Shown: positions 1 to 64,000 of the stretch, piece after piece
Numbering within the stretch: position 1 is the first letter of the stretch
How the letters are laid out: every line of letters starts with the position of its first letter
Source of the DNA: a virus
Taxonomy: Duplodnaviria > Caudoviricetes
Virus record (IMG/VR): IMGVR_UViG_3300017700_000552
Span: 354 to 64,353 of that record
Strand: one strand, 5' to 3'
DNA: 64,000 bases
Translations under genes and position numbers: made by a program
Notes under the pieces: generated by a model
The model's database searches: none
Seen by the model: only the letters and a program-made list of their open reading frames with translations
Told to the model about the DNA's origin: nothing

Positions 1-9
1 CCATGGCAA

Positions 10-759
10 TCACTCGTATTCGTAACCGCCGCGGGGAGCTTCCGGATCGGGCGCCATCGAGACGTCCAACTGGCGAACGCCGGTGCCGCGCACCGCGCGC
101 GGATCGGCCGCAAAACCGCCGCCACCGACTTCCTTCTGGACCGCCAAGCCGAGCTGTTCACGCTGGTTCGTCACCTGCCGGCGAGCCATCTGGCGCTCTT
201 CCGCCTGCGCTTCCATGGTCAACTGCAGCGGACGCTCCTCGAGCCGGAGGCCGTCGCGAACGATATCGCCTTCCGTGCCCACCGGCGCGAATCGGCCCGG
301 ATAGCGGCTCATCGGCACCGGACGCCAGCCGTTTTCCCACATGGCGCGCTGGCGATCGGCCTCGACCGCGCCGAACGTCTGGAAGGCGTTCCACTGGTAC
401 GACCAACCCGCCGGCACATCGGCCGTCGAAATCTCGAAAGGATCAGTGCTCGACTTGCGGGAGCGCGTCAGCACCTCGCCGTCGCGGCCACGAACCTCGC
501 CGCCGGCGCGCGGCATCGCCCGGTTGCTCTCCCGGACGGGCTGGCGCACCTGCGCGCGCGGATCGGGCCGATTGCGGCGCACCGGCGCGACTTCCACCGC
601 ATCTTCGTCATCACCGCCCTCGTCAATGTCGATCGGCTGCCCGCGGGACGCTTCCTGCGCGGCGGCAGCGGCAATAGCCGCCTTCTCCGCATTCGACTTC
701 GGACCACGCTTGCGCGGCGCTGCTTGGGTATTCATGGATTTTTCTCCGCTCTGCATCAC
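10..759 (-). CDS. Conserved head-module hypothetical protein (follows scaffold)
   Basis: 249-aa ORF coupled to the scaffold gene (ATGA overlap at 756-759); globular core WSYQW...ENGWRPV...GLRLEERP. Confidence 0.65.
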   Translation of the reverse strand: MMQSGEKSMNTQAAPRKRGPKSNAEKAAIAAAAAQEASRGQPIDIDEGGDDEDAVEVAPVRRNRPDPRAQVRQPVRESNRAMPRAGGEVRGRDGEVLTRSRKSSTDPFEISTADVPAGWSYQWNAFQTFGAVEADRQRAMWENGWRPVPMSRYPGRFAPVGTEGDIVRDGLRLEERPLQLTMEAQAEERQMARRQVTNQREQLGLAVQKEVGGGGFAADPRAVRGTGVRQLDVSMAPDPEAPRGGYEYE

Positions 760-1691
760 ATGCTGCCGTTGTTGTCGTATAGGCCGGCCTTCGTCTGCGC
801 CTGCACCCGCCGGGCCATCTCGTTCAGGCCGATCGGCTCGCCCCGCTTGAACTTGCCCTTCGGGTCGTCGTAATTCCAGACCAGCGTGCCATCGCGCGCG
901 GCCTCAGCCTGCTTCTTGGTCAACCGGACCTCGTTGCCGCCACCGTTCGTGCCACCACCCATCGATCCGCTCGCGTTGACCGGAGCCACCGGCGCCGACT
1001 TCGACCGCGGCGCTGGCGCAGCAGCAGCGTCCTTCCGCAGGCCCAACCGGGTTTCGATATGGGCCAGATATTCGTCCGACCCAGGCTCCAAGTTCTCTCC
1101 GATCGCGTGGTTATGCGCGCGGCCAATTTCCGGCATCCGCGTGGTCACGACGTCGCGGTTCGCGCGCAGCCATGCGGCCGACTTCGGGTCCGTCTGCCGG
1201 GCCATGTTCTCGACCATATCGCCGGCATCGGCCACCCGCTGCGGCGGCGGCGCGGCGCGGCGTGCTTCCATGTCCGACTTGGCCTGCGTGTAGGTCCGCT
1301 CGTCCACGGTGGCCTGCGCCAGCCGTTCCTGCGCATCCGCCAGTGCGTCGCCGTCGCCGGCGTCCATCGCCGCCTTGATCGCCTGCCGAGCGGCCAGCTT
1401 GTCGCGCTTGACGCTCTCCAGCCCGCCGTCGATCGTGGCCTGCTGGCTGGCGTCTACTTCGCCCCGAAACCGAAGTGCCTCCGTTCGCGCGGTCGCGGCT
1501 TCAGCCTCAGCGGCTTGCCGGCGGGATTCGGCCGCCGTCCGGGCTTCTCGTTCTGCTGCCGTAGCGGCGTTGGCCTGCTCGATCTGCGCGCGCAGAGCCG
1601 CAACAGGATCATCAGCATCAGCGGCGACAGTCGTTCCAACATCGGCGGGATCCTCATCCTCGACCACGATATTCAGTGCTTCATCTGCCAT
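756..1691 (-). CDS. Putative capsid scaffolding protein
   Basis: Start MADEALNIVVEDED at 1691; acidic N-terminus, long Ala/Glu/Arg coiled coil, low-complexity linker; position downstream of portal. Confidence 0.6.
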   Translation of the reverse strand: MADEALNIVVEDEDPADVGTTVAADADDPVAALRAQIEQANAATAAEREARTAAESRRQAAEAEAATARTEALRFRGEVDASQQATIDGGLESVKRDKLAARQAIKAAMDAGDGDALADAQERLAQATVDERTYTQAKSDMEARRAAPPPQRVADAGDMVENMARQTDPKSAAWLRANRDVVTTRMPEIGRAHNHAIGENLEPGSDEYLAHIETRLGLRKDAAAAPAPRSKSAPVAPVNASGSMGGGTNGGGNEVRLTKKQAEAARDGTLVWNYDDPKGKFKRGEPIGLNEMARRVQAQTKAGLYDNNGSM

Positions 1692-1702
1692 GGGGCCAAT
1701 CC

Positions 1703-2119
1703 TCAATAATAGAGTTCGGGATCGAGAACGCGCATTTTGATGCTGGCGTCCTCGAAGAGAATGCAGGGCGCCTGGTTGATGAAGAGCGACAGGCCGTCCG
1801 ACTTGCGGAACATTACCCAATCGCCAACCGCAACCGACTTGCCGCCGAATTTGATATGCGCGGTGTCCTGAAACGCCAAAGGGCCGACTGCGACCACCAG
1901 CCCGATCGACCCCTGATAGATATCCTCGTCCTTGGACTTGTCGGTGAGGATGATGCCGCCCTTGGTCTTCTCCGGCTGGATATATTGGGCGACCAGCACC
2001 TGACTATGGAACACCTCGTGTTCGCCGTCTGGCAGGCTCAGGGCATCCAAGATTGCCCCCTTCACATCCACCGCCGCCGCAAACTGCGCAACGCGGGCGG
2101 CGTAATTCGATTTGCTCAT
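1703..2119 (-). CDS. groES: Phage-encoded GroES-like co-chaperonin
   Basis: QVLVAQYIQPEKTKGGIIL mobile-loop motif, GLVVAVGP, GDWVMF. Confidence 0.85.
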   Translation of the reverse strand: MSKSNYAARVAQFAAAVDVKGAILDALSLPDGEHEVFHSQVLVAQYIQPEKTKGGIILTDKSKDEDIYQGSIGLVVAVGPLAFQDTAHIKFGGKSVAVGDWVMFRKSDGLSLFINQAPCILFEDASIKMRVLDPELYY

Positions 2120-2298
2120 AGTTCGTCCTTCTCCAACTCTACACACACTGCACGGATGGCTCGGTAGGCTTCAATCTCTCCGCAGAGAGAGTGATATTTG
2201 TCCTGCGGAACGCGCTGTTCCAGCCCCTGACGTGCCGCCTCGATAAGCTCGTCAATCCGCTTATCGAGGCGATCCATGATCGGATGAATGAAGCTCAC
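2116..2298 (-). CDS. Small helical hypothetical protein of the head module
   Basis: 60-aa ORF coupled to both neighbours. Confidence 0.6.
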   Translation of the reverse strand: MSFIHPIMDRLDKRIDELIEAARQGLEQRVPQDKYHSLCGEIEAYRAIRAVCVELEKDEL

Positions 2299-3020
2299 AG
2301 CCGGCCCGACCGGCGATCGCGCTTCTGGATCTTCGTCTTCTCCAAGCGCCCCTCCCCAGACCCGGCGCCGGCGTCGATGTCAACCGCCACCTGCCCCTTG
2401 CTACTGCCCGGACCTTCGAACTTGCCCGGCGTCCGCGGGATGTCGCGATCCAGCGCGTTCAGGCTGCCCATCTTGAGCTTGCCCCCACGGCCGGTGCCGA
2501 CGTTGCCCGGCGCCTGCACGACGCGACCACCCTTCTTGCGGCCAGGCATCGGCATTCCCGGCGGGAGGCCAGCAGGGCCAGCCATCGCACCCGGCGGCAC
2601 GCCTTCAGCGCCCGGCGGCGGCATCGGCATAGGGCGCGGCGGCACAGGCACGGGGACCGGGACGGGCTGGCCAGCAGCCGGCGGCGCGCTGGGGCTGATC
2701 ACGATATTCACGTTGGTTCCCTTGCCGGACTTCACCCGACCGCCGGTGGCGCGCATCGTCTTAGCCACGCCGGCCTTCTCGGCATCAGTCACAGCGCCTG
2801 CCCGGCGCGTGCCCCGTGGGGCCTTGTCGGAGCGCATCTTGGGCTTGCCGGGATCGATACCGCCGACGCCGTTGGACTTGGCCGCCAATTGCTTGCGCAC
2901 CGGCTCCGGCAACTTCGCGTTGGATGATACGGCACCGCCGGTGGCGTATTCCTTAACCATCGACTTGACGCGACCATGTTCAACGGAAGTCTGCCGATGA
3001 CCAGCATACGGATGTGCCAT
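2295..3020 (-). CDS. Basic Pro/Gly/Met-rich protein with three xxxGGxV motifs (putative head-internal protein)
   Basis: Start MAHPYAGH at 3020 directly after the portal stop; YATGGAV, RATGGRV, RKKGGRV. Confidence 0.6.
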   Translation of the reverse strand: MAHPYAGHRQTSVEHGRVKSMVKEYATGGAVSSNAKLPEPVRKQLAAKSNGVGGIDPGKPKMRSDKAPRGTRRAGAVTDAEKAGVAKTMRATGGRVKSGKGTNVNIVISPSAPPAAGQPVPVPVPVPPRPMPMPPPGAEGVPPGAMAGPAGLPPGMPMPGRKKGGRVVQAPGNVGTGRGGKLKMGSLNALDRDIPRTPGKFEGPGSSKGQVAVDIDAGAGSGEGRLEKTKIQKRDRRSGRL

Positions 3021-3021
3021 T

Positions 3022-5274
3022 TTAGCCCCCTTTCGGCTTTTCAGGCCGAGTTGCATTGTGGATGTCCAAAGCTTCGGTGTGACCCGCTTTCCGCTCCTCA
3101 AGGTTCATCTTACGCACATCAAGTCCGACTTTCATGGCCTTTTCAACGTGACTGGCCTGCTGATCGACCTCGTCCCGGCGCGCCGCGGCCATAGCCCGGA
3201 TACCGTCGTTCTGGTGGATGATCTTGGCCGTATCTTCCTGATTCTGGGAAATAGCCAGCCGGCCCATGATTTCCTTCTCTTTCAGCACCTGATCGGCCAC
3301 CGCCGTCTGCGCGCCCGTCTGCGCCTTGATCAAATTGGCATTGGCCGTCTTTGTCTTGGCTTCTGCCTCCATCAGCTTGGCCGGATCAGCCTGCGGTGCC
3401 GAGGCAGCAGGCGGCTTGATCAGACCGTTCGGATTCTGACGCAGGCCATCGCGGATCACGCGCAGCAGCACCTCTTCGGTATCCATCAGCGGCCCAAACT
3501 GCGGCGACGAGGCGAGCTGCACCAGGCCCATCGCGTTGGCGATCCGGTGCATTTGAGACGGGATGTTCGGGTCCGACGCCGGCACCAGATATTCGTTGTC
3601 CAGCGCCATTCGCAGCATGTCTGCGTCCCATTTGGTCGCGCAGCGCTTGTTGAACTTCCAGAAATCGTCCGGGTATTCGCGGAACACCTCTGCCAGCAAC
3701 TGCAGCTCGTCCGCCTGCGCGTTGTGCATACCCTTGTGCGCCGCAGCCTCAACTTTGGTGGCCTGCTCCAGCAGGGCCAGCGTGGTCCCCACCGGCGCGT
3801 CCTGCTTACCCTCGCCAACCGGAAGCTCGGCCATATTGCCCAGCCGCTGCGCCTGCTCGGTCAGCTTGTCGATCATGGTCATCAGTCCGGGCGTCGCGTC
3901 GGAATACGGCAACTTCATCACCGCATCGCCGATCTTCATGCCAGCGGGCAATTCGATGCCGACTCCTTGCCCGGGGCCGACCCGGAATTCGTTGGTCAAC
4001 TGCCGCCCGGCAATCTTCGCGTAAAGAAACCCCGGGAACGACGCGAACATGCCAGCGTCAAGCGCCTCGCGCAGCGCGCTCGTCATGGCCAGCGACGTGT
4101 TGCCGAGAATGCCCAGCAGCCCGGTCCCGTAGAACCCAGGCCCCGGCACGTAGGGATATTTCACGTAGAGCTGCTTGCGCTCGCATTCCTCGTCGTCTTC
4201 CGACCAGTCGCGGCGGATCGCCAGCACCTGCCGGGAGTCCTTGTCGATCGTCACCACGTAGGGAAGCGGGATGCCGGAATCCTTGAACTGCGGCGGCGTG
4301 AATTCCGGCAAGTCCAGCTCGCACTGCGTCTCATACAGGTTGTACGGCTCATCCTCCGGACGGTGATCGACCGGCTGCACGCCCTGCACGATGGCAATCT
4401 CGTTGGTCACGGCGTTCTCAACGCGCCCCGGCGGCGTCAGGTCCACCTCGATATAAGCGCCCAGCCGCATCATGCGTTTCATGACGGACGGGCGCATTGC
4501 GATCTGATGGGTAATCCGCGCGCAGGACCGCAGATCCTTGGTCGCGTCCGAAACGATGAAATCCTTAATCGGCACCGATTCCGACACCGGCCGGCGCCGC
4601 ATCGGGCAGCGGTAAACCTTCTTGATGCCGCAGCCTTTGAACGCCACGTCCCACAACAGCATGTTCGACGTGTCAGGATAATATTCGGAGGCCGTCGTGG
4701 TCAGATAATGGTTCATGTCCCGCTCAAGCGCGGTGGCAAGTTGGTCCCGCGACATCCCCGGCATAGCCGTGGCCAGTGGATCATTCTGCCCAGGCGGCCC
4801 ACTGATCGGACCGTCATCCTTGACCTTGCACGGCCCGGCAGCCGGCAGCATTTCGCCTACAGCATTCGCCCACGCGCGCAGGCACGCCTCGAGCAGCAGC
4901 GGCGACTTGACGGTGGACATGCCCTCCACCGGCGCCGAGGATGATCCGACGTCGCCGGCGGCCTGATCCAGCGTCAGGCCCAGCAGTTTCATCCCGGACG
5001 CGACGTTGTTCAGCCATTCCTGCCGGGATCGATCATCCGCCTCGACCGCTTCGACCACCTCAATGGCGATCCGGCCCAGATCGTATTCGTTAATTTCGGA
5101 CGCCAGATTGGCGTAGAACTCGCCAGGTTCAGCCGCCGTCCCGGCCTGCGGATTGAGCTGCACCACCACCCCACCGTCCGGCAATTCGGTGGAGATCGCC
5201 CCGGTATGCGGATCGACCGTGGTGGCCTCGCCGTCATCCTCGATCACGATCTGATATTCTGGCTCGCCCATCAT
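3022..5274 (-). CDS. Portal protein
   Basis: 750-aa ORF between terL and scaffold/GroES; SPLLLEAC, GCGIKKVY, GFYGTGL motifs; coiled-coil C-terminus. Confidence 0.85.
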   Translation of the reverse strand: MMGEPEYQIVIEDDGEATTVDPHTGAISTELPDGGVVVQLNPQAGTAAEPGEFYANLASEINEYDLGRIAIEVVEAVEADDRSRQEWLNNVASGMKLLGLTLDQAAGDVGSSSAPVEGMSTVKSPLLLEACLRAWANAVGEMLPAAGPCKVKDDGPISGPPGQNDPLATAMPGMSRDQLATALERDMNHYLTTTASEYYPDTSNMLLWDVAFKGCGIKKVYRCPMRRRPVSESVPIKDFIVSDATKDLRSCARITHQIAMRPSVMKRMMRLGAYIEVDLTPPGRVENAVTNEIAIVQGVQPVDHRPEDEPYNLYETQCELDLPEFTPPQFKDSGIPLPYVVTIDKDSRQVLAIRRDWSEDDEECERKQLYVKYPYVPGPGFYGTGLLGILGNTSLAMTSALREALDAGMFASFPGFLYAKIAGRQLTNEFRVGPGQGVGIELPAGMKIGDAVMKLPYSDATPGLMTMIDKLTEQAQRLGNMAELPVGEGKQDAPVGTTLALLEQATKVEAAAHKGMHNAQADELQLLAEVFREYPDDFWKFNKRCATKWDADMLRMALDNEYLVPASDPNIPSQMHRIANAMGLVQLASSPQFGPLMDTEEVLLRVIRDGLRQNPNGLIKPPAASAPQADPAKLMEAEAKTKTANANLIKAQTGAQTAVADQVLKEKEIMGRLAISQNQEDTAKIIHQNDGIRAMAAARRDEVDQQASHVEKAMKVGLDVRKMNLEERKAGHTEALDIHNATRPEKPKGG

Positions 5275-5342
5275 GTCCCCCGGCGCAAACGGCTATGTCG
5301 CCGGCATCAATAGCATGAAACCTGCCGGTTTACCCAATTGCG

Positions 5343-5606
5343 TTAATGGAACGTTTTCTCGTCGGGTTCGGCAACCTTGATCACCGCCCCGCCCTGCAAC
5401 GCCTCCATAACCGTTTCGCTCGTCAAAAGGCTCGGCTCGCCGGCGATATCCAAAACCGACCACAGATTGTTGAAGTTGCATGGCTCGCAACGGTATTCCC
5501 GCTGTGTCTGGCCGGGCTTCATCGTCTCCAATATCCGCTTGATCGGAGCAGGAAGTTCCGGCAACGGCGCCTTGCACAGGAAGCATTCGGTGGCAAACTT
5601 CATCAC
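5343..5606 (-). CDS. Hypothetical Zn-ribbon protein
   Basis: CFLC...CEPC cysteine pairs. Confidence 0.55.
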   Translation of the reverse strand: MMKFATECFLCKAPLPELPAPIKRILETMKPGQTQREYRCEPCNFNNLWSVLDIAGEPSLLTSETVMEALQGGAVIKVAEPDEKTFH

Positions 5607-5794
5607 GTCCCCACGTCCAACTTGGCGATCGCAGACTCGTATGCGGCTATCGCGGCGCGGGCTAGACGATCAAAGTCCATCACCTCCATCCCCTCCTTAA
5701 CGACCTGCTTTATCGTCTCCATTGCCAGTGCATCAGCGACAGCCTCGACCGCCGCATCATTCGCCGCCAGCGCGTCTCCGCTCGGATGGGACAT
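5603..5794 (-). CDS. Hypothetical protein
   Basis: Short Ala-rich helical ORF in a coupled chain. Confidence 0.5.
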   Translation of the reverse strand: MSHPSGDALAANDAAVEAVADALAMETIKQVVKEGMEVMDFDRLARAAIAAYESAIAKLDVGT

Positions 5795-5796
5795 GC

Positions 5797-6243
5797 TCAC
5801 CGCTCCGTTTCCCGGCACTCGACAATCTTGAACCCGGCCACGGCCAGAATTGAGATGATCTGATCGACCGCCTCGCGAGAGAACGTCGCGCCTCCAGTAT
5901 TTGAATGCGCATTCATTTTGAAATACCGTCCCTTCAGAAAATCCCATACGCGCTCATCGACGCTCATCGGTTTAGCCTCCATCCGGACAAACCGATCATC
6001 TGCCGCCCGATAGGCGATGCCAAATTCCGACAAAGACCGATGGCGGTTATCAAACGCAGCCAGATCATTCATCAGTTTACGGTCAACCTCGACAAACCGT
6101 GTTTCGGCGGCATCAACCTTCGGCTCGTCCAGCTTGAGCAGGCCGAGCGCCGCCATCCGGTCAACGAACTGGCCATCCTCCAACTCGTTGGTGTCGAATT
6201 TGCTCGCATCCCTCACCGCCGCAATCGCCTCATCCCGTGTCAT
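5797..6243 (-). CDS. Hypothetical protein
   Basis: 148-aa ORF overlapping the upstream stop by 1 nt. Confidence 0.6.
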   Translation of the reverse strand: MTRDEAIAAVRDASKFDTNELEDGQFVDRMAALGLLKLDEPKVDAAETRFVEVDRKLMNDLAAFDNRHRSLSEFGIAYRAADDRFVRMEAKPMSVDERVWDFLKGRYFKMNAHSNTGGATFSREAVDQIISILAVAGFKIVECRETER

Positions 6244-6518
6244 CAGTAATCCCCTCTCACAATCCGGTAGCGCGCCGGATGGCGGCCACGTCGCATAGTC
6301 TCAATTCCAACACCGGATCCGCTAAGCCGATCGCGCATTCTGTTGACCTGCACTTTCATGTGCCGCGGATCGACGTCCGTCTCGGCCGCCAGCGCAGCAA
6401 TGTCGATTCCGTCGTCGCCAGTGCGGTTTATCGTCAGCAGCAACCGCATCTGCGTCGGCGTCAGCGGCGGCACGTCCAACGCCACCGCGGCACCGCAGCA
6501 TGGGCAAAAGCCGGTCAC
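6243..6518 (-). CDS. Winged-helix DNA-binding protein with N-terminal CPCC
   Basis: LTPTQMRLL...MKVQVNRMRDRL...IET.R...YRI resembles an OmpR-type wHTH effector domain. Confidence 0.6.
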   Translation of the reverse strand: MTGFCPCCGAAVALDVPPLTPTQMRLLLTINRTGDDGIDIAALAAETDVDPRHMKVQVNRMRDRLSGSGVGIETMRRGRHPARYRIVRGDY

Positions 6519-6772
6519 TTCGGCCTTTCAGCCAAGGCGGCGTCGATCATGGCTTCCCAATCATCCTCATACCGGCCGACGTCATTGATCGTTACGGCCC
6601 GCATCGCCTCGCTCGGCTCGCGCAGGGCTTCGATGGCGGCACGGGCTTCTGTCTCAAGCCGAGAACGGTGAAGCGGCGTCAGCAGCACCCATGGCTTGTT
6701 GCGCGGTTGAGCCTCGTAGATCGCCCGCGCCACCTTCTCGATAGGCGTCATGACTTCAATCCTTCCGCCCAC
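6515..6772 (-). CDS. Hypothetical protein
   Basis: IEKVARAIYEA...ARAAIEALREPSEAM...WEAMIDAAL, a common small phage accessory protein pattern. Confidence 0.6.
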   Translation of the reverse strand: MGGRIEVMTPIEKVARAIYEAQPRNKPWVLLTPLHRSRLETEARAAIEALREPSEAMRAVTINDVGRYEDDWEAMIDAALAERPK

Positions 6773-8277
6773 TCCGGAACGTGGTTGATCCGGATGTCCA
6801 CCAGTTCAGCCGCAAACGGACTCCCGCTGCCATACGGCAGCACAACGGCAACCGTCCTGTGTCGGGTGCTATCGAAAACAAACTGCAGCAGCCGGCCAGG
6901 CTTCCACGAATTCTCGCCGCTAAACCCGGTGCGGTGGTGATATTCGCAATCCATCGGCGTCATGGCCTAGCCCTCTTGCGCGCAGATTCATCAGCAACCG
7001 CAATCGCCCGATCCAGCAGATACCGCAGATCACGCAATTCTTCGACTGCCAAGGTAAACCTCACGGTCGGGCAACTGTCATTCCAACCATCAACACATGT
7101 GATGCTGCATCCGTAGCCGTATCCGTGCATTACAGCGCCGTTGTCGGTCAGAGCAACGCCAAGCCGACCAATCGTTTTGACGTAGTCGCTCATGGATTCG
7201 CCTCCGTCGCGACCCTGCATCCCTGCGCAGGCAGTGGCTTGCCAAACGATGCCGTCACGATCACCGGCCAGATGATGACCTTGATCAAAAGATCAGCGGC
7301 CGGATAATCGTCCTTAGGGCACTCCCGAACGTTGGCGCCAAACGCCACTCCAATGACGACACAGCCGACCAGCCAATACCAACCGATTGAATTGCTCATC
7401 GCTCTACCGTCTTTCCGCAGGTGACACAGACGTCACGGACATACGTGCGCTTGGTCAGCAACTCGATCATCCGACTGCCCCGCATGCCCGTAATCTCCTC
7501 AAATCCAGCCCCGTTGTGCGGCTCGCTGTCGTAACGAGGCTCAAATCGACACGGCCTAACCCATTTATTTTTGCGCGCGCACTCGCTCATCACAGCGACT
7601 CCCACAAGCGACCGTCACCGCGGAGATGCGTCACCACCCAGCGCCGATAGTCCGCCGCGGCGCGCTCGTCCTCGCTCCAGGCGATCAGCCGATTGGCGGC
7701 CATGCCGTGGCGGAGACGGTAGAGAATGCGGGTCATTTGCTGCCCCTCTTTGCTGCCTGCCGGCGATACCAGCTTCGCCGAGACATCCCGGAAGTCTCCC
7801 ACGGGCGCGGCCCTTCGACCTTGGGCCGGCCAGGCTTTCGTTTGGCTTCGGCCAGTGCAGGTTCCGGTTCCGGTTCGCGCTTATGGCGCCGGGACGCAGG
7901 GCTAGACTTGCCCTTCGCTGCACTGGCCGAATTGGTGTCTGACGGGCCGGTCGCTACCCCAGCATTGGGCCTATCGGCGGCTAAGGTGCCGAGCGCTCGC
8001 CCACTGTCCGCATTAAAGACGGCGGGTCTGCTTCCCCCGCTGCCGTCAGATTTCTTGGCTCGCGCCTCTCGCAGCGCGCGCAATTGGTCGGATTTGCTCA
8101 CTTGCGCTCACCGTTCGGGACAGGAAAGCAAACGTACTCAGGCACGCTCCACCTATCCTTTTGGCGCGCAACACCAAAATCCGTGCATTCATTTTTTGTT
8201 GGAAATGAACCGCCATAAGTTACGCGGTCGGGCGACGTTGGGCCGGTGAAATGTATCAACAGCAGCACCCAAGTCAT
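6748..8277 (-). other. Chain of about 7 small coupled accessory ORFs (6748-6963, 6960-7193, 7190-7399, 7396-7590, 7590-7736, 7733-8101, 8098-8277)
   Basis: Consecutive stop/start overlaps; 7733-8101 ends in a KRKPGRPK AT-hook-like motif plus GMSRRSWYRR. Confidence 0.55.
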
Positions 8278-8370
8278 TCGGAGCAATCCATCGGTTGTTT
8301 CTCGATGGATTTGTTGTGCCACAGGACCGGCCTTGGCACAACAACTATTTTGACAAATGGCACATTTATT

Positions 8371-8655
8371 TTAGCGCGAGCGGATGATGCTCGATTTGGT
8401 CTTCGGTTCCGGCGATTGGAACACCTCGACCACCTTGGCCTGCATGCAGCCGGCGGCGAGATACAGATCCGCCACCTGCGGCCCGGCCATGGCGATGTTG
8501 AAGCCACCACTGTTGGCCGAGAGGATCGCCACCGACGTAATCAGTCCCGACTGCGCTGCGACCAGCGCCTCATGCAAGGTATCGATCACCTGCTGCTGCT
8601 CCGGCGGCACCGCGGGTTTCCCCGCGGCAGCCCCATTCCCGATCAGCGCGCTCAC
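8371..8655 (-). CDS. Hypothetical protein
   Basis: 94-aa ORF coupled to the upstream gene. Confidence 0.6.
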   Translation of the reverse strand: MSALIGNGAAAGKPAVPPEQQQVIDTLHEALVAAQSGLITSVAILSANSGGFNIAMAGPQVADLYLAAGCMQAKVVEVFQSPEPKTKSSIIRSR

Positions 8656-9422
8656 TTGTGCTTGCCCTTCGGCTTGTCGCCGACCTTGCCAACCGGCTTG
8701 GTCTGCGGCGGCACTTCCTTGTTCGGGGCCGGCTCCGGATTGCCATTGTCCGGGTCGCCGCCGCCGATCGCGTTGAACCCGGCAGCCGAACTGATCGCGT
8801 CAGCGCCGGACTTCTCGGGGCCGCCAACCGGAGGTGTCACGTTCTGTGCCGGCGGGCTGGTGCGCCCGTCAGGAGCAGCCGTAGCCGCATTACCGGCCTC
8901 GCCGCCGACCGCAGGGCTGATCACGTTGTTGTTCTCGTCGCGGATCACGCCGTCGCCGCCGTCGCGCTGGCCAGGCTGGCTGCCCAGATAGCCTGATTGA
9001 CCGGGACGCAGTTCGGCAGGCTTGCCGTCCGTGCCGTCTGCGGCGGGATGACTGCCACCCTGCATGCGGCGAACGTCGTTGTCGCCAGTACCGAGAACAC
9101 GGTCCAACGCATCGGCCTGCTGCTTCCGCTGGCGCTCGGCACTGGCAACAGTATCATCACCACCGGCAATGGAGTCGTCGCCGCCAGCCACGGTGTCGGA
9201 ACCCGGAACGGTATCATCGCCATCGAAACCGTCATCATCGCCGTAGTCATCATCGGTTCCGTCGTCGGACTTGGCGTTCATCGCCTTGATATATTCGGCC
9301 TCAGCCTTGTCCCGCTTGGCCTCGCGCTCCTTCTCGCGCTGCGCATCTTCCTTGTCGCGCTTGGCTTGATCCTCGCGGATGCGGCGCTCGTTCTCTTCCC
9401 GCTTCTGGGCAACTTCGTCCAT
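8652..9422 (-). CDS. Acidic low-complexity protein with 7-aa GDDTVxG-like repeats
   Basis: Charged coiled-coil N-terminus, Asp-rich tract, GDDTVPG/SDTVAGG/DDSIAGG/DDTVASA; GGGAGAG SD upstream. Confidence 0.6.
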   Translation of the reverse strand: MDEVAQKREENERRIREDQAKRDKEDAQREKEREAKRDKAEAEYIKAMNAKSDDGTDDDYGDDDGFDGDDTVPGSDTVAGGDDSIAGGDDTVASAERQRKQQADALDRVLGTGDNDVRRMQGGSHPAADGTDGKPAELRPGQSGYLGSQPGQRDGGDGVIRDENNNVISPAVGGEAGNAATAAPDGRTSPPAQNVTPPVGGPEKSGADAISSAAGFNAIGGGDPDNGNPEPAPNKEVPPQTKPVGKVGDKPKGKHK

Positions 9423-9637
9423 GGTCTCTCTCCCGGTTGAGATTTGCAGTTCGGTTTAACGTGGATGGTTCCATTAGGTTGCGAATGAGGGCAGGGGACG
9501 ATTGCCTTGAACGGTCGATGACCCTCCCCGCTACCAAGGCCGCAGACAATCTTTCGTGCAGCGACCCCCCTGCTGACCACCGGGATATCCCCTGGTGCGG
9601 ACCAGCACACGCTACCCCGTCAAACGGATTATTACAA

Positions 9638-12391
9638 TCAGCGCAGGCCATACAGCGGCGCGTTCTTCTTCCGCAGTTGCTTCCGATCCACCTCGTCCGC
9701 CCGCAACTCCTCCGGCCGGTTCGCAAATCCATTGTCGCGCAGCCACTTCAGCGCCAGCGTCGCCGTATCGGTCAGATCGTCATGACGGCCCTTCGGAAAC
9801 ACTTCCATCTCGGAGATCACCTTCTCCGCATACGTCCTATCCGGGGCGAAGATCAGCCCTTGAGAGAACAGCGGCTGCACCGCCAGCGCCCGAGGCACCT
9901 TGTCCCCCTTGATGTTCACCAGGTCCACCGCGAACCCTTCCCGCCCGTGAATCCGCCGCAGCTCCTGCGCCGCCGTGATGCCGCCCGTCTTGTTTTCGAT
10001 GATCACCCGGTTCACCCGCCGCAATCGCGCAGTGTGGGCGATCCACTCGACCACGCCCCATTGGGATTTTATTCGCTCATAGTAAACCCGGTCTCGTTCT
10101 CCGGGTTCCCTTGGCAACAGGCCCTCGCAGCGCTGTAGGTACTCTGGGTTTGGGGTGCCACGGACGTTCTTTTCGTGGACGGCTTGGAGGGGGAGGGAAC
10201 CGTGCATCTGGAGGCGCTTGGCCCAACCGTCTACGAGCATGACCTGAGGCTGTCCGTCGTCAGCGTAGAATACGCCCCATACGGTCATTGCGGTTGGGTC
10301 GTTCATCTCGTTCTCGGTGAAGGCGGTATCGACGGCGCCTAGCAGGAATTCGAATTGAGGGAATTCGGGCGCATCCCATGGCTGCCACCATTCCCGCTTG
10401 AATAGGTTGCCGCCGCGGGGATGCGGGGTTTGCTGGTACTGACCGGGATAGCCGAGGCCGAGGGATTTCTGGAAACCCAACACCTGCTCCGGCGGAAAGC
10501 GCTCCGGCCAGCACAATTCGCCATCGGCACTTTCCGGATCATCCGGGTTATAGCGGGGGTCGATCCAGCCAATATCGGTTTCAACCGGGCTGCCGTCCGG
10601 CAAAACCTGCCGCTTGAAGTCGTATTCCATTGGGATCATCAAATGGCAGTAGCCCAGATCCAGCTCCAGAATTACCCCGGACAAATCCCGATCGTGCAGG
10701 CGCTGCATAATTACGACAATTGCCGATTTGTTATTGTTGACGCGATTGGACATCGACTCTCGAAACCATGTCGTGGCTGCTGTTCTTACAACTTCGGACT
10801 CAATCTCCTTTACGTTGTGTGGATCATCACAGTTTGAGCAAATGATCAATTCACCTTCGCCACAACATAGGTTATGATTTTCCTCCACCGTCAAACAATA
10901 CGTATTGGAGGGAATTTCATGAAGAAACTCGACATGGACAACAACGGAGAGGATTGGCGCGACGTTGTTGGATTTTCTGGCGCTTACCAGGTCTCCCGCG
11001 ACGGCCGAGTGCGGAGTGTTCCGCGCATTGTCACCCGAAACGGCCACCAATTGACGATCCCCGGCAAAATCATGACGCCGCTGCTCAATCAGGGATACCC
11101 ACGTGTCACGATGCGAATCGGCGGGAAAACTGTCTATCGATTTGCTCACCGGATGGTCGCCGAGGCGTTCATTGGCCCGTGTCCCGATGGACAGGAGGTC
11201 CGGCACAAGAACGGGGACCGATCGATCCCCGGCCTCGACAACATCGAATACGGAACGCGCGCGCAGAACATCGCCGACTGCAAAGTTCACGGCAATTTCA
11301 GGAACGGAGCCAGCCACCTCACCGAGGAGATCGTGCGGGAAATTTTCTCTCGCCGCTATGAGCGGGGCGACCTGCTCGCTAAGGAATACCGAGTTAGCCA
11401 AAGCACCATCAGCAATATTCGAAACGGCCACATTTGGAAGCATCTCGGATTGAGAAAATCTGGCGACTTCCGACTCCGGGGCGACGCCCATCCAGCGCGG
11501 CGCGGTAAGCACATTGTCGCCGGGAATTAGTTGCCCAGCCTCTCGATACCCGTCCGGCGTCATGATTTTATGGTCATAGGTGCATTCGAGGACGCCACCA
11601 TCACCCGTCCGCAATCGAACCATCCGCTTACCCGGATTCTTAAACCAGCGAATAGCCGGGCGCAGCTCCATCGCGCCCGTGCGCTCGTTCAACGACCAAA
11701 CACGGGATTCGTCCCGACTTTCAACCATCTGGCCAATCGCGCGCGGCCCGTTTTCCGTCCAGACTTTGGTTTCATACGGGAAGCAAATAACGCGATCGCC
11801 ACGCATACCGGTTGAAATACCGCCCACCGACGTCGCAAATTTCCAGCCGGTGCGGTCATTGACGATATGCTTGGCGCCGTCCTGCTTCATGCCAAAAACC
11901 GTGCCGTACATGGCCTGAAACTTCGGGCTGCGGATAACGTCCATCGTCTTGTTGTTGGCGATCTGCATAAGGCTGGCGCTGTACGAAAACGTCAGGAACC
12001 GATGGTTCGGCATGCCCATCGCCGACCATTCCCACAGTGGCCAGAAAATCGTCGTTAGAAACGTCTTGGAGAATCCGGGCGACACGTTGATCAGCAGCCG
12101 GTTGATTTCCCCAAACGTCACCGCCTCGAGATGTTCGCAAATCGCATAAAGCGGCCAGCCCTCAACCAATTCCGCGCCAGGCTCCAGCACATCCCAGAAA
12201 TACCGAAAGAACGACATCAGGCCGCCCTGCAGCACGCCGTCTTCGTCGTAATACCCACGCTGCGCGTGGATCGCTTGCTGCTCACGGATATCCAATTCCG
12301 AAAGCAGGGCCATCATCGTGGCCAACTCATCCCGATTTACTTGGCTATTCATAGAGATAGCTATAACAGACGATCCTGCCGACGTCACCAA
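9638..12391 (-). CDS. terL: Terminase large subunit containing an intein
   Basis: Walker A-like VSPGFSKT; Walker B GDRVI|CDDPH split by an insertion; IMQRLH motif; nuclease VDTAFT and HDDLTD. True start may be 12352. Confidence 0.92.
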   Translation of the reverse strand: MVTSAGSSVIAISMNSQVNRDELATMMALLSELDIREQQAIHAQRGYYDEDGVLQGGLMSFFRYFWDVLEPGAELVEGWPLYAICEHLEAVTFGEINRLLINVSPGFSKTFLTTIFWPLWEWSAMGMPNHRFLTFSYSASLMQIANNKTMDVIRSPKFQAMYGTVFGMKQDGAKHIVNDRTGWKFATSVGGISTGMRGDRVICFPYETKVWTENGPRAIGQMVESRDESRVWSLNERTGAMELRPAIRWFKNPGKRMVRLRTGDGGVLECTYDHKIMTPDGYREAGQLIPGDNVLTAPRWMGVAPESEVARFSQSEMLPNVAVSNIADGALANSVFLSEQVAPLIAARENFPHDLLGEVAGSVPEIAVNFAVGDVLRARSVFDVVEAGDRSVPVLVPDLLSIGTRANERLGDHPVSKSIDSFPADSHRDTWVSLIEQRRHDFAGDRQLVAVSGDNARNTPHSAVAGDLVSARKSNNVAPILSVVVHVEFLHEIPSNTYCLTVEENHNLCCGEGELIICSNCDDPHNVKEIESEVVRTAATTWFRESMSNRVNNNKSAIVVIMQRLHDRDLSGVILELDLGYCHLMIPMEYDFKRQVLPDGSPVETDIGWIDPRYNPDDPESADGELCWPERFPPEQVLGFQKSLGLGYPGQYQQTPHPRGGNLFKREWWQPWDAPEFPQFEFLLGAVDTAFTENEMNDPTAMTVWGVFYADDGQPQVMLVDGWAKRLQMHGSLPLQAVHEKNVRGTPNPEYLQRCEGLLPREPGERDRVYYERIKSQWGVVEWIAHTARLRRVNRVIIENKTGGITAAQELRRIHGREGFAVDLVNIKGDKVPRALAVQPLFSQGLIFAPDRTYAEKVISEMEVFPKGRHDDLTDTATLALKWLRDNGFANRPEELRADEVDRKQLRKKNAPLYGLR
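10850..10911 (+). promoter_or_regulatory. Candidate sigma70 promoter plus RBS of the antisense HNH gene
   Basis: TTCACC (10850-10855), N17, TATGAT (10873-10878); SD GGAGG at 10907-10911. Confidence 0.45.
10919..11530 (+). CDS. NUMOD4-HNH homing endonuclease, antisense inside the TerL intein
   Basis: EDWRDVVGFSGAYQVSRDGRVRS (NUMOD4); FAHRMVAEAFIG...VRHKNGD...DNIEYGTRAQN (HNH); C-terminal HTH-like LTEEIVREI...VSQSTISNI; GGAGG SD at 10907-10911, 7 nt before ATG 10919. Confidence 0.9.
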   Translation: MKKLDMDNNGEDWRDVVGFSGAYQVSRDGRVRSVPRIVTRNGHQLTIPGKIMTPLLNQGYPRVTMRIGGKTVYRFAHRMVAEAFIGPCPDGQEVRHKNGDRSIPGLDNIEYGTRAQNIADCKVHGNFRNGASHLTEEIVREIFSRRYERGDLLAKEYRVSQSTISNIRNGHIWKHLGLRKSGDFRLRGDAHPARRGKHIVAGN

Positions 12392-12411
12392 TCAGGCCCG
12401 CCGCATATCGC

Positions 12412-12858
12412 TCATGACCGCTGACCCGGCATCTTTGGCCGGTCACGGATCGCTCTTCCAGCGCCGATGCCGATGACCGAGCCCGAAGCTTTTGCTGCAT
12501 CTCTAGCCTTGGCGTGAGCCATGTAGTCGATATCGGCATAGTGGAATTGCTGCGACGCGAGGCCACGGATCGGATAACCGCTCTTGGAGCCATGAGGCTC
12601 GCCAGCCTCGTTAATGCGCACGATTGCTGCCATCTGTCCCGCGATCGGGTCGCGCTGTCCCGCCACTGGATCGAACCACATATCTGTCACGAGGAAATAC
12701 GCAGGGAGTTTGCGATGCCAGTTGTCCGCTGGCTTTTGCATAAGCTGGTCGCCGACCTTCAATTCTGCGAACCGGAGCGCCCGCGGCGACTTCCGCCTTT
12801 TCGGCTGAGGTATCTCGACCCAGCGCGGCGCTTTCCCGTCTTCGTATATGATGGTCAT
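12412..12858 (-). CDS. Hypothetical protein
   Basis: Start MTIIYEDGK at 12858; globular composition. Confidence 0.55.
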   Translation of the reverse strand: MTIIYEDGKAPRWVEIPQPKRRKSPRALRFAELKVGDQLMQKPADNWHRKLPAYFLVTDMWFDPVAGQRDPIAGQMAAIVRINEAGEPHGSKSGYPIRGLASQQFHYADIDYMAHAKARDAAKASGSVIGIGAGRAIRDRPKMPGQRS

Positions 12859-12871
12859 GCTCAATCCCTGC

Positions 12872-13150
12872 TTAGGAGCGCGGACGTGGCGGCGCGGCAC
12901 GGCCATCGCCGCCGATCTGAGCTATCTCTGGCCAGTTCTGCGGCACAACTGGATCCGTCAGCCGGAGAAGCTGACAAGCACGAGACGCCGCCTCGTGTGG
13001 GGTGTCATATGTCGATGTCGGGGCAACGCCGCCAGAAGCTAGCCACTGCGCAACTTCCCAGCCGTAATCAGCCTTTATCAATATCACAACTTCTCGGTCT
13101 TTGAATTTTTCAAAAGTCCTGCGGCGAATTTCTTCCATCTCTGCATCCAT
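12872..13150 (-). CDS. Hypothetical protein
   Basis: 92-aa ORF with GGAGA SD. Confidence 0.55.
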   Translation of the reverse strand: MDAEMEEIRRRTFEKFKDREVVILIKADYGWEVAQWLASGGVAPTSTYDTPHEAASRACQLLRLTDPVVPQNWPEIAQIGGDGRAAPPRPRS

Positions 13151-13179
13151 CTTGTGTTCTCCGGTTCAGCGGTCTTGGG

Positions 13180-13794
13180 TCAGAATTGCGGATCTTCGAC
13201 AGGCGGACCGACGCGCTGCATTCGATAGGTTCCGGCGTCGTGACGGATACCATTGATGATCGTATCGTGGCGTAGCGTGACTTCGCGGCCCTCGTAGCTT
13301 GTCGCGCCCAGCTCGTCTCCCGTCCGCTCCCGCATCCCGGCATCGGCCCCGGCTACTGGCGCGGAGAGGGCTAGCCCCGCAAGGAATCCGGCGGCAACGG
13401 TGATCGAACGCGCTTCGTATTCCGACAGTCGCCAATCGCCGGAATTCTCCATTTGCGAGATCATTTTTTGCAGCTTCTTTGCAAGCGCTTTTGCGTTGAC
13501 CGCAACCCCCAGGGAGATCACCGCATCCGCGCTTGCAGCCGGCGGGGCGGCGCTACCAACCTTGAGCCAACGGACTTCAGTTCCGGAGTAAAGACCGCGC
13601 GACTGGCCCGTAACAACTTCGTCAAAGTGACGCTTCGTGACAGAAAACCAATCTCCGAGTGCCCCGCCTGGGGATACAGATCGAGCCTGCCACGCCACAG
13701 CCTGCGCGTCGGCCGCCTCTGGCGCGCGCAGGGCGGTCTGCGCATCGAGCAAACTTTCAAATTCAATGTCGTGCATCTCGTTGTCTCCTATCAT
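13180..13794 (-). CDS. Hypothetical protein (mosaic accessory ORF)
   Basis: 204-aa ORF; EAQAVAWQ-type linker common in phage accessory proteins. Confidence 0.55.
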   Translation of the reverse strand: MIGDNEMHDIEFESLLDAQTALRAPEAADAQAVAWQARSVSPGGALGDWFSVTKRHFDEVVTGQSRGLYSGTEVRWLKVGSAAPPAASADAVISLGVAVNAKALAKKLQKMISQMENSGDWRLSEYEARSITVAAGFLAGLALSAPVAGADAGMRERTGDELGATSYEGREVTLRHDTIINGIRHDAGTYRMQRVGPPVEDPQF

Positions 13795-13822
13795 TCGTCA
13801 TGCGGGTAGAGTGCTGGGGTGG

Positions 13823-14023
13823 TCAGGTGGGCTGTTCGAACTTGACCGGGAACAAGAAGCGTTTCCCGTTTGGGATGCCCTGTCCGGCGGATAGGACGGC
13901 GACGACGCGCTCCACATCTGCGACAGGATACTTGGCTAACCCAAGCCCCATCTCCCGCGCCCTGCCGCTTATTTCGGCTAGCATAGCCAAGGCCTCGTCG
14001 AGGTCGTTGCTTTCGATACTCAT
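13823..14023 (-). CDS. Hypothetical protein
   Basis: 66-aa ORF with AGGAG SD. Confidence 0.5.
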   Translation of the reverse strand: MSIESNDLDEALAMLAEISGRAREMGLGLAKYPVADVERVVAVLSAGQGIPNGKRFLFPVKFEQPT

Positions 14024-14078
14024 GGTGCGCTCCTATCGCTGTAAGGGTGGGGCCGCGTTCATTGCTGATGGCTGCGGG

Positions 14079-14396
14079 CTAGTCGGCCAGGGCCTTGTCT
14101 CGAACGTGGTAGCCGTGGCCGTCTGCATCGACCTTCCAATGCCGTTTGCGGTTAACCTGCATCTTGCGATCGATCTCGCCATGTAGATCCGCACCCATCC
14201 GGTGCGCGAGGCGATACAGGATGATCACCACATCGGCGGCTTCCTCGATCGCCTTTGGGTGCTCGTCATCGGAGGTCAAGGCTCGCAACAGCTCGGCCAT
14301 TTCCTCGTTGGCGCGCGCTGCGACCCGTGCGTTTGAGGATGCGGCGCCGAACGTCTCTTCGGTCCATTTCGAGATAGTTTGCTGTGTCTCTGTCAT
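14079..14396 (-). CDS. MazG-like dATP/dGTP pyrophosphohydrolase (DUF550/MazZ-like)
   Basis: WTEETFG...EEMAEL...EEAADVVII...KMQVNRKRHW acidic helix motifs. Confidence 0.7.
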   Translation of the reverse strand: MTETQQTISKWTEETFGAASSNARVAARANEEMAELLRALTSDDEHPKAIEEAADVVIILYRLAHRMGADLHGEIDRKMQVNRKRHWKVDADGHGYHVRDKALAD

Positions 14397-14615
14397 CGTC
14401 CTGCTCCTTGGTCGGTTTTGGTGGTGGGGGCGTCACGTCGGTTCCAGCGTCGGGCTGCCTCAGCGAAAGTGCTCTCATCAACTTCGACGATGACGCAGCC
14501 TTCATGCGGACAGCGGATTCCGTGCATTTCTGCTTTCGAGCTGTGGACAGCTTTCGGGCGACCGCCGCAGAATGGGCATGGCAGCAGCTTCGGTTTCGTC
14601 ATCGTCCTGTTCCTT
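14392..14615. repeat. 18-bp direct repeats flanking the Lar gene (14392-14409 and 14598-14615)
   Basis: GTCATCGTCCTG(C/T)TCCTT, one mismatch; contains SD plus ATGA on the minus strand. Confidence 0.7.
14393..14602 (-). CDS. Lar-family restriction alleviation protein
   Basis: KLLPCPFCGG...CPHEGC...EAARRWNRR. Confidence 0.75.
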   Translation of the reverse strand: MTKPKLLPCPFCGGRPKAVHSSKAEMHGIRCPHEGCVIVEVDESTFAEAARRWNRRDAPTTKTDQGAGR

Positions 14616-14808
14616 CTGTCATGCGGTTATGCGGAGAGAGTGCGGGGGTGCGACAGGGGCGCGGCATAGGGCAGTCGCACGGCCATTCACACAACAAGGC
14701 ATGTTGCCCATGGTGAGTATCGACCAGCGCCCGCGTAGGAAGCCAGCCGCACATCAGCCAATCGGCGAGGTCGCCCAAACGGACGTAGTGAAACCATCGT
14801 TCCCTCAC
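14599..14808 (-). CDS. Hypothetical protein
   Basis: 69-aa coupled ORF. Confidence 0.55.
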   Translation of the reverse strand: MRERWFHYVRLGDLADWLMCGWLPTRALVDTHHGQHALLCEWPCDCPMPRPCRTPALSPHNRMTEGTGR

Positions 14809-15491
14809 AACAACACCTCCTGCTCGATTGGCTCGGGAGCGTCGCTAAAAAGCTTTGGTGCAAACGTGGTTTCGGCCAAGCGCCTGCAGGCCGCGTCGAA
14901 GTACGATTCCACCCGTTCTATCCCGATGAACGAGATGCCTTTCTGGATTGCCGCTACGCCGGTAGTTCCAGACCCCATGAATGGGTCGCACACCGATTTA
15001 ACGTCAGCCGGAAGCTGGTCGAGCGCCCAGGCCATGACCCCTAGTGGCTTCTGCGTTGGGTGCTCGCGAACATCCGAACCCTTGCGGATCATACCGTTCC
15101 AAAGCCACTCGATCCGGCGGACGGCCTTGGGCAAGTTGGTCCAAGCAAGCTCGCAGTCGGCAAAGTCGCCTGTGTTCTTTTTGTCCCACACGAGCCAGCA
15201 CGGCGAGGGGGGGAGTTCAAAAAAGTTGCCGCCGAAGATGATCTGGTGCCGGCTGATGTCTCGCAACATCGCGATAAGCCAGGCGGGAGGTGGCTGTTTA
15301 TCCCAATCAAACTTGCCGTAGTCCTTTGGAGCTGCAAGATTGATACGGGAAGCAACCTTCTTACTGTTTTCGCCGATTCCATACGGAGGGTCGGTGACGA
15401 TCGCATCGACGATTCCAAGCGTAGGCAAAATTTCGCGGTTGTCTCCTAAGTAGACAGTCACCGTATCCGAGATGTGCTCAATGCGCGTCAT
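14805..15491 (-). CDS. DNA N6-adenine/N4-cytosine methyltransferase (beta class)
   Basis: IVTDPPYG, HPTQKP, DPFMGSGTTG. Confidence 0.9.
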   Translation of the reverse strand: MTRIEHISDTVTVYLGDNREILPTLGIVDAIVTDPPYGIGENSKKVASRINLAAPKDYGKFDWDKQPPPAWLIAMLRDISRHQIIFGGNFFELPPSPCWLVWDKKNTGDFADCELAWTNLPKAVRRIEWLWNGMIRKGSDVREHPTQKPLGVMAWALDQLPADVKSVCDPFMGSGTTGVAAIQKGISFIGIERVESYFDAACRRLAETTFAPKLFSDAPEPIEQEVLL

Positions 15492-17463
15492 TCTGCTACA
15501 CCTCCGCGATCATGGCGCGTGACCGTGCATGCCCGCTGGCTCAACATTTCGTCGGCATATTCGTATCGAAGCGCTGCCCATACGGCTAAAAACGAAACCC
15601 GATCAGCTTCGTTCGTGAGTGAAGATGGCCCATTGTCTGGGCTCCATCCAAAAATCCGCATCGCAAAGGCGAAGTCGATAGGCGAGTGTGCGGCTAGGTA
15701 GTCGCGCAGCGACATGCCGTTGTAGGCCACGGCTTCGTCGTGGCTGTGATAGATGGTCATAGCTTCCGCTCCCCGTAGTTCTTATCGGTCGGCTTGCGGC
15801 CCCACTCGTCCCCCTGGCCGCAAGCGGGGCGGCCCATATCGATATCGCCCCGTTGCATGATCTCCTGTGTTCGCTTCATGCCTTCATCCATAGGATGGTC
15901 GGCTCGATACGAGAGTGAGGTCTGTTCAGCCTCGAAAGAAGACATGCAGCCGCCAATATCTTCGCGGCCAAGCAATTTGTTCGCAGCCACGATGCCGCGC
16001 GACTGCCCCGCCTTATCGATTTGGGCAAGCAGCGCCTTGCGAGCCTGATACAGCGCCTCGCCCCTCTTCGTAGAGCGGCCACTACCCACCACCCAGAGCA
16101 GGCCATAAGCGAGTTCGATGGATTCTGTTGGGGGCATGATCAACTCCTTTGAAATTCAGCCAAAACGGCGGCTTCTGCGGGGAATAGTTCTTTCGCTTTC
16201 TCCAAGGCGGCGTCCGTCAGATGCCAGCAACTCCGGTCATACTTTCCGCCGCCAAACTCCCATCTGGCGTATCCCTTACGCTGCAGCGCCTGCATGGATT
16301 GATCTCGCAAAGAGCAATACACGAGCCTCCCGCCGTATCCGTCAATGCGAAGCATGGACTTCAAGGTGAGCAATTGAGCGGGGCTGAACTTCTTCACGCC
16401 GCACCACCCTTCCCATCATGAGGCAAGAGCGCGGAGGTGGCGTTATCTTCGCCCATGTCTTTCTTCATGCAGGCGGTACAGATGTAGTCGCCCATAAAGT
16501 CGAAGGCTCCCGGCCTCCCGCAAGAGTCGCAAATGGCGTCTGCTTTAAACGGCACGTCTCTGCTCACGTCATGCTCCCGGTGTCTGTTGGCGGATTAAGG
16601 TCAACCAGCCTGGGTGATTTCGGAACCAGACTTCATCGAACTCTCCAATGCTCGGCTTGCCGCTCGGTGCTGGATTGTCAAACTGCACCCGAACAACTCC
16701 AGCTGCCACGAATTCCAAGACAGTGCCGGCTTCATCCCGCCCTGAATGGTGAACGCGATCCCCTGACTTGAACATCTCTGCCATCTCACTTCCCCTTGCT
16801 GGACTGGGCGGGGGTGGCGGCGAGGGCTAGGGCGGCGCGAGAGGCGATCACTTCATCGACTTTCTCAGCGTCCCAAAAACCGGCATCGCCACTGTCGACC
16901 AGATCGACATACATCGCGACCATGTCGGTCAGCGCCTTCACCAGCGCATCGTGGCTGTTGCAGGCCTTGACGATGAAGGCGGCGTTGGCTGCGTTCAGCG
17001 TAGACGGGTGATCGCCACCAGCGACCAATTCGTTGTACGCAACGCCCATCGGGCTTTTCTTTTGCGTGGCGTCGCTGCCGTAGATGAACTGCGTTTTGAA
17101 GCCGTTCTCTTGAACAGCCCAAGGCGTTGGGGTGTGCAGCGTCAAGTTCTTGGTCATGTTTCACCTTTGGCAAGCGTTGTTACTTCGGGCGCGCGGTCGG
17201 CTCGAATGAGCGAGGGGGTAGGGTAGTCAGAAGAAGTCCCGGTCGAACTCGATCATCAGCCTGACGCCAAAGCCATCCCGGACGAATTTCGCTGACTTCG
17301 CGGGGCGGTGCTGATCGTCACGGACATCAATGCAGATCTCATGGTCGGCGATGTCCTTCCCGTTCAGCACTGTAGAAACGAAGTCACCGAGCCCCATGGC
17401 ATCTTCGGCGAAATCGTATTCAGCGATGATTTCTTCTTCGTCATCGTCATTCAGATCGGCCAT
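15488..17463 (-). other. Chain of small accessory ORFs (15488-15760, 15757-16143, 16140-16397, a ~57-aa CxxC-CxxC ORF at about 16394-16569, 16569-16784, 16786-17157, 17227-17463)
   Basis: Mostly coupled start/stop overlaps and phage-like compositions (GMSLRDYLAA; HTPTPWAV). Confidence 0.55.
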
Positions 17464-17642
17464 TAGTGGTCTCCCAGCAATTCTTTTGCGGCTTCACAAG
17501 CGGCCATGAACTTCATGACCTTCCTAAAATCCTTGACCGTCGTACCGTTCAGCGCGCCCAAGTTCACGTGTCCGCAGGCATCGGTCAGAGCTTTCAAGGC
17601 GCTCTCCAATTGCGCTTCGCGAGCAGTTTTCGTCTTTGCCAT
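17463..17642 (-). CDS. Hypothetical protein divergent from the RHH gene
   Basis: Start MAKTKT with GGAGAG SD; promoter TTGACA-N17-TATTTT at 17698-17670. Confidence 0.6.
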   Translation of the reverse strand: MAKTKTAREAQLESALKALTDACGHVNLGALNGTTVKDFRKVMKFMAACEAAKELLGDH

Positions 17643-17669
17643 TTCGCTCTCCATCAATTCGATGGTTGA

Positions 17670-17745
17670 AAAATAACGTGTACATGATATGATGTCAATA
17701 ACATGTACACGAAAAGGTGCGATTTGACGGAAATTCATGTACGCG
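17670..17745. promoter_or_regulatory. Divergent promoter region with CATGTACRCG operator repeats
   Basis: Perfect 10-bp inverted repeat CGTGTACATG (17677-17686) / CATGTACACG (17702-17711) around a TTGACA -35 box; third copy CATGTACGCG at 17736-17745. Confidence 0.65.
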
Positions 17746-17747
17746 AT

Positions 17748-17921
17748 ATGCCCCGCAAGATGGGCCGGAAGAAAAAGTGGGCGGAGAACATCAATCTGAC
17801 GCTGCCGGAGGGCGCCAAGGAACGGATGAACGCTGCCCTGGAGGAGGGCGAAGATCGTCTCGACCTGATCCGGTCGGCAATCGAGAAGGAGCTGAAGCGC
17901 CGGGAAAAGGCGAAGGGCTGA
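17748..17921 (+). CDS. Ribbon-helix-helix DNA-binding protein
   Basis: ENINLTLPEGAKERMNAALEEGEDRLDLIRSAIEKELKRRE fits the RHH pattern. Confidence 0.7.
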   Translation: MPRKMGRKKKWAENINLTLPEGAKERMNAALEEGEDRLDLIRSAIEKELKRREKAKG

Positions 17922-17927
17922 CCCACT

Positions 17928-19067
17928 TCACTCTCCCTTCGTCGTCAGATTGTCGCGGCTCAGCGTTCCTGCGCCGGGCGTTTCCAGTCCTTCAATCTTG
18001 ATCTTGCAGGCGGAGCAGTAGTTCGATCCGACGCCGCCGGCTTCAAGGCGAAAGGACGCTTGGTATTCGCACCATTCGGTGTCGCATCGGACGATGTGCC
18101 GATCCCTGCTGATATTGAACCACGTCATGCTGTCTCTCCGGTCTTTGGGTGAGGGGGCCGCGTTCCTGCGCCCTCATTGCTGGGGTGTTCTCCCATCACG
18201 CCCGCCGTCCAAGCGGCGACGCCATGCTGCGGCTCCAATGCGCCGTACTTTTCGGTGCATGCCACGCATCGAGTTGCTTCGTGATCGGGCATAAGAGGCC
18301 AGCCCGAGTAGCGCATGGCGAAGCTGGAGCCGGCCTTCATGCTGTTGTGGAAGCGTCCGCAGTGGTCGCACTTGGGCATGCCGCTCAATGATCCTGCTCC
18401 CTCATTGCTGATGTTCATGGTCAGCCGCCCCTTGCCCGCTCGGCATTGATGCGCCAGTCCGGCTCGAAACCGCATATGCTGCAGCGCCGTTCGTTGGGCG
18501 AGCACGTCTGGTTCAAAATCTTGCCCATGCAGTCGCCTTCGGCGTGCGGCTCGTCCTTAAGTGCGCGAATGTGTTTCGCCCCGGCGATGGCCTGAAACGG
18601 CCCCTCGCTGTTGAGGCGGTCAATCACAGCAGCGCAGCGTTCGATGATGATGTCTCGCTCGGTGCGGGTCATGAGCCTGCGCCCTCATTGATTGGCGTAG
18701 GCCACTGGGCTCCAGGGATTGCTCGCTCAAGCTCAGCAAGGCTGAACGTGCGCGGGTCCATCCCGTCAAAGTCAACGCGCCGAAGAAGTTCGTTAAACAG
18801 ATCGCCCGTTAGGATATGCGGAATAGCTCTCTCGGCCAGCTTGTTTGCCATGCGCAAATGGTAGTCGCGCTCGGTTGTCCGCAGCCTGATCTGGTGTTCA
18901 AGGTCCGCTTCCCGGCGCACAGCCATCTCGTGCATCTGCTTGTATTCGAGAGCTTTGCCGTACCAGTGCAGAGAGCCCTTATCCGGCTCTGAAGTCATCG
19001 CCTTGTCAGCAACCTGGCTTTCTGTTTTGTGCCCGCGAAGTGTCGACCATAGCTGCTTGAGAGTCAT
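17928..19067 (-). other. Four small accessory ORFs (17928-18128, 18125-18379 or 18418, 18421-18672, 18669-19067)
   Basis: Several CxxC pairs; coupled arrangement. Confidence 0.55.
18165..18690. repeat. Three 15-bp direct repeats at accessory-gene boundaries
   Basis: CCTGC(G/T)CCCTCATTG at 18165-18179, 18393-18407 and 18676-18690 (translates as NEGAG). Confidence 0.7.
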
Positions 19068-19134
19068 AGTTCTGTCCTTTCAGTGGTATCAGGCTGGGAG
19101 TTCCGCGCTCTTGCTCCATGGCTGCTGAGGCTGA

Positions 19135-20460
19135 TCATTCTGCTGCCTCCAGCTTCGGCGCGGCGAGTTCACTGACGATCTGGATACGGGTGCCGAGCCA
19201 GCGCATCGCGTTGACGGCCATACTGTTGCCGAGCGCCTTGTAGCGAGGGCCGTCAGGTGCACCGTTCTTCCCGCGCCACGGCACGTTGGTGAAGCTGTCA
19301 GGGAATCCCTGAAGTCGCTCGCACTCCGTCGGGGTCAGGCGCCGTACGGCCCAATTGGTTGACACGTAGGTCTGTTGCTTCATGCCAGGTTCCGCGGCGA
19401 TAGCCCCCGCGACTTCCATCAACCGAACTTCATCTCGTTGGTTCTGGGCAAACGCGATGGCCGGCATTACTCCAGCGTTCGCGTGCGAACTGGCAAAGCC
19501 GCCAGCGCGCGGCGTCGGCGAAATGTTGTCACTGGCGTCGCCTCCGGAATCCTTGCACGAGAATGCAATCGCTGGCGGGTGCGCGCCCGCCGCTAGTGGG
19601 TGGCAGGGATCGCCAGCTTTAGGGACGCTACGGTTCGCCTTACTGGTGATCTGGGTTGTGTCAAAAGCGACAAATGTTTCGCTCTCAAAATCCAGTCTTC
19701 CTGCCGGGCCGCCGTGGGCATTGCAGGCGGTCGCGACATCGATGGGGCCAGCGGTATTATTGCCGCCGAATGGGATCGCAACGACAGGATCTTGTCCGCG
19801 CGTATCTCCGGCACGCTCTACGCCTCGGCCACTGCTGACAATGCTAGGTGCAATGTCGGCGGTAAATCCTTGCCCCGCTTTGCGGCGCGGCGCAGAATTC
19901 CCTGACAAGCTTTCGCGCTCAAAAAGTACTGCCGCGGCACGTCGCCAGTCTCGAGAATTTCCGACAACGAACACACGCCGTCGTCGCTGAGGGACAGCCC
20001 GTCCAAACCCGTCCACTCGCACGTACTGAGCGTCAAGCACTCGGTAGGCGAACCCATACCCGAGTTCGACCATGCCCCCGAGGATGGCTCCAAAATCCCT
20101 TCCACCGTTCGACGACAGGACTCCGGGGACGTTCTCCCAAAGCAGCCACTCGGGGCGATACCGATCAGCGATGGCAAGATAGGTGAGCGCGAGGTTGCCC
20201 CGCGGGTCAGCCATTCCTTTGCGAAGTCCAGCGACCGAGAAGGACTGGCAGGGGGTGCCTCCAACGAGAACATCGACATCTGCATCAGGCCATTCCTTGA
20301 ACTTGGTCATGTCGCCGAAATTCGGCACGTTGGGGTAATGGTGCGCCAGGACGGCGGCCGGGAACTTCTCGATCTCGGCAAAGCCGACAGGCTGCCAGCC
20401 CAGAGGGTGCCATGCGGCAGTCGCGGCCTCGATGCCGGAGCAGACGGACAGGTATTTCAT
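19135..20460 (-). CDS. dcm: DNA cytosine-C5 methyltransferase (large/alpha polypeptide)
   Basis: Start MKYLSVCSGIEA (motif I), GGTPCQ (IV), ENVPG (VI), QRRRRVF (VIII), RRLTPTECERLQGFP...YKALGNS (X). Confidence 0.93.
   Translation of the reverse strand: MKYLSVCSGIEAATAAWHPLGWQPVGFAEIEKFPAAVLAHHYPNVPNFGDMTKFKEWPDADVDVLVGGTPCQSFSVAGLRKGMADPRGNLALTYLAIADRYRPEWLLWENVPGVLSSNGGRDFGAILGGMVELGYGFAYRVLDAQYVRVDGFGRAVPQRRRRVFVVGNSRDWRRAAAVLFERESLSGNSAPRRKAGQGFTADIAPSIVSSGRGVERAGDTRGQDPVVAIPFGGNNTAGPIDVATACNAHGGPAGRLDFESETFVAFDTTQITSKANRSVPKAGDPCHPLAAGAHPPAIAFSCKDSGGDASDNISPTPRAGGFASSHANAGVMPAIAFAQNQRDEVRLMEVAGAIAAEPGMKQQTYVSTNWAVRRLTPTECERLQGFPDSFTNVPWRGKNGAPDGPRYKALGNSMAVNAMRWLGTRIQIVSELAAPKLEAAE
19818..20285 (-). 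CDS. Nested alternative-frame ORF resembling the M.EcoHK31I beta polypeptide
   Basis: Same strand, +1 frame inside dcm; SSGAWSNSGM and CSLSEILETGDVPRQYFLSAKACQGILRRA (motif IX-like). Confidence 0.7.
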   Translation of the reverse strand: MQMSMFSLEAPPASPSRSLDFAKEWLTRGATSRSPILPSLIGIAPSGCFGRTSPESCRRTVEGILEPSSGAWSNSGMGSPTECLTLSTCEWTGLDGLSLSDDGVCSLSEILETGDVPRQYFLSAKACQGILRRAAKRGKDLPPTLHLALSAVAEA

Positions 20461-20551
20461 CGACTGGCCTTCCACGCGGCGAATTCCAGCCAAAACATGA
20501 GGGCGGGCGCGTAAAGCAGCACGGCGAGGAAGATGAACTTGAAGAATGCCA

Positions 20552-20770
20552 TCATGCCGCACCTCCGCGCTCTGCAGCAACACCAACCGCAGCCTCCTGC
20601 AAGATGCCTTTCACCCGCCGCTCGTGGTCAGGGTCCATCCTGCCGACATGGAAAAGCTGGACCAACTGCGACAGCACGGTCAGCCGCCGTCCCTTCGCTG
20701 TATTGGCTCCGGCCTTGTCTCGGGCTTTGTGGAGATCGGCAATCATGATGTGGCTCCCGACACTTTGCAC
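20552..20770 (-). CDS. Hypothetical protein
   Basis: 72-aa ORF; a 32-aa hydrophobic ORF (MMAFFKFIFLAVLL...) follows it into the dcm start. Confidence 0.45.
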   Translation of the reverse strand: MQSVGSHIMIADLHKARDKAGANTAKGRRLTVLSQLVQLFHVGRMDPDHERRVKGILQEAAVGVAAERGGAA

Positions 20771-20861
20771 AGCCGCTCAGCAGCCGCCATACGTTCAGCC
20801 GGCGGCAATCCAGCGCACGCCTGCCACGCGGCCAGCAGTGCATCTGCCTGCGCTTGGCTGC

Positions 20862-21098
20862 TCACGCCGCCACCTTCAGCGCCAGGCGCTGCATCGTCTT
20901 TGCGCGGTCCCAAGCCCATTGAATCGTCTCCTTGAAATGGCGAGCGTATGTCCAGTATTTTGCGCTTTCTTCCGTGCAATGGCGAGAGGCGCGATAGTCC
21001 GCCATCTCGCGCTTGGCGCGAATGTGAGCTGCCCGCATCAACGCCGAAACGTCGATCGTGCCATCGGCCGCTACCAGATTGTTTGCCGGGTTGAACAT
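20862..21098 (-). CDS. Hypothetical protein behind promoter cassette A
   Basis: 78-aa ORF with AGAGG SD. Confidence 0.6.
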   Translation of the reverse strand: MFNPANNLVAADGTIDVSALMRAAHIRAKREMADYRASRHCTEESAKYWTYARHFKETIQWAWDRAKTMQRLALKVAA

Positions 21099-21116
21099 GG
21101 TGAACCTCTTTCGATT

Positions 21117-21180
21117 GGGGCGCGCTGCCCCGGTTCAGAACCATCCCATATGCCGCGCCGTTCGTCAAACGGTTTTTTAC
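21117..21180 (-). promoter_or_regulatory. Promoter cassette A (palindrome plus hairpin)
   Basis: GTCAAACGGTTTTTTAC at 21164-21180; GGGGC-AGCGC-GCCCC hairpin at 21131-21117. Confidence 0.55.
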
Positions 21181-21191
21181 GTCAGCGCGAT

Positions 21192-21401
21192 TTAATCTCG
21201 TGCCATGTCGATCATCGTCATCCAGACGGCGGCAATCTGGGTGGCATTCATGCCGAGCGCATCGGCCGCTCTGGCCACCGTCCGCGGATCCGGCTCACGA
21301 GCGACAATCAGGATCGAATCGGCAATCGCTTTGCACTGCGCCGACCCCTCAGAACTGCGCTGGAAAATTACGTCAGCAATCCGCTCGCGCAGAATGATCA
21401 T
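21192..21401 (-). CDS. Hypothetical protein
   Basis: 69-aa ORF coupled to terS. Confidence 0.55.
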   Translation of the reverse strand: MIILRERIADVIFQRSSEGSAQCKAIADSILIVAREPDPRTVARAADALGMNATQIAAVWMTMIDMARD

Positions 21402-21943
21402 TTGCCAGCAGCCTTCTTTACCGGCGGCAGCAATGTCCGCATCTTGTCGAGACCTTCGACCACCTTCATGCGCAGCTCTTCCGTCGTCATGTTGCTGAAA
21501 TCGCCCGGCCGGCCAACCTCTGCGCGCTCAATGAACATCGCTTTCGTCTGACCTAGCTTCTCGAGCGCAGCAACAGCCGTATGCGGCACGAACCGATAAA
21601 CCAGCTTACCGCCTTTGTACTTTGACTTGTCGTCGCCAAGGATCGGCTCACGGCCCAGGCTGCGATCCACGATCAGCATCAGGTTCTCAATCACCCACGC
21701 CTCTGTCAGCCCGACCTTCTTGGCTGCGATCTCGATCCCGCGCTCATGAATCCTGCGCCGTTCTTCCATCAGTTCCCTGATCCGGTCAGCAACAGCAGGC
21801 TTCTTTCGAATCCGATTTGTATTGCTCTGATGATTGCTCGGATTGTGCGCATAGCCAGCGGCCACCGCAGCAGCCTCATCCGTCGTGCCCTTCGCAACTT
21901 CTTGCGCAAATATCTCCCATCTCGGGTTTGTCAGAACAGGCAC
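21398..21943 (-). CDS. terS: Terminase small subunit
   Basis: MPVLTNPRWEIFAQEVAKG...AAVAAGY HTH; VADRIRELME; ALEKLG...MF. Confidence 0.8.
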   Translation of the reverse strand: MPVLTNPRWEIFAQEVAKGTTDEAAAVAAGYAHNPSNHQSNTNRIRKKPAVADRIRELMEERRRIHERGIEIAAKKVGLTEAWVIENLMLIVDRSLGREPILGDDKSKYKGGKLVYRFVPHTAVAALEKLGQTKAMFIERAEVGRPGDFSNMTTEELRMKVVEGLDKMRTLLPPVKKAAGK

Positions 21944-21946
21944 GGA

Positions 21947-22189
21947 CTACCTCTTTTTGCCGGCTGGCTGGCCAGTGCGCACCAACCGCTCAATCATTCC
22001 AACCACGGCACCGCCGGTCATAGGCGCGCCCGTCGTGACGCCGTAGAACTCACCCGGCTCGATATCCAGCATCGTGGTTTTGCCGTTTGGCCACACCGCC
22101 ACAATGTGCAGCGACAGCGGCCAGTCCGGCCGCACCGCTTCATGCGATACCGCACGGTCCAGATCGCTTCTCGGCAGGTCCACCATCAC
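21947..22189 (-). CDS. Hypothetical protein
   Basis: 80-aa coupled ORF. Confidence 0.55.
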   Translation of the reverse strand: MMVDLPRSDLDRAVSHEAVRPDWPLSLHIVAVWPNGKTTMLDIEPGEFYGVTTGAPMTGGAVVGMIERLVRTGQPAGKKR

Positions 22190-22380
22190 ACGGTCTCCCC
22201 GGCGCGCAGCGCCAGCGCGCGGCGCTCTATGTCCGCACTCACGTTCCGCTTGCCCATCTCCAACTGCTTGATCGCCTTGAAATTGGTATCGCCGCTGCCC
22301 TCATATCCGAGAGCAACGGCAAATTCCCGGCGCGACAAACCAAGCCCCATGCGGATCGACTGAAATTCGTCTCCGGTCAT
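22186..22380 (-). CDS. XRE-like helix-turn-helix protein
   Basis: MTGDEFQSIRMGLGLSRREFAVALG...IKQLEMGKR. Confidence 0.75.
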   Translation of the reverse strand: MTGDEFQSIRMGLGLSRREFAVALGYEGSGDTNFKAIKQLEMGKRNVSADIERRALALRAGETV

Positions 22381-22888
22381 TCGGCGCGCTCCGCAGCCTT
22401 CAATGCCGCAATGATCTTTTCCCGCGCGCTACCCGATAACTTTGTTCCGGTGTCGGGATAAAATCGAAAGCCGCCATCCACCAACCAAACAGTCGTTGAT
22501 GAGGATACAATTTCGGACAACGAGCCGGTCTCGATCTTAACTTCGGGAGCACTCAGCGCCGCAATAGCGCGATCCAAAACCTTCCGCGGGACCAACTGAC
22601 AGCCGCCGCATTTACAGTCCCCCGCATAACGCATGGCTGTCAATTCTCGCAGTTCTTCCGCAATCTTCTTCTTTTCACCATCAGTCACGCCACGCACTCC
22701 GCCTGCAACTGCGCTTTCAAATTCTCCACGGCGCGCTCAATCTGCCGTTCGGCCTGCCCAGGATCAGCGGCCAGACGTCCCAGTAAATGGGTGACGCCGC
22801 CCTCGATATCCAGCAGGAATCGCCGAGCGCCGGCCACCTCGACCACGCTCAGCGTCATGTTGCCGATCTGATGTTTGACTGAAACCAT
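22377..22888 (-). other. Two hypothetical ORFs (22377-22697, 22685-22888) behind promoter cassette B
   Basis: AGGAGG SD before 22888. Confidence 0.55.
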
Positions 22889-22906
22889 TGTGACCTCCTG
22901 TTGGCT

Positions 22907-22971
22907 GGGGCGCCGTGCCCCGGTGAAAATAGCCTCTCATGAGAAAGGCTATATGTCAAACGAGATTTGAC
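22907..22971 (-). promoter_or_regulatory. Promoter cassette B (palindrome plus hairpin)
   Basis: GTCAAA-CGAGA-TTTGAC at 22955-22971; ATAGCCT/AGGCTAT inverted repeat at 22929-22952; GGGGC-ACGGC-GCCCC at 22921-22907. Confidence 0.6.
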
Positions 22972-22972
22972 G

Positions 22973-23440
22973 TTACAGCCCGGCGGCGCAAAGGGCACCA
23001 GCCGGCACCGTGCAGCCCGTGCATCCAGGCTCGGGACCAAGATCCCGATTCCACCGGCCAGTCGCCTTGTAAATCTTGAGAATTTCCGTCCAATTGCCCG
23101 TCACCACCACCGGCGGCACCGCAGCGCGCGGCGCAATCGCCACCGTCTCAAATCGTTTACCATTCAGCCAAGTCGCGCAGTGCGGCAGGTACTGCTCGTC
23201 CTTCCCTCGCATCGATAGCGCGTACACCGGCACCGCCGCGATCGCCTGTTGCTGTTCCTCGTCCGACAATTTCTGCCATGCCTTGAACGCATCAAATTTT
23301 GAGCAGTTCAATTTGCGCGGATACGGCCCCCACAGTTGCTCAAATTCTGCCGTATACCCCTTGGGCTTTGGCTTCGATTTTACCGTCTTGGCGGCGGGAA
23401 TGTGTACCGGCGTCGGAAGAACAAACAGCGTTGCAGTCAT
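22973..23440 (-). CDS. Replication-initiator C-terminal-like protein
   Basis: FEQLWGPYPRK...KFDAFKAWQKL...YLPHCATWLNGKRFE. Confidence 0.55.
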   Translation of the reverse strand: MTATLFVLPTPVHIPAAKTVKSKPKPKGYTAEFEQLWGPYPRKLNCSKFDAFKAWQKLSDEEQQQAIAAVPVYALSMRGKDEQYLPHCATWLNGKRFETVAIAPRAAVPPVVVTGNWTEILKIYKATGRWNRDLGPEPGCTGCTVPAGALCAAGL

Positions 23441-23454
23441 GGTTTTCTCCTCTG

Positions 23455-24867
23455 TTAAAATGTGAACTCAGGCAGATTTTCCGCAGGCACATAGCCGCGC
23501 GTCCATCCCTCGTCGCGCACAGCGTTACAAGGAACGTCAACGAACACCTTCACGCCGCCGGTGGATCCCTCGCGGCTTTTCTCGATCAGAATGTCCAGCG
23601 TGTTCAGGCATCTCGCCATCTGATCCTGCCAGATAGCGTATTCCGGCGAATCCGGTTTCGGCTCGCGGTTCTGGAGGTAGTACGATTCGCGATAGACCAT
23701 CATCACCATCGCAGCGTCTTCCTCAATGTTCCCGGACGCGCGAAGGTCCGACAAATTCGGGCGCTTGTCATCACGAGATTCGACACCGCGGTTGAGCTGC
23801 GCCAGCGCGATCACGCCAATGTCCATTTCGCGCGACAGCCGCATCAGGCCGCTCGACACCTCGCCGACCTCGTTGACCTTGTTCCCGCGATACCGATCCG
23901 ACGCCGCCACAAGCCCCATGTGGTCAACCATGATGAAGTCCAGACCGCCGCGCTGTTTCATCTGGCGCGCTCGCGAAGCGATCTGGGATAGCGTAAGACC
24001 CGTCTGCTGCTCGATCCGCAAAGGCAGTTCCTCCAGCGTCTGCCCGGCCCGGCGCATGGCTTCAAATTCGTCTTCCTTGAACCGCCCCGACCGCATCTTG
24101 AAATACGGGATTTCCCGCTCATCAAAAACCGCATCCGATATCAGGCGCCGCGACAGCGACACGTCGCCCATCTCGAGGCTGAAATAAATCCCCCGATGGC
24201 CGCCTTGGCACAGCGCCCGAGCCATATTCAGCGCAAGGCCCGACTTCATCATGCCCGGCCGCCCGGCCAAGATCGTCAACTCGCCACGCTGTAAGCCCGA
24301 CGTCTTCCGATCCAAATCCCGCAGGCCATAACTCATCCCCGAGATGGCGCCGTCGCGCTCATATGCCGATGCCGCCGCGTCGATCGCACGCATCACCGAA
24401 TCGCCTAGCGTCAGAGACGGCATCTGCTGCGTATTGCGGGACGCCACGATGCCGTCCAGTTGTTCGATGCCCCACGCCGCAATCTCTGCCGGATCAGCGT
24501 CCCCAGGCCGCGCAAGCTCGTTGCACACGTCCAAGATCAACCGCTTGTCCGATAGGTCGCGGACCATCCCGGCGAGGTGCGGCGCTTCCGAAGCCGTGGC
24601 GCCAGCCGCCATCAGCCGCGCCACGTACTGCGATAGCGTAACATCCTGCACGAGTTGCACATCAGCCGGCAGCAGCGGCTTGATCGTCAGGGCATTTGCC
24701 AGCTTGCCGGCGGATATCAGCTTCTCGCAGATATCAAATATTTGCGCGTGAATAGGCTCTGCGAAGTGTTCTTCCGTGACCTTTTTTGCGATTAGCGGCA
24801 GCAGATCGTTGCGGAGCAGCAGTGCGCCGATCAACGCCTGTTCAACTTGTACTGTGCCGTCGCTCAC
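23455..24867 (-). CDS. dnaB: Replicative DNA helicase
   Basis: LAGRPGMMKS (Walker A), FSLEM, MVDHMGL, LAQLNRGVESRDDKRPNLSDLRASGNIEEDA. Confidence 0.95.
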   Translation of the reverse strand: MSDGTVQVEQALIGALLLRNDLLPLIAKKVTEEHFAEPIHAQIFDICEKLISAGKLANALTIKPLLPADVQLVQDVTLSQYVARLMAAGATASEAPHLAGMVRDLSDKRLILDVCNELARPGDADPAEIAAWGIEQLDGIVASRNTQQMPSLTLGDSVMRAIDAAASAYERDGAISGMSYGLRDLDRKTSGLQRGELTILAGRPGMMKSGLALNMARALCQGGHRGIYFSLEMGDVSLSRRLISDAVFDEREIPYFKMRSGRFKEDEFEAMRRAGQTLEELPLRIEQQTGLTLSQIASRARQMKQRGGLDFIMVDHMGLVAASDRYRGNKVNEVGEVSSGLMRLSREMDIGVIALAQLNRGVESRDDKRPNLSDLRASGNIEEDAAMVMMVYRESYYLQNREPKPDSPEYAIWQDQMARCLNTLDILIEKSREGSTGGVKVFVDVPCNAVRDEGWTRGYVPAENLPEFTF

Positions 24868-25286
24868 CGCGTCACCTCAAACACGCGCACCATCTCAGCG
24901 CGCGCTTGCTTCATCATATCGCTGGTCCCAGCGCCGCCGGGAAACGCGATCACTGCATCCGGCCCGAACTCGCGCAGCATTTTGAGATTTCGCCGCGGCC
25001 CAGCCATCGCGTCATACCGTCCATTCGGACCTTTCTTGATCACCGCGTCCGGGTGCGACAGATCGGCCCAGTTCGCCTTCACCGTCCGCCACTGCACGCG
25101 CCGGTCCTGCGCCCACTGCTTTGCCAACCAATCGACGCCGCCGACTTTCACGCCGCCCACGCGCAGGCGCTGGCCACCCTCAATCACGAACGACAGACCA
25201 TGATGCAGCTTGAACTGATCCAGTTCGGCAAACACAAAATCCCGATCGGTCAGAGACCGTGATCCACATACGATCGCACGCATCAC
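24864..25286 (-). CDS. SLOG-family protein (DUF2493/YspA-like)
   Basis: AIVCGSR...GVDWLAKQWA...AGPRRN..ML...VIAFPGGAGTSDM. Confidence 0.8.
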   Translation of the reverse strand: MMRAIVCGSRSLTDRDFVFAELDQFKLHHGLSFVIEGGQRLRVGGVKVGGVDWLAKQWAQDRRVQWRTVKANWADLSHPDAVIKKGPNGRYDAMAGPRRNLKMLREFGPDAVIAFPGGAGTSDMMKQARAEMVRVFEVTR

Positions 25287-26026
25287 CTAACCTCCGGAAA
25301 TTGTCGAACCATCAATCTGTCCGGGATAGAACCCTTGCCGGCCATTTGCTTGAAAAAATATGCCACGCCAAAATTAGCGCACTCGTTCATCAACGAAACG
25401 GGCCAATCCTCTGCCATAGCACGATATCCCGGACCGCTTTCGCCGCCGCAGATAATCCAATCTGGCGTCCCTATGCATCCTCGCGTGGTCAACGGACCGA
25501 GAGCAGGTTCATAACTGATAAACCGCACTCGAGCAGGAATGGAAAACAAGATCGGCCAGCGGCGATCATACGCAGCCTGATCTTCGCAAGTCGTTCCGAG
25601 CCAGACATTAGGAGGAAAAGCCATCTCCCACATGCCAAGCATCTTACGGATATTCTCTGGACGCTTCGTCAGCAGCAACCAGTCCAACTCCGGCGTCGCT
25701 TCGATCAGCGCCCACAAATCCTCGCGCGCGCCAGCCGGCGCCTTGTTGTCGAACACGTCGGCAAGAGACGAACAGAACACCCGCTGCCGACGCGCATGCT
25801 CCGCTTGAAACGTAGCCGCCGCGCGATTCCATTTCAGTGGATTTTTCCAGTTGCCGGGCGAAGTCCGGACGCGCTCACCATGCGGCCCCCACTTCACTCT
25901 GCCATACCGCTTATCCATCAGCGTTTCGGCATAACAATGATCGCACCCGGCAGAAACTTTCTGGCAACCAATCCACGGATTGAAAGTCGAGTCGCACCAC
26001 GCGATTTCCGTTGTTTCAGCCATCAC
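25283..26026 (-). CDS. Phage Gp37/Gp68 (DUF5131) radical-SAM-like protein
   Basis: TEIAWCDSTFNPWIGCQKVSAGCDHCYAE, LLLTKRP, WLGTTCE, ISYEP, WIICGGESG. Confidence 0.9.
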   Translation of the reverse strand: MMAETTEIAWCDSTFNPWIGCQKVSAGCDHCYAETLMDKRYGRVKWGPHGERVRTSPGNWKNPLKWNRAAATFQAEHARRQRVFCSSLADVFDNKAPAGAREDLWALIEATPELDWLLLTKRPENIRKMLGMWEMAFPPNVWLGTTCEDQAAYDRRWPILFSIPARVRFISYEPALGPLTTRGCIGTPDWIICGGESGPGYRAMAEDWPVSLMNECANFGVAYFFKQMAGKGSIPDRLMVRQFPEVR

Positions 26027-26588
26027 TGCATCTCGCTTGTTGTGATCAGGGCTTCCGTCAGCATCTTGCGCATGTCGTTCTTCGACTGCTCTGCTGGCAC
26101 CGGGAACATCAGCAGCAACTTGCGCCGGTACTGCGGCGATCCCTTCTTGTCCGCCGGCGACAGCAGGAGTTTGCCGCGCGCAGCAGCCGCATCCCGGCGC
26201 CGACCGCGCTTGTTGTTCAGCTTCTTCGCTTTGGCTTCGTCGCTAATCGCTGGCATCAGTTCGACTTCCTTTTCATCTTCCTGTCTTTCCGCGCGCGATT
26301 CTTGTTCTGGACCCGCGCCTTCTTTTCACCGCACGACCGGCACTCAAAAGTCTGCCTATACTTTTTCCCTTTTGGCACTTTTTTTGCCAGTATCTGCGAA
26401 ACCTCACCACACGACTGACATTTGACGCTGACAGGCGCAGCGGTCACGCCACCATCGCCGGAATACCCCATCGTCCGGCGCAAGCTCCAACGAGCCAAAT
26501 CGTCGGCCCCAAAAGCCTTCCCATCCGGAAGCTTTTTGATTGGTACATTTCCATAATCAACGCTGATATTTTTCGGCAAAGGCGCCAT
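26023..26588 (-). other. Two basic hypothetical ORFs (26023-26256; 26256-26588 with two CxxC)
   Basis: Coupled ORFs; CQSC...CRSC. Confidence 0.55.
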
Positions 26589-26916
26589 CGTTTTCCCTTT
26601 CTGACATAGCTCTCCCTTTGCCTTCCAGAGATACCCTCAAGGGCAGTGCTCTAGTGGATCGAGAACAACGATCCGAAGGTTTTAGCCTTCTCTGGTTTGC
26701 AGGCCGGCAAATGGGTCAAAACGGGACAGGCCAATACCTGTCATTCGCTCCTGCGGCGTATCCCCGGCTCGCTAGGCGCCGGCCACCTCGATTGCTGCTT
26801 GTCTTCTACAGGCGGGAGCCACCGAGCGGACCCTGACAGACCAAACAGACATCGGCCGCGCGACTGAACGCGGACTCGGGAACCGATTGGTGACTGACGG
26901 ATTGAGGGGCAGGACA

Positions 26917-26944
26917 TTGACGGAAAGCACAAAAATGCTATGTC
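26917..26944 (+). promoter_or_regulatory. Candidate sigma70 promoter for a small antisense RNA
   Basis: TTGACG at 26917-26922, N16, TATGTC (GCTATG overlapping). Confidence 0.45.
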
Positions 26945-26950
26945 TTTGTC

Positions 26951-27024
26951 TGTCCCGATCCGCCGCCAAGCATCAATCGGGTAATTCAACGGCCTCGGGA
27001 AACACTCCGGGGCCGTTTCCTTTT
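26951..27024 (+). ncRNA. Candidate ~74-nt two-hairpin small RNA ending in an intrinsic terminator
   Basis: CCCGAT/ATCGGG stem at 26954-26981; 11-bp stem 26988-26998/27007-27017 with a G-U pair valid only on the plus strand; followed by TCCTTTT. Confidence 0.4.
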
Positions 27025-27120
27025 GTAGGGCTTCTTTTCTCGACTCGTCAATTCGCAAAATGTGGCCTGCTTCGAACTGTGGTACACCACCCGTAGATTC
27101 CACCGCGCCACGAGGCCGCC

Positions 27121-27309
27121 ATGAGCGACTTTTACAGGTTCGATCCAGACACGACGGCGGCGCGTCAGAACAGCCAAACGACGACCCGCATCATTCGCGG
27201 CCTGGGGCTGTTCCTGCTGATCGCGCCGCCGGCCATATCATTCTTAACCGAAAACCCGGCATGGATGGCTGGATGGGCTGTCCTGCTGATTCTCGGAATG
27301 GCCGGATGA
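27121..27309 (+). CDS. Small two-TM membrane protein
   Basis: Two hydrophobic segments; opposite to the surrounding operon. Confidence 0.55.
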   Translation: MSDFYRFDPDTTAARQNSQTTTRIIRGLGLFLLIAPPAISFLTENPAWMAGWAVLLILGMAG

Positions 27310-27533
27310 CCCCGATTCCCGCCCGCGCGTACCTGGTTCCGGTCATGTGCGCTCTGCTGCTGATGGCGATCTGCTCCAAGAGCCGCGCGCAGGACACCCC
27401 GCCAGCGCGTTTTAGCTGCTGGAGCGTCCGTCAGGCTCTCAAGCTCTACGACGAGGCCACGCTGCTCAATCTGGCGCGGCAGGCAGGCGTTTCAGAGCAG
27501 GAGATCACTCGGCTGCAGCGCTGCCCGCGGTAA
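27306..27533 (+). CDS. Small exported hypothetical protein
   Basis: ATGA overlap; signal-peptide-like VPVMCALLLMAICSKSRA. Confidence 0.5.
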   Translation: MTPIPARAYLVPVMCALLLMAICSKSRAQDTPPARFSCWSVRQALKLYDEATLLNLARQAGVSEQEITRLQRCPR

Positions 27534-28143
27534 ATGACAAATCTGGCGCGTCAAACTTCGTGGTTTCGTTGCCCCAAACATCCCACCCCTTGCGGGACTG
27601 ACGCCCGAACAATTCCAGCCGCGGCCCATCGCAATATTTCTCGATCCGTTCATAGGCTTCGTCAGGCTTTCGGGAATGCTCACGCCGCGGCGAAATAATC
27701 ACCTCGTGAATGTTCTTGCTGACCCGGACCGATCGGCCACGTTTCCCGATGATGCAGAATTCAGCGTTCTTCCGCGTCGTGAACCCACCGCCTTTGAACA
27801 GATCGCGTTCCATGAAGAACAGCCCCGGAGCTTTCGGATTGGTCTTGATCCAGACGAACCCCATGCCGGAGGGCTTGAAGCCCCAAGACGCCATAATCGG
27901 GATATGCGCACCGATCGCCAAAAATGGCCCCGTGATCCACATGAACAGCACGCAGTCGTCCGCCACCAGGTCAGCCACCGGCAACGCCGCAATGTCATCC
28001 AACCGCATGCAGTCGTAATGGCCCATCGCATTGCGTCCGGGATTGGCCGCGCTGTTCGACGCAAAACGCCACGGCGGATCTGCGGATAACACTCGATAGT
28101 GCCGCATCAGCAGATCGCCCATCACCACGTCGTCCGCCATCAA
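27505..28143 (-). CDS. MT-A70-family adenine methyltransferase
   Basis: VLSADPPW, LFMW, WGF, TRKNAEFC, HSRKP, LELFGR...GWDVWGN. Confidence 0.9.
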   Translation of the reverse strand: MMADDVVMGDLLMRHYRVLSADPPWRFASNSAANPGRNAMGHYDCMRLDDIAALPVADLVADDCVLFMWITGPFLAIGAHIPIMASWGFKPSGMGFVWIKTNPKAPGLFFMERDLFKGGGFTTRKNAEFCIIGKRGRSVRVSKNIHEVIISPRREHSRKPDEAYERIEKYCDGPRLELFGRQSRKGWDVWGNETTKFDAPDLSFTAGSAAAE

Positions 28144-28649
28144 ACCATTCCCATTTTGTCGGTGACGTAGAGCGCCAGCAGCATTGCCTCAGCTCGACCA
28201 TGGTGTTTCTTCAGCGTCAGAAAATGCGCGGCGCCGGGCAGAAGCGAGATCGCCAGTTGCCGGGACTGCTCTTTGTTCGGGCCGATAAGCCCAAAGTGCT
28301 TCTTCCAGACCCGAGGCACCACCAATCGGATAGGCACCTCATAGACCTGCACGACGGCCCGCAATTGGCCTATCGCCATCCCAAAACGGAACGCCGACGT
28401 CGCGCCCATTGATCGCCGCGCGCCGTCCGCGCCCGGTATGGAAGGCATTGGCTGCACGTTCTCGATCACGGCATGAGCAGGATCGTACTTTTCAATCCAG
28501 TCGCACAACACAGGCACATCGATCTGGCGATTCGATCCGTCGTCGCAGACCGGCAGCTCAGCAGCAAACAGCACCTCGCGAAATGCGCCTTCCACCTGCA
28601 TGAAGCAAATTCCGCCGGACATGCCGGGATCGATCGCCATGAAAATCAT
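28140..28649 (-). CDS. RuvC-like Holliday junction resolvase
   Basis: AIDPGMSGG, AVIENV, SAFRFG, GRAEAMLLA. Confidence 0.85.
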   Translation of the reverse strand: MIFMAIDPGMSGGICFMQVEGAFREVLFAAELPVCDDGSNRQIDVPVLCDWIEKYDPAHAVIENVQPMPSIPGADGARRSMGATSAFRFGMAIGQLRAVVQVYEVPIRLVVPRVWKKHFGLIGPNKEQSRQLAISLLPGAAHFLTLKKHHGRAEAMLLALYVTDKMGMV

Positions 28650-28837
28650 CGCCGTTTCCTGATCTTGCCGGCGACCACTGCCCGGTAGAGCTTTTCGACG
28701 TACAATTCCATCACAGCCTCATGGCCCAGCGCACCGTCGGCGCGCGCGATCTCCAGCACGGTATCCGCGGCAACCTTCACCAGTCGCTTGATATCGGCCC
28801 TGGTCGGCTCTTTCCGTATCTCGACAGTCTCGTGCAT
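28646..28837 (-). CDS. Hypothetical protein
   Basis: 63-aa coupled ORF. Confidence 0.5.
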   Translation of the reverse strand: MHETVEIRKEPTRADIKRLVKVAADTVLEIARADGALGHEAVMELYVEKLYRAVVAGKIRKRR

Positions 28838-28846
28838 GGCGCCCTC

Positions 28847-28880
28847 AAAAAATAGTCCGGGAAGTCGAAACCTCCCGGAC
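28847..28880 (-). terminator. Intrinsic terminator
   Basis: GTCCGGGAG-GTTTCGA-CTTCCCGGAC followed by TATTTTTT on the minus strand. Confidence 0.65.
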
Positions 28881-28909
28881 CATGTTAATTTTCACCGTCT
28901 GGTTTGAGG

Positions 28910-29698
28910 TCAGTGAATCTTGCCCGGCCCGGTGAACAGTGCTTCAGCAGCCGCACGAGCGCCCTGCTTCTCCGTCCGCTGCTGCGCGACGAAATCCTTG
29001 CGGGACATACCCGGCGTCACCGGCGCACGCGCCGCCGATCGAGCAGCCGCCGCGTCGGCCTTGTCCTTGGCCGCCGTCTCGCGTTCGTCTTTCGTGATCA
29101 GCTTGGAGACGTTGGTGTCCGTGTCCTCAAGCTTCACAATCCCGCTTTTGATGCGCCGTTCGGTCTCCGCATGGTAGCCTTCCATATAGCGGGCATGCTG
29201 CGGCAGATCGGGCGCATACTTCGGGCTGGCAGTTTTGCCATCCATGGAGTCCTGCACGCCGGCCTCATAGGCCACGTCACCGGAATCGGTGCGATCCGGC
29301 TCCAAGAACAGCGAGAGCTGCGCGCCGACCGCCGCGCCCTGCCACTGCGCCGCTTGCAGATCAGCCGCCACGGTCGCACGGAACGCCGCTTCACCTTCCG
29401 GCGTCTGCAACTCGACCATTAGCTTGATCTGGCGCATGGTCAGACCGTCGCCCTTGACCACCTTGCCAAACGCCTGCATGGCGCGGCTGGCCTTGTTCAG
29501 CGCCTCGCGCAGGCCGATGTACTTGTCACGGTGATGCCGGGCTAGCGCCTGCTGATCGCGATCGGCCGGGCCAACCGGCGCGCCCTTCACCGGCTTGGCC
29601 GGCTTTACGGCCTTCGGCGCCTTGGCTGGCTTCTCGGCTTTCACCTTCGGCGCTTTGGGCACCGCTGCTTTCTTCGCTGCTTTTGCCAATTCTGTCAC
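28910..29698 (-). CDS. Lys/Ala/Pro-rich N-terminus plus GapR/DUF2312-like helical domain
   Basis: KAPKVKAEKPAKAPK histone-H1-like tract followed by a helical domain ending QLSLF; family assignment tentative. Confidence 0.5.
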   Translation of the reverse strand: MTELAKAAKKAAVPKAPKVKAEKPAKAPKAVKPAKPVKGAPVGPADRDQQALARHHRDKYIGLREALNKASRAMQAFGKVVKGDGLTMRQIKLMVELQTPEGEAAFRATVAADLQAAQWQGAAVGAQLSLFLEPDRTDSGDVAYEAGVQDSMDGKTASPKYAPDLPQHARYMEGYHAETERRIKSGIVKLEDTDTNVSKLITKDERETAAKDKADAAAARSAARAPVTPGMSRKDFVAQQRTEKQGARAAAEALFTGPGKIH

Positions 29699-29949
29699 TC
29701 CTGTCCAAAAATGTCCGGCCGCAGGATGCGACGCGGGACGCCCGTTAATTTTTCGACTTTGCTGACAAACCCTGTAGAGATGCCAGCACGCCTCCAGTAG
29801 TCCACATTTTGCCTAGAAACGCCAAGCGCGCGCGCCAGGTGAGCCATCGCGCCATTCGACCGCCCGAGGTCCGGCGCAATCTTTGCGGTGTATGCGGCCA
29901 GAGCGGCCTGAAACCCCTCTTGCGGGGTGGATGTTTTATGCTTTGCCAT
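29695..29949 (-). CDS. Cro-like helix-turn-helix regulator
   Basis: AHLARALGVSRQNVDYWRR...VEKLTGVPRRILRPDIF. Confidence 0.8.
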   Translation of the reverse strand: MAKHKTSTPQEGFQAALAAYTAKIAPDLGRSNGAMAHLARALGVSRQNVDYWRRAGISTGFVSKVEKLTGVPRRILRPDIFGQE

Positions 29950-29979
29950 GTTCCATTTATCGCACGGGATCAGATTTTT

Positions 29980-30047
29980 GTCAAAACGAACTTGACAGAT
30001 GTTTTCGAGCGTGAGAGGTTCGGTTTGTCAAAAGGGCAACGCGCCCC
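29980..30047 (+). promoter_or_regulatory. Promoter cassette C (divergent from cro)
   Basis: GTCAAA-ACGAA-CTTGAC at 29980-29996; GGGC-AACGC-GCCC hairpin at 30034-30046. Confidence 0.55.
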
Positions 30048-30065
30048 ATCCCAACGGAGACTGAG

Positions 30066-30233
30066 ATGCATTCCACTCACGAAGATGAATACGCCGCAAT
30101 GAGCTGGGCCAATTACATCGCATACACTCAGGCGTGGTGCGTCAGCGAGGGCGCCCCAAATCTTCCCGGGCTGGTCAATGTCGATGTTGCACTGGCAAAC
30201 GATACGGTTCGCGCGGGCGTCGTGTTCGGCTAA
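30066..30233 (+). CDS. 55-aa hypothetical protein
   Basis: MHSTHEDEYAAMSWANY...VVFG; GGAG SD; below the ORF-track length cutoff. Confidence 0.5.
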   Translation: MHSTHEDEYAAMSWANYIAYTQAWCVSEGAPNLPGLVNVDVALANDTVRAGVVFG

Positions 30234-30281
30234 TTGAAATTCTCCGTCGCTGTGGCGGACGAATAACCCCAAGGAGACACC

Positions 30282-31532
30282 ATGAACTATCAAGGCACAA
30301 CTGCGTCTGAGATCATTCAAGGCACGCAAGAATCGGACAACATCAACGGCGGCGGCGGCAATGACACCGTGGTCGGCGGTCAGGACAGCCTCGATGGCGC
30401 GGACATGATCATCACGCTCGGCGGCGCCGATATCATCTTTGGCAACGGCGGCGCGGATACGATCAGCAGCGGTTCTGGCGACGATGTTCTAATTGGCGGT
30501 GCAGGCGCAGACCTGCTGATCGGCAATCAAGGCAACGACCTGTCCTACGGCAACATGGGAAATGACACGATCATTTCCGGCATGGGCGACGATACGGTCT
30601 ACGCCGGACAAGGTGACGATTTTGTCAGCGGTGGTGATGGCAGCAACCTCATCAACGGCAACCTCGGCAACGACACTGCCGGCGGCTACGGTGCGCAGTC
30701 CGGATACACATGGGCAAAGGACAACGCGGGAAGCGTCCTGCTGCGCAACAACTCGACCGGCGCCATCGATACTCTGGTCAATATGGAATACGTCTCGTTC
30801 AGCGACGGCACCCGAAGCATGTCAGACCTATTTCCGACTCCTCCGGGGCCGCCGGAGCCGCCGGCCCCTCCGTTCATGCCGAACAACGCTTTTACTTTCA
30901 ACGGCAGCATTCCGGTATCTGACCAGAAGGCCAACGGTGACTTCTCCAGCGGAAACGGAACGCCATCGACCCACTTCAACGGCGTGACCAATGCCAACAA
31001 CGGCGTCCACATCTTTACGCAGATCAGCTATCGCGAAGTCTCTCCGCCCATCGTGCCGATCTCCAGCACGCAGGACGGCGTGACACTCACGAACAATTAT
31101 CAGGCCGCCGCCGGCACGCAATCGACAGCGAACGGTTCTTCGACCAATCGCGCGGATCGCGCCGCCACCAGCGACTATATCGACATCGGAACGGACGTTG
31201 GCTCGCTCGCCGACTTCCTTGCCGGCGGCGGGCGATTTGAACGCAGCTACGACACCGACCGTTCTGCGGCTGTCAACGCCGTCACGGCAGAAGCCCGGCT
31301 TGATGCGGTCAACGGAAACGTGGACTGGTTCGTGAAGGGATCCAACACCGCGTTCCAGACCGACGACGGCGGCGACAACAACACGTCGGCGAATTCGTTC
31401 AACCGTCTGTTCATCCCCGGTATCTCTGCGGCCGATCTGGTTTCCGGATCGCAGTTCACCGACACGCTTACGGCGTTCGACGGCCAGGGCCACGTCCTAG
31501 CCGCCATCGTCAACAACACCACCCTCGTCTAA
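30282..31532 (+). CDS. RTX (hemolysin-type Ca2+-binding) repeat protein
   Basis: About 10 GGxGxDxUx-type nonapeptides in aa ~21-135, Pro-rich linker, Asn/Thr/Ser-rich C-terminal domain; AAGGAG SD. Confidence 0.85.
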   Translation: MNYQGTTASEIIQGTQESDNINGGGGNDTVVGGQDSLDGADMIITLGGADIIFGNGGADTISSGSGDDVLIGGAGADLLIGNQGNDLSYGNMGNDTIISGMGDDTVYAGQGDDFVSGGDGSNLINGNLGNDTAGGYGAQSGYTWAKDNAGSVLLRNNSTGAIDTLVNMEYVSFSDGTRSMSDLFPTPPGPPEPPAPPFMPNNAFTFNGSIPVSDQKANGDFSSGNGTPSTHFNGVTNANNGVHIFTQISYREVSPPIVPISSTQDGVTLTNNYQAAAGTQSTANGSSTNRADRAATSDYIDIGTDVGSLADFLAGGGRFERSYDTDRSAAVNAVTAEARLDAVNGNVDWFVKGSNTAFQTDDGGDNNTSANSFNRLFIPGISAADLVSGSQFTDTLTAFDGQGHVLAAIVNNTTLV

Positions 31533-31545
31533 GGAGACGGCACCA

Positions 31546-31662
31546 TGACCGACCGCGAATATTCAGAACTGGACGCCATGCGAGAGCGCACGATTGCGGT
31601 TTGCGAGCGCGTAGCAGTGATCATATTCGCGGTCGCCATCGTTTCGGTTTTCGTCCGATGAC
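31546..31662 (+). CDS. 38-aa single-TM peptide
   Basis: MTDREYSELDAMRERTIAVCERVAVIIFAVAIVSVFVR; GGAG SD; ATGA overlap downstream. Confidence 0.45.
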
Positions 31663-32119
31663 CGAGTTGCGGCAGCGACAGCCGCGCGAACGCGACAACA
31701 AATATTTGGAATTCGTGCGGACGCTACCCTGCTGCGTATGCGGCAGGCCAGCCCCCTCAGATGCGGCTCACATTCGCAGCGGATCTGATGAGCACGGAAA
31801 GAGGCCAACAGGTGGCGGAGAGAAACCAGCGGATCGGTATTGCGTCCCGTTGTGCCGCCCCCTGTTAGGCACCCCCGACATAGGGTGCCACGCTCGGCAG
31901 CACGCCTATGGCGATGAATTAGCATACTGGCGCAGTGTCGGGAAAGACCCGTTCGCTATCGCTGCCAGGCTCTACGCGATCGGAGGCGGCACCGCGACCA
32001 TGGCGCGACCGAAGCCGGCGAAGATCAATCGATCGGGGAAATCCGTTCCTATCAAGTCGCGCGGTTTCGACCGCACCGTAAAACGCAAGATCAATGGCAA
32101 AGTGGAGAAACGAAAATGA
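31658..32119 (+). CDS. DUF968-like Zn-binding putative nuclease
   Basis: YLEFVRTLPCCVCG...AAHIR...GEKPADRYCVPLC...CHARQH. Confidence 0.75.
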   Translation: MTELRQRQPRERDNKYLEFVRTLPCCVCGRPAPSDAAHIRSGSDEHGKRPTGGGEKPADRYCVPLCRPLLGTPDIGCHARQHAYGDELAYWRSVGKDPFAIAARLYAIGGGTATMARPKPAKINRSGKSVPIKSRGFDRTVKRKINGKVEKRK

Positions 32120-32382
32120 CCCCAGTTGAATCCAGCAATATCGCGGCGATCGGTTTTGAGCCAACCGGCGACGACAAGGGCACGCTCACCGTACAATTTC
32201 GCAACGGGACGTCGTATGCATACGGCGATGTGCCAACGGCCAAGCATACAGAACTCATGGAGGCCGAGAGCGTTGGCCGGCACTTCAACGCCAACATCCG
32301 CGGCGAGTACGAGGTGAAGAAGATCGAGCCAGAGCCGCAGGAAGAAGCGGCGACCGAGGAAGCCACGGAGGAGTCGAAGTGA
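32116..32382 (+). CDS. KTSC-domain protein
   Basis: VESSNIAAIGFE...LTVQFRNGTSYAYGDVP...LMEAESVGRHFNANIR. Confidence 0.88.
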   Translation: MTPVESSNIAAIGFEPTGDDKGTLTVQFRNGTSYAYGDVPTAKHTELMEAESVGRHFNANIRGEYEVKKIEPEPQEEAATEEATEESK

Positions 32383-33434
32383 CCGAGATGTCCCAGGCCG
32401 AGAAGGTCGAATACTGGACCAAGGATTACAACTTCTGGGCCGCAAGCATTCGCGGCGAGAAGCCGCCTATCTACAACGAAGGCGTCTGCCTTGGCTTCTA
32501 CCGCAAGGGCATCACCGAGCGAAACGCTGCCGGCAATAGCAAGCGCGTCGGCTGGGAGCCAGTTGCCGTCTTCATGGACGGGCGCGTCATGACCGCCCGC
32601 ATTGGCAACGCCGAGACCGGCCGCGACGTCACAGGCGACGCCATCTCAGAATTGTGGAGCTACATCGCGAAAAACCCGATCACCGAAGAGATGTACGATT
32701 CGGTCGCGCGCCGCGGAGAGGCATGGTCCGACGATCACAAGTCGCGCAAACCGGCAGCAGAAGCGTCGCCAGCCGAGGTCGCACCGTCAGAGCCACAGAC
32801 CACGGACGAGACACCAGACTCCAAGATCGCCCGCGAGATCGCCGAGCAGCGGGCCTATCTGCCCGAATTCGCCACCATCGAATCCGACGAGCAGTCAGGC
32901 CGCGCGCGCAGCCTGCAGACGGAATTCCTTGCCATCAAGAAGCGGGCGGCCGACGCCTACGAGGAAGCCAACCGGCCGCTGCTCACCGCACAGAAGGCGC
33001 TGCGCGAAGTCTGGTTTCCGCTGCGCGACGACGCCGACGACGAGGCCAAGAAAATCGGAAAAGCACTTGGAGCATGGGAAGACGTGAAACGCATCGCCGC
33101 CAAACGCATCCAAGAAGAGCACGACCGACTCGCCTTTGAACACGCCAAAGCCATCCGCGATGCCGAAGCAGCCAATGCACCGCCGCCGCCGCCGCCCGTT
33201 GCGCCCACCCCCAATGTCCCGCCACCAGCCAGCCAGATTCGCGGCGGCACCGGCCGAGCTGCCAGCGTCAAGGTCGAAAAGTTCGTCACCGAGATCGACG
33301 CCGAGAAGGTGTTCCAGTCGTTCAAGACAAACGCCGAGGTGATTGCGCTGTTGACCTGCTTGGCGCAGAAGGCGATCCGCGCAGGCGTTGATGTTCCGGG
33401 TGCGATCGTAAAAGAACGGAGCGTGGTGAAGTAA
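32379..33434 (+). CDS. Hypothetical recombination-module protein with C-terminal coiled coil
   Basis: 351-aa ORF; coiled coil plus Pro-rich linker; directly upstream of erf. Confidence 0.6.
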   Translation: MTEMSQAEKVEYWTKDYNFWAASIRGEKPPIYNEGVCLGFYRKGITERNAAGNSKRVGWEPVAVFMDGRVMTARIGNAETGRDVTGDAISELWSYIAKNPITEEMYDSVARRGEAWSDDHKSRKPAAEASPAEVAPSEPQTTDETPDSKIAREIAEQRAYLPEFATIESDEQSGRARSLQTEFLAIKKRAADAYEEANRPLLTAQKALREVWFPLRDDADDEAKKIGKALGAWEDVKRIAAKRIQEEHDRLAFEHAKAIRDAEAANAPPPPPPVAPTPNVPPPASQIRGGTGRAASVKVEKFVTEIDAEKVFQSFKTNAEVIALLTCLAQKAIRAGVDVPGAIVKERSVVK

Positions 33435-33437
33435 TTC

Positions 33438-33506
33438 GTCAAAACGCATTTGACAATTCAGATGGAGGCGTTATTCTCGCCTCCATCAACCGGGCCACAG
33501 CGGCCC
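33438..33506 (+). promoter_or_regulatory. Promoter cassette D
   Basis: GTCAAA-ACGCA-TTTGAC at 33438-33454; perfect 10-bp inverted repeat at 33461-33487; GGGCC-ACAGC-GGCCC at 33492-33506. Confidence 0.6.
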
Positions 33507-33548
33507 ACCCGTAAAGGCGATATTTCGATCCCCAACCCGAGGACACCA

Positions 33549-34727
33549 ATGCCAAACGCAACCGCCACAGCAGAGCACATCGACGTTGAGGATATGCCGC
33601 TTTCAACGTCCAACAACGTGCCAGCCGTCGCAGGCAACAGCCAGCAGCCGGTTTTCAACGTGCCGCAGTTTTCAGTCCCTGCTCAGCAGCAGGCTTTGAC
33701 CGGCGGGTTCGCAAACATCGCCAAAGCGATCGCCTCTGTCATGGCGGACATTGGCGTGGTCGCCGAGGGAGGCGAGAACAAATTCCAGAACTACAAATAC
33801 ATGTCCTACAAAGATCTGTACCGCAAACTAACCCCGCTGATGGGGCGCGCAGGACTCGCAGTCATTCCGTCCGAGAAGCACAAGAACATTTTTGACAACG
33901 ACACCGCCGTCATGGCCACGTACCAGTTCACGATCATTCACAGCAGCGGCGAGATTTGGCCGCACAGCCCCGAGTGGACGGGCATGTCCCGTGCCCGCGA
34001 CAGCAAGGGCGGCTTTGACGACAAGGCACTGAACAAGTGCGCCACCGCCGCGCAGAAATATTTTCTGAAAGCATTGTTTCAGATTCCATCCGGCGAGGAC
34101 GACGAGGACGCCGATCACCACGACGGGCATGTGGATCAGGCCCCCAAGCCGCGCCAGCGCGCCGCGGTGCCGTCGCCGACCGCAGCCGAGGAAAAGCCGG
34201 CCGCGCCGCCAACACCGGCCGAACCGTCAGAACTCGCCACCATCGAGGGCGAGGGCATGAAAGCCTGGGCAGCGCGCTACGTCGCAGCAATCCAAACGGC
34301 CAAGACCGAGGCCGACTTGAACCAGTGGGACGCCCGCAACAATACGACGCTGGACCTGATCTATGAGAAGGCGCGCGACACGGTATTCGCCGACATCCAG
34401 GCAGCATTCGAGAAACGCCGGCTGGAGCTTGTCATGGCCGCCGAGGCCGCGCCGGCGGGCCGCCCGAAGCCCGGCGCCAAGACAGAGACAAAGCCCGATC
34501 CGATCACGTCAGGACCGCAGACGCGCGATCTTGGCTACCCCGACCCGCGCATTGATTACGAAGGCTTCTTGAAGCACTGCGAGGCAGGCATCGCTGCGGC
34601 CAAGACGCCGGACCTCCTCAATGAATTTGTGGAGACCACGATCAATCAGCATTTCGAGGATCTTATGCCGCCAGACTCTGCCGAACTGACTGGTTTGGCC
34701 GACAAAGCAATGCGGAGGTTTGAGTGA
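33549..34727 (+). CDS. erf: ERF-family single-strand annealing protein
   Basis: ENKFQNYKYMSYKD...GLAV...DKALNKCATAAQKYFL..LFQIPSGEDDEDAD; GAGG SD. Confidence 0.85.
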   Translation: MPNATATAEHIDVEDMPLSTSNNVPAVAGNSQQPVFNVPQFSVPAQQQALTGGFANIAKAIASVMADIGVVAEGGENKFQNYKYMSYKDLYRKLTPLMGRAGLAVIPSEKHKNIFDNDTAVMATYQFTIIHSSGEIWPHSPEWTGMSRARDSKGGFDDKALNKCATAAQKYFLKALFQIPSGEDDEDADHHDGHVDQAPKPRQRAAVPSPTAAEEKPAAPPTPAEPSELATIEGEGMKAWAARYVAAIQTAKTEADLNQWDARNNTTLDLIYEKARDTVFADIQAAFEKRRLELVMAAEAAPAGRPKPGAKTETKPDPITSGPQTRDLGYPDPRIDYEGFLKHCEAGIAAAKTPDLLNEFVETTINQHFEDLMPPDSAELTGLADKAMRRFE

Positions 34728-34855
34728 TGACCGAACTGCTATCCGGCTTATAGGTTTTCGTGATTGTCACGTTCTGGATATTCCCTCAGATTTTGGGCGA
34801 ATGGCTGGCAGACGTCGCGATCGCATTCAACCGAGTTTACAGGAAGCAATTATGA
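34727..34855 (+). pseudogene. 42-codon membrane-peptide ORF interrupted by TAG at codon 9
   Basis: MTELLSGL*VFVIVTFWIFPQILGEWLADVAIAFNRVYRKQL*; GGAGG SD; coupled at both ends. Confidence 0.5.
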
Positions 34856-35127
34856 CCGACACCCCCACCGACGCGCCGGAAATCCGCCCCCTCACACCGG
34901 AAGAGGCTGCGGTTCACGCCGAGGCCGTCAATCAGGTCATGCAGATTTTGCTGGCGCAGCCGACCGCGCACCACGCGCTTAGTATAATTGGTTTCGTCTA
35001 TTACACGCTGCTCTGCATGCAGCTTGGACCGGACACGAACAACGACAAAGCGCTGCTTGATCAGATCAGCAACTCGATCATGACCATGCGGCATAACGCC
35101 AAGCACCAGAACAAGACGATGCAGTGA
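34852..35127 (+). CDS. Hypothetical protein
   Basis: Start MTDTPTD at 34852. Confidence 0.55.
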   Translation: MTDTPTDAPEIRPLTPEEAAVHAEAVNQVMQILLAQPTAHHALSIIGFVYYTLLCMQLGPDTNNDKALLDQISNSIMTMRHNAKHQNKTMQ

Positions 35128-35131
35128 AGCC

Positions 35132-35935
35132 ATGACCGAACTTGTGATGCGAAAGAGAGCGGCGCGGCAAGGCGAGATCGGCTTGTTTATTGACGCCGCC
35201 GTATTTGAAAGCGACTTCGCGGCGATCAAAATGGACGCGCAGGTCAAAGCGATCGTCACCCAGCCCCGCAGTTTGAGACAATTAAAATTCGCATGGTCCC
35301 TCGCTACCAAAGTCGCTGAAGCCTGCGACTGGTTGCACGAGAAGGAGGATGCCATGGACGAAATCTTGATTGCGGCTCGCCATTGCCGCCGCATCTTCGA
35401 CCCACTCCGCAACACCGTCCGATGGAAGCCGCTGCCAACCAACTTCGCGGCCATGGACGGTGTGGCCTACACCAAACTGCTCAAGCGCATGGTCTACGTT
35501 GTCTGCGATCGGTTCATCCCGGGGATGACCGACGAAACCATGATTGCCGAAATCGAGGCCATGATCGGCCCTGACACCGAACCCGCCCCAGCGCCAAGGC
35601 CCGCCCGGCGCCCGCGCGCAGCCAAAGCGCCAGAACCAGAAAGCGAGGTGATGCCCCCTGCCACAGATAACAACATGCCCCCTGCCACCAGGCCGGCGGA
35701 CGACACCCCCGCTCCGCCGGCCGATGGACCGCTACCGCCGCAGAACGCCGACGAATACGCCCACGCAGCTCGCCAGTGGATCGCTAAGCAAACCGACCTA
35801 CGCGCGGCACAGGACTATTTCGACGGCGAGATGCACACCGCCATGCGCGCGCGGCTGCAGGTCAGCGTCGGCCTAAATCGCTCGTTACATCGAGAATTGC
35901 TCCTCCATTTCGAGAACAAGGACAAAGCCAAATGA
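35132..35935 (+). CDS. DUF1367/NinB-like recombination accessory protein
   Basis: QPRSLRQLKFAWSL...TNFAAMDGVAYTKL. Confidence 0.55.
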   Translation: MTELVMRKRAARQGEIGLFIDAAVFESDFAAIKMDAQVKAIVTQPRSLRQLKFAWSLATKVAEACDWLHEKEDAMDEILIAARHCRRIFDPLRNTVRWKPLPTNFAAMDGVAYTKLLKRMVYVVCDRFIPGMTDETMIAEIEAMIGPDTEPAPAPRPARRPRAAKAPEPESEVMPPATDNNMPPATRPADDTPAPPADGPLPPQNADEYAHAARQWIAKQTDLRAAQDYFDGEMHTAMRARLQVSVGLNRSLHRELLLHFENKDKAK

Positions 35936-37419
35936 AGCCCGCCCGCACGCCGCCCGGAGAGAAGCCGGCGGACACCATCGCCTTCCTGCGCAAGCAGGTC
36001 CGCGACCTCGCCGCGCGCATCGACACGTACAGCCAGCGCAACGCCGAGGCCAACTCCCGGCTGGCTGTCGCCATAAACGTTCAGCAGTCCATGCGCGAAG
36101 AAAACGACAAGCTCCAGGCGTCGCTGGAAGCCTGTCAGGCCAAGCTCGCCTATGAAACGGCGCACGCCAGCGGCTATCGGCAGCGCGTCTACGACGAGAA
36201 GGCGGACATGTCCAAGATCGCCATGGAGCGCGAAAAATATCGGAAGCAGACCGACGAAAACGTGCAGACTGACTGGACCCACAAGCAGGTCGCGCATCAC
36301 ATTTTCAAAGACAATGCGCCATTCTAGCGCCGAGCGCGCCGACAAGATCGACGCCCTGCACCGCCGATTCCACGACGGCGAATTCACCGAGACTGTCTAC
36401 CGCGCCAGTCTCTTTGCTCTTGGCCTGCGCAATGACGAACTGCGCGCTGCCCTGCACGAGGGCATCATGAGGAAACCGACATGCGAATCCCGTTGAGGCG
36501 CAAGACGCCCAAGATCGCCACTGACGAGAAGCAGGCGGAGAAGTTGCGGCACCAGATCCGCATCAAATCAGACTGCCCTCCGGAAGTCCTCGCCGAGCGC
36601 GATCGCGTCGCATCCGCATGGCCGGTTTCAATCACCGCCGCCTTCTTCGGAGACCCCGCGCCAGGCCGCTCAGCCCTCGACCAACGAGGCCAGTCGTGAC
36701 CGTCCCCTATAAACTCACCCACATCTGCGATGACCTCTACGAAGGCTACGCCAACATCTACCCGACCGCCGGCGTCGGCGGATGCATTGGCTACGTCTAC
36801 GCCACCAAGGAAACCGCCGACGCGGCGGCAAACACCCACGCTCGATCGGTGCACGCCACCATCCTCATCGACGGGCAACAACCACCGGAGGAACCATGAA
36901 ATGGCTGCTGATACTGTCCATCATCTCCCTGACTTCCTGCACGCATACAAGCAGGGTCAGCCCGCCCCCGCACCCGTTCTGCCAAATCGAGCCAAAAATC
37001 TGCTGAAAAGGATATCCGAAGTGAACACCCCAATCCCAACTAACGAATTCAACGAGAAGTCCGCCGCCATCAAGTTCATGGAGGAACACGAGAAGGGCCA
37101 GCAAGCGCTGATGCTGCTCCGCGACGAGAACACCAGCCTCAAGGCCGAACTGGCGCAGCGGCAGAACATGATCGACCTGCTCACAGGCGAGAACACCCAG
37201 AACAAGGCCAAGGCCGATCTGTATATGCGCTATGCGGCCACCCTGTCGGCGCAGATCAAGTTCGTGAACGACGGGTTATCTCAGGCGCTCCAGACGGCCA
37301 AGGAAGTCACCCAAGCCGCTCAGCAAGCCGGCATGGACATGCAACTTACCGACGAGGACAAAACATACCTCGCCGAAGCGTTCGCTGACACAGCACCCGC
37401 TCAGCCGGCAAAAACGTAG
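35932..37419 (+). other. Chain of small early ORFs (35932-36327, 36314-36496, 36481-36699, 36696-36899, 36901-37419)
   Basis: Coupled ORFs, two with coiled coils. Confidence 0.55.
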
Positions 37420-37847
37420 ATCGTCCAGACAGTGTTGACCGCGGCAAAAACTACCGCGGTCAACCATATCCGCTCCCCGAACCGGGGCTTGCTGATAGCC
37501 CGAATCAGCATCAGCAAGCCGATCAGGCCGATGACCGACCCCAAGCCGATCGACCGCTGCTGGACATAATCAAACGGCGCCGTAGCCCCGCTCCAGCGCC
37601 AAATCCACGTTGTCACCCGGACAATCAATTGGCCAAAGTTCTCGACGTACATGGCAAGAGCAACCGTCATGCCAAGCGGCAGCGATACCGCCCAATCCTT
37701 CCATGACAAGTGATTTTCGCGCGCCTGCCAGACCAGATACAAGACGATCGTGATCAGCATAAACCCAGTGATAATCGCAAAATTGCTATTCAGGACCAGG
37801 AGGAAAAGATTAACTTTTTCGTGCGAGGTCATCTGGTCCTGCGGCAT
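37401..37847 (-). CDS. Multi-pass membrane protein at the end of the lysis cassette
   Basis: Four hydrophobic segments. Confidence 0.6.
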   Translation of the reverse strand: MPQDQMTSHEKVNLFLLVLNSNFAIITGFMLITIVLYLVWQARENHLSWKDWAVSLPLGMTVALAMYVENFGQLIVRVTTWIWRWSGATAPFDYVQQRSIGLGSVIGLIGLLMLIRAISKPRFGERIWLTAVVFAAVNTVWTIYVFAG

Positions 37848-37849
37848 GA

Positions 37850-38104
37850 TTACGACGGCCCCCGATAGATTTTAGCTTCCTGCTGAATCTCAAAGGCTTC
37901 AGCTACCAACGCCGGATCAACGCCACCATCCGACACCGCTAACCTTAGCAGATCAAGCGCTATAACCGTGAAAGGATCACCCCCGGTTGTGCGATCTTTT
38001 ATGGTCCCGGAGACCTCATCGGCCAACTGAATAGCGCGCTCGTACTTATCCTCGTGTACGGAACGAGACATAATCTTATCGCGTACCCAATGGCCAAGGT
38101 TCAT
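37850..38104 (-). CDS. Hypothetical protein of the lysis cassette
   Basis: Start MNLGHW at 38104 overlaps the upstream TGA. Confidence 0.5.
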   Translation of the reverse strand: MNLGHWVRDKIMSRSVHEDKYERAIQLADEVSGTIKDRTTGGDPFTVIALDLLRLAVSDGGVDPALVAEAFEIQQEAKIYRGPS

Positions 38105-38295
38105 GTTGTGCCCCCGCGCCCACTCAATAGCCCTTTCAATTCGACCATGATGGTGATGGTGCGCTCTGATAAATTCTCCAGCTTGACCTGCAACGAACGG
38201 CGCTCCATGTCCGATCGCCACCACAACCAGAATAGCAACGGCGACAGCGCCCAACCGCCCTTCTGGACGATCTCGAATATCTGATCTGGACCCAT
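38101..38295 (-). CDS. Holin-like small membrane protein
   Basis: Single hydrophobic segment GGWALSPLLFWLWW plus coiled coil; position in the lysis cassette. Confidence 0.4.
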   Translation of the reverse strand: MGPDQIFEIVQKGGWALSPLLFWLWWRSDMERRSLQVKLENLSERTITIMVELKGLLSGRGGTT

Positions 38296-38304
38296 CTGCG
38301 TTGC

Positions 38305-38763
38305 TCATCTCGGCTGCCTTGAACTATCGGAACCAGGCCGCAGCAATTCATCAACGGGTTCGCGCGGGACAGGTGCTGGTTTAGGTTCAACTACAGCCGG
38401 GAGAATAGGTGCCGCTACATAGGGTACAGTAGGCGACATAGGATATCCACCGATCCTCTCCCTGATGCGCTGCACAACGCTATGTTTCTTTGGGGGAGCT
38501 ACGGGCGCCGATTTGCGCGTCACGGGCGCATCAAGCGCCGCCGGGCGCGCCGCCGGGCGCTTCCAGCCACAGCCGCCAACGCCGCCCTCGATCTGACTGT
38601 CTATCCAGTCCTGATCGTAGGGGCGTTTGCCACGCACGGCATATTCGGGACGCTCGAAAATTTTGCACTCGCCGCCGGCAATCGATCCCGGCCCCGTAGC
38701 GGCGCACCCGGCCAGGACGATCGCCAGCAAACACACAATGAGCAGCCGACCGATCATGAGCAT
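38305..38763 (-). CDS. Outer-membrane spanin-like lipoprotein
   Basis: Lipobox IVLAGC; Pro-rich tail; start at 38763 or 38757 overlapping the i-spanin end. Confidence 0.65.
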   Translation of the reverse strand: MLMIGRLLIVCLLAIVLAGCAATGPGSIAGGECKIFERPEYAVRGKRPYDQDWIDSQIEGGVGGCGWKRPAARPAALDAPVTRKSAPVAPPKKHSVVQRIRERIGGYPMSPTVPYVAAPILPAVVEPKPAPVPREPVDELLRPGSDSSRQPR

Positions 38764-39029
38764 TTCCCCGTCGATTGGTCCCAGTTGCGGCCCTGCGCGC
38801 GGCATTCCTTGAACACGTTGCGGTATTCGGTCGCCTTGCCCACCGCGCGGGCGTCGGCGCGCGCTACGGCGGCCAGAGCTGCGTCATAGCCCTTGGAATA
38901 GACTTTGTAGTGCCAGACACCATAGGCGCTCAGCAGAGCCGCCAGCAGCGCGCCAGCAACCGCCAGCTTGGTCAGGATGCCAGCCCCGCTCAGCGCCGCC
39001 ATGCCGATCTTGAAATACATCCCAATCAT
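38754..39029 (-). CDS. Inner-membrane spanin-like protein
   Basis: N-terminal TM helix, then helical periplasmic part; follows the endolysin. Confidence 0.6.
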   Translation of the reverse strand: MIGMYFKIGMAALSGAGILTKLAVAGALLAALLSAYGVWHYKVYSKGYDAALAAVARADARAVGKATEYRNVFKECRAQGRNWDQSTGKCS

Positions 39030-40384
39030 TGCCGCGCTCCCGTCGAGACCGATTCGGTGATCTTGTTGCCGGCCGCCCGCGAATTGATTGCGATAAACCC
39101 AAACAGGCCGGCCAAAACCAGTATCCAAACGATCGGCGGCAGGCTAGACACCCATCCCCACGCGGTATGCAGAAATCCGGAATCGCTCGGCAGGCTGTCT
39201 TTGTTGTCGGTGAAGAAATCCCACGCCTGCGACACGTAATCGCTGACAGTCGTATAGACGCCATACAGAAACGTCATCACAGCCGTCCACGCGCTCAGCA
39301 GGAAGTTCTGCTTCACCGGAACCACCTCTGGGGCCACCTCAGCCACGGTGGCGGCGTCGCCCGTCTTGCGCGCCTCCGTCACCGGCCGCGTGAACGGCGG
39401 CGTCTCGGATTCCGCCTCGCCCAGTTCGGCCTTCAGGTCATCCAGAATATCGTAAAACGTCTCAATCGACGTCGGCGCCAGCATCGTCAGGCCCGGCCGG
39501 TCATTGATGAACCCAGCGATCGCGCCTGCGGTCATGCCGCCCCAGACGCCATTCTGGACACCCGGATTGTAATTCATCGCCCGCAGACGTTTCTTAACGG
39601 AGAACAGTTCGGGGTCGCCGCTCACGTCGCCGGCGACCGGAACGGCATCGCTCACCGGGATTGGCGCGGCTGCCTCAGCCGGCGGATCCTGTGGCTCTTC
39701 TTCGGGCGTCTCCGGCTCAGCCAACGCGCGAGAACTTGAGGCCTTCAAGCCGCGCTCAAACAGACGGGCCTCCTGATCGCGCCGCAGCGCCACACCGCGG
39801 ACGCTAGCCGTCGTCCACAACCGCTTCATTTTGCGAAGCTGGACCGGGATATCCGCAAGATCGCCAGACAGCATGTCGGCGCGAATAGCGCGCATCTCGG
39901 AATAACGAGCACCGGAATTCCTGAATGATGCACCGCGGTTGTAGACGAGCGACAGCAGCGCGCCCTTGCAATCCGGCGTCAGGTCATCGAAACCCGGCAA
40001 CCCGTTGCGCGCCATGGCCATGTATTTTGGGATACTGACATTGGAAAACACGTCGATCGCGACGGCCCATGGCACATCGACTTTCGGACGGACGCTAGCC
40101 AGCACCTTCTGCGCGCTCGCGCCCTTCAGGCCAGCGACGCCCACCAAAGCAGTGACCATGCCCGCAGCAATCTTGCCGCCCCAGTCTCTGCGAATTTCAG
40201 CGCCGGTCACATATCCGCAGTCATACCCGATGCCGACCGTGATCCCGGATTCGCCGCCGGGCCGCTCCGGCCGCCGATACTGCTTATTGTAAGCGGCCTC
40301 GCTCGAGACCTCAAAACTGACGATCAGATCAAAGGATTCGCGCGAGATGCCATGCAGGTTCAACATATCTGGATCCTCATGCAC
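39026..40384 (-). CDS. Endolysin: lysozyme-like domain, peptidoglycan-binding domain, C-terminal TM helices
   Basis: FEVSS...ESGITVGIGYD...LVYNRG...VALRRDQEARLF; VKKRLRAMNYNPGVQNGVWGGMT; two hydrophobic C-terminal segments. Confidence 0.8.
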   Translation of the reverse strand: MHEDPDMLNLHGISRESFDLIVSFEVSSEAAYNKQYRRPERPGGESGITVGIGYDCGYVTGAEIRRDWGGKIAAGMVTALVGVAGLKGASAQKVLASVRPKVDVPWAVAIDVFSNVSIPKYMAMARNGLPGFDDLTPDCKGALLSLVYNRGASFRNSGARYSEMRAIRADMLSGDLADIPVQLRKMKRLWTTASVRGVALRRDQEARLFERGLKASSSRALAEPETPEEEPQDPPAEAAAPIPVSDAVPVAGDVSGDPELFSVKKRLRAMNYNPGVQNGVWGGMTAGAIAGFINDRPGLTMLAPTSIETFYDILDDLKAELGEAESETPPFTRPVTEARKTGDAATVAEVAPEVVPVKQNFLLSAWTAVMTFLYGVYTTVSDYVSQAWDFFTDNKDSLPSDSGFLHTAWGWVSSLPPIVWILVLAGLFGFIAINSRAAGNKITESVSTGARQ

Positions 40385-40464
40385 GGAACGCTAGGGTTCC
40401 ACTCGCGTTGCCCTTCGATTACAAGTCAACGCATACCTTATTTCTTACAACCGGAGCGCAGAAA

Positions 40465-40671
40465 ATGATCGAAGCCGTCATTCGTGCCCTAATCGCCATT
40501 TGCGTCGTCGCTCTGGCCGTATTCCTCATCATTTGGGTGCTCGGTGCACTCGGACTGGCGCTGCCGGCGATGGTCGTGAAGATCCTCTACATCATCGCCG
40601 CGTTGATCGCCGTGCTGATCCTCTGGCGCATCCTCTCGCCAGTGATCGGCGGCGGCCAGATCGTCCCCTAA
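40465..40671 (+). CDS. Small two-TM membrane protein, opposite strand
   Basis: 68 aa, almost entirely hydrophobic; GGAG SD. Confidence 0.65.
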   Translation: MIEAVIRALIAICVVALAVFLIIWVLGALGLALPAMVVKILYIIAALIAVLILWRILSPVIGGGQIVP

Positions 40672-43600
40672 AGCCCGTAATGGCTCAGCACCGCGCGCGT
40701 GCCGGATTGAGGCGAGACCCGCCCGCCGGCCGCGCGCTTTGCTTTGTGCAGACCCAAAACATGCTCGATTGATGCGGCATCCGCCTTCGGGAAAGCAGCC
40801 TTCAGCGCATCCGCCGTCACCGCCCCACCGCTCTCGACAACATCCAGCGCGTGTTCGCTCATCTTGTCCCGCAGCGCACTCACTTTGGCTGGATCGGTCC
40901 ATTTGGTGCCGTACTGCTGGCGCACCAAATCCTCGATCGCCTTGAATTCGTCTTCCGACCTCAACCCCTCATAGCGCGTCCGGTTCATCTGCAGCGCTCG
41001 CTCCGCATCAGCCTGCTTGCCGCGAACGCCATTCCAGATGCCCATAGCTTCAACCTCCGGCGTCGCCGCCGCAGCTCGCTTCTGCTGAAGCGCCAGAATA
41101 GCGTCGCGCGCGTCAGGGATGGAATCTCCTGCGGCTCGCTTAATTGGTCCCGACCCCAACGCAACACCGCCGCCGGTTCCGCCGACCCCTCCGGTCATCG
41201 CGGTCATCGCAGCCTCGACCGGCACGGACGGATCATAGTTTCCGGTATCCAGCGCATACTGTGAATTCTCGATCGCGCGCTTGGGCAGCGTCGCAGTCGA
41301 GTTGATCACCGCGCCAAAGAGCTTGTCGAGAAAGGACGGCTGACGTCCAGCATCCTCCGCAGGCGAATAGGTGCCAAATGCGCCGCCGCTGTCGATTCCC
41401 TCGTCCGACACCCGCCCGCCGCTCGCACGCCGCACCTGCCGATCCTTCCGGCGCTCGTCGGATTGCGTCGGCACCGACGCCAGTTCGCGCCGGATCGACT
41501 TGGACAGGGCAAACAGCGGCCCCACGTTCGGCCGCTCCGGCTGCACCTGCGCCAGGTAATAGCGCGCGCGCTCCGGATTGAGCAACGCATCCCGGAACGC
41601 ATCCTCAGCCCGCTTGATGCCTGCCGCGCGCATCGTTCCCACGATGTACGACGCGCCCTTGATGCCCATGCCGGTCATGATGCCGGTCATGGTGCCGCTA
41701 TGCGCCCCGGCAATGACGCCGGCAGTGATCGCCGACATCAGCGATGCGTGCTTCTTGGCATCCGCGGCGATCTTTCCGACAATCGGCCCCATGTCCTTGG
41801 CCGTGCCTGGGCTGCCGACCACACGCGTCGCGCTCAGCCGGCTCGCGCGCATGTAATCGTCGTTGATTCGCTTCATCATCGCGACCTGTTCCGGCGGATA
41901 CAGCCGGGACAGCGACGCCTCGTTGTTGCGGACGAAGTTGTTGAAGACGCCGCCCTTCATCTGTTGCGTCCCGGACGTGCCTGCTTCCTGCACAGCGGTC
42001 ATGGCGCGCACCATGTAATCCACGCCGGCCTTGCGCAGACCTTCCAGCGATTCCTTGTCGGCGCGCTTCACCAGATCGGCAATCTGCGTCGGGCCATGCT
42101 TGGCCTTCAACATCGTGCCAATGGCGTTCTCGACCTCGACCGGATCAGTTTTGCCAATCAGCTTCGCTGCCGCGCTCTTCTGGAATTCGGCCATGTTCTG
42201 CTTGGCGATCGCACCGGCCTCCGTCAGCAGATCGGACGCCTTGGCCGCGCTATCGAACCGCTTGGAAAAGCCCGGCGACACCTCATCAAACGCCCGCAGC
42301 ACGTTGCCGTAGTCGCGCTTCCACGCCGCCAGATTGCTTTCGCTGATCGTGCCGTTGCCCAGTTTCTTGCGCAGCGGATCAACGACGTGATCGAGCATCG
42401 CCGCCACCGCGTTCGGATCGTTCTTGGCTGCCTTCAGGAATGCCTTGGCCGTCTCATAGCCCTTGTCACCCTTGAGCACCGCGCGCGACGGCACGGCGCT
42501 GTTCGGCACGTCGTAACTGCCGTTGAACCCCTTCAGCGTCGGCGCCACCGGCTTGTCCTTGAACGTCCGGGCATATTCGCCGTAGTTCGACTTCGCCGCC
42601 TTCAGCCGACCAGCCGCCGCCTCGTCAAAGTTCGGCTGCAGCCCGCGGCGCACCTCGCGCGGCCCGGAATCGAACGTCGGCGCGTCCGAAACCGGCATAC
42701 CGGCTTCGTCAGGCTCGCGCCCCACCCGCTCCATCGTCGTCTTGAGAATGTCGGTCGCCTTCACGTCGTCACCGAACAGCCGCGGCCCGGCCAAGTTCTT
42801 CTCTGCCTCCGCCGCATAGGCTTTCAGCGCATCGCCAACCCGCTTCCGCGACGCCAGCAGTCCCTTTTCCACATCCCGGAACAGCAGACTTTCGATCAGC
42901 GGCGCGATGTCCGACTGGAACATATCGTTCTGGCGCAGGATTTCGCCGATCGGGCGCCCCTCGTCGCGCGCGCGCATGATCTTTTTCACCGCGGCCATCA
43001 GCTCGTGTGTGACGTCGTGCGAGGCGTCGATCAACCCGTCATGCGCGGCCTCGCGCATCCGCGCCCACGGCCCGGCCGCGTCGGTCAGCGCCGAAGCGAG
43101 CTGCTTGATGTTGCTGTCCGTCGAATCGAACGCCTTGCCAATGAACCCGGCATCGTCAAACGCGCGCGACGCCAGCGCCGCCGACAGCCGCCGCTCGCCG
43201 GCCTGAGACAGGTTACCGTCCTTGTCCAGAATGCCGCCACGCTCGCCGGCCGGCAACTTATCTACGAACTCACGCACGAACGGACGGTTTTCCGCCGCCG
43301 TCACCGGCATGTCGCCGATCTTGGCCACCGTATCGCGGGAGATCAGCTTGGCATCGGCCGACGCCTGCTCAGCGGCGTTCATCCGCAGCGATCCCGACGA
43401 ATTCGCCGAGTGCGCAAAGTATTCCCGCTGCTGCGGCGACATCTCGGAAACCCGCCGCGCGACGAGAACCGGCTGCTTCATGCCGGCCGTGTCAAAACCC
43501 TGCTGCTCGAGCCAGTTGCGATATTCCGTGCCGCCCTTCTGGTAATGCTGACCAATCGCCAGCGCGCGGCCATTGCCGCTCTCAACCACGCCGTCCGGCC

Positions 43601-45734
43601 CGACAATCGGCGCCCCAGAATTAGCCTCCGGCGACGGCCCCAATCGCTCCGGCTGGATCCGCGCCGCCATGCCGTTGACCTGATCGCGCGCCGGTGCGCT
43701 CTCCCGCGCGCGCGGCTGCAACTGCTGCGGATATTCCGGCCGCAGTTTGAAATTGGCATCGTGCGACGTAACCAGATCGCCGTGCTCCATGACCTGATAT
43801 TTGGCGCGCAGATTGCCGCCGGGATAATAGATTGGGAAGTCGTTCAGGTCCGGCGCGGCCGCAGCCTTCGGCGCCAGTTCGCGCAACTGCTGCGCTTCGT
43901 ATTTGTCGGCGACCGCATCGCCATACTGCTTGCGGAGCTGTTCGACCTCTTTACGCCGCTCTACAGGGAGCCGAGCCGCCGGGATTCCTTCTGGTACTCG
44001 CGCAGCGCCCGCAGCATCTCCAGATCGCCCTCCACCAGCGCCCGGTGCTGCACCATCTCCAAAAAGCCCGGCCGTGCCGGTGGCGCGGTTTTCTCCAGCA
44101 GCGCCTTCAGCGTCCCGAGGCCGTCCAAGCTGGCCATTGTATTCGTCATGCAACTGCTCCAGCCGCGCACTCACCGTGTCGGCAGGCTTCTTCTTGCCCG
44201 CGCCGACCGCCGCTTGGTCATAGGCGACCTGATTATCTACGGCCTCATTTATGGCTTTTTGGATGCCGGATTTCATCTGCGACAGCCGCCCCCAAACCGG
44301 GGTTTCGCCGGCGGACAGCCGCTCCTGCTTCATAGCCGCGGTCACGTACTGATCGAAATCCATCATCGACTTGAACGGCACCACATCCGGCATCGATCGC
44401 GCGCGGTCATAGATCGCCTTTTCAACGTCCGACACCGGCGCCGCATAGTCGCCGACGCTCTTGCGAATCGTGTCCGCCGTCTCGCGGATCGGCGTCGCCA
44501 CCAGATTGACCGAACCGTCAGGATCCACCGCGTCATACAGCCGACGATTGGCCTGCTTAGCCTCAGCCTTCACCGCCTCCATTGCCGACCGAATGGCGGC
44601 GCCGCGCGCCTCTGGGGTTTCTCCCGGCCCGAGCGCCCGCGATGCCAGTTCCTGCGCGCCCTGCTCCATCCGAGCCAGCGCCGATTCCGCGCCCTGCTCG
44701 ATCTGCGCGCGCTGCGTCTCAAACAACCGGCCCGGCTTCATCACGTCGGCATCCGGCGCCAGACCGGCCAGGGCTTCCTGCCGGGCGATCGCGCCCTGAT
44801 CGCGCTGCTCGTTGAACGGCGTGCCGTCTTCCGTCACCGCACGGCGCTGCGCCTCGAGAATGCCGCGATCCCCGGTCAGTTCGCCCGTCGTCGGCTGTGA
44901 TCCCGGGATAATCTCGTCACCGCCCGGCTGGCGTGGACCGGGGAATAGCGCCTGCTCCATCGCGGCAGGATCATTCGCCTCAGCCCGCAGCCGCGCGCCT
45001 ACGGCCTCCTCACGGCCCGCCTGCGTGAAACCACGTAGTTTCGCCGCGGTAGAGTTGCGCGCCGCCTCGACCAACCCCGGGCCAACCATGCCGGCCGCCG
45101 CGCCAAGCAGCGGATCGCCGGTCACATCCGTCACCGCCGACGACGAAGCCCCACCGACCGCATTCAGCGGCGCCAGCGCAGCCGAGGCGCGCGCAGCACC
45201 CGCGCCCGTCGCGCCACGCACCACACCGCCACCACCGGCCCCCAAACCACCCACCGCCGCCTGCACGGCGCCCTGCAGCGCCCGGCCAGGACCGCTCTCC
45301 GGCTGATATTCTCCGGTCACGCCCAACACCGGCTTGGCCACAGCCTCACTTGTCGGCAGAACTTGAGATGGATCAATCGCCTCGCGCACGCGCCCAAGCA
45401 CCGAGTCATCCGCCTGCGCCTTGCGCTTGGCAGCCATGCCGGCCATCACGTCTTCCATCGGCTTGCCAGTGATTTTGGCTTCCGCGCGCGCCAACACGTA
45501 ATCGGCAAAGCCGCCCATGTCCGGCGCCCACGTCAATGGCGACGCCGCCGACAGGCCCTTAACCACGCCGGTGGCCGCGCCCTTGGCCGCACCCATCAAC
45601 CAGCCATCACCATCGTTCGACAGCGGCCCGGCACGTTCCACCTTCGGATCGACCGGCACCGCGCCCCACGCAGCGGGGCCATCGTCCTTCGTTTCAACCG
45701 GGACAGCACCCCACTCCGCAGGATTATTGCTCAT
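40668..45734 (-). CDS. Large ejection/internal virion protein with a DdrB-like ParB domain
   Basis: 1688 aa, Ala-rich; N-terminal EWGAVPV repeats; DLVTSHD...YPQQLQPR.R...GAPIVGPDGVVESGNGR at about 43400-43815. Confidence 0.75.
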   Translation of the reverse strand: MSNNPAEWGAVPVETKDDGPAAWGAVPVDPKVERAGPLSNDGDGWLMGAAKGAATGVVKGLSAASPLTWAPDMGGFADYVLARAEAKITGKPMEDVMAGMAAKRKAQADDSVLGRVREAIDPSQVLPTSEAVAKPVLGVTGEYQPESGPGRALQGAVQAAVGGLGAGGGGVVRGATGAGAARASAALAPLNAVGGASSSAVTDVTGDPLLGAAAGMVGPGLVEAARNSTAAKLRGFTQAGREEAVGARLRAEANDPAAMEQALFPGPRQPGGDEIIPGSQPTTGELTGDRGILEAQRRAVTEDGTPFNEQRDQGAIARQEALAGLAPDADVMKPGRLFETQRAQIEQGAESALARMEQGAQELASRALGPGETPEARGAAIRSAMEAVKAEAKQANRRLYDAVDPDGSVNLVATPIRETADTIRKSVGDYAAPVSDVEKAIYDRARSMPDVVPFKSMMDFDQYVTAAMKQERLSAGETPVWGRLSQMKSGIQKAINEAVDNQVAYDQAAVGAGKKKPADTVSARLEQLHDEYNGQLGRPRDAEGAAGENRATGTAGLFGDGAAPGAGGGRSGDAAGAARVPEGIPAARLPVERRKEVEQLRKQYGDAVADKYEAQQLRELAPKAAAAPDLNDFPIYYPGGNLRAKYQVMEHGDLVTSHDANFKLRPEYPQQLQPRARESAPARDQVNGMAARIQPERLGPSPEANSGAPIVGPDGVVESGNGRALAIGQHYQKGGTEYRNWLEQQGFDTAGMKQPVLVARRVSEMSPQQREYFAHSANSSGSLRMNAAEQASADAKLISRDTVAKIGDMPVTAAENRPFVREFVDKLPAGERGGILDKDGNLSQAGERRLSAALASRAFDDAGFIGKAFDSTDSNIKQLASALTDAAGPWARMREAAHDGLIDASHDVTHELMAAVKKIMRARDEGRPIGEILRQNDMFQSDIAPLIESLLFRDVEKGLLASRKRVGDALKAYAAEAEKNLAGPRLFGDDVKATDILKTTMERVGREPDEAGMPVSDAPTFDSGPREVRRGLQPNFDEAAAGRLKAAKSNYGEYARTFKDKPVAPTLKGFNGSYDVPNSAVPSRAVLKGDKGYETAKAFLKAAKNDPNAVAAMLDHVVDPLRKKLGNGTISESNLAAWKRDYGNVLRAFDEVSPGFSKRFDSAAKASDLLTEAGAIAKQNMAEFQKSAAAKLIGKTDPVEVENAIGTMLKAKHGPTQIADLVKRADKESLEGLRKAGVDYMVRAMTAVQEAGTSGTQQMKGGVFNNFVRNNEASLSRLYPPEQVAMMKRINDDYMRASRLSATRVVGSPGTAKDMGPIVGKIAADAKKHASLMSAITAGVIAGAHSGTMTGIMTGMGIKGASYIVGTMRAAGIKRAEDAFRDALLNPERARYYLAQVQPERPNVGPLFALSKSIRRELASVPTQSDERRKDRQVRRASGGRVSDEGIDSGGAFGTYSPAEDAGRQPSFLDKLFGAVINSTATLPKRAIENSQYALDTGNYDPSVPVEAAMTAMTGGVGGTGGGVALGSGPIKRAAGDSIPDARDAILALQQKRAAAATPEVEAMGIWNGVRGKQADAERALQMNRTRYEGLRSEDEFKAIEDLVRQQYGTKWTDPAKVSALRDKMSEHALDVVESGGAVTADALKAAFPKADAASIEHVLGLHKAKRAAGGRVSPQSGTRAVLSHYGL

Positions 45735-48700
45735 GGCTTCCGGTACCTTTTCCCGTCAGAACCGATGAATTCGGCCCCTGATTTCAGGGCATCATATTCC
45801 GATTTGCTGCTCACGGTAGCCAAACCGGCCGCGCTCGGCTTCGCGCCCGTTTTCTCCCCGCCGCGCTCACCATCCGCGCCCTCATGGCCCAACACGCGAT
45901 CCAGCGTCTTGCGCGCTTTCGGCGACAGCAGTTCCGGCGCCTCGCGCTGCGTACCCATGCCGCGATTGTAGGCGTCACCCACCGACTCAATGCGCGATCG
46001 CAGCAGTTCGGTGGCCTGTTTGACCGCAGCTTTTAGCGCCGCCGGGGAATCACTCTGGTCGATCGCCGCTTCCCACGCTTTGATGTCGTGCACGTTGCCG
46101 CCACTGCCACGGAACGCCCGCGTCAATTCGTCGGAAACCGCCGTCCGCGCCGTCTGGAAATCCTTCTGCGCGGCAGCGTATTTTGTGTTGCCACCAGCGA
46201 CCGCGGCCTTGCCGCTGATCGAATTCCACCACGGATAATCGCTGTTGCCGAGCTTATCGACCGCCTTGTCCAGCGTGTCGAGATGCCCGAGCGTCGTGTT
46301 GAACGACGACAGGTTCTGCGCCGATTTGCCGGAGGTGAAGTCCTTCCGCGTGGCATATCGGGATGCATAATTTGACTGCGAGAACGTCGGCTCATACTGC
46401 GCCGCCGCGGCCAGCAGCCGTTCACGGTGCCCACCCTTGGACGACAGGGACTTAGGATCAATGTCGTAATTGGCAATTTTCTTTACCAATTCGCGCTCAC
46501 CTTCCGGCCGCGTCGCCAAGAATTCGTCGCCGGACAACCCCGCGCTGGATTCGGCCGCACCAACCGCTTCCGCCACCGGCTTGCCCGAGATCGGATCCGT
46601 GTAGCTGCCGTCCGCGTTCTTGACGCCGTAGATGCCCTGCCCATTGGAATAGCCCAGCAGAACCGGCTTGCTCTTGTCGCTGATTTCCGTCTCTGCGCGG
46701 AGCTGCGCTAGGTACGCCGGGTTCGGCATCATGCCGCCCTTGCCGTTCGGGATCAGCTTGGCCATCGCCGCGCTGCGGCGCGCCTCGTCCGCGGCCAAGC
46801 CAACGCGCTGCCCCTCGTAACCAAGCCGCGTCTGATCGTTGGCCATTTTCGCGGCATCCATCGCCGCGTCGCGCTCCGCTTTCTGCGATCCCGCATAGGC
46901 GTTCATACCGGCCAGACCGCCCTCCCCAATCGCATTACCAACATTCGGAGAGCGCGACGCCATCATGGCGAGACCCGCCGTAACCAGCGCCGTCTTGGCG
47001 TGGTCGGACAGATGCGGCATCAGGCCCTGCGCCTTCTCAAACAGGCCACCAAAGCCCGCCTGCGGCTCCGGCGCCGCCGTCTCCGGGCGCTCGTATTGCG
47101 TACCGGCGCCGACAATGCCCGGCCGGGCGACGGGGGCCGCCATCGGCGCGGCATCCGTAACCACACCCAGCCCACGGCGCGGCGCCGCGCGATCGAACGC
47201 CATCACGTTCGAGGGCATATCGTCACCGGCAGAACCAGTGATCGCGGCCGGCAACGCCATGTCGTTCCCAGCAAAGTTCGCCGCCGCCCGCGCTTCCGTC
47301 ATGGGAGGCTCGCCGGCGGCATATACGCCACCCGTCCGAATTGGCTCCAGATCAACAGGCCGCTCTCGCGGCACAGGCACCGTCTCGCCGCGCGCCAGCA
47401 GGCCAGGCGGCGCAAACGCTGTATAATTCGCACCAACCGGATCGAAGTCGCCGTTAGACACAGCTTCCATCACAGCGTCCATGCGATCGGCGAACGCGCT
47501 GCCACCGCTGGCATAACCGCGCAGCCGCGGCGCAACCCCGCGCCGGCGCACCGCGCCGCCCGCCGCAAACATCGCAGGCATGCCGCCAAACCCGGCGCTC
47601 GGCTGCACATTACCGAAGATCGGGAACTGCACACCGCCCATCATGCCGGACGACGCGCCAGCGACCGCCGACGTCTGCCCCGTCTGAGGAAGGTTCATGC
47701 CGTCCACCAGCTTATTGATCGCGGATCCGGCCGCCTTGAAGTCGGTGGGCTTATCCTCCGGCGCACGCGCGGTGGGGATCCCCACACCGGCACCATGCTT
47801 GGTCTCGATCTGGGGGATGAAGCTCATGCCGCCGTAGGGCATCACACCGCCGCCGGCCGCGCGCCGCACTTCCGCATCGCGCGTGGCCGCCTTGTAATCC
47901 ACCGTCTTGACGCCGCCGCTCACCCCGACCGCCTCCGGATGGTCGCCTTCGACCTCCTGCGCAATCAGACCCATATGCGTCTGCGGCAGGCCCTTGTACC
48001 GATAGGTGTAGACCTTCTGGCCATCATGGGTCTCGCCGACCTCCTTGATGTCCTCTTTCACCCGCTCGTCCGAAAACAGGCCGGCCGCCATCGTACCCGC
48101 ACCAATGATCTGGTTGAACGGATTTGGCGCCGGCCCCGTGGTGGAAGACGTACCACCTGACAACGAACCCAGCCCGGACTGAATGCCCGACAGCCATTGC
48201 GTCTGTGCATAGGGAAACGACTGCTGCGCCTGCCACTGCTGGTAGGCCGCCGACAACCCGGCCTGATCCGTCGCCTGTTGCAACGCGCCTGAGGCAAGTT
48301 GCCCTTGGCCCTGGTTAAGGTACAGACTACCGTAACCTTGGCCCATGCCGGCTTCCGTGCCGGCCAAGCTACCAAACTGGCTTCCTGCGCTCAGATAATT
48401 TGAACCGACGCCCGCATAAGCCTGACCAATCTGTGCAGCTTGAGCGGCTTTCTGAAGCGCACTAGCTCGATCAGCCTGCGCCGCCGACAGCTTGACGCCC
48501 TGCTGATTGTTGAATTCGCCAAGCGCCTGCGAATAGTTCTGATTCCACAGCCCCGCAATCGTCTGATCCGACGACATCGACTGCCCGCGCGCCAGTTCGG
48601 CCTGCGCAAGCCCCATTCGATCACCGCCAAACGCATTCCCCGACTTGATACCGTTCGATGTCAGACCCGCGGCCTGAATCGAGTTATTCCGGTTGATGTT

Positions 48701-49117
48701 CGCCATCGTGGTATCGATGACGTTCTGCGTATAGGGATTCATGTACTGCTCGACAGCAGCACCCGAGAATTTCTCCGGCGTAATCGATCCCGGCACATTC
48801 GCCGTCAAGTTGCTGGCATTGCTAAGCATCGCCCCAGCGTCGGAAAAATAACCCTGCCCAACGCTTGTGGACTGCAGCCCCAGGTTCATCGCGCCGGCGG
48901 CCTGCCGATAGTACGGCGTAGCCGCATCAACCGCCGAATTGATCGACTGAGATGCACGGGCCTGATCGCCCGAAACTCCGGCCGTGAGCTGCCCGCCATA
49001 CGGATCATAGGCCTCCTGCGCAACATTGTTCGCACGCTCCATGACCTGCCGATAGGCAGCCATAATCTCCGGCGGCGGAGCGCTAGTCGTCGTGGTTGTC
49101 GGTGCTGATTTGCCCAT
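45731..49117 (-). CDS. Ejection/DNA-pilot protein with an internal Peptidase_S74-like domain
   Basis: Start MGKSAPTTTT; AVEQYMNPYTQNVI...AFGGDR motif; FSDERVKEDI...YRY...GLIAQEV...VDY at about 47890-48080. Confidence 0.75.
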   Translation of the reverse strand: MGKSAPTTTTTSAPPPEIMAAYRQVMERANNVAQEAYDPYGGQLTAGVSGDQARASQSINSAVDAATPYYRQAAGAMNLGLQSTSVGQGYFSDAGAMLSNASNLTANVPGSITPEKFSGAAVEQYMNPYTQNVIDTTMANINRNNSIQAAGLTSNGIKSGNAFGGDRMGLAQAELARGQSMSSDQTIAGLWNQNYSQALGEFNNQQGVKLSAAQADRASALQKAAQAAQIGQAYAGVGSNYLSAGSQFGSLAGTEAGMGQGYGSLYLNQGQGQLASGALQQATDQAGLSAAYQQWQAQQSFPYAQTQWLSGIQSGLGSLSGGTSSTTGPAPNPFNQIIGAGTMAAGLFSDERVKEDIKEVGETHDGQKVYTYRYKGLPQTHMGLIAQEVEGDHPEAVGVSGGVKTVDYKAATRDAEVRRAAGGGVMPYGGMSFIPQIETKHGAGVGIPTARAPEDKPTDFKAAGSAINKLVDGMNLPQTGQTSAVAGASSGMMGGVQFPIFGNVQPSAGFGGMPAMFAAGGAVRRRGVAPRLRGYASGGSAFADRMDAVMEAVSNGDFDPVGANYTAFAPPGLLARGETVPVPRERPVDLEPIRTGGVYAAGEPPMTEARAAANFAGNDMALPAAITGSAGDDMPSNVMAFDRAAPRRGLGVVTDAAPMAAPVARPGIVGAGTQYERPETAAPEPQAGFGGLFEKAQGLMPHLSDHAKTALVTAGLAMMASRSPNVGNAIGEGGLAGMNAYAGSQKAERDAAMDAAKMANDQTRLGYEGQRVGLAADEARRSAAMAKLIPNGKGGMMPNPAYLAQLRAETEISDKSKPVLLGYSNGQGIYGVKNADGSYTDPISGKPVAEAVGAAESSAGLSGDEFLATRPEGERELVKKIANYDIDPKSLSSKGGHRERLLAAAAQYEPTFSQSNYASRYATRKDFTSGKSAQNLSSFNTTLGHLDTLDKAVDKLGNSDYPWWNSISGKAAVAGGNTKYAAAQKDFQTARTAVSDELTRAFRGSGGNVHDIKAWEAAIDQSDSPAALKAAVKQATELLRSRIESVGDAYNRGMGTQREAPELLSPKARKTLDRVLGHEGADGERGGEKTGAKPSAAGLATVSSKSEYDALKSGAEFIGSDGKRYRKP

Positions 49118-49649
49118 TATCGCCCCCGGAGCCGTACAAGTCGGGCGCGGCATCAATATTTGCGCGCAGCACCCAATCACCAAACTTGTTCATACCAGAA
49201 TTAAAAGGGGTGTTATGGGTAAAAATGACGCCCGAAGGATACCCGAACCGGCGCCGATAGAGCCGAACCTTGGCTTCCAGCCGCGTTGCCGAGAATATCC
49301 CGGTCACAAGCGGAATGCCGATTGCGTCGGATTTCGACTTTTCAAATTCAATCAGCGCGTCAATTCGCGCCTCGCCATGTCGGTATTCAGGACGGACATA
49401 TATCATCAATTCCTCGAGCAACCATGACCGGCTGTACCAGAGATGGCCCATCGTCAGCATGATAAAGCCCTCAAGCCGACCACCCTCCGGCCCGATCACT
49501 CCAATGATCGCGCCGCGGCGCTCGTAATGCTTGGCCATCACCTCAAACAGCAGATCGTCGTCGTAATCGAGAATGCCATTTTCAGCATGGACCTCGTGCG
49601 CCAGTTCGACCACCTGCGCATAGTCCGATTGCTCTGCCAGCCGGATCAA
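49083..49649 (-). CDS. GNAT-like acyltransferase (virion assembly), paralogue B
   Basis: IRLAEQSD...YVRPEYRH...LYRRRFG. Confidence 0.65.
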   Translation of the reverse strand: MIRLAEQSDYAQVVELAHEVHAENGILDYDDDLLFEVMAKHYERRGAIIGVIGPEGGRLEGFIMLTMGHLWYSRSWLLEELMIYVRPEYRHGEARIDALIEFEKSKSDAIGIPLVTGIFSATRLEAKVRLYRRRFGYPSGVIFTHNTPFNSGMNKFGDWVLRANIDAAPDLYGSGGDNGQISTDNHDD

Positions 49650-50206
49650 TGGCGGTTCGCCCCGTTGCCCTTGTGGCGCCGCGCGCCGCGCAACCCCCGC
49701 GTCTTGGCTGGCAACGCATCATCCCAGAATTCTTTGCCGAGCTGCTCGCCGCCCAGATTGTGATTGAAGCTAAACGTGATCGCCGTAGGGCACCCCATGC
49801 GCCGTCGATAGAGTTGCACTTTGCCCTGCGTTTTCTTGTTGGTGAAAATGGTCGTAACCAACGGGCAGTCCGGACTTGAACAGCGGATTGAAAAGTCGAT
49901 CAGCGCGTCCGCGTGGCCATCCGGCTTGCGAAACTCCGGCCGCACGAACGACATCACCTCGTCCAAGTGCATTTTGCGCGTCCAGAATAGCTTGCTGATT
50001 GCCAGGCACACCATGGCCTCAATGACGCCGCCCGGAGCGCCAATCACCCCGATAATGCCGCCTTGCTGGAACAGCGCCACATCCAGCGCGGCGCTCAGCA
50101 GTTCATCCTCGCAATCCGTGACGCCGTTGTCCGTCATGAACAGTCGGCCCATTTCCATCAACTGCGGCTTGTCGGCCATCGTCGCCGTGCGGACCATAAT
50201 GCTCAT
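49646..50206 (-). CDS. GNAT-like acyltransferase, paralogue A
   Basis: VRTATMAD...FVRPEFRK...LYRRRMG. Confidence 0.65.
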   Translation of the reverse strand: MSIMVRTATMADKPQLMEMGRLFMTDNGVTDCEDELLSAALDVALFQQGGIIGVIGAPGGVIEAMVCLAISKLFWTRKMHLDEVMSFVRPEFRKPDGHADALIDFSIRCSSPDCPLVTTIFTNKKTQGKVQLYRRRMGCPTAITFSFNHNLGGEQLGKEFWDDALPAKTRGLRGARRHKGNGANRH

Positions 50207-50664
50207 CGCTTGGCCGGCCCAGGCAGGCTCTGCAGCGTCTTGATGTGGTGCTTGCGCATCTCGACCATCCATTTGTCCAGAATTTGATGCCCGCGGTTCA
50301 AATCGCCGCTGCCGACCGCAGCCACAATCCGCGGCTCAATCACGTATTCACCGCCGGCGGAGAGGATCGGGATCGGAGCGTCCATCCGGCCGCCAGTCGC
50401 GCGCGCTGGGAGCGGCGGCGCCCCATGCGCGCCCTTCGCATAGGAGCTTTTCGGACCAAACAGTTCTTCGCAGCGTTTGAGACCGGCCACGCTGTTGTTC
50501 TCGCCGAGATGGGAAACAGTGTCGGCGTTGATGACATAGGCCCCGGCCGGCACCTTCATTTCGTGCTTGTCTGTCCGGCCCGGCACCGCCGACATGATCG
50601 GCCCAACATGAACCCCCTTCTCGCGTCGGATCTTGAACGCGGTCTCCAATGCCCGTGACATCAA
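50203..50664 (-). CDS. Virion-associated hypothetical protein with RATGGRM motif
   Basis: PGRTD...GAYVINADTVSHLG...AGGEYVI...GSGDLNRGHQILD. Confidence 0.6.
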   Translation of the reverse strand: MMSRALETAFKIRREKGVHVGPIMSAVPGRTDKHEMKVPAGAYVINADTVSHLGENNSVAGLKRCEELFGPKSSYAKGAHGAPPLPARATGGRMDAPIPILSAGGEYVIEPRIVAAVGSGDLNRGHQILDKWMVEMRKHHIKTLQSLPGPAKR

Positions 50665-51136
50665 CCCGCCCTCATCCGCTCAATTGCCCGCGAAAGGAAA
50701 TCCGCCTGCGCCTTGGATATATAGCACTGCCGCGGGCGCTTGCGAATAAAGTCTGTCAGGCGATCGATCTCCCAAATGACCGCCAAAGCCAGTTCGGAAT
50801 CCCCCTTCATAGCCGACACGAGGTCATCCTGCACAGCATCCTCAGAACCGACGCCATCCACCTTCGTGCGGTACGACTCGCCCAGAAACCGCTGTAGCTC
50901 TGCCTGCGCGCTCATGGTGCCAGCAACGCAATTTTGCCCGTCGTCCCGTCAGGCAGTTGCACCACAAGATATTTTCCCGACGCCCCGCCGGCCGACAGCG
51001 CCACAGCATTCCCTTGCGGAAACACCGCCCCAAGCGTCTCGCTGATTTGATTGATGCCTTGGTTGATACTGTTCATCAGCGCAAGAACTTCCGAACTCGC
51101 GGCGCCGCCCATTGATCCATCGGCCATTTCACTCAC
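50661..51136 (-). other. Two small ORFs (50661-50915, 50912-51136)
   Basis: Coupled ORFs in the virion operon. Confidence 0.55.
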
Positions 51137-51139
51137 TCC

Positions 51140-53152
51140 CTACGGTCGCTTTCCAGAAAAGAACGTCCGAAACATAAAAGCTCCGAACCTTGCGCCAAAA
51201 CCAAGCCGCTCGACCCATTCCAGCCGCATCGCAATAAACCGTCCGCGAATTCTAGGCCGAATGTGGAAATTTTCCATATCCAAGCCATAAGGCCCTTTTT
51301 CAAACGGTTGCTGCTGAGGATAATTCGTCGCCTTCAGCGTAACCATCACCGCACCAGGTTCATCGCCAAACCATTTCATGTCCGGGATAATCTCGTTCAG
51401 GCCGGCTACACCGTCTCCCATCGAGGAGTATCCGGTTTCAGCGTAGACACCGGCCATCGCTACCCCGTCGTCGTCATAGCCGATATCGTGCTGCTGAATG
51501 CGACGGCCCAGATCGCCACCCAACGTCCCGAACACGCTAGAATCAATGAACGACGTCCGCGGAAGCGTCCCGGCATCCCAGAGCATGCCAACATCCGTAA
51601 TCGTGAACTTTACGTATTTGTCGCACTCTCCCGTGCCGCCGCTCTTGCTCGGAAAGAAAAACCATCCCTCGTTGAATGAAGAATCACCACCGGCGTTGAT
51701 TTTGTTGATCTGATCGGTGTCCAGATCATTGAATATGAAGTCCCAAACCGTGCACGGAATAGAACGAACCCCATTCCCGTCATAGGAATAAAATGACTTT
51801 TGCCCCATCCAATAAACCGACGTTCCAAGCACCAATCGAGCTTTAGGCGCGATCAGGCCGCACCCCGTGGCCATCTCAAGGAAGTTGTAGACAAACGGCG
51901 GCCCCGAATACTGCATCAGCCAGACGTCGAGATCGGTCCAGATCAAACCCACGCGCGGCCCCTGGATGCCGCCGACAATCCGTGACCCCTGTGACAAGCG
52001 AAAGCTGCCTGCCTGGTTTGTAACGCTCGCGACCCATGAATTCTGATCGCTCGTGTCAGACCACCGAACGAGAAGCGGATCAAAAATTCCAGCAACCTCA
52101 CACCCAAAAGCAACCACCTGCGCCTGCGGCATCGCCACAAACATCCCGGTCATAATCGACGGCGCGCCCACCACCAGCGCCGCCACAGGCGGAATAGCTT
52201 CGATTGGAGGCGTAAACTGAAACAACGAAGACCCGGAGTAATTCAGAAGGCCGACCTGCCCAAAATTATCAAGAAACCAGTTCTGCGGAGTCGTTGGCTG
52301 TCCCGAAAGAAGAATGCGCAACGGCACAAAAGGCGGTGGATTTAGCGGCAGCGGAGGATTTACAGGATAGCCCTGGATGCTCTCAGCGACATACAGAATC
52401 CCCGGCGTCGTAACCGACATTGTAGAATTGATCGTGAATAGATCAGCAGAAATGACCTGCTGCACAATGTAGTCGCCAATTACCAAACTCTTAAAGGTAT
52501 TGTCATAATTGCCGATGTAGGTCTGCACGCTAAACGTCTGCCCCACTGTGAACCCGTGAGCGGTAAGCATCACCCCCGTTGTCTGATAAAACCCAACAGC
52601 CGCGCCGACGTTCGCGTTCGTGAAAACCGGAATCGCGCCAGCCACGCTATTTAGTGATGGAGCGGGAAGGCTGACAACAAAATGTGTTGCGTCAGTGCGA
52701 CTCAAAATCTTAAAGACGGTGCCTGGAGCATACCTAATTCCACCAAGCGTCAGGTAATACACGATCGAAAAATTCTCGCCGACAATAGCTGGATCGCTCG
52801 TTGTCGTGGTCACGGTAGCCGTGGCATTGCCACCAACCGTAGTAATGGACGAGGCGGTGGTTTCCGTCCGCGAGAACACGAACGTATAAAGTCCCTCTCC
52901 GTCGTAAACTTGGGCGCCGCCATCAGTGCCAAGTAGCAACTGGTTGACCGCGCTCAGATCCTCCCAAGCGTGCATTGCACGAATGAGACCAACCGCCTGC
53001 TCCTGAATCAAGCGGGACCATCCAGCGATCTTCTCAATCGACCCGCCATCGCGCCAACGAATGAGATTTGACGACCACCAGCCACCGCTCGCTTGCACCT
53101 GCGTAAGCTGCGAGTTGACGCCGGGTTTCATCTGGACAGGAGAAAGCGTCAT
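51140..53152 (-). CDS. Tail nozzle / DNA-stabilisation protein
   Basis: Start MTLSPVQMKPG; beta-propeller-like LVRWSD...SFRLSQGSRIV...LIWTD; position typical of podovirus nozzles. Confidence 0.7.
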   Translation of the reverse strand: MTLSPVQMKPGVNSQLTQVQASGGWWSSNLIRWRDGGSIEKIAGWSRLIQEQAVGLIRAMHAWEDLSAVNQLLLGTDGGAQVYDGEGLYTFVFSRTETTASSITTVGGNATATVTTTTSDPAIVGENFSIVYYLTLGGIRYAPGTVFKILSRTDATHFVVSLPAPSLNSVAGAIPVFTNANVGAAVGFYQTTGVMLTAHGFTVGQTFSVQTYIGNYDNTFKSLVIGDYIVQQVISADLFTINSTMSVTTPGILYVAESIQGYPVNPPLPLNPPPFVPLRILLSGQPTTPQNWFLDNFGQVGLLNYSGSSLFQFTPPIEAIPPVAALVVGAPSIMTGMFVAMPQAQVVAFGCEVAGIFDPLLVRWSDTSDQNSWVASVTNQAGSFRLSQGSRIVGGIQGPRVGLIWTDLDVWLMQYSGPPFVYNFLEMATGCGLIAPKARLVLGTSVYWMGQKSFYSYDGNGVRSIPCTVWDFIFNDLDTDQINKINAGGDSSFNEGWFFFPSKSGGTGECDKYVKFTITDVGMLWDAGTLPRTSFIDSSVFGTLGGDLGRRIQQHDIGYDDDGVAMAGVYAETGYSSMGDGVAGLNEIIPDMKWFGDEPGAVMVTLKATNYPQQQPFEKGPYGLDMENFHIRPRIRGRFIAMRLEWVERLGFGARFGAFMFRTFFSGKRP

Positions 53153-53862
53153 CCGTGATCTCGGCTCGTGTTGGCCTGCGGCGTCGGCTGATATGGCGAC
53201 CATGACACAGACGCCGCTTTCTGGCGGATCGTCTCGACGTTGACCCCGGCGAACTGCGTCTGATAGGTCGACTCCCACGACATGGCCGTCTTGGGATCGT
53301 CCGACGCCGCACCAAAGTTCTGCTGATAAGCAAACCCAAAAATAAGCGACGCGGACAGAAACAGGTCCGGCACGTTCAAAGTCAGGAATGTGGAAGCGTT
53401 CGACTCAGACAGCGGCGCGGGCCGCACCGTGCCAACAAACTCAGCCTGATAGGCGGAGTCCGGCGTAGGAGCCACAACCACCTTCGTATTGTCCAGCAAA
53501 CTATAGAATTTCGGAACACTCGGGACAACCGCAGACCCGGTTACAGCGGGCCAGTAATTGTCCATGAAATCGTACCCCACGCGCAGAAGAGGGTTTCGCG
53601 TGCCGGCATCCGGCGCCGTTGCGGCCGGCGTGATCACGTTCATCGACCGCAAGATGATGATAGAATCGGGCATCGTCACATCACGGCTATTGGCGGTCAG
53701 AGGTCCAGTCTGTCGCGTGATTGTGCTGATAAAGTCCAGTTCTCGGTAAATGCGCAGCTCTGCATACTCGATCATCCGAGGCTTGATCTTGATCAGATCA
53801 ACCTCCGTAGACGGCACGTTAAGCATCGTCTCGACGGCCTCACTCCACTGATTATAGTTCAT
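53149..53862 (-). CDS. Head-tail adaptor protein
   Basis: IEYAELRIYREL...VVAPTPDSAY...TFL...PDLFLSASL. Confidence 0.7.
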   Translation of the reverse strand: MNYNQWSEAVETMLNVPSTEVDLIKIKPRMIEYAELRIYRELDFISTITRQTGPLTANSRDVTMPDSIIILRSMNVITPAATAPDAGTRNPLLRVGYDFMDNYWPAVTGSAVVPSVPKFYSLLDNTKVVVAPTPDSAYQAEFVGTVRPAPLSESNASTFLTLNVPDLFLSASLIFGFAYQQNFGAASDDPKTAMSWESTYQTQFAGVNVETIRQKAASVSWSPYQPTPQANTSRDHG

Positions 53863-54176
53863 GAGAACACATCCTGGCAGGGGATCAGCGCGTAGAGCGT
53901 CGGACGCAAACCGAGATTGGTAATCCCGACCACATCAAAAATGTAGATATTGCCGGGCAGCAGGCCACGGATGCGCTGCGAAACGATACGCGCGCTCGTG
54001 ATAAATTCTGCACCGATCACATGCGACGACGGGTCAGGATCCGTGCCTACCTGCACGGTCAAGCTCACGGTGGCGCCAACGATGAAATCTCCAGCCATCA
54101 GATCATTGATGAAATCGATGCTGTAGATGTTGTCGTCGGTTTGGTTCGCGACCGGGAAATCAATATTTGTGTGAAT
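53859..54176 (-). CDS. Small beta-rich virion protein, probably initiating at AUU
   Basis: Frame is open 26 codons upstream of ATG 54098; AGGAGG at 54187-54182 lies 5 nt before an in-frame ATT at 54176. Confidence 0.5.
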   Translation of the reverse strand: MHTNIDFPVANQTDDNIYSIDFINDLMAGDFIVGATVSLTVQVGTDPDPSSHVIGAEFITSARIVSQRIRGLLPGNIYIFDVVGITNLGLRPTLYALIPCQDVFS

Positions 54177-54204
54177 TTTATCCTCCTGCCCAAAGTACGC
54201 GAGA

Positions 54205-56232
54205 TCAAGGGCGCCCCTTCACCGGAACATACCGCAAAATCTGGTTGCGAACAGTAAATCTCGGGTTCGGCATTTGCGGAACGCCGGTAATGATCGGCGG
54301 CAACGTGCCGCGCTCATAGGGTTGATCGCCTCCCATGAACGTATAAGGCCAGACTTCCGGCTGCCATGCCCACGCCGTAACCATCGTCTGGGGCAGGCGT
54401 CCGACATTCCGGAACGGCGGATTGCTGATCGCCTGCCCAGGTACGCCGGCAGACAGTTTGCGCGACACAAACGGCCCATTGCCGCCCATGAACGAATAGG
54501 TCCAAGGATCCGGCTGCCAGATCGTGTAATTCATCGCCGCTTGAGCGCTGAATTTGCTCTGCGTCTGGAACGGAGGATTGTCTTCCGGAACTGCCGTAAT
54601 CGCTGGCGTCAAACGCCGCGGCGCATAGGGCTGCCCAGCGCCCGAGAACACCACAGGCCACTCCGGCGGCAACCACTGCCACGTCGTCGCCATGGTGGCC
54701 GCCATGCGACCGCGCTGCGTGAACGGAGGATTGTCCACCGCCACCGAGTGGATGCTCGAGACGAGCCTGTTCTGCCCATAGGGCATTTTTCCGCCAGTGA
54801 CCGTGTACGGCCAAACCGGCGGATCCCACTGCGCTACGTTCGACGGATACCCAGCCACCCGAGACGGATGGCGATACGGCGGCTCATTCACCACCACGTT
54901 CGTAATCGTCGGCGTTAGCCGGCGCGGCGCGTAAGGTTGCCCGGCGCCAGCAAACGCATACGGCCAAACCTCCGGCTGCCAGCCGCGCTGCTCGACCTCC
55001 GTAATCGGATCACGGCCGCCCTGAGAAAATGGAGGATCAGACGGGATGTAATTTGTGACGTCGATCGGCAATCGACGCGAAGCATAGGGCTGCATCCCAC
55101 CCATCGGGGCGGCAATAAACGGATCAGGCTGCCACTGCTGCACGATCGGAGACAACCACTTCGGCGGAATACCAAAGGGAGGATTGTCAACGATGATGTA
55201 CAAAATGGACGGAGTGAGCTTCGACGGCGAATATGGCTGCCGGCCGCCCATTCCACCCCACTGGTACGGATCGGGCTGCGCCGCCTGCACAGCTTGGAAA
55301 ATAGCCTGCGGCGTTTCACCTGGATGACGAAACGGCGGGTTGTCGGCAGGAACATTCAGAATCGACGGAGCCAGCGCGCTAGGTGCGAAAGGCTGCCGTC
55401 CGCCCATGAACAAATAGGGCGCAGGCTCTGGAACAAATTGCTGGCGCGGACGTCCACCAGATCTGTTTGCCTCCGTCGAATAAGTGAAAACAATCAGGCC
55501 CGCGCCACCGACACCCTGAGCCGTCGTGTCAAAACCACCACCGCCGCCGCCGTAGAGGCCACCGTTACCGCCGCGGCCACCGCCGCCACCACCACCGCCC
55601 GAACCATGCGTGGCATCCCACTCAGTGCCAGCGCCACCATTGCCAGCCGTTCCCGTTGGAACGCCGCCGCCGCCGCCGCCGTTCGTGCCGGATACGCCCG
55701 CCGCACCGCCGCCCGTCCCGCCGTTATTGTTTCCACCAGTTTGACCGGGACTTGCAGAACCACCACCGTTTCCGCCGCCACCACCACCGCTGACGGCGCC
55801 TCCGTTAGCGCCCGCACCCAAAGGACCAGCCGCGCCACCACCGCCGCCCAGCGTTGGGCCACTATCCGACCCGGCACCCGTGCCACCGCTAAACTTTACG
55901 GCACCAACACCGGACGCGGCACTACCACCCAAGCCGCCAGAGGCGCCACCACCACCGGCTCCGCCCTTAGCGAGAACAACGGATGTGCTCTCAAACCAAG
56001 TATCTTGACCGTTCGAACCAATGCCCGTGCCGCCGGCGCCTACCTGCCAGGAAACCGACTGCCCCGGCGCATACGAAGCTGCCGTAATTTTCGAATACGC
56101 GCCGCCGCCGCCGCCCGTGTAGACGTAACCCGCGCCACCGCCGCCGATGACCTCAATCGAAACCACCGACCCGAAGTCGGACGGAATCGTTCCACCCGTC
56201 CCGGACGTGATGAAAAGGCGGATAATGGCCAC
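54205..56232 (-). CDS. Virion protein: Gly-rich domain plus 8 tandem ~51-aa repeats
   Basis: aa 1-255 glycine-rich tail-fibre-type domain (VIGGGGAG...GLIVFTY); aa 267-675 repeats. Confidence 0.7.
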   Translation of the reverse strand: MAIIRLFITSGTGGTIPSDFGSVVSIEVIGGGGAGYVYTGGGGGAYSKITAASYAPGQSVSWQVGAGGTGIGSNGQDTWFESTSVVLAKGGAGGGGASGGLGGSAASGVGAVKFSGGTGAGSDSGPTLGGGGGAAGPLGAGANGGAVSGGGGGGNGGGSASPGQTGGNNNGGTGGGAAGVSGTNGGGGGGVPTGTAGNGGAGTEWDATHGSGGGGGGGGRGGNGGLYGGGGGGFDTTAQGVGGAGLIVFTYSTEANRSGGRPRQQFVPEPAPYLFMGGRQPFAPSALAPSILNVPADNPPFRHPGETPQAIFQAVQAAQPDPYQWGGMGGRQPYSPSKLTPSILYIIVDNPPFGIPPKWLSPIVQQWQPDPFIAAPMGGMQPYASRRLPIDVTNYIPSDPPFSQGGRDPITEVEQRGWQPEVWPYAFAGAGQPYAPRRLTPTITNVVVNEPPYRHPSRVAGYPSNVAQWDPPVWPYTVTGGKMPYGQNRLVSSIHSVAVDNPPFTQRGRMAATMATTWQWLPPEWPVVFSGAGQPYAPRRLTPAITAVPEDNPPFQTQSKFSAQAAMNYTIWQPDPWTYSFMGGNGPFVSRKLSAGVPGQAISNPPFRNVGRLPQTMVTAWAWQPEVWPYTFMGGDQPYERGTLPPIITGVPQMPNPRFTVRNQILRYVPVKGRP
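54208..55434 (-). repeat. Eight protein-level repeats of 49-52 aa
   Basis: Consensus QP(D/E)xWxYxFxGGxQPYxxxxLxxxIxxxxxDNPPF...W. Confidence 0.85.
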
Positions 56233-56297
56233 GACGCTACGCCCCCATCATGAGGTTGCGCCGATGATCCATGGCGGTGAAATGCGTAAAGAGTTGT

Positions 56298-56326
56298 TTG
56301 ACAAATGACGGGTTGCAACGCATAAA
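56298..56326 (+). promoter_or_regulatory. Sigma70-like promoter of the inverted HNH gene
   Basis: TTGACA-N17-CATAAA. Confidence 0.65.
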
Positions 56327-56347
56327 AACTGGCAACGGAGACCCCCA

Positions 56348-57013
56348 ATGACAGTCATGATCGAGCGCACCTGTCAGCAATGCCACAGCCAGTTTCAGGC
56401 GCCGCGCAAGAACCTCAGCACCCGACCAGTGCTGTTCTGCGGCGTCACATGCATGGGGCTGGCTAAAGCCGATCCTATGCTTGACCGGAAATGCAAGCAC
56501 TGCGGCGAACCATTTCAGGTGAAGGAATGGGATGCGAAAAAGCGAACGGCCGAATTTTGCAGCGCGTCGTGCCGCAACAAAGCACGTAGCCGACCGCTCG
56601 CGGAGCGGTTCTGGCAGAAGGTCAACAAGACTGGAACGTGCTGGTTGTGGACCGGCGCTTTGGATGGAAAAGGATACGGCGCAATCGGCGTCGAAGGGAA
56701 ACGGCACACCGCCTCCCGCATCTCCTACGAGATGGCTCACGGGGTGATTCCGAATGGGGTGTTCGTGTGCCACAGTTGCGATGTCCCCGCTTGCGTCAAC
56801 CCGGACCACCTCTTTCTAGGCAACGCATCCATCAACATGATCGATATGGCAAAGAAAGAGCGGGGCAACAAATCTCTTACCGCGGATCAAGTCAGGCAGA
56901 TCAGGACAAGGCTCCGCGCCGGCGACAAGCATAGGGACATCGCAAAAGATTTTGGGGTGTCCTATGGACTTGTTGGACAAATCAACACCAGACGTGCTAG
57001 GCAATACACCTAG
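56348..57013 (+). CDS. HNH homing endonuclease with two N-terminal Zn-ribbon repeats
   Basis: CQQC...FCGVTC; CKHC...FCSASC; RFWQKVNKTGTCWLWTG...VCHSCDVPACVNPDHLFLG; C-terminal HTH. Confidence 0.88.
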   Translation: MTVMIERTCQQCHSQFQAPRKNLSTRPVLFCGVTCMGLAKADPMLDRKCKHCGEPFQVKEWDAKKRTAEFCSASCRNKARSRPLAERFWQKVNKTGTCWLWTGALDGKGYGAIGVEGKRHTASRISYEMAHGVIPNGVFVCHSCDVPACVNPDHLFLGNASINMIDMAKKERGNKSLTADQVRQIRTRLRAGDKHRDIAKDFGVSYGLVGQINTRRARQYT

Positions 57014-57034
57014 CACGCTAAGTGCTTGATTTAA

Positions 57035-57520
57035 CTAAACTTCTGCAAAAGTTTGACCAAAAGCCCAATTCGTCAAAGTGGCTGGGGCCACCGGCAGATA
57101 CAGGCCCTGGCCCGACGCCGAACCGGCCGGCATCACGCGGGCTTCCGGCGGGGTGGCAACGAGCAGCCAGCCATTCAGCACGTTGAAAGCATCTTCCCAA
57201 ACAATCGTCTTGGTGCCGGCACCTTCGGCCGAGGCGTTGATGCCGGCCGTGCCAGCCGCACCGGCCGTGCCGCCGACAATGATGGAGGCCGTATCGGCAA
57301 ACTTCAGTTTGGTCGGAGTGGCAGAGGTAAGCGTCGGGAACGCCGTAACCTGCGTTACGATCTGCACGCGCTGCTGCGCCGAGGTCGCGTTCTGGGACTG
57401 GCCAATCCAATGGCGCATGAACATCAGGTTTGCGGCCGGAGCAGCAGCCGGATTAACGAAAACCAAGGTGGTGGCACCAGCAACAGTCAGACCGCCGCCC
57501 TGCACTGAAAACTCACGCAT
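57035..57520 (-). CDS. Putative virion structural protein
   Basis: Start MREFSVQ with AGGAG SD; beta-rich. Confidence 0.55.
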   Translation of the reverse strand: MREFSVQGGGLTVAGATTLVFVNPAAAPAANLMFMRHWIGQSQNATSAQQRVQIVTQVTAFPTLTSATPTKLKFADTASIIVGGTAGAAGTAGINASAEGAGTKTIVWEDAFNVLNGWLLVATPPEARVMPAGSASGQGLYLPVAPATLTNWAFGQTFAEV

Positions 57521-57612
57521 AGCCCTTCTCCTTCGATATGCCCCCAAGGGCTAGATGTTTGCCTCATCCCACATACCATAATCGGTTTGAGGGTGGCAGA
57601 AAAACTCACGCC

Positions 57613-58157
57613 TTACACAAATCGGCCGTTGCGCCAGGTGCGCCAGCCTTCGGACCCCCAGATGCGGACCACCTTCTGTCCGCGGGAATCCACCGAGCAT
57701 TCAATGTTGCGCGCAAAAGCGCCCGTCTTCACGCCGTTACGGACCACATCGTATTCGTGCGTCCCGGCCCGCCACGAGACCTCATCGTAATCGAAGCCGA
57801 GCGTCCACAGCGCGTCCTCGCTATCCCGGATCCACAGCGCCGGCGGAATGCAAACCGACGCCTCCGTGATCGGCATGTGCGGCCCCTGCGGCTTCATGAA
57901 GTCGAACCGCTGGAGATTGTAGACCTGCTTGGCCGCGTCGCGGACCTCGTGCCCGGCGGCCATTATGGGATGCTCGCGGCGGCAAGGCGCGCCGTCAGGA
58001 CGTCGATCTGATCCTGCAACGGCGACAGCAACTGGCCAACCGTCATGTAGACCGACTGGCCATCCTGGATCGTCTCAATCGGCTCGCCGCCGCTCAGCGG
58101 CAGCATGATCTGCGGCAACTGCGCGATCGTCACTTCGGCGGGTAGTTGAACAGCCAT
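57613..58157 (-). other. Two small ORFs (57613-57963, 57963-58157)
   Basis: Coupled ORFs in the virion operon. Confidence 0.5.
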
Positions 58158-58514
58158 TTAGCTCACTCCAGAGGTTACGCGGATCGAATTGCGGGGATAG
58201 TTGGTCGCTACCCTGATTTGCCCCGTCGTGGCAACGCGCGTCGATGGGGATTCGTCAATGATGTACGGCTCGACCCGGGCATTCATCACCGGCACCGGAT
58301 CGGGCGGCAGAATCAGCGTTCGCAACTGCTCCTGAGGGATATCTAGGCATCGTTCGCATTTCAGCAGCCGCGTATTGACCAGCGACGCCCCGCGCCATGC
58401 GTACTGCCACGACAGGTCCACGAGGTTAAAATTAAAGCCGCACGCATCGCAGATCGCCCACGCTTGCGGATTGCGAGGATCGACGCGCGCGCGACCATGC
58501 GGGCGATAAGCCAT
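58158..58514 (-). CDS. Zn-binding virion-associated protein
   Basis: Start MAYRPHG (TAATG overlap); AICDACG...KCERCLD.PQEQL. Confidence 0.65.
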   Translation of the reverse strand: MAYRPHGRARVDPRNPQAWAICDACGFNFNLVDLSWQYAWRGASLVNTRLLKCERCLDIPQEQLRTLILPPDPVPVMNARVEPYIIDESPSTRVATTGQIRVATNYPRNSIRVTSGVS

Positions 58515-59212
58515 TAGCGTCGCATCCGATAGGCCGAGAGACCAGGCTGGATCGACATCGCGACATTTTCGACATTCTGGGTAGCAGCCACCGTCCACGT
58601 CTCCGTAGCCTCGGACTTGAACAGCGTGGCCTTGTCCGGCGCGTATTTGCGCGACAGCCGAAACGCCAGGCCGGCGACGAAGGCATCCAGCCACAGATAC
58701 GGAATATTCGGCAGCTCGCCCATGCCAAGATTGGCGTTCTGGATCTGCACGCAGGCGTAATATTTCAGCAGGAACGGCCCCGTCGCATCCGGCACCGGCC
58801 ACATCGAGATCGTCGGCGCAATCTGCCGGTCAAACCAGAACGACGTCGGCGGTCCGGGCGTCAGCTTGTTCGCCATCGATGCATAATCGGTACGTGAGAT
58901 CGGCGACACCACGCGATCGGTCGCGGCGCTCGTGCCGGCGTTCGTCACGATATAGGCGTCCAGGATCATCACCACCCGCGGCGGCACAACATATGACGGA
59001 ACACCATCCAGCAGCGGCGTCGTGATCAGTTCGACCGACCACAGATTCACCTGTTTGTTCGACCACTCGACAAACATCAGGTTCATCTCGTTGCGCGCGG
59101 TCCACATATGTTCCGTCGTGACCGCCGCCGGCAGGATGCCAATACGGTCAAACGCCATCAGCACCGCAGAACCGTTGTCGATCGAATAGTCATAGGAGCC
59201 GGAGCTGGGCAT
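58514..59212 (-). CDS. Head-tail connector/adaptor protein
   Basis: Start MPSSGSYDY; ARNEMNLMFVEWSNKQVNLW...GPPTSFWFDR...WPVPD...WLDAFVAGLA. Confidence 0.7.
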   Translation of the reverse strand: MPSSGSYDYSIDNGSAVLMAFDRIGILPAAVTTEHMWTARNEMNLMFVEWSNKQVNLWSVELITTPLLDGVPSYVVPPRVVMILDAYIVTNAGTSAATDRVVSPISRTDYASMANKLTPGPPTSFWFDRQIAPTISMWPVPDATGPFLLKYYACVQIQNANLGMGELPNIPYLWLDAFVAGLAFRLSRKYAPDKATLFKSEATETWTVAATQNVENVAMSIQPGLSAYRMRR

Positions 59213-59220
59213 GGCCGTCC

Positions 59221-59682
59221 TTACAAAAGTCCGCCGGATGCCGTTTGCACCCACTGCGTTCCGTCATACTCCCAATCGGCCCACGAGTTAAGGCTAAGGC
59301 CGAGGCCGCCGATCAAAACATTGAACAGCCCGCCGGCCTCGCGCTTGATCCGAAATCGTGCGCCAGGATACGCCATCGTCGGGCTGATCGTCATGGTGCG
59401 GATCGCCGTCAACGTCCCCTTGAGGATTTGCGTCGGCGCGTTCTTCAGCGGCTGAAACGTCATGTTGGTGTTGGCGTTCGCCACGTTGTTCACCACCAGC
59501 GGACGAACAGGCTTCCAGAACCCGCCGGCGCTGATGCAGTAATCCGGATTGCCATCGTGCAAGTCCGTCACCCACGCATATTTGCGCGCGTTTTCTGTTG
59601 GATCCGGCATGTTCGCAACGGTGAAGTCGCCGGGGATAACAGACGTCGCAGGCGGCGGAAACGATGCACCAAAATCGGCCAT
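59221..59682 (-). CDS. Putative virion structural protein
   Basis: Start MADFGASF; beta-rich, ends WEYDGTQWV. Confidence 0.55.
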   Translation of the reverse strand: MADFGASFPPPATSVIPGDFTVANMPDPTENARKYAWVTDLHDGNPDYCISAGGFWKPVRPLVVNNVANANTNMTFQPLKNAPTQILKGTLTAIRTMTISPTMAYPGARFRIKREAGGLFNVLIGGLGLSLNSWADWEYDGTQWVQTASGGLL

Positions 59683-59683
59683 C

Positions 59684-60058
59684 TCAGTACCCTTCGCTGA
59701 ATGCCACCGCCTGAGTGCCGGTCTGCACAATACCCCAGAGCGCGCCCTGCGTCGGGATCGTCAAGGTGGCGCCCTTGGTCCCCACCAACAGAATGCCGTT
59801 GCCCACGGTTACGGTATTGGCCGGACCAATCCACACATCTGTCGTGCCCAAGTTCTGCACCATCACCGACGAGCGCCCAGCGCGCGCCGCGACGATCTGC
59901 GTTGCCGCAGTAGTGATCGTCACCTGCCCCGTAGCAAGGTTCGACGTGCCGCCGGAAATCATGGGAATCGGATTGTCGAACGATGCCGGCAGATCGGGAT
60001 TGGTCCCGCCCAGCAACTGCGCGATCGTGACATTGAGCTTGGAAAAAGCGGTGGCCAT
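59684..60058 (-). CDS. Putative virion structural protein
   Basis: AGRSSVMVQNLGTTDVWIG beta-sandwich-like pattern. Confidence 0.55.
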   Translation of the reverse strand: MATAFSKLNVTIAQLLGGTNPDLPASFDNPIPMISGGTSNLATGQVTITTAATQIVAARAGRSSVMVQNLGTTDVWIGPANTVTVGNGILLVGTKGATLTIPTQGALWGIVQTGTQAVAFSEGY

Positions 60059-60190
60059 TCATCATTCCTCTACCGAATGCGGGAAGAACTCGGGATGAAT
60101 GTCCAGCATCGGCTATGCCGTGAAACCCTCTCCCATCAAGGGAGAGGGTGGAGATTCAGTGTGCCGGAAATCCCGGCGCACTGCCGTGAA

Positions 60191-60484
60191 TCAGCAATCG
60201 GCCTTTTTGGACATGCGCGCCGGATGGACAACGCGCGCCGCCGAGGAATACAGGCCGCCGGCCGTCGTCGCGTCCGTGCCGCCCACGCGGCCACCCGTCT
60301 TGCGGGCGATCTTGTCGGCGCGGTGCTTGGGCTTCTTGCCATCGACCTTCATGGCCTCGACCTTGCCGCCCTTCGTGACCTTGGCCTTGGTCTCCCGGAC
60401 CACGTTCGGATTGCCCGAAACCAGATCGGTGGCGACACCAACGCCCGTAACCTTCGACGGTAGCTTGTGACGTGCTCGCGACAT
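60191..60484 (-). CDS. Small basic protein with RKTGGRV motif
   Basis: 97 aa, Lys/Arg-rich; GGAG SD. Confidence 0.55.
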   Translation of the reverse strand: MSRARHKLPSKVTGVGVATDLVSGNPNVVRETKAKVTKGGKVEAMKVDGKKPKHRADKIARKTGGRVGGTDATTAGGLYSSAARVVHPARMSKKADC

Positions 60485-60499
60485 TGAAGTCTCCTGAGA

Positions 60500-61195
60500 T
60501 TAACGGTCGGTCGAGGTGAAGATGTAATCGACGGTCAGCGTCTTGCTCACCGCCTCGCCGTTCTGGATGCCGATCACCGGCGCCAGGTTCAGCGCGTCCG
60601 GCAAGAACGCCGACGTCGCATTGATGCGCGCCACGCGGTTGCCGCCGACATAGGCGTAGATCATGCTCGACCCATCCCAGTGAAAGCCGACCTCGACCAT
60701 CGTATTGTTGGCCAACGTACCGACGCCGGTGGCCGACGTGGACCCCGTGGTGGCATCCTTGCGAACGACGAAATCCATCGCCGTGCTGCCGCTCGCCTTG
60801 ATGAAATACACGCCGTCCGTCGCCGTCAGCGGCGTCGTGCCAACGATCTGCAGGCCGACGACCACCGCGGCCAGATTGGCGTCGCTCACCTGAAAGCGCG
60901 CCTGAAACCACGCCTGCTTTCCGGCAACCAGCGACACATCCGCCGGGGTCTTCTGCAGCCAGGCATTGTTGCCGTTCGCGGCGCCGTTCGTCAGGATCAG
61001 CAGGCCGTTGTTGCCGGCGACCAGCGCCGCCGTGCCGGACCCCGCCGAGGTCAGGACGAAATCGCCCGCCGTGTACGAGTCGAAATCGTTGAAATACGTG
61101 TGCTGCAGCGTCGGCACCAAGGCCGGATAGCTCTGCATCGCACCCGACTGTAGCGGGCCATTGTTGATGCCATCCGGGAAATTCGTAACAGGCAT
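60500..61195 (-). CDS. Putative capsid decoration protein
   Basis: TNFPDG...HTYFNDF; beta-rich; follows the major capsid gene; GAGGGG SD. Confidence 0.55.
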   Translation of the reverse strand: MPVTNFPDGINNGPLQSGAMQSYPALVPTLQHTYFNDFDSYTAGDFVLTSAGSGTAALVAGNNGLLILTNGAANGNNAWLQKTPADVSLVAGKQAWFQARFQVSDANLAAVVVGLQIVGTTPLTATDGVYFIKASGSTAMDFVVRKDATTGSTSATGVGTLANNTMVEVGFHWDGSSMIYAYVGGNRVARINATSAFLPDALNLAPVIGIQNGEAVSKTLTVDYIFTSTDR

Positions 61196-61205
61196 TGTGG
61201 CCCCC

Positions 61206-61727
61206 TCAAGTAGCAGCGGCGAATTCGCCGTGAAGTTCTTCCGAAGCCTTCAGATACGCAGCGTGCGCCAGTTCTGGAGTGTCGAAGTAGCCAAGATGCT
61301 GCCTCACGCCATCCTTCGTGGCAATCGCTCTGTATCTGATCGACCTCCGTTTTTGGACAGCCTGCACGCCCTTAGGCATACCCGCCGAATTCTTAGATCG
61401 GTACTTTCTGCAGTTGGCCTTGTTCTGAGAACCAGTAGCCAGCCGCAGATTGTCCCACTTGTCGTTGCCTACATTCCGATCCTTGTGATCCACCTGATGC
61501 GGTGGCCACTCCCCCGTCATATAAACCCAAATGATTCGCGTGGTGCGATAGTTCGTCCCGTTGTAGGTGACGGTCCCATAGCCCTCATGCGTGTTGTAGG
61601 AGCCTGCAGGCGATCCGGCAGGAATTCTTCCGTACCTTCCGCTTGCACCCCTCCATCGGAGCAACCCCTCCGATGGATCGTAATTGAAAAGCTCTCTCAC
61701 TTGCTCGGCAGTCAAATCGTTCAGCAT
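61206..61727 (-). CDS. HNH endonuclease with AP2-like C-terminal domain
   Basis: LFNYDPSEG...YMTGEWP..QVDHKDR...DKWDNLRLAT..QN; HLGYFDTPELAHAAY. Confidence 0.88.
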   Translation of the reverse strand: MLNDLTAEQVRELFNYDPSEGLLRWRGASGRYGRIPAGSPAGSYNTHEGYGTVTYNGTNYRTTRIIWVYMTGEWPPHQVDHKDRNVGNDKWDNLRLATGSQNKANCRKYRSKNSAGMPKGVQAVQKRRSIRYRAIATKDGVRQHLGYFDTPELAHAAYLKASEELHGEFAAAT

Positions 61728-61796
61728 GAAAACCTCCATGAATTACGATCTAAAACTGCCTCCTTTTGGGGTTTTGAGCAAGAAAAAGTTAGCTAA

Positions 61797-62708
61797 CTAT
61801 GAACTCGGGAACTCGCCCCAGGCGCATCTTGGGTCATTTACGCCAAACGAGTAGCGCTCATATGCCTTGACAAGTAAATTGTCAGTTACGTTGTCAACCC
61901 ACATATCGCTCTCATACGGAATACGGAGCATGTGGATGAAGCCGTCGATGTTGGTCGTCATGAACCACGCGTAGGGCGAGGTCAGATAGTCCATGACGAG
62001 GTAGCCATCGGGGAGGCCGCCGGACTGCCAGAGCAGCGCGTTGACGTCGTTGTTGGCCGTGCCGGGACGCAGCTCCGTCTTGGTCAGACGGATCGCGGTG
62101 GCCTCGAGGGCCGGCGGCACGATCAGGCGACGCTGGCGTGCCATAATCTTGATGCCGCGCTCATCCACGAACCCGCGGATGTTGACCCAGTTCGCCGACA
62201 GAGACGCCTCGTTCAGCGACTTCGGCACCGCCGAGGTGTTCGCCCAGGTGCCGCCGTCATACGGATGCGCCGTGGAGAACAGCGGCTGGCCATCGCCGAC
62301 CTGCTGCGCGTTGTAGACGTTGCCGGTGTTCAGGATGTTCGCCGCCTGAATTTCCTTGAACGCGGAGAATACGTCCTGGAGCTTCAGGTTGGTCGGGTTG
62401 AACTTGGCCTTGTAGAGGTTGTCATCGATCGCCTTGCGGGTGATCGCGTAGCCGAGAGCGACTTCGATGTGGACGAACTGCCAGGTCCAGCGCTCGCCGG
62501 CGCCGTTGTCGAACTGCGTTGCGGCGCCCTCATCCTTGAGGTGCGGCAGCGACATGAACGCCATCTGCGTGGAGCGCTCGACTGCCATTTTGGAGTTATG
62601 GGTCGAGAACACCTTATCCCACTGCCGCGGAATGCGATCGTAGGAGCCGCGGACGTCGAACAGGCCGGGGAGGAGTTCAGAGCGGACAGAACTGAGGCTG
62701 ATAGGCAT
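61797..62708 (-). CDS. Major capsid protein
   Basis: 303 aa; KDEGAATQFD, GYAITRKAIDDNLY, ANILNTG, GDGQPLFSTAHP, RLIVPP, KAYERYSFG. Confidence 0.88.
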   Translation of the reverse strand: MPISLSSVRSELLPGLFDVRGSYDRIPRQWDKVFSTHNSKMAVERSTQMAFMSLPHLKDEGAATQFDNGAGERWTWQFVHIEVALGYAITRKAIDDNLYKAKFNPTNLKLQDVFSAFKEIQAANILNTGNVYNAQQVGDGQPLFSTAHPYDGGTWANTSAVPKSLNEASLSANWVNIRGFVDERGIKIMARQRRLIVPPALEATAIRLTKTELRPGTANNDVNALLWQSGGLPDGYLVMDYLTSPYAWFMTTNIDGFIHMLRIPYESDMWVDNVTDNLLVKAYERYSFGVNDPRCAWGEFPSS

Positions 62709-62711
62709 AGC

Positions 62712-63314
62712 TTAAACTCCCCCGGTGCCGGCTTTGTAATCCTGCTGGTTAAACGTAACCTGCACGATGTTGTAAGCCGTGGTGTTGTCCGCGCCGTTGC
62801 CCTGTTCCCCCAGGCCGCCGGCATTGAGATTACCGCCACCAAGACCAACGATCTTGAAGGGCAGCGTGGCGGTGGTGCCAAGGTTCGACAGCGAAGCGCC
62901 GGAGTTGGCCGGACCGACGACGGAGCCGGTGCCGATGGTGAAATCCGCGTTCTGCCCGATGTCGGCGAACGTGATGGGGCCGAGCAGGGCCTGCACCTCG
63001 AACAGCGCGCCGGGAGCGGCGATCACATGGGCAATGGCATCCGCCTGCGCGGCGCCGGGCCAATATGGGCTGAAGGTGTACTTGCCGGCCGCATCCAGGA
63101 ATTCGCAACCCTGAAAAATGCCGATCGGGCCGAGGGTGGCACCGTTGACGCCCTGCGCGATGTAGCCCGTCGAGAGCAGCACCACCGGGTCGCCGAAGAA
63201 GATTTTCGTTGCGTTGGCAGCCGCAATTACTTGCGTCTTCAACTGCATGTCCGGCGCATACCCGGGCAGATACCCGACATGGCGGAAACCAAAAGGCGCA
63301 CTCGTGTTGGGCAT
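62712..63314 (-). CDS. Capsid-associated protein upstream of the major capsid gene
   Basis: MPNTSAPFGFR...IFFGDPV...GIFQGCEF. Confidence 0.7.
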   Translation of the reverse strand: MPNTSAPFGFRHVGYLPGYAPDMQLKTQVIAAANATKIFFGDPVVLLSTGYIAQGVNGATLGPIGIFQGCEFLDAAGKYTFSPYWPGAAQADAIAHVIAAPGALFEVQALLGPITFADIGQNADFTIGTGSVVGPANSGASLSNLGTTATLPFKIVGLGGGNLNAGGLGEQGNGADNTTAYNIVQVTFNQQDYKAGTGGV

Positions 63315-63442
63315 TGGTGCCGAGCCTCTGAATTTTTCACGGAGACTGATCTGGCACTCTCTGCCTGATCAAGTAACCAACGGTCGCGCTGCACGCGGCA
63401 ACCAGATGATGGGAGGGAGACACGCTCGACCTCTACATATCG

Positions 63443-63472
63443 GCAATACAATGGAATATCGGGGAGTGTCAA
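63443..63472 (-). promoter_or_regulatory. Candidate sigma70 promoter of the capsid operon
   Basis: TTGACA (63472-63467), N18, TATTGC. Confidence 0.5.
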
Positions 63473-63502
63473 TTTAATTGCATGGCTCAATCCCGATTGC
63501 GC

Positions 63503-63529
63503 AAAGAAAAACCCGGCACGATGGCCGGG
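63503..63529 (-). terminator. Intrinsic terminator after the RyR-domain gene
   Basis: CCCGGC-CATCGT-GCCGGG followed by TTTTTCTTT. Confidence 0.7.
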
Positions 63530-63567
63530 CAAAGTTTGGTGTTGGGAGGAAACCCCACAGCCGGACG

Positions 63568-63921
63568 CTACAGCTTGAGCAATTCCCGCGCAACGGCGCC
63601 GAAGATGTAATCCTTGGCCTTCTGCTCAGCCGGCAGATCGCCGTAGGGCACAAAGCACGGATGCTCCTTCTTCTCCGGATCCTTCACCGGCCCGTATTTC
63701 CAGCCATCGCGCGCCTTCTCGCCGAGCCACGACTCGTGCGACGCGGACGGCCCGGCGCGCGGGTTGCCGGCAATGAACGTCACCCCGGCGAGCGCGCTGT
63801 TGCACTGCCAGTCCGGCGCGTCTTCCCATGCCGGCTGCGAATTGTCGCCCAGGCTCTGGCAATACGCCCGGTTCACCTCGTGGCAGACGCGCGCGATTTT
63901 AGCGTAATCGATCATGCTCAT
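63568..63921 (-). CDS. RyR-domain protein
   Basis: IARVCHEVNRAYC...HESW...DGWKYGPVKDPEKKEHPCFVPYGDLP..QKAKD. Confidence 0.8.
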   Translation of the reverse strand: MSMIDYAKIARVCHEVNRAYCQSLGDNSQPAWEDAPDWQCNSALAGVTFIAGNPRAGPSASHESWLGEKARDGWKYGPVKDPEKKEHPCFVPYGDLPAEQKAKDYIFGAVARELLKL

Positions 63922-64000
63922 CGTTTTACTCTCCTGCGATATCTCGCGATCAGTTTGTCTCTGTCCGGCACCCGAAAGAACGCCAGCGCCATTTCATTCA

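Follow-up and report, generated by a model that had tools for sequence, protein, structure and literature searches.

A NUMOD4-HNH endonuclease gene on the strand opposite the intein of a phage large terminase gene

The large terminase gene (terL) of an uncultured phage, known from a metagenomic genome, contains an intein whose middle part is, on the opposite strand, a complete gene for an HNH endonuclease. The question raised by this locus is whether intein and nuclease form a single selfish element or are two genes that share a stretch of DNA for some other reason, which may be chance, shelter or a function in packaging. The window analysed here is a stretch of 64,000 nucleotides from this genome, which is complete (64.3-kb, with direct terminal repeats; CheckV 100%) and contains one copy of terL.

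An intein within the Walker B motif of TerL

The terL gene lies on the minus strand. A preliminary description of the stretch had presented it as one open frame of 917 codons, and the frame from 9638 to 12391 is indeed free of stops. A match to phrog_38 (E 2e-64) identifies its product as a large terminase, and the C-extein has a Pfam match to Terminase_6C (E 2e-4). Since the alignment with terL homologues begins at Met14, the true start is probably ATG 12352, which gives a protein of 904 aa, rather than TTG 12391. On this strand, the gene and the parts of its product are arranged as follows:

9638..12391, minus strand: terL, large terminase subunit precursor, uninterrupted over 917 codons when counted from TTG 12391
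11786..12391, minus strand: N-extein, residues 1-202, which ends in ...GMRGDRVI, the first half of a Walker-B-like hhhhDD motif
10832..11785, minus strand: intein of 318 residues (TerL 203-520), Cys1 ... ECTYDH ... TYCLTVEENHNL ... IICSN, then Cys+1
11489..11785, minus strand: N-terminal HINT half, intein residues 1-99, pLDDT 72-95; its last 14 codons overlap the C-terminal tail of the HNH gene
10964..11488, minus strand: filler, intein residues 100-274, the sequence that results from reading the HNH gene in antisense; pLDDT 22-37, all below 50
10832..10963, minus strand: C-terminal HINT half, intein residues 275-318, with blocks F/G; pLDDT 64-95
9638..10831, minus strand: C-extein, which begins with CDDPHNVK... 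and contains the remaining ATPase and the RNaseH-like nuclease domain

The assignment of residues 203-520 to an intein of the Cys...SN|Cys+1 type that splits GDRVI|CDDPH, also made in the preliminary description, agrees with the motifs, with the HINT fold and with the existence of intein-less alleles. The junctions read GDRVI|C...SN|CDDPH, block B (TxxH) is represented by ECTYDH and blocks F/G by TYCLTV..NHN, and residues C1, T69, H72 and N318 are invariant in the 10 sequences compared. The Pfam model Intein_splicing matches with an E value of 6e-7, at a score under its gathering cut-off, and a Foldseek search with the AlphaFold model of the intein retrieves the mini-inteins Mtu RecA, Npu DnaB and Ssp DnaE, among others (E 1e-7 to 1e-5). 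Intein-less alleles, of which ~96 homologues were found, read GDR[VI][VI]-[LIVF]-DDPH through the site; position +1 is thus L, I, V or F in these, and Cys in all 16 intein-bearing alleles.

The splicing chemistry of this intein may be atypical, as suggested by two of its residues: at the penultimate position there is Ser instead of the usual His (relatives have S, A or K), and block F carries Cys where Asp is found in most inteins. Functional inteins that lack the penultimate His of block G exist, and its absence lowers the certainty about the chemistry, not about the HINT fold. The Cys of block F (TYCLTV) was the reason for considering a class 3 intein, an assignment that finds no support in the invariance of Cys1 or in the Trp/Thr partners of the class 3 triplet, which are missing from their positions. 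A split intein or fractured gene was rejected, since terL is a single 917-codon ORF here and is continuous in all relatives. As the genome is complete and its single terL is essential, splicing would be required, and the intein is presumably able to splice.

In contrast to the two HINT halves, the filler shows no sign of being a genuine protein domain. It had been described as a middle part without an endonuclease motif in frame, and a Pfam search of this in-frame sequence matched no domain. Together with this, a pLDDT of 22-37, an amino acid identity of 27% among relatives and a sense position 1 that is the most variable of the codon led to the rejection of such a domain, and the filler is predicted to be unfolded and to be removed by splicing. 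The insertion site for endonucleases in the HINT fold would then tolerate ~175 unselected residues within an essential enzyme, a property of use to intein engineering.

The gene on the opposite strand

On the plus strand, the antisense of the filler is occupied by the nuclease gene, and the antisense of the C-terminal HINT half by its start codon, its ribosome-binding site and a promoter-like site:

10919..11530, plus strand: homing-endonuclease gene of 203 aa, I-HmuI-like, with NUMOD4, HNH_3 and C-terminal helices; catalytic H96, N108, N117
10907..10912, plus strand: Shine-Dalgarno sequence GGAGGG, 6 nt upstream of ATG 10919; together with this ATG, it is the antisense of intein codons H-E-I-P-S
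10850..10878, plus strand: sigma-70-like promoter candidate TTCACC-17-TATGAT, whose -10 element lies antisense to the AAT-CAT-A codons of block G (N-H-N)

The protein matches the Pfam models NUMOD4 (E 2e-12; 47.4 bits, cut-off 23.4) and HNH_3 (E 1e-10; 41.2 bits, cut-off 24.8), as well as phrog_59 (E 6e-44), and the antisense proteins of the relatives likewise score above the cut-offs of both Pfam models. Free-standing phage HNH genes are 35-41% identical to it. The homing endonuclease I-HmuI (PDB 1U3E) is matched both in sequence (E 1.5e-6) and in fold (Foldseek E 4.5e-7 over 178 columns, with a high rmsd), and H96, N108 and N117 align with its catalytic His/Asn/Asn motif; these three residues and D120 are invariant in 9 sequences, including those of the distant loci L005 and L025. 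At the C-terminus, four helices are predicted at residues 136-175 (pLDDT 63-81), where Pfam gives no HTH match. Of the NUMOD4-HNH-HTH architecture proposed in the preliminary description, Pfam confirms the NUMOD4 and HNH parts, and the HTH part is based on the predicted helices and on the fold match to I-HmuI. Another relative, L030, shows a faint Sigma70_r4 match, located in an extra repeat. The codon register is the same on both strands, as had been noted, and the stop codon of the HNH gene, TAG (11528-11530), lies opposite the Leu codon CTA of GQLIPGD.

The position of the HNH start codon is the same in all ten close relatives, with a strong GGAG-type Shine-Dalgarno sequence in five of them. 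The promoter candidate matches at 9 of 12 positions and is the only such site, with 0.6 expected, so that it is not significant alone; an arrangement of the form TTGnnn-17/18-TATGAT or TAGAAT recurs in ~7 of the 10 relatives. This site falls in codons that the intein keeps anyway, and codon usage in the phage genome does not favour AAT or CAT, which are in the minority or neutral. Terminator-like hairpins in the region are found at chance level only. Convergent transcription with the late, essential terL could limit expression of the HNH gene. It is rather doubtful that the gene is wired into the intein instead of being just sheltered by it, such that the antisense of blocks F/G (H-E-I-P-S, N-H-N) would supply the signals for its transcription (-10/-35) and translation (ribosome-binding site, start codon). 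If it were so wired, splicing motifs and nuclease expression signals would constrain each other, three information layers would be held in one DNA stretch, and convergent transcription could time the nuclease before late packaging, or throttle terL. The family, which is large and has so far gone unannotated, would then represent a natural intermediate on the way from a free-standing nuclease, via inversion, to an in-frame nuclease domain of an intein.

From the window alone, the two open frames are not significant, as the probability of finding no antisense stop, calculated from the codon usage of the exteins, is 0.18-0.29; their significance comes from the relatives. Fourteen independent assemblies were read as DNA, from JGI, ENA, Logan, NCBI and IMG/VR, comprising ten TerL relatives and four more distant loci, and in all of them, AT-rich ones included, the terL frame is continuous and the antisense HNH gene is intact in the same register. 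The ten TerL relatives have intein identities of 30-41% and gene GC contents of 43-60%, with register 0. The four distant loci, one of which comes from a Bacillota MAG, belong to another TerL family, in which the insertion site lies three residues upstream (G|C...N|CIIIDDPH). The codons TTA, CTA and TCA are absent from each of the ten HNH genes; the probability of this is 2e-4 to 1e-3 at each of three loci where such codons are frequent, two of them AT-rich, and the joint probability of the open frames is ~1e-16 for the ten closest relatives, if lineages are assumed independent at synonymous sites. Chance open frames, possible for the window alone, are ruled out by these relatives and by the codon-position pattern described below. 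An artefact, such as the misassembly envisaged in the preliminary description, is rejected on account of the layout shared by 14 assemblies.

Selection on the two strands can be told apart from the substitutions they have accumulated. When the same 200 codons are translated in the HNH frame, the mean pairwise amino acid identity is 55%; for the terL frame it is 27%. The differences by HNH codon position are 0.39, 0.30 and 0.65. In the N-terminal HINT half the most variable position is the sense third (0.68), which places selection there on the sense frame, and in the filler it is the sense first (0.65), so that the wobble pattern is reversed on passing from the HINT halves to the filler. As judged from these alignments, the HNH frame is under purifying selection, contrary to the neutral evolution that the preliminary description had named as a possible outcome, and the only constraint on the terL frame opposite the HNH gene is the absence of stops. 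The HNH gene can comply at no cost, because the codons that read as antisense stops in this register, TTA, CTA and TCA, have synonymous alternatives for Leu and Ser. With both frames open in 14 of 14 relatives, purifying selection on the HNH frame and a filler predicted to be unfolded, the earlier idea of a spliceable intein with ~175-190 aa of antisense-derived filler, and of a nuclease that would be made as a protein of its own from the other strand, is supported.

Probable homing and its alternatives

Most close TerL relatives have neither the intein nor the HNH gene, and on the extein tree the intein is scattered, with 9 gains or losses needed and at least 6 forced by supported branches. 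The search for intein-less and mini-intein alleles that had been suggested at the outset returned both at the same TerL site. The closest comparison is provided by P0006 (intein-plus) and P0064 (intein-minus), whose exteins are 91% and 86% identical and which differ by exactly the intein and a change from F to C at +1. A scattered distribution of this kind could also result from precise losses. At 50% identity, ~100 protein clusters match the filler profile. In GenBank phage records, none with this form of intein was found, and the matches, such as that in Gordonia phage Clown, concern only the N-terminal HINT half. In none of the ten contigs fetched for the relatives is the antisense gene annotated. 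Since this nested gene is missed by gene callers, inteins of this type are labelled "decaying" or credited with an unknown middle domain.

Taken together, these observations make it likely that the locus is a two-strand composite selfish element, formed by a HINT intein in the sole terL and an antisense, I-HmuI-like NUMOD4-HNH nuclease that serves its homing. The canonical place of an in-frame endonuclease, between blocks B and F, would be taken by a reversed, complete NUMOD4-HNH gene. The terL gene would be read straight through, to yield a precursor with a disordered linker of ~175 residues between the HINT halves, and cis splicing would restore ...GDRVI-CDDPH... and with it an active terminase. 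The HNH gene would be transcribed and translated separately, from the promoter-like site and the Shine-Dalgarno sequence and ATG antisense to blocks F/G. In mixed infections, the nuclease would nick or cut intein-less terL near the insertion site, and repair would then copy the intein, the nuclease gene and the Cys+1 codon into the intein-less allele; co-conversion of this codon must form part of homing, since position +1 is L, I, V or F where the intein is absent. As for its origin, the most likely course is that a free-standing phage HNH gene invaded a mini-intein, the survivors being those insertions that left terL open. If the nuclease acts in this way, HNH enzymes of the family would be candidates for site-specific nickases whose target can be predicted, as it lies in the Walker-B region of terL.

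It is improbable that the nuclease is an independent selfish or accessory HNH that merely shelters in the intein, with its target elsewhere or with a role in phage competition or marker exclusion, and takes no part in intein homing. Such a role would fit the free-standing phage HNH genes that are its closest matches, one relative (L002) having a free-standing HNH_3 gene near terL, and also the behaviour of enzymes of the I-HmuI type, which are nickases that can act on their own intron-containing DNA too and exclude competitors. Against this, intein and HNH diverge together, the distant group being distant in both components (HINT 26-45%, HNH 31-37%). The two are also found together in both TerL families, whose insertion positions in the Walker-B motif are neighbours, the whole unit is what separates intein-plus from intein-minus alleles in the pairs compared, and the filler has never been found without the HNH gene in this intein family (14 of 14 with HNH).

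Even less probable is a decaying relic, that is, an unexpressed HNH gene recently inverted or inserted, inherited only vertically, with both frames open by chance in a GC-rich phage. The probability calculated from the window is compatible with this, and these genomes often contain long antisense ORFs that have arisen by accident (one in L002 has 575 aa). A relic of recent date is difficult to reconcile with the lineages compared: their synonymous sites are close to saturation (0.65 differences at position 3), and yet the HNH gene is intact in all 14. The catalytic residues are also invariant, the substitution pattern is clearly of the coding type and the start codon is conserved, and at three loci both frames remain open although TTA, CTA and TCA codons are frequent there. 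Finally, that the protein is a terminase-associated HNH for cos cutting, kept within terL for co-regulation, hardly deserves credence: phage HNH proteins encoded next to the terminase that assist cos cleavage are known (PMC3592412), and here the gene lies within terL, but NUMOD4 is missing from those helpers, small proteins of the zinc-HNH type, whereas this one has the NUMOD4/HNH_3/C-terminal helix build of intron-encoded and free-standing homing enzymes, the phage genome has direct terminal repeats, and the lack of intein and HNH in most close TerL relatives indicates that the nuclease is dispensable for packaging in this TerL family.

Known inteins with a nuclease in a second frame

The preliminary description had regarded a two-strand composite of intein and nuclease as undescribed. 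This does not hold, as antisense LAGLIDADG and VSR-like nucleases of inteins have been published (bioRxiv 10.1101/2025.01.02.630785). This preprint credits antisense LAGLIDADG cases in inteins, those of Synechocystis DnaX and a Chloroflexus SpoVR-like protein, to Gorbalenya 1998 and Gogarten 2002. It describes antisense LAGLIDADG nucleases in the minor-capsid inteins of actinophages and antisense VSR-like ones in actinophage inteins, that of the terminase included, and reports HNH solely in frame; it also presents evidence of continued invasion and proposes the entry of a free-standing nuclease gene into an intein as the origin. The locus described here shares with these antisense inteins a continuous host ORF, a middle part without a recognisable fold and a nuclease ORF on the opposite strand, with the terminase among the hosts. 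Unlike them, its nuclease is of the NUMOD4/HNH_3 type, neither LAGLIDADG nor VSR-like, and it is found in uncultured phages that probably infect Proteobacteria and Bacillota, instead of in actinophages. It further differs in the extent of the family, with ~100 clusters, and in the start codon, ribosome-binding site and promoter-like site embedded in blocks F/G. A literature search found no report of an antisense HNH nuclease in an intein, and this type and the size of the family are apparently undescribed. HNH thereby joins the nucleases able to serve an intein from the opposite strand, in support of the view that splicing comes first and the nuclease invades later.

A second point of comparison is the cyanobacterial dnaX intein, with an out-of-frame LAGLIDADG called a "+2 ORF", for which a low dN/dS in the nuclease frame and a raised one in the intein frame have been reported (bioRxiv 10.64898/2026.09.14.751524). 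The nuclease frame of dnaX is antisense according to bioRxiv 10.1101/2025.01.02.630785 and "+2" according to bioRxiv 10.64898/2026.09.14.751524. In both this intein and the one in terL, the in-frame middle is disordered, and an overlapping frame that has a Shine-Dalgarno sequence of its own encodes a nuclease with a confidently predicted fold; both are also sporadic in distribution, and for both a secondary invasion of a mini-intein is proposed. They differ in that the dnaX case is a LAGLIDADG "+2 ORF" in a cellular gene, and the present one an HNH on the opposite strand of a phage terminase gene.

Within fractured genes, split inteins have a free-standing endonuclease gene between their halves (Dassa et al. 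2009, as cited in bioRxiv 10.1101/2025.01.02.630785). The resemblance lies in a phage gene interrupted at an intein, with an independently expressed nuclease gene between the N and C splicing halves, and the difference in the host gene, which is divided there into two ORFs joined by trans splicing and here is continuous in 14 of 14 cases, so that the intein must splice in cis. Finally, the nuclease itself has its nearest characterised counterpart in I-HmuI (PDB 1U3E), from the DNA polymerase gene of the Bacillus phage SPO1, with which it shares the domain build and the catalytic His/Asn/Asn. I-HmuI is an HNH nicking enzyme encoded on the sense strand of a group I intron, removed by RNA splicing, whereas the nuclease described here is encoded on the antisense strand of a protein-splicing intein.

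The interrupted terminase gene

The 64,353-bp phage genome is complete, with direct terminal repeats, and the window covers nearly all of it. Its single large-terminase gene (terL) contains an intein, and an HNH nuclease gene lies antisense to the middle of that intein.

Features of the window
9638-12391, minus strand: terL ORF, 917 codons from a TTG start (phrog_38, E 2e-64; Terminase_6C)
10832-11785, minus strand: intein, TerL residues 203-520, an insertion absent from ~96 close homologues
10919-11530, plus strand: HNH ORF, 203 codons, triplet register shared with terL (NUMOD4, E 2e-12; HNH_3, E 1e-10; phrog_59, E 6e-44)
10907-10912, plus strand: Shine-Dalgarno GGAGGG, 6 nt before ATG 10919
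10850-10878, plus strand: sigma-70-like site TTCACC-17-TATGAT, not significant by itself
3022-5274: portal
19135-20586, 23455-24867 and 40668-49183, minus strand: stretches noted for DNA methyltransferase, DnaB-like helicase and virion/ejection proteins

Translation of terL probably starts at ATG 12352 (Met14 of the listed ORF) rather than at TTG 12391, since homologues align from Met14; the database gene call (P0003, 892 aa) uses a still later Met. The rest of the genome has a podovirus-type look, with a DNA methyltransferase, a DnaB-like helicase and virion/ejection proteins of 1688 and 1150 aa. SU10-type portals and a GcrA homologue in relatives point tentatively to alphaproteobacterial hosts.

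The first residue of the intein is Cys, block B reads ECTYDH, blocks F/G read TYCLTV..NHN, and the terminal Ser-Asn has Cys next to it at +1. The ~96 close intein-less homologues read an uninterrupted GDR[VI][VI]-[LIVF]-DDPH at the insertion site. In AlphaFold models from a ten-sequence alignment, intein residues 1-99 and 275-318 fold confidently (pLDDT 72-95) and match the mini-inteins Mtu RecA, Npu DnaB and Ssp DnaE (Foldseek, E 1e-7 to 1e-5); residues 100-274, the filler that shadows the HNH gene, reach a pLDDT of 22-37. Besides intein-less alleles, mini-intein alleles, which the preliminary description had also proposed to look for, were found in the TerL alignment A4 at an identical insertion site (P0021, 707 aa; P0028, 710 aa). 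In P0028 the N- and C-terminal splicing (HINT) halves of this intein family are joined by a short linker only, and the protein represents either an ancestral state predating HNH invasion or a deletion derivative.

Other inteins occur among the relatives. The TerL protein P0025 (1544 aa, alignment A4) has three: one in the P-loop after PPGFAK with an in-frame LAGLIDADG domain (PF14528), one at the Walker-B site that belongs to the antisense-HNH "shadow" type, and a third in the C-terminal DDL|C...HN|CDS motif. In the terL of locus L035 (1001-3844), a different intein occupies the same Walker-B site, ends in ...THN|CDDPN, has the canonical His as its penultimate residue, and encloses an out-of-frame HNH nuclease on the same strand, with a zinc-type HNH motif; TerL protein P0019 is seemingly of the same type.

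L035:1701-2666, plus strand (terL's own strand, other frame): out-of-frame ORF, 321 aa (Pfam HNH PF01844, E 1.5e-4, above cut-off)

The antisense HNH gene and its conservation

Both the NUMOD4 and the HNH_3 matches of the window ORF exceed the Pfam cut-offs, and its product shares 35-41% identity with HNH endonucleases that phages encode as free-standing genes. I-HmuI (1U3E) is the sole solved relative, by sequence and by predicted fold; the model has a pLDDT of 82-94 across the NUMOD4 and HNH parts, and H96, N108 and N117 are invariant, the distant group described below included. The TAG that ends the ORF (11528-11530) pairs with CTA, which encodes Leu in GQLIPGD on the terL strand. The preliminary description was accurate in all its sequence statements, covering the terL frame, intein motifs, HNH ORF, register and TAG/CTA pairing. 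Two loci, L030 (2269-3009, minus strand) and L032, have an antisense HNH extended by ~46 aa, with a second helix-turn-helix-like repeat at its C-terminus and a faint Sigma70_r4 match; their inteins are correspondingly 356-357 residues long, and the terL frame is open across the added DNA as well. Locus L002 also holds a free-standing HNH gene.

L002:398-967, plus strand: free-standing HNH_3 gene, 189 aa, ~2 kb upstream of the intein-bearing terL

In the shared register, antisense stops correspond to sense TTA, CTA and TCA, which are rare in the 57% GC terL; therefore 203 codons without an antisense stop have P ~0.18-0.29 in the window alone. The window is thus insufficient to place two open frames beyond chance, and the relatives decide the matter. 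A protein search gave 13 intein-bearing TerL homologues in which the intein middle also aligns, with DNA obtained for nine, and a pattern scan added four more distant loci in another TerL family, whose insertion site lies three residues further upstream (...GFGG|C...N|CIIIDDPH); one of the four is from a Bacillota MAG. All 14 loci combine a continuous terL with an intact opposite-strand NUMOD4/HNH_3 ORF in unchanged register, confirming the layout first observed in the window. Not one TTA, CTA or TCA codon occurs in any of the ten close HNH genes. These codons are common in L028 (gene GC 43%), L031 (46%) and L030 (54%), yet their HNH genes have none (P 2e-4 to 1e-3 each, from the exteins' own codon usage). 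The joint P over ten loci is ~1e-16 with lineages taken as independent, which is reasonable given differences at 65% of HNH third positions.

Substitutions tell the two strands apart. Across ~200 aligned codons read in both frames, pairs of sequences share on average 55% of their amino acids in the HNH frame vs 27% in the terL frame, and nucleotide differences at HNH codon positions one to three are 0.39, 0.30 and 0.65.

Most variable sense position within the intein
Residues 1-85, N-terminal HINT half: third, 0.68
Residues 100-274, middle: first, 0.65 (third, 0.37)
Residues 290-318, C-terminal HINT half: third, 0.58

The variable sense position is the third in the HINT halves and the first in the middle; therefore, constraint switches strand inside the intein. 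The selected HNH frame and the low pLDDT of the middle support the earlier structural interpretation of a spliced-out filler.

In each of the ten close relatives the HNH start codon falls in the same alignment column; it is GTG in L002 and ATG in the other nine. Five of them have a strong Shine-Dalgarno of the GGAG type ahead of it, and the rest have a less marked run of purines. Shine-Dalgarno and ATG are the exact antisense of intein codons CAT-GAA-ATT-CCC-TCC (H-E-I-P-S), and across 10850-10921 (plus strand) one stretch of DNA serves both as intein blocks F/G and as the start region of HNH. Leu, the residue next to NHN, is encoded by CTA, a rare codon that the HNH strand reads as the in-frame TAG closing its frame on the upstream side. 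In ~7/10 relatives the arrangement TTGnnn-17/18-TATGAT or TAGAAT is seen again. The -10 element of the candidate promoter (10850-10878) is the antisense of block G codons AAT-CAT-A (N-H-N), AAT being a minority Asn codon (24%) and CAT making up 46% of His codons; the intein keeps these residues in any case, so the promoter is suggestive only.

Intein distribution and proposed working

On a FastTree phylogeny of 113 extein sequences, with intein columns taken out, the 14 intein-bearing alleles require nine gains or losses, at least six forced by well-supported branches. The exteins of P0006 (intein-plus) and P0064 (intein-minus) are 91% (N) and 86% (C) identical, and the two alleles differ by exactly the intein and a Phe to Cys change at +1. 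The scattered distribution fits recent homing or precise loss, which the tree alone cannot separate.

We infer that translation of terL would continue across the DNA antisense to HNH, giving a precursor in which a ~175-residue disordered linker joins the two HINT halves. Cis splicing would restore a Walker-B-like motif in which Cys replaces the aliphatic residue normally found there. HNH, made separately off the other strand, would nick or cut intein-less terL of co-infecting phages, and repair would copy the whole intein and HNH unit. The arrangement is cheap because of the shared register: terL demands only that HNH avoid three synonymous codons, and HNH demands only that the filler not interfere with HINT-half folding.

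That the intein merely serves as a safe harbour for a nuclease with a target elsewhere is improbable. A decaying relic is less credible still, being contradicted by the HNH-frame substitution pattern and strand switch of constraint, the missing stop-equivalent codons in ten HNH genes and the invariant catalytic residues; an HNH acting as a packaging helper is the least likely reading.

Relation to known inteins

The antisense-HNH intein family is large. Among 1.84 billion cluster representatives, a ten-intein profile found 139 matches at E <= 1e-30. A filler-only profile matches 103 of 142 newly returned proteins, as proteins only, intact HNH being read in DNA for 14 loci. The new proteins are nearly all TerL-sized, with junctions N|CDDPH, N|C[VLYI]DDPH or N|C[ILV][IV]IDD. 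No GenBank phage record has the intein form carrying an antisense HNH, and this is the probable reason for its absence from surveys of cultured phages.

The two-strand composite had been presented as undescribed, and its novelty is much lower: antisense LAGLIDADG nucleases in inteins are already published for Synechocystis DnaX and a Chloroflexus SpoVR-like protein, credited to Gorbalenya 1998 and Gogarten 2002 in bioRxiv 10.1101/2025.01.02.630785. That preprint itself finds in-frame middles that do not fold, and signs that invasion continues. Frame-specific selection has been reported for the dnaX intein, its nuclease frame termed "+2" (bioRxiv 10.64898/2026.09.14.751524). These two preprints, from one laboratory, differ on the Synechocystis/cyanobacterial dnaX nuclease, placed on the "anti-sense strand" in the former and in a "+2 ORF" in the latter. 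For an antisense HNH in an intein, a full-text literature search gave only 10.1101/2025.01.02.630785, where HNH nucleases are of the in-frame type only, and an unrelated review. Compared with the published antisense-nuclease inteins, the layout in the window is alike, whereas the nuclease family (HNH) and the phage hosts differ.
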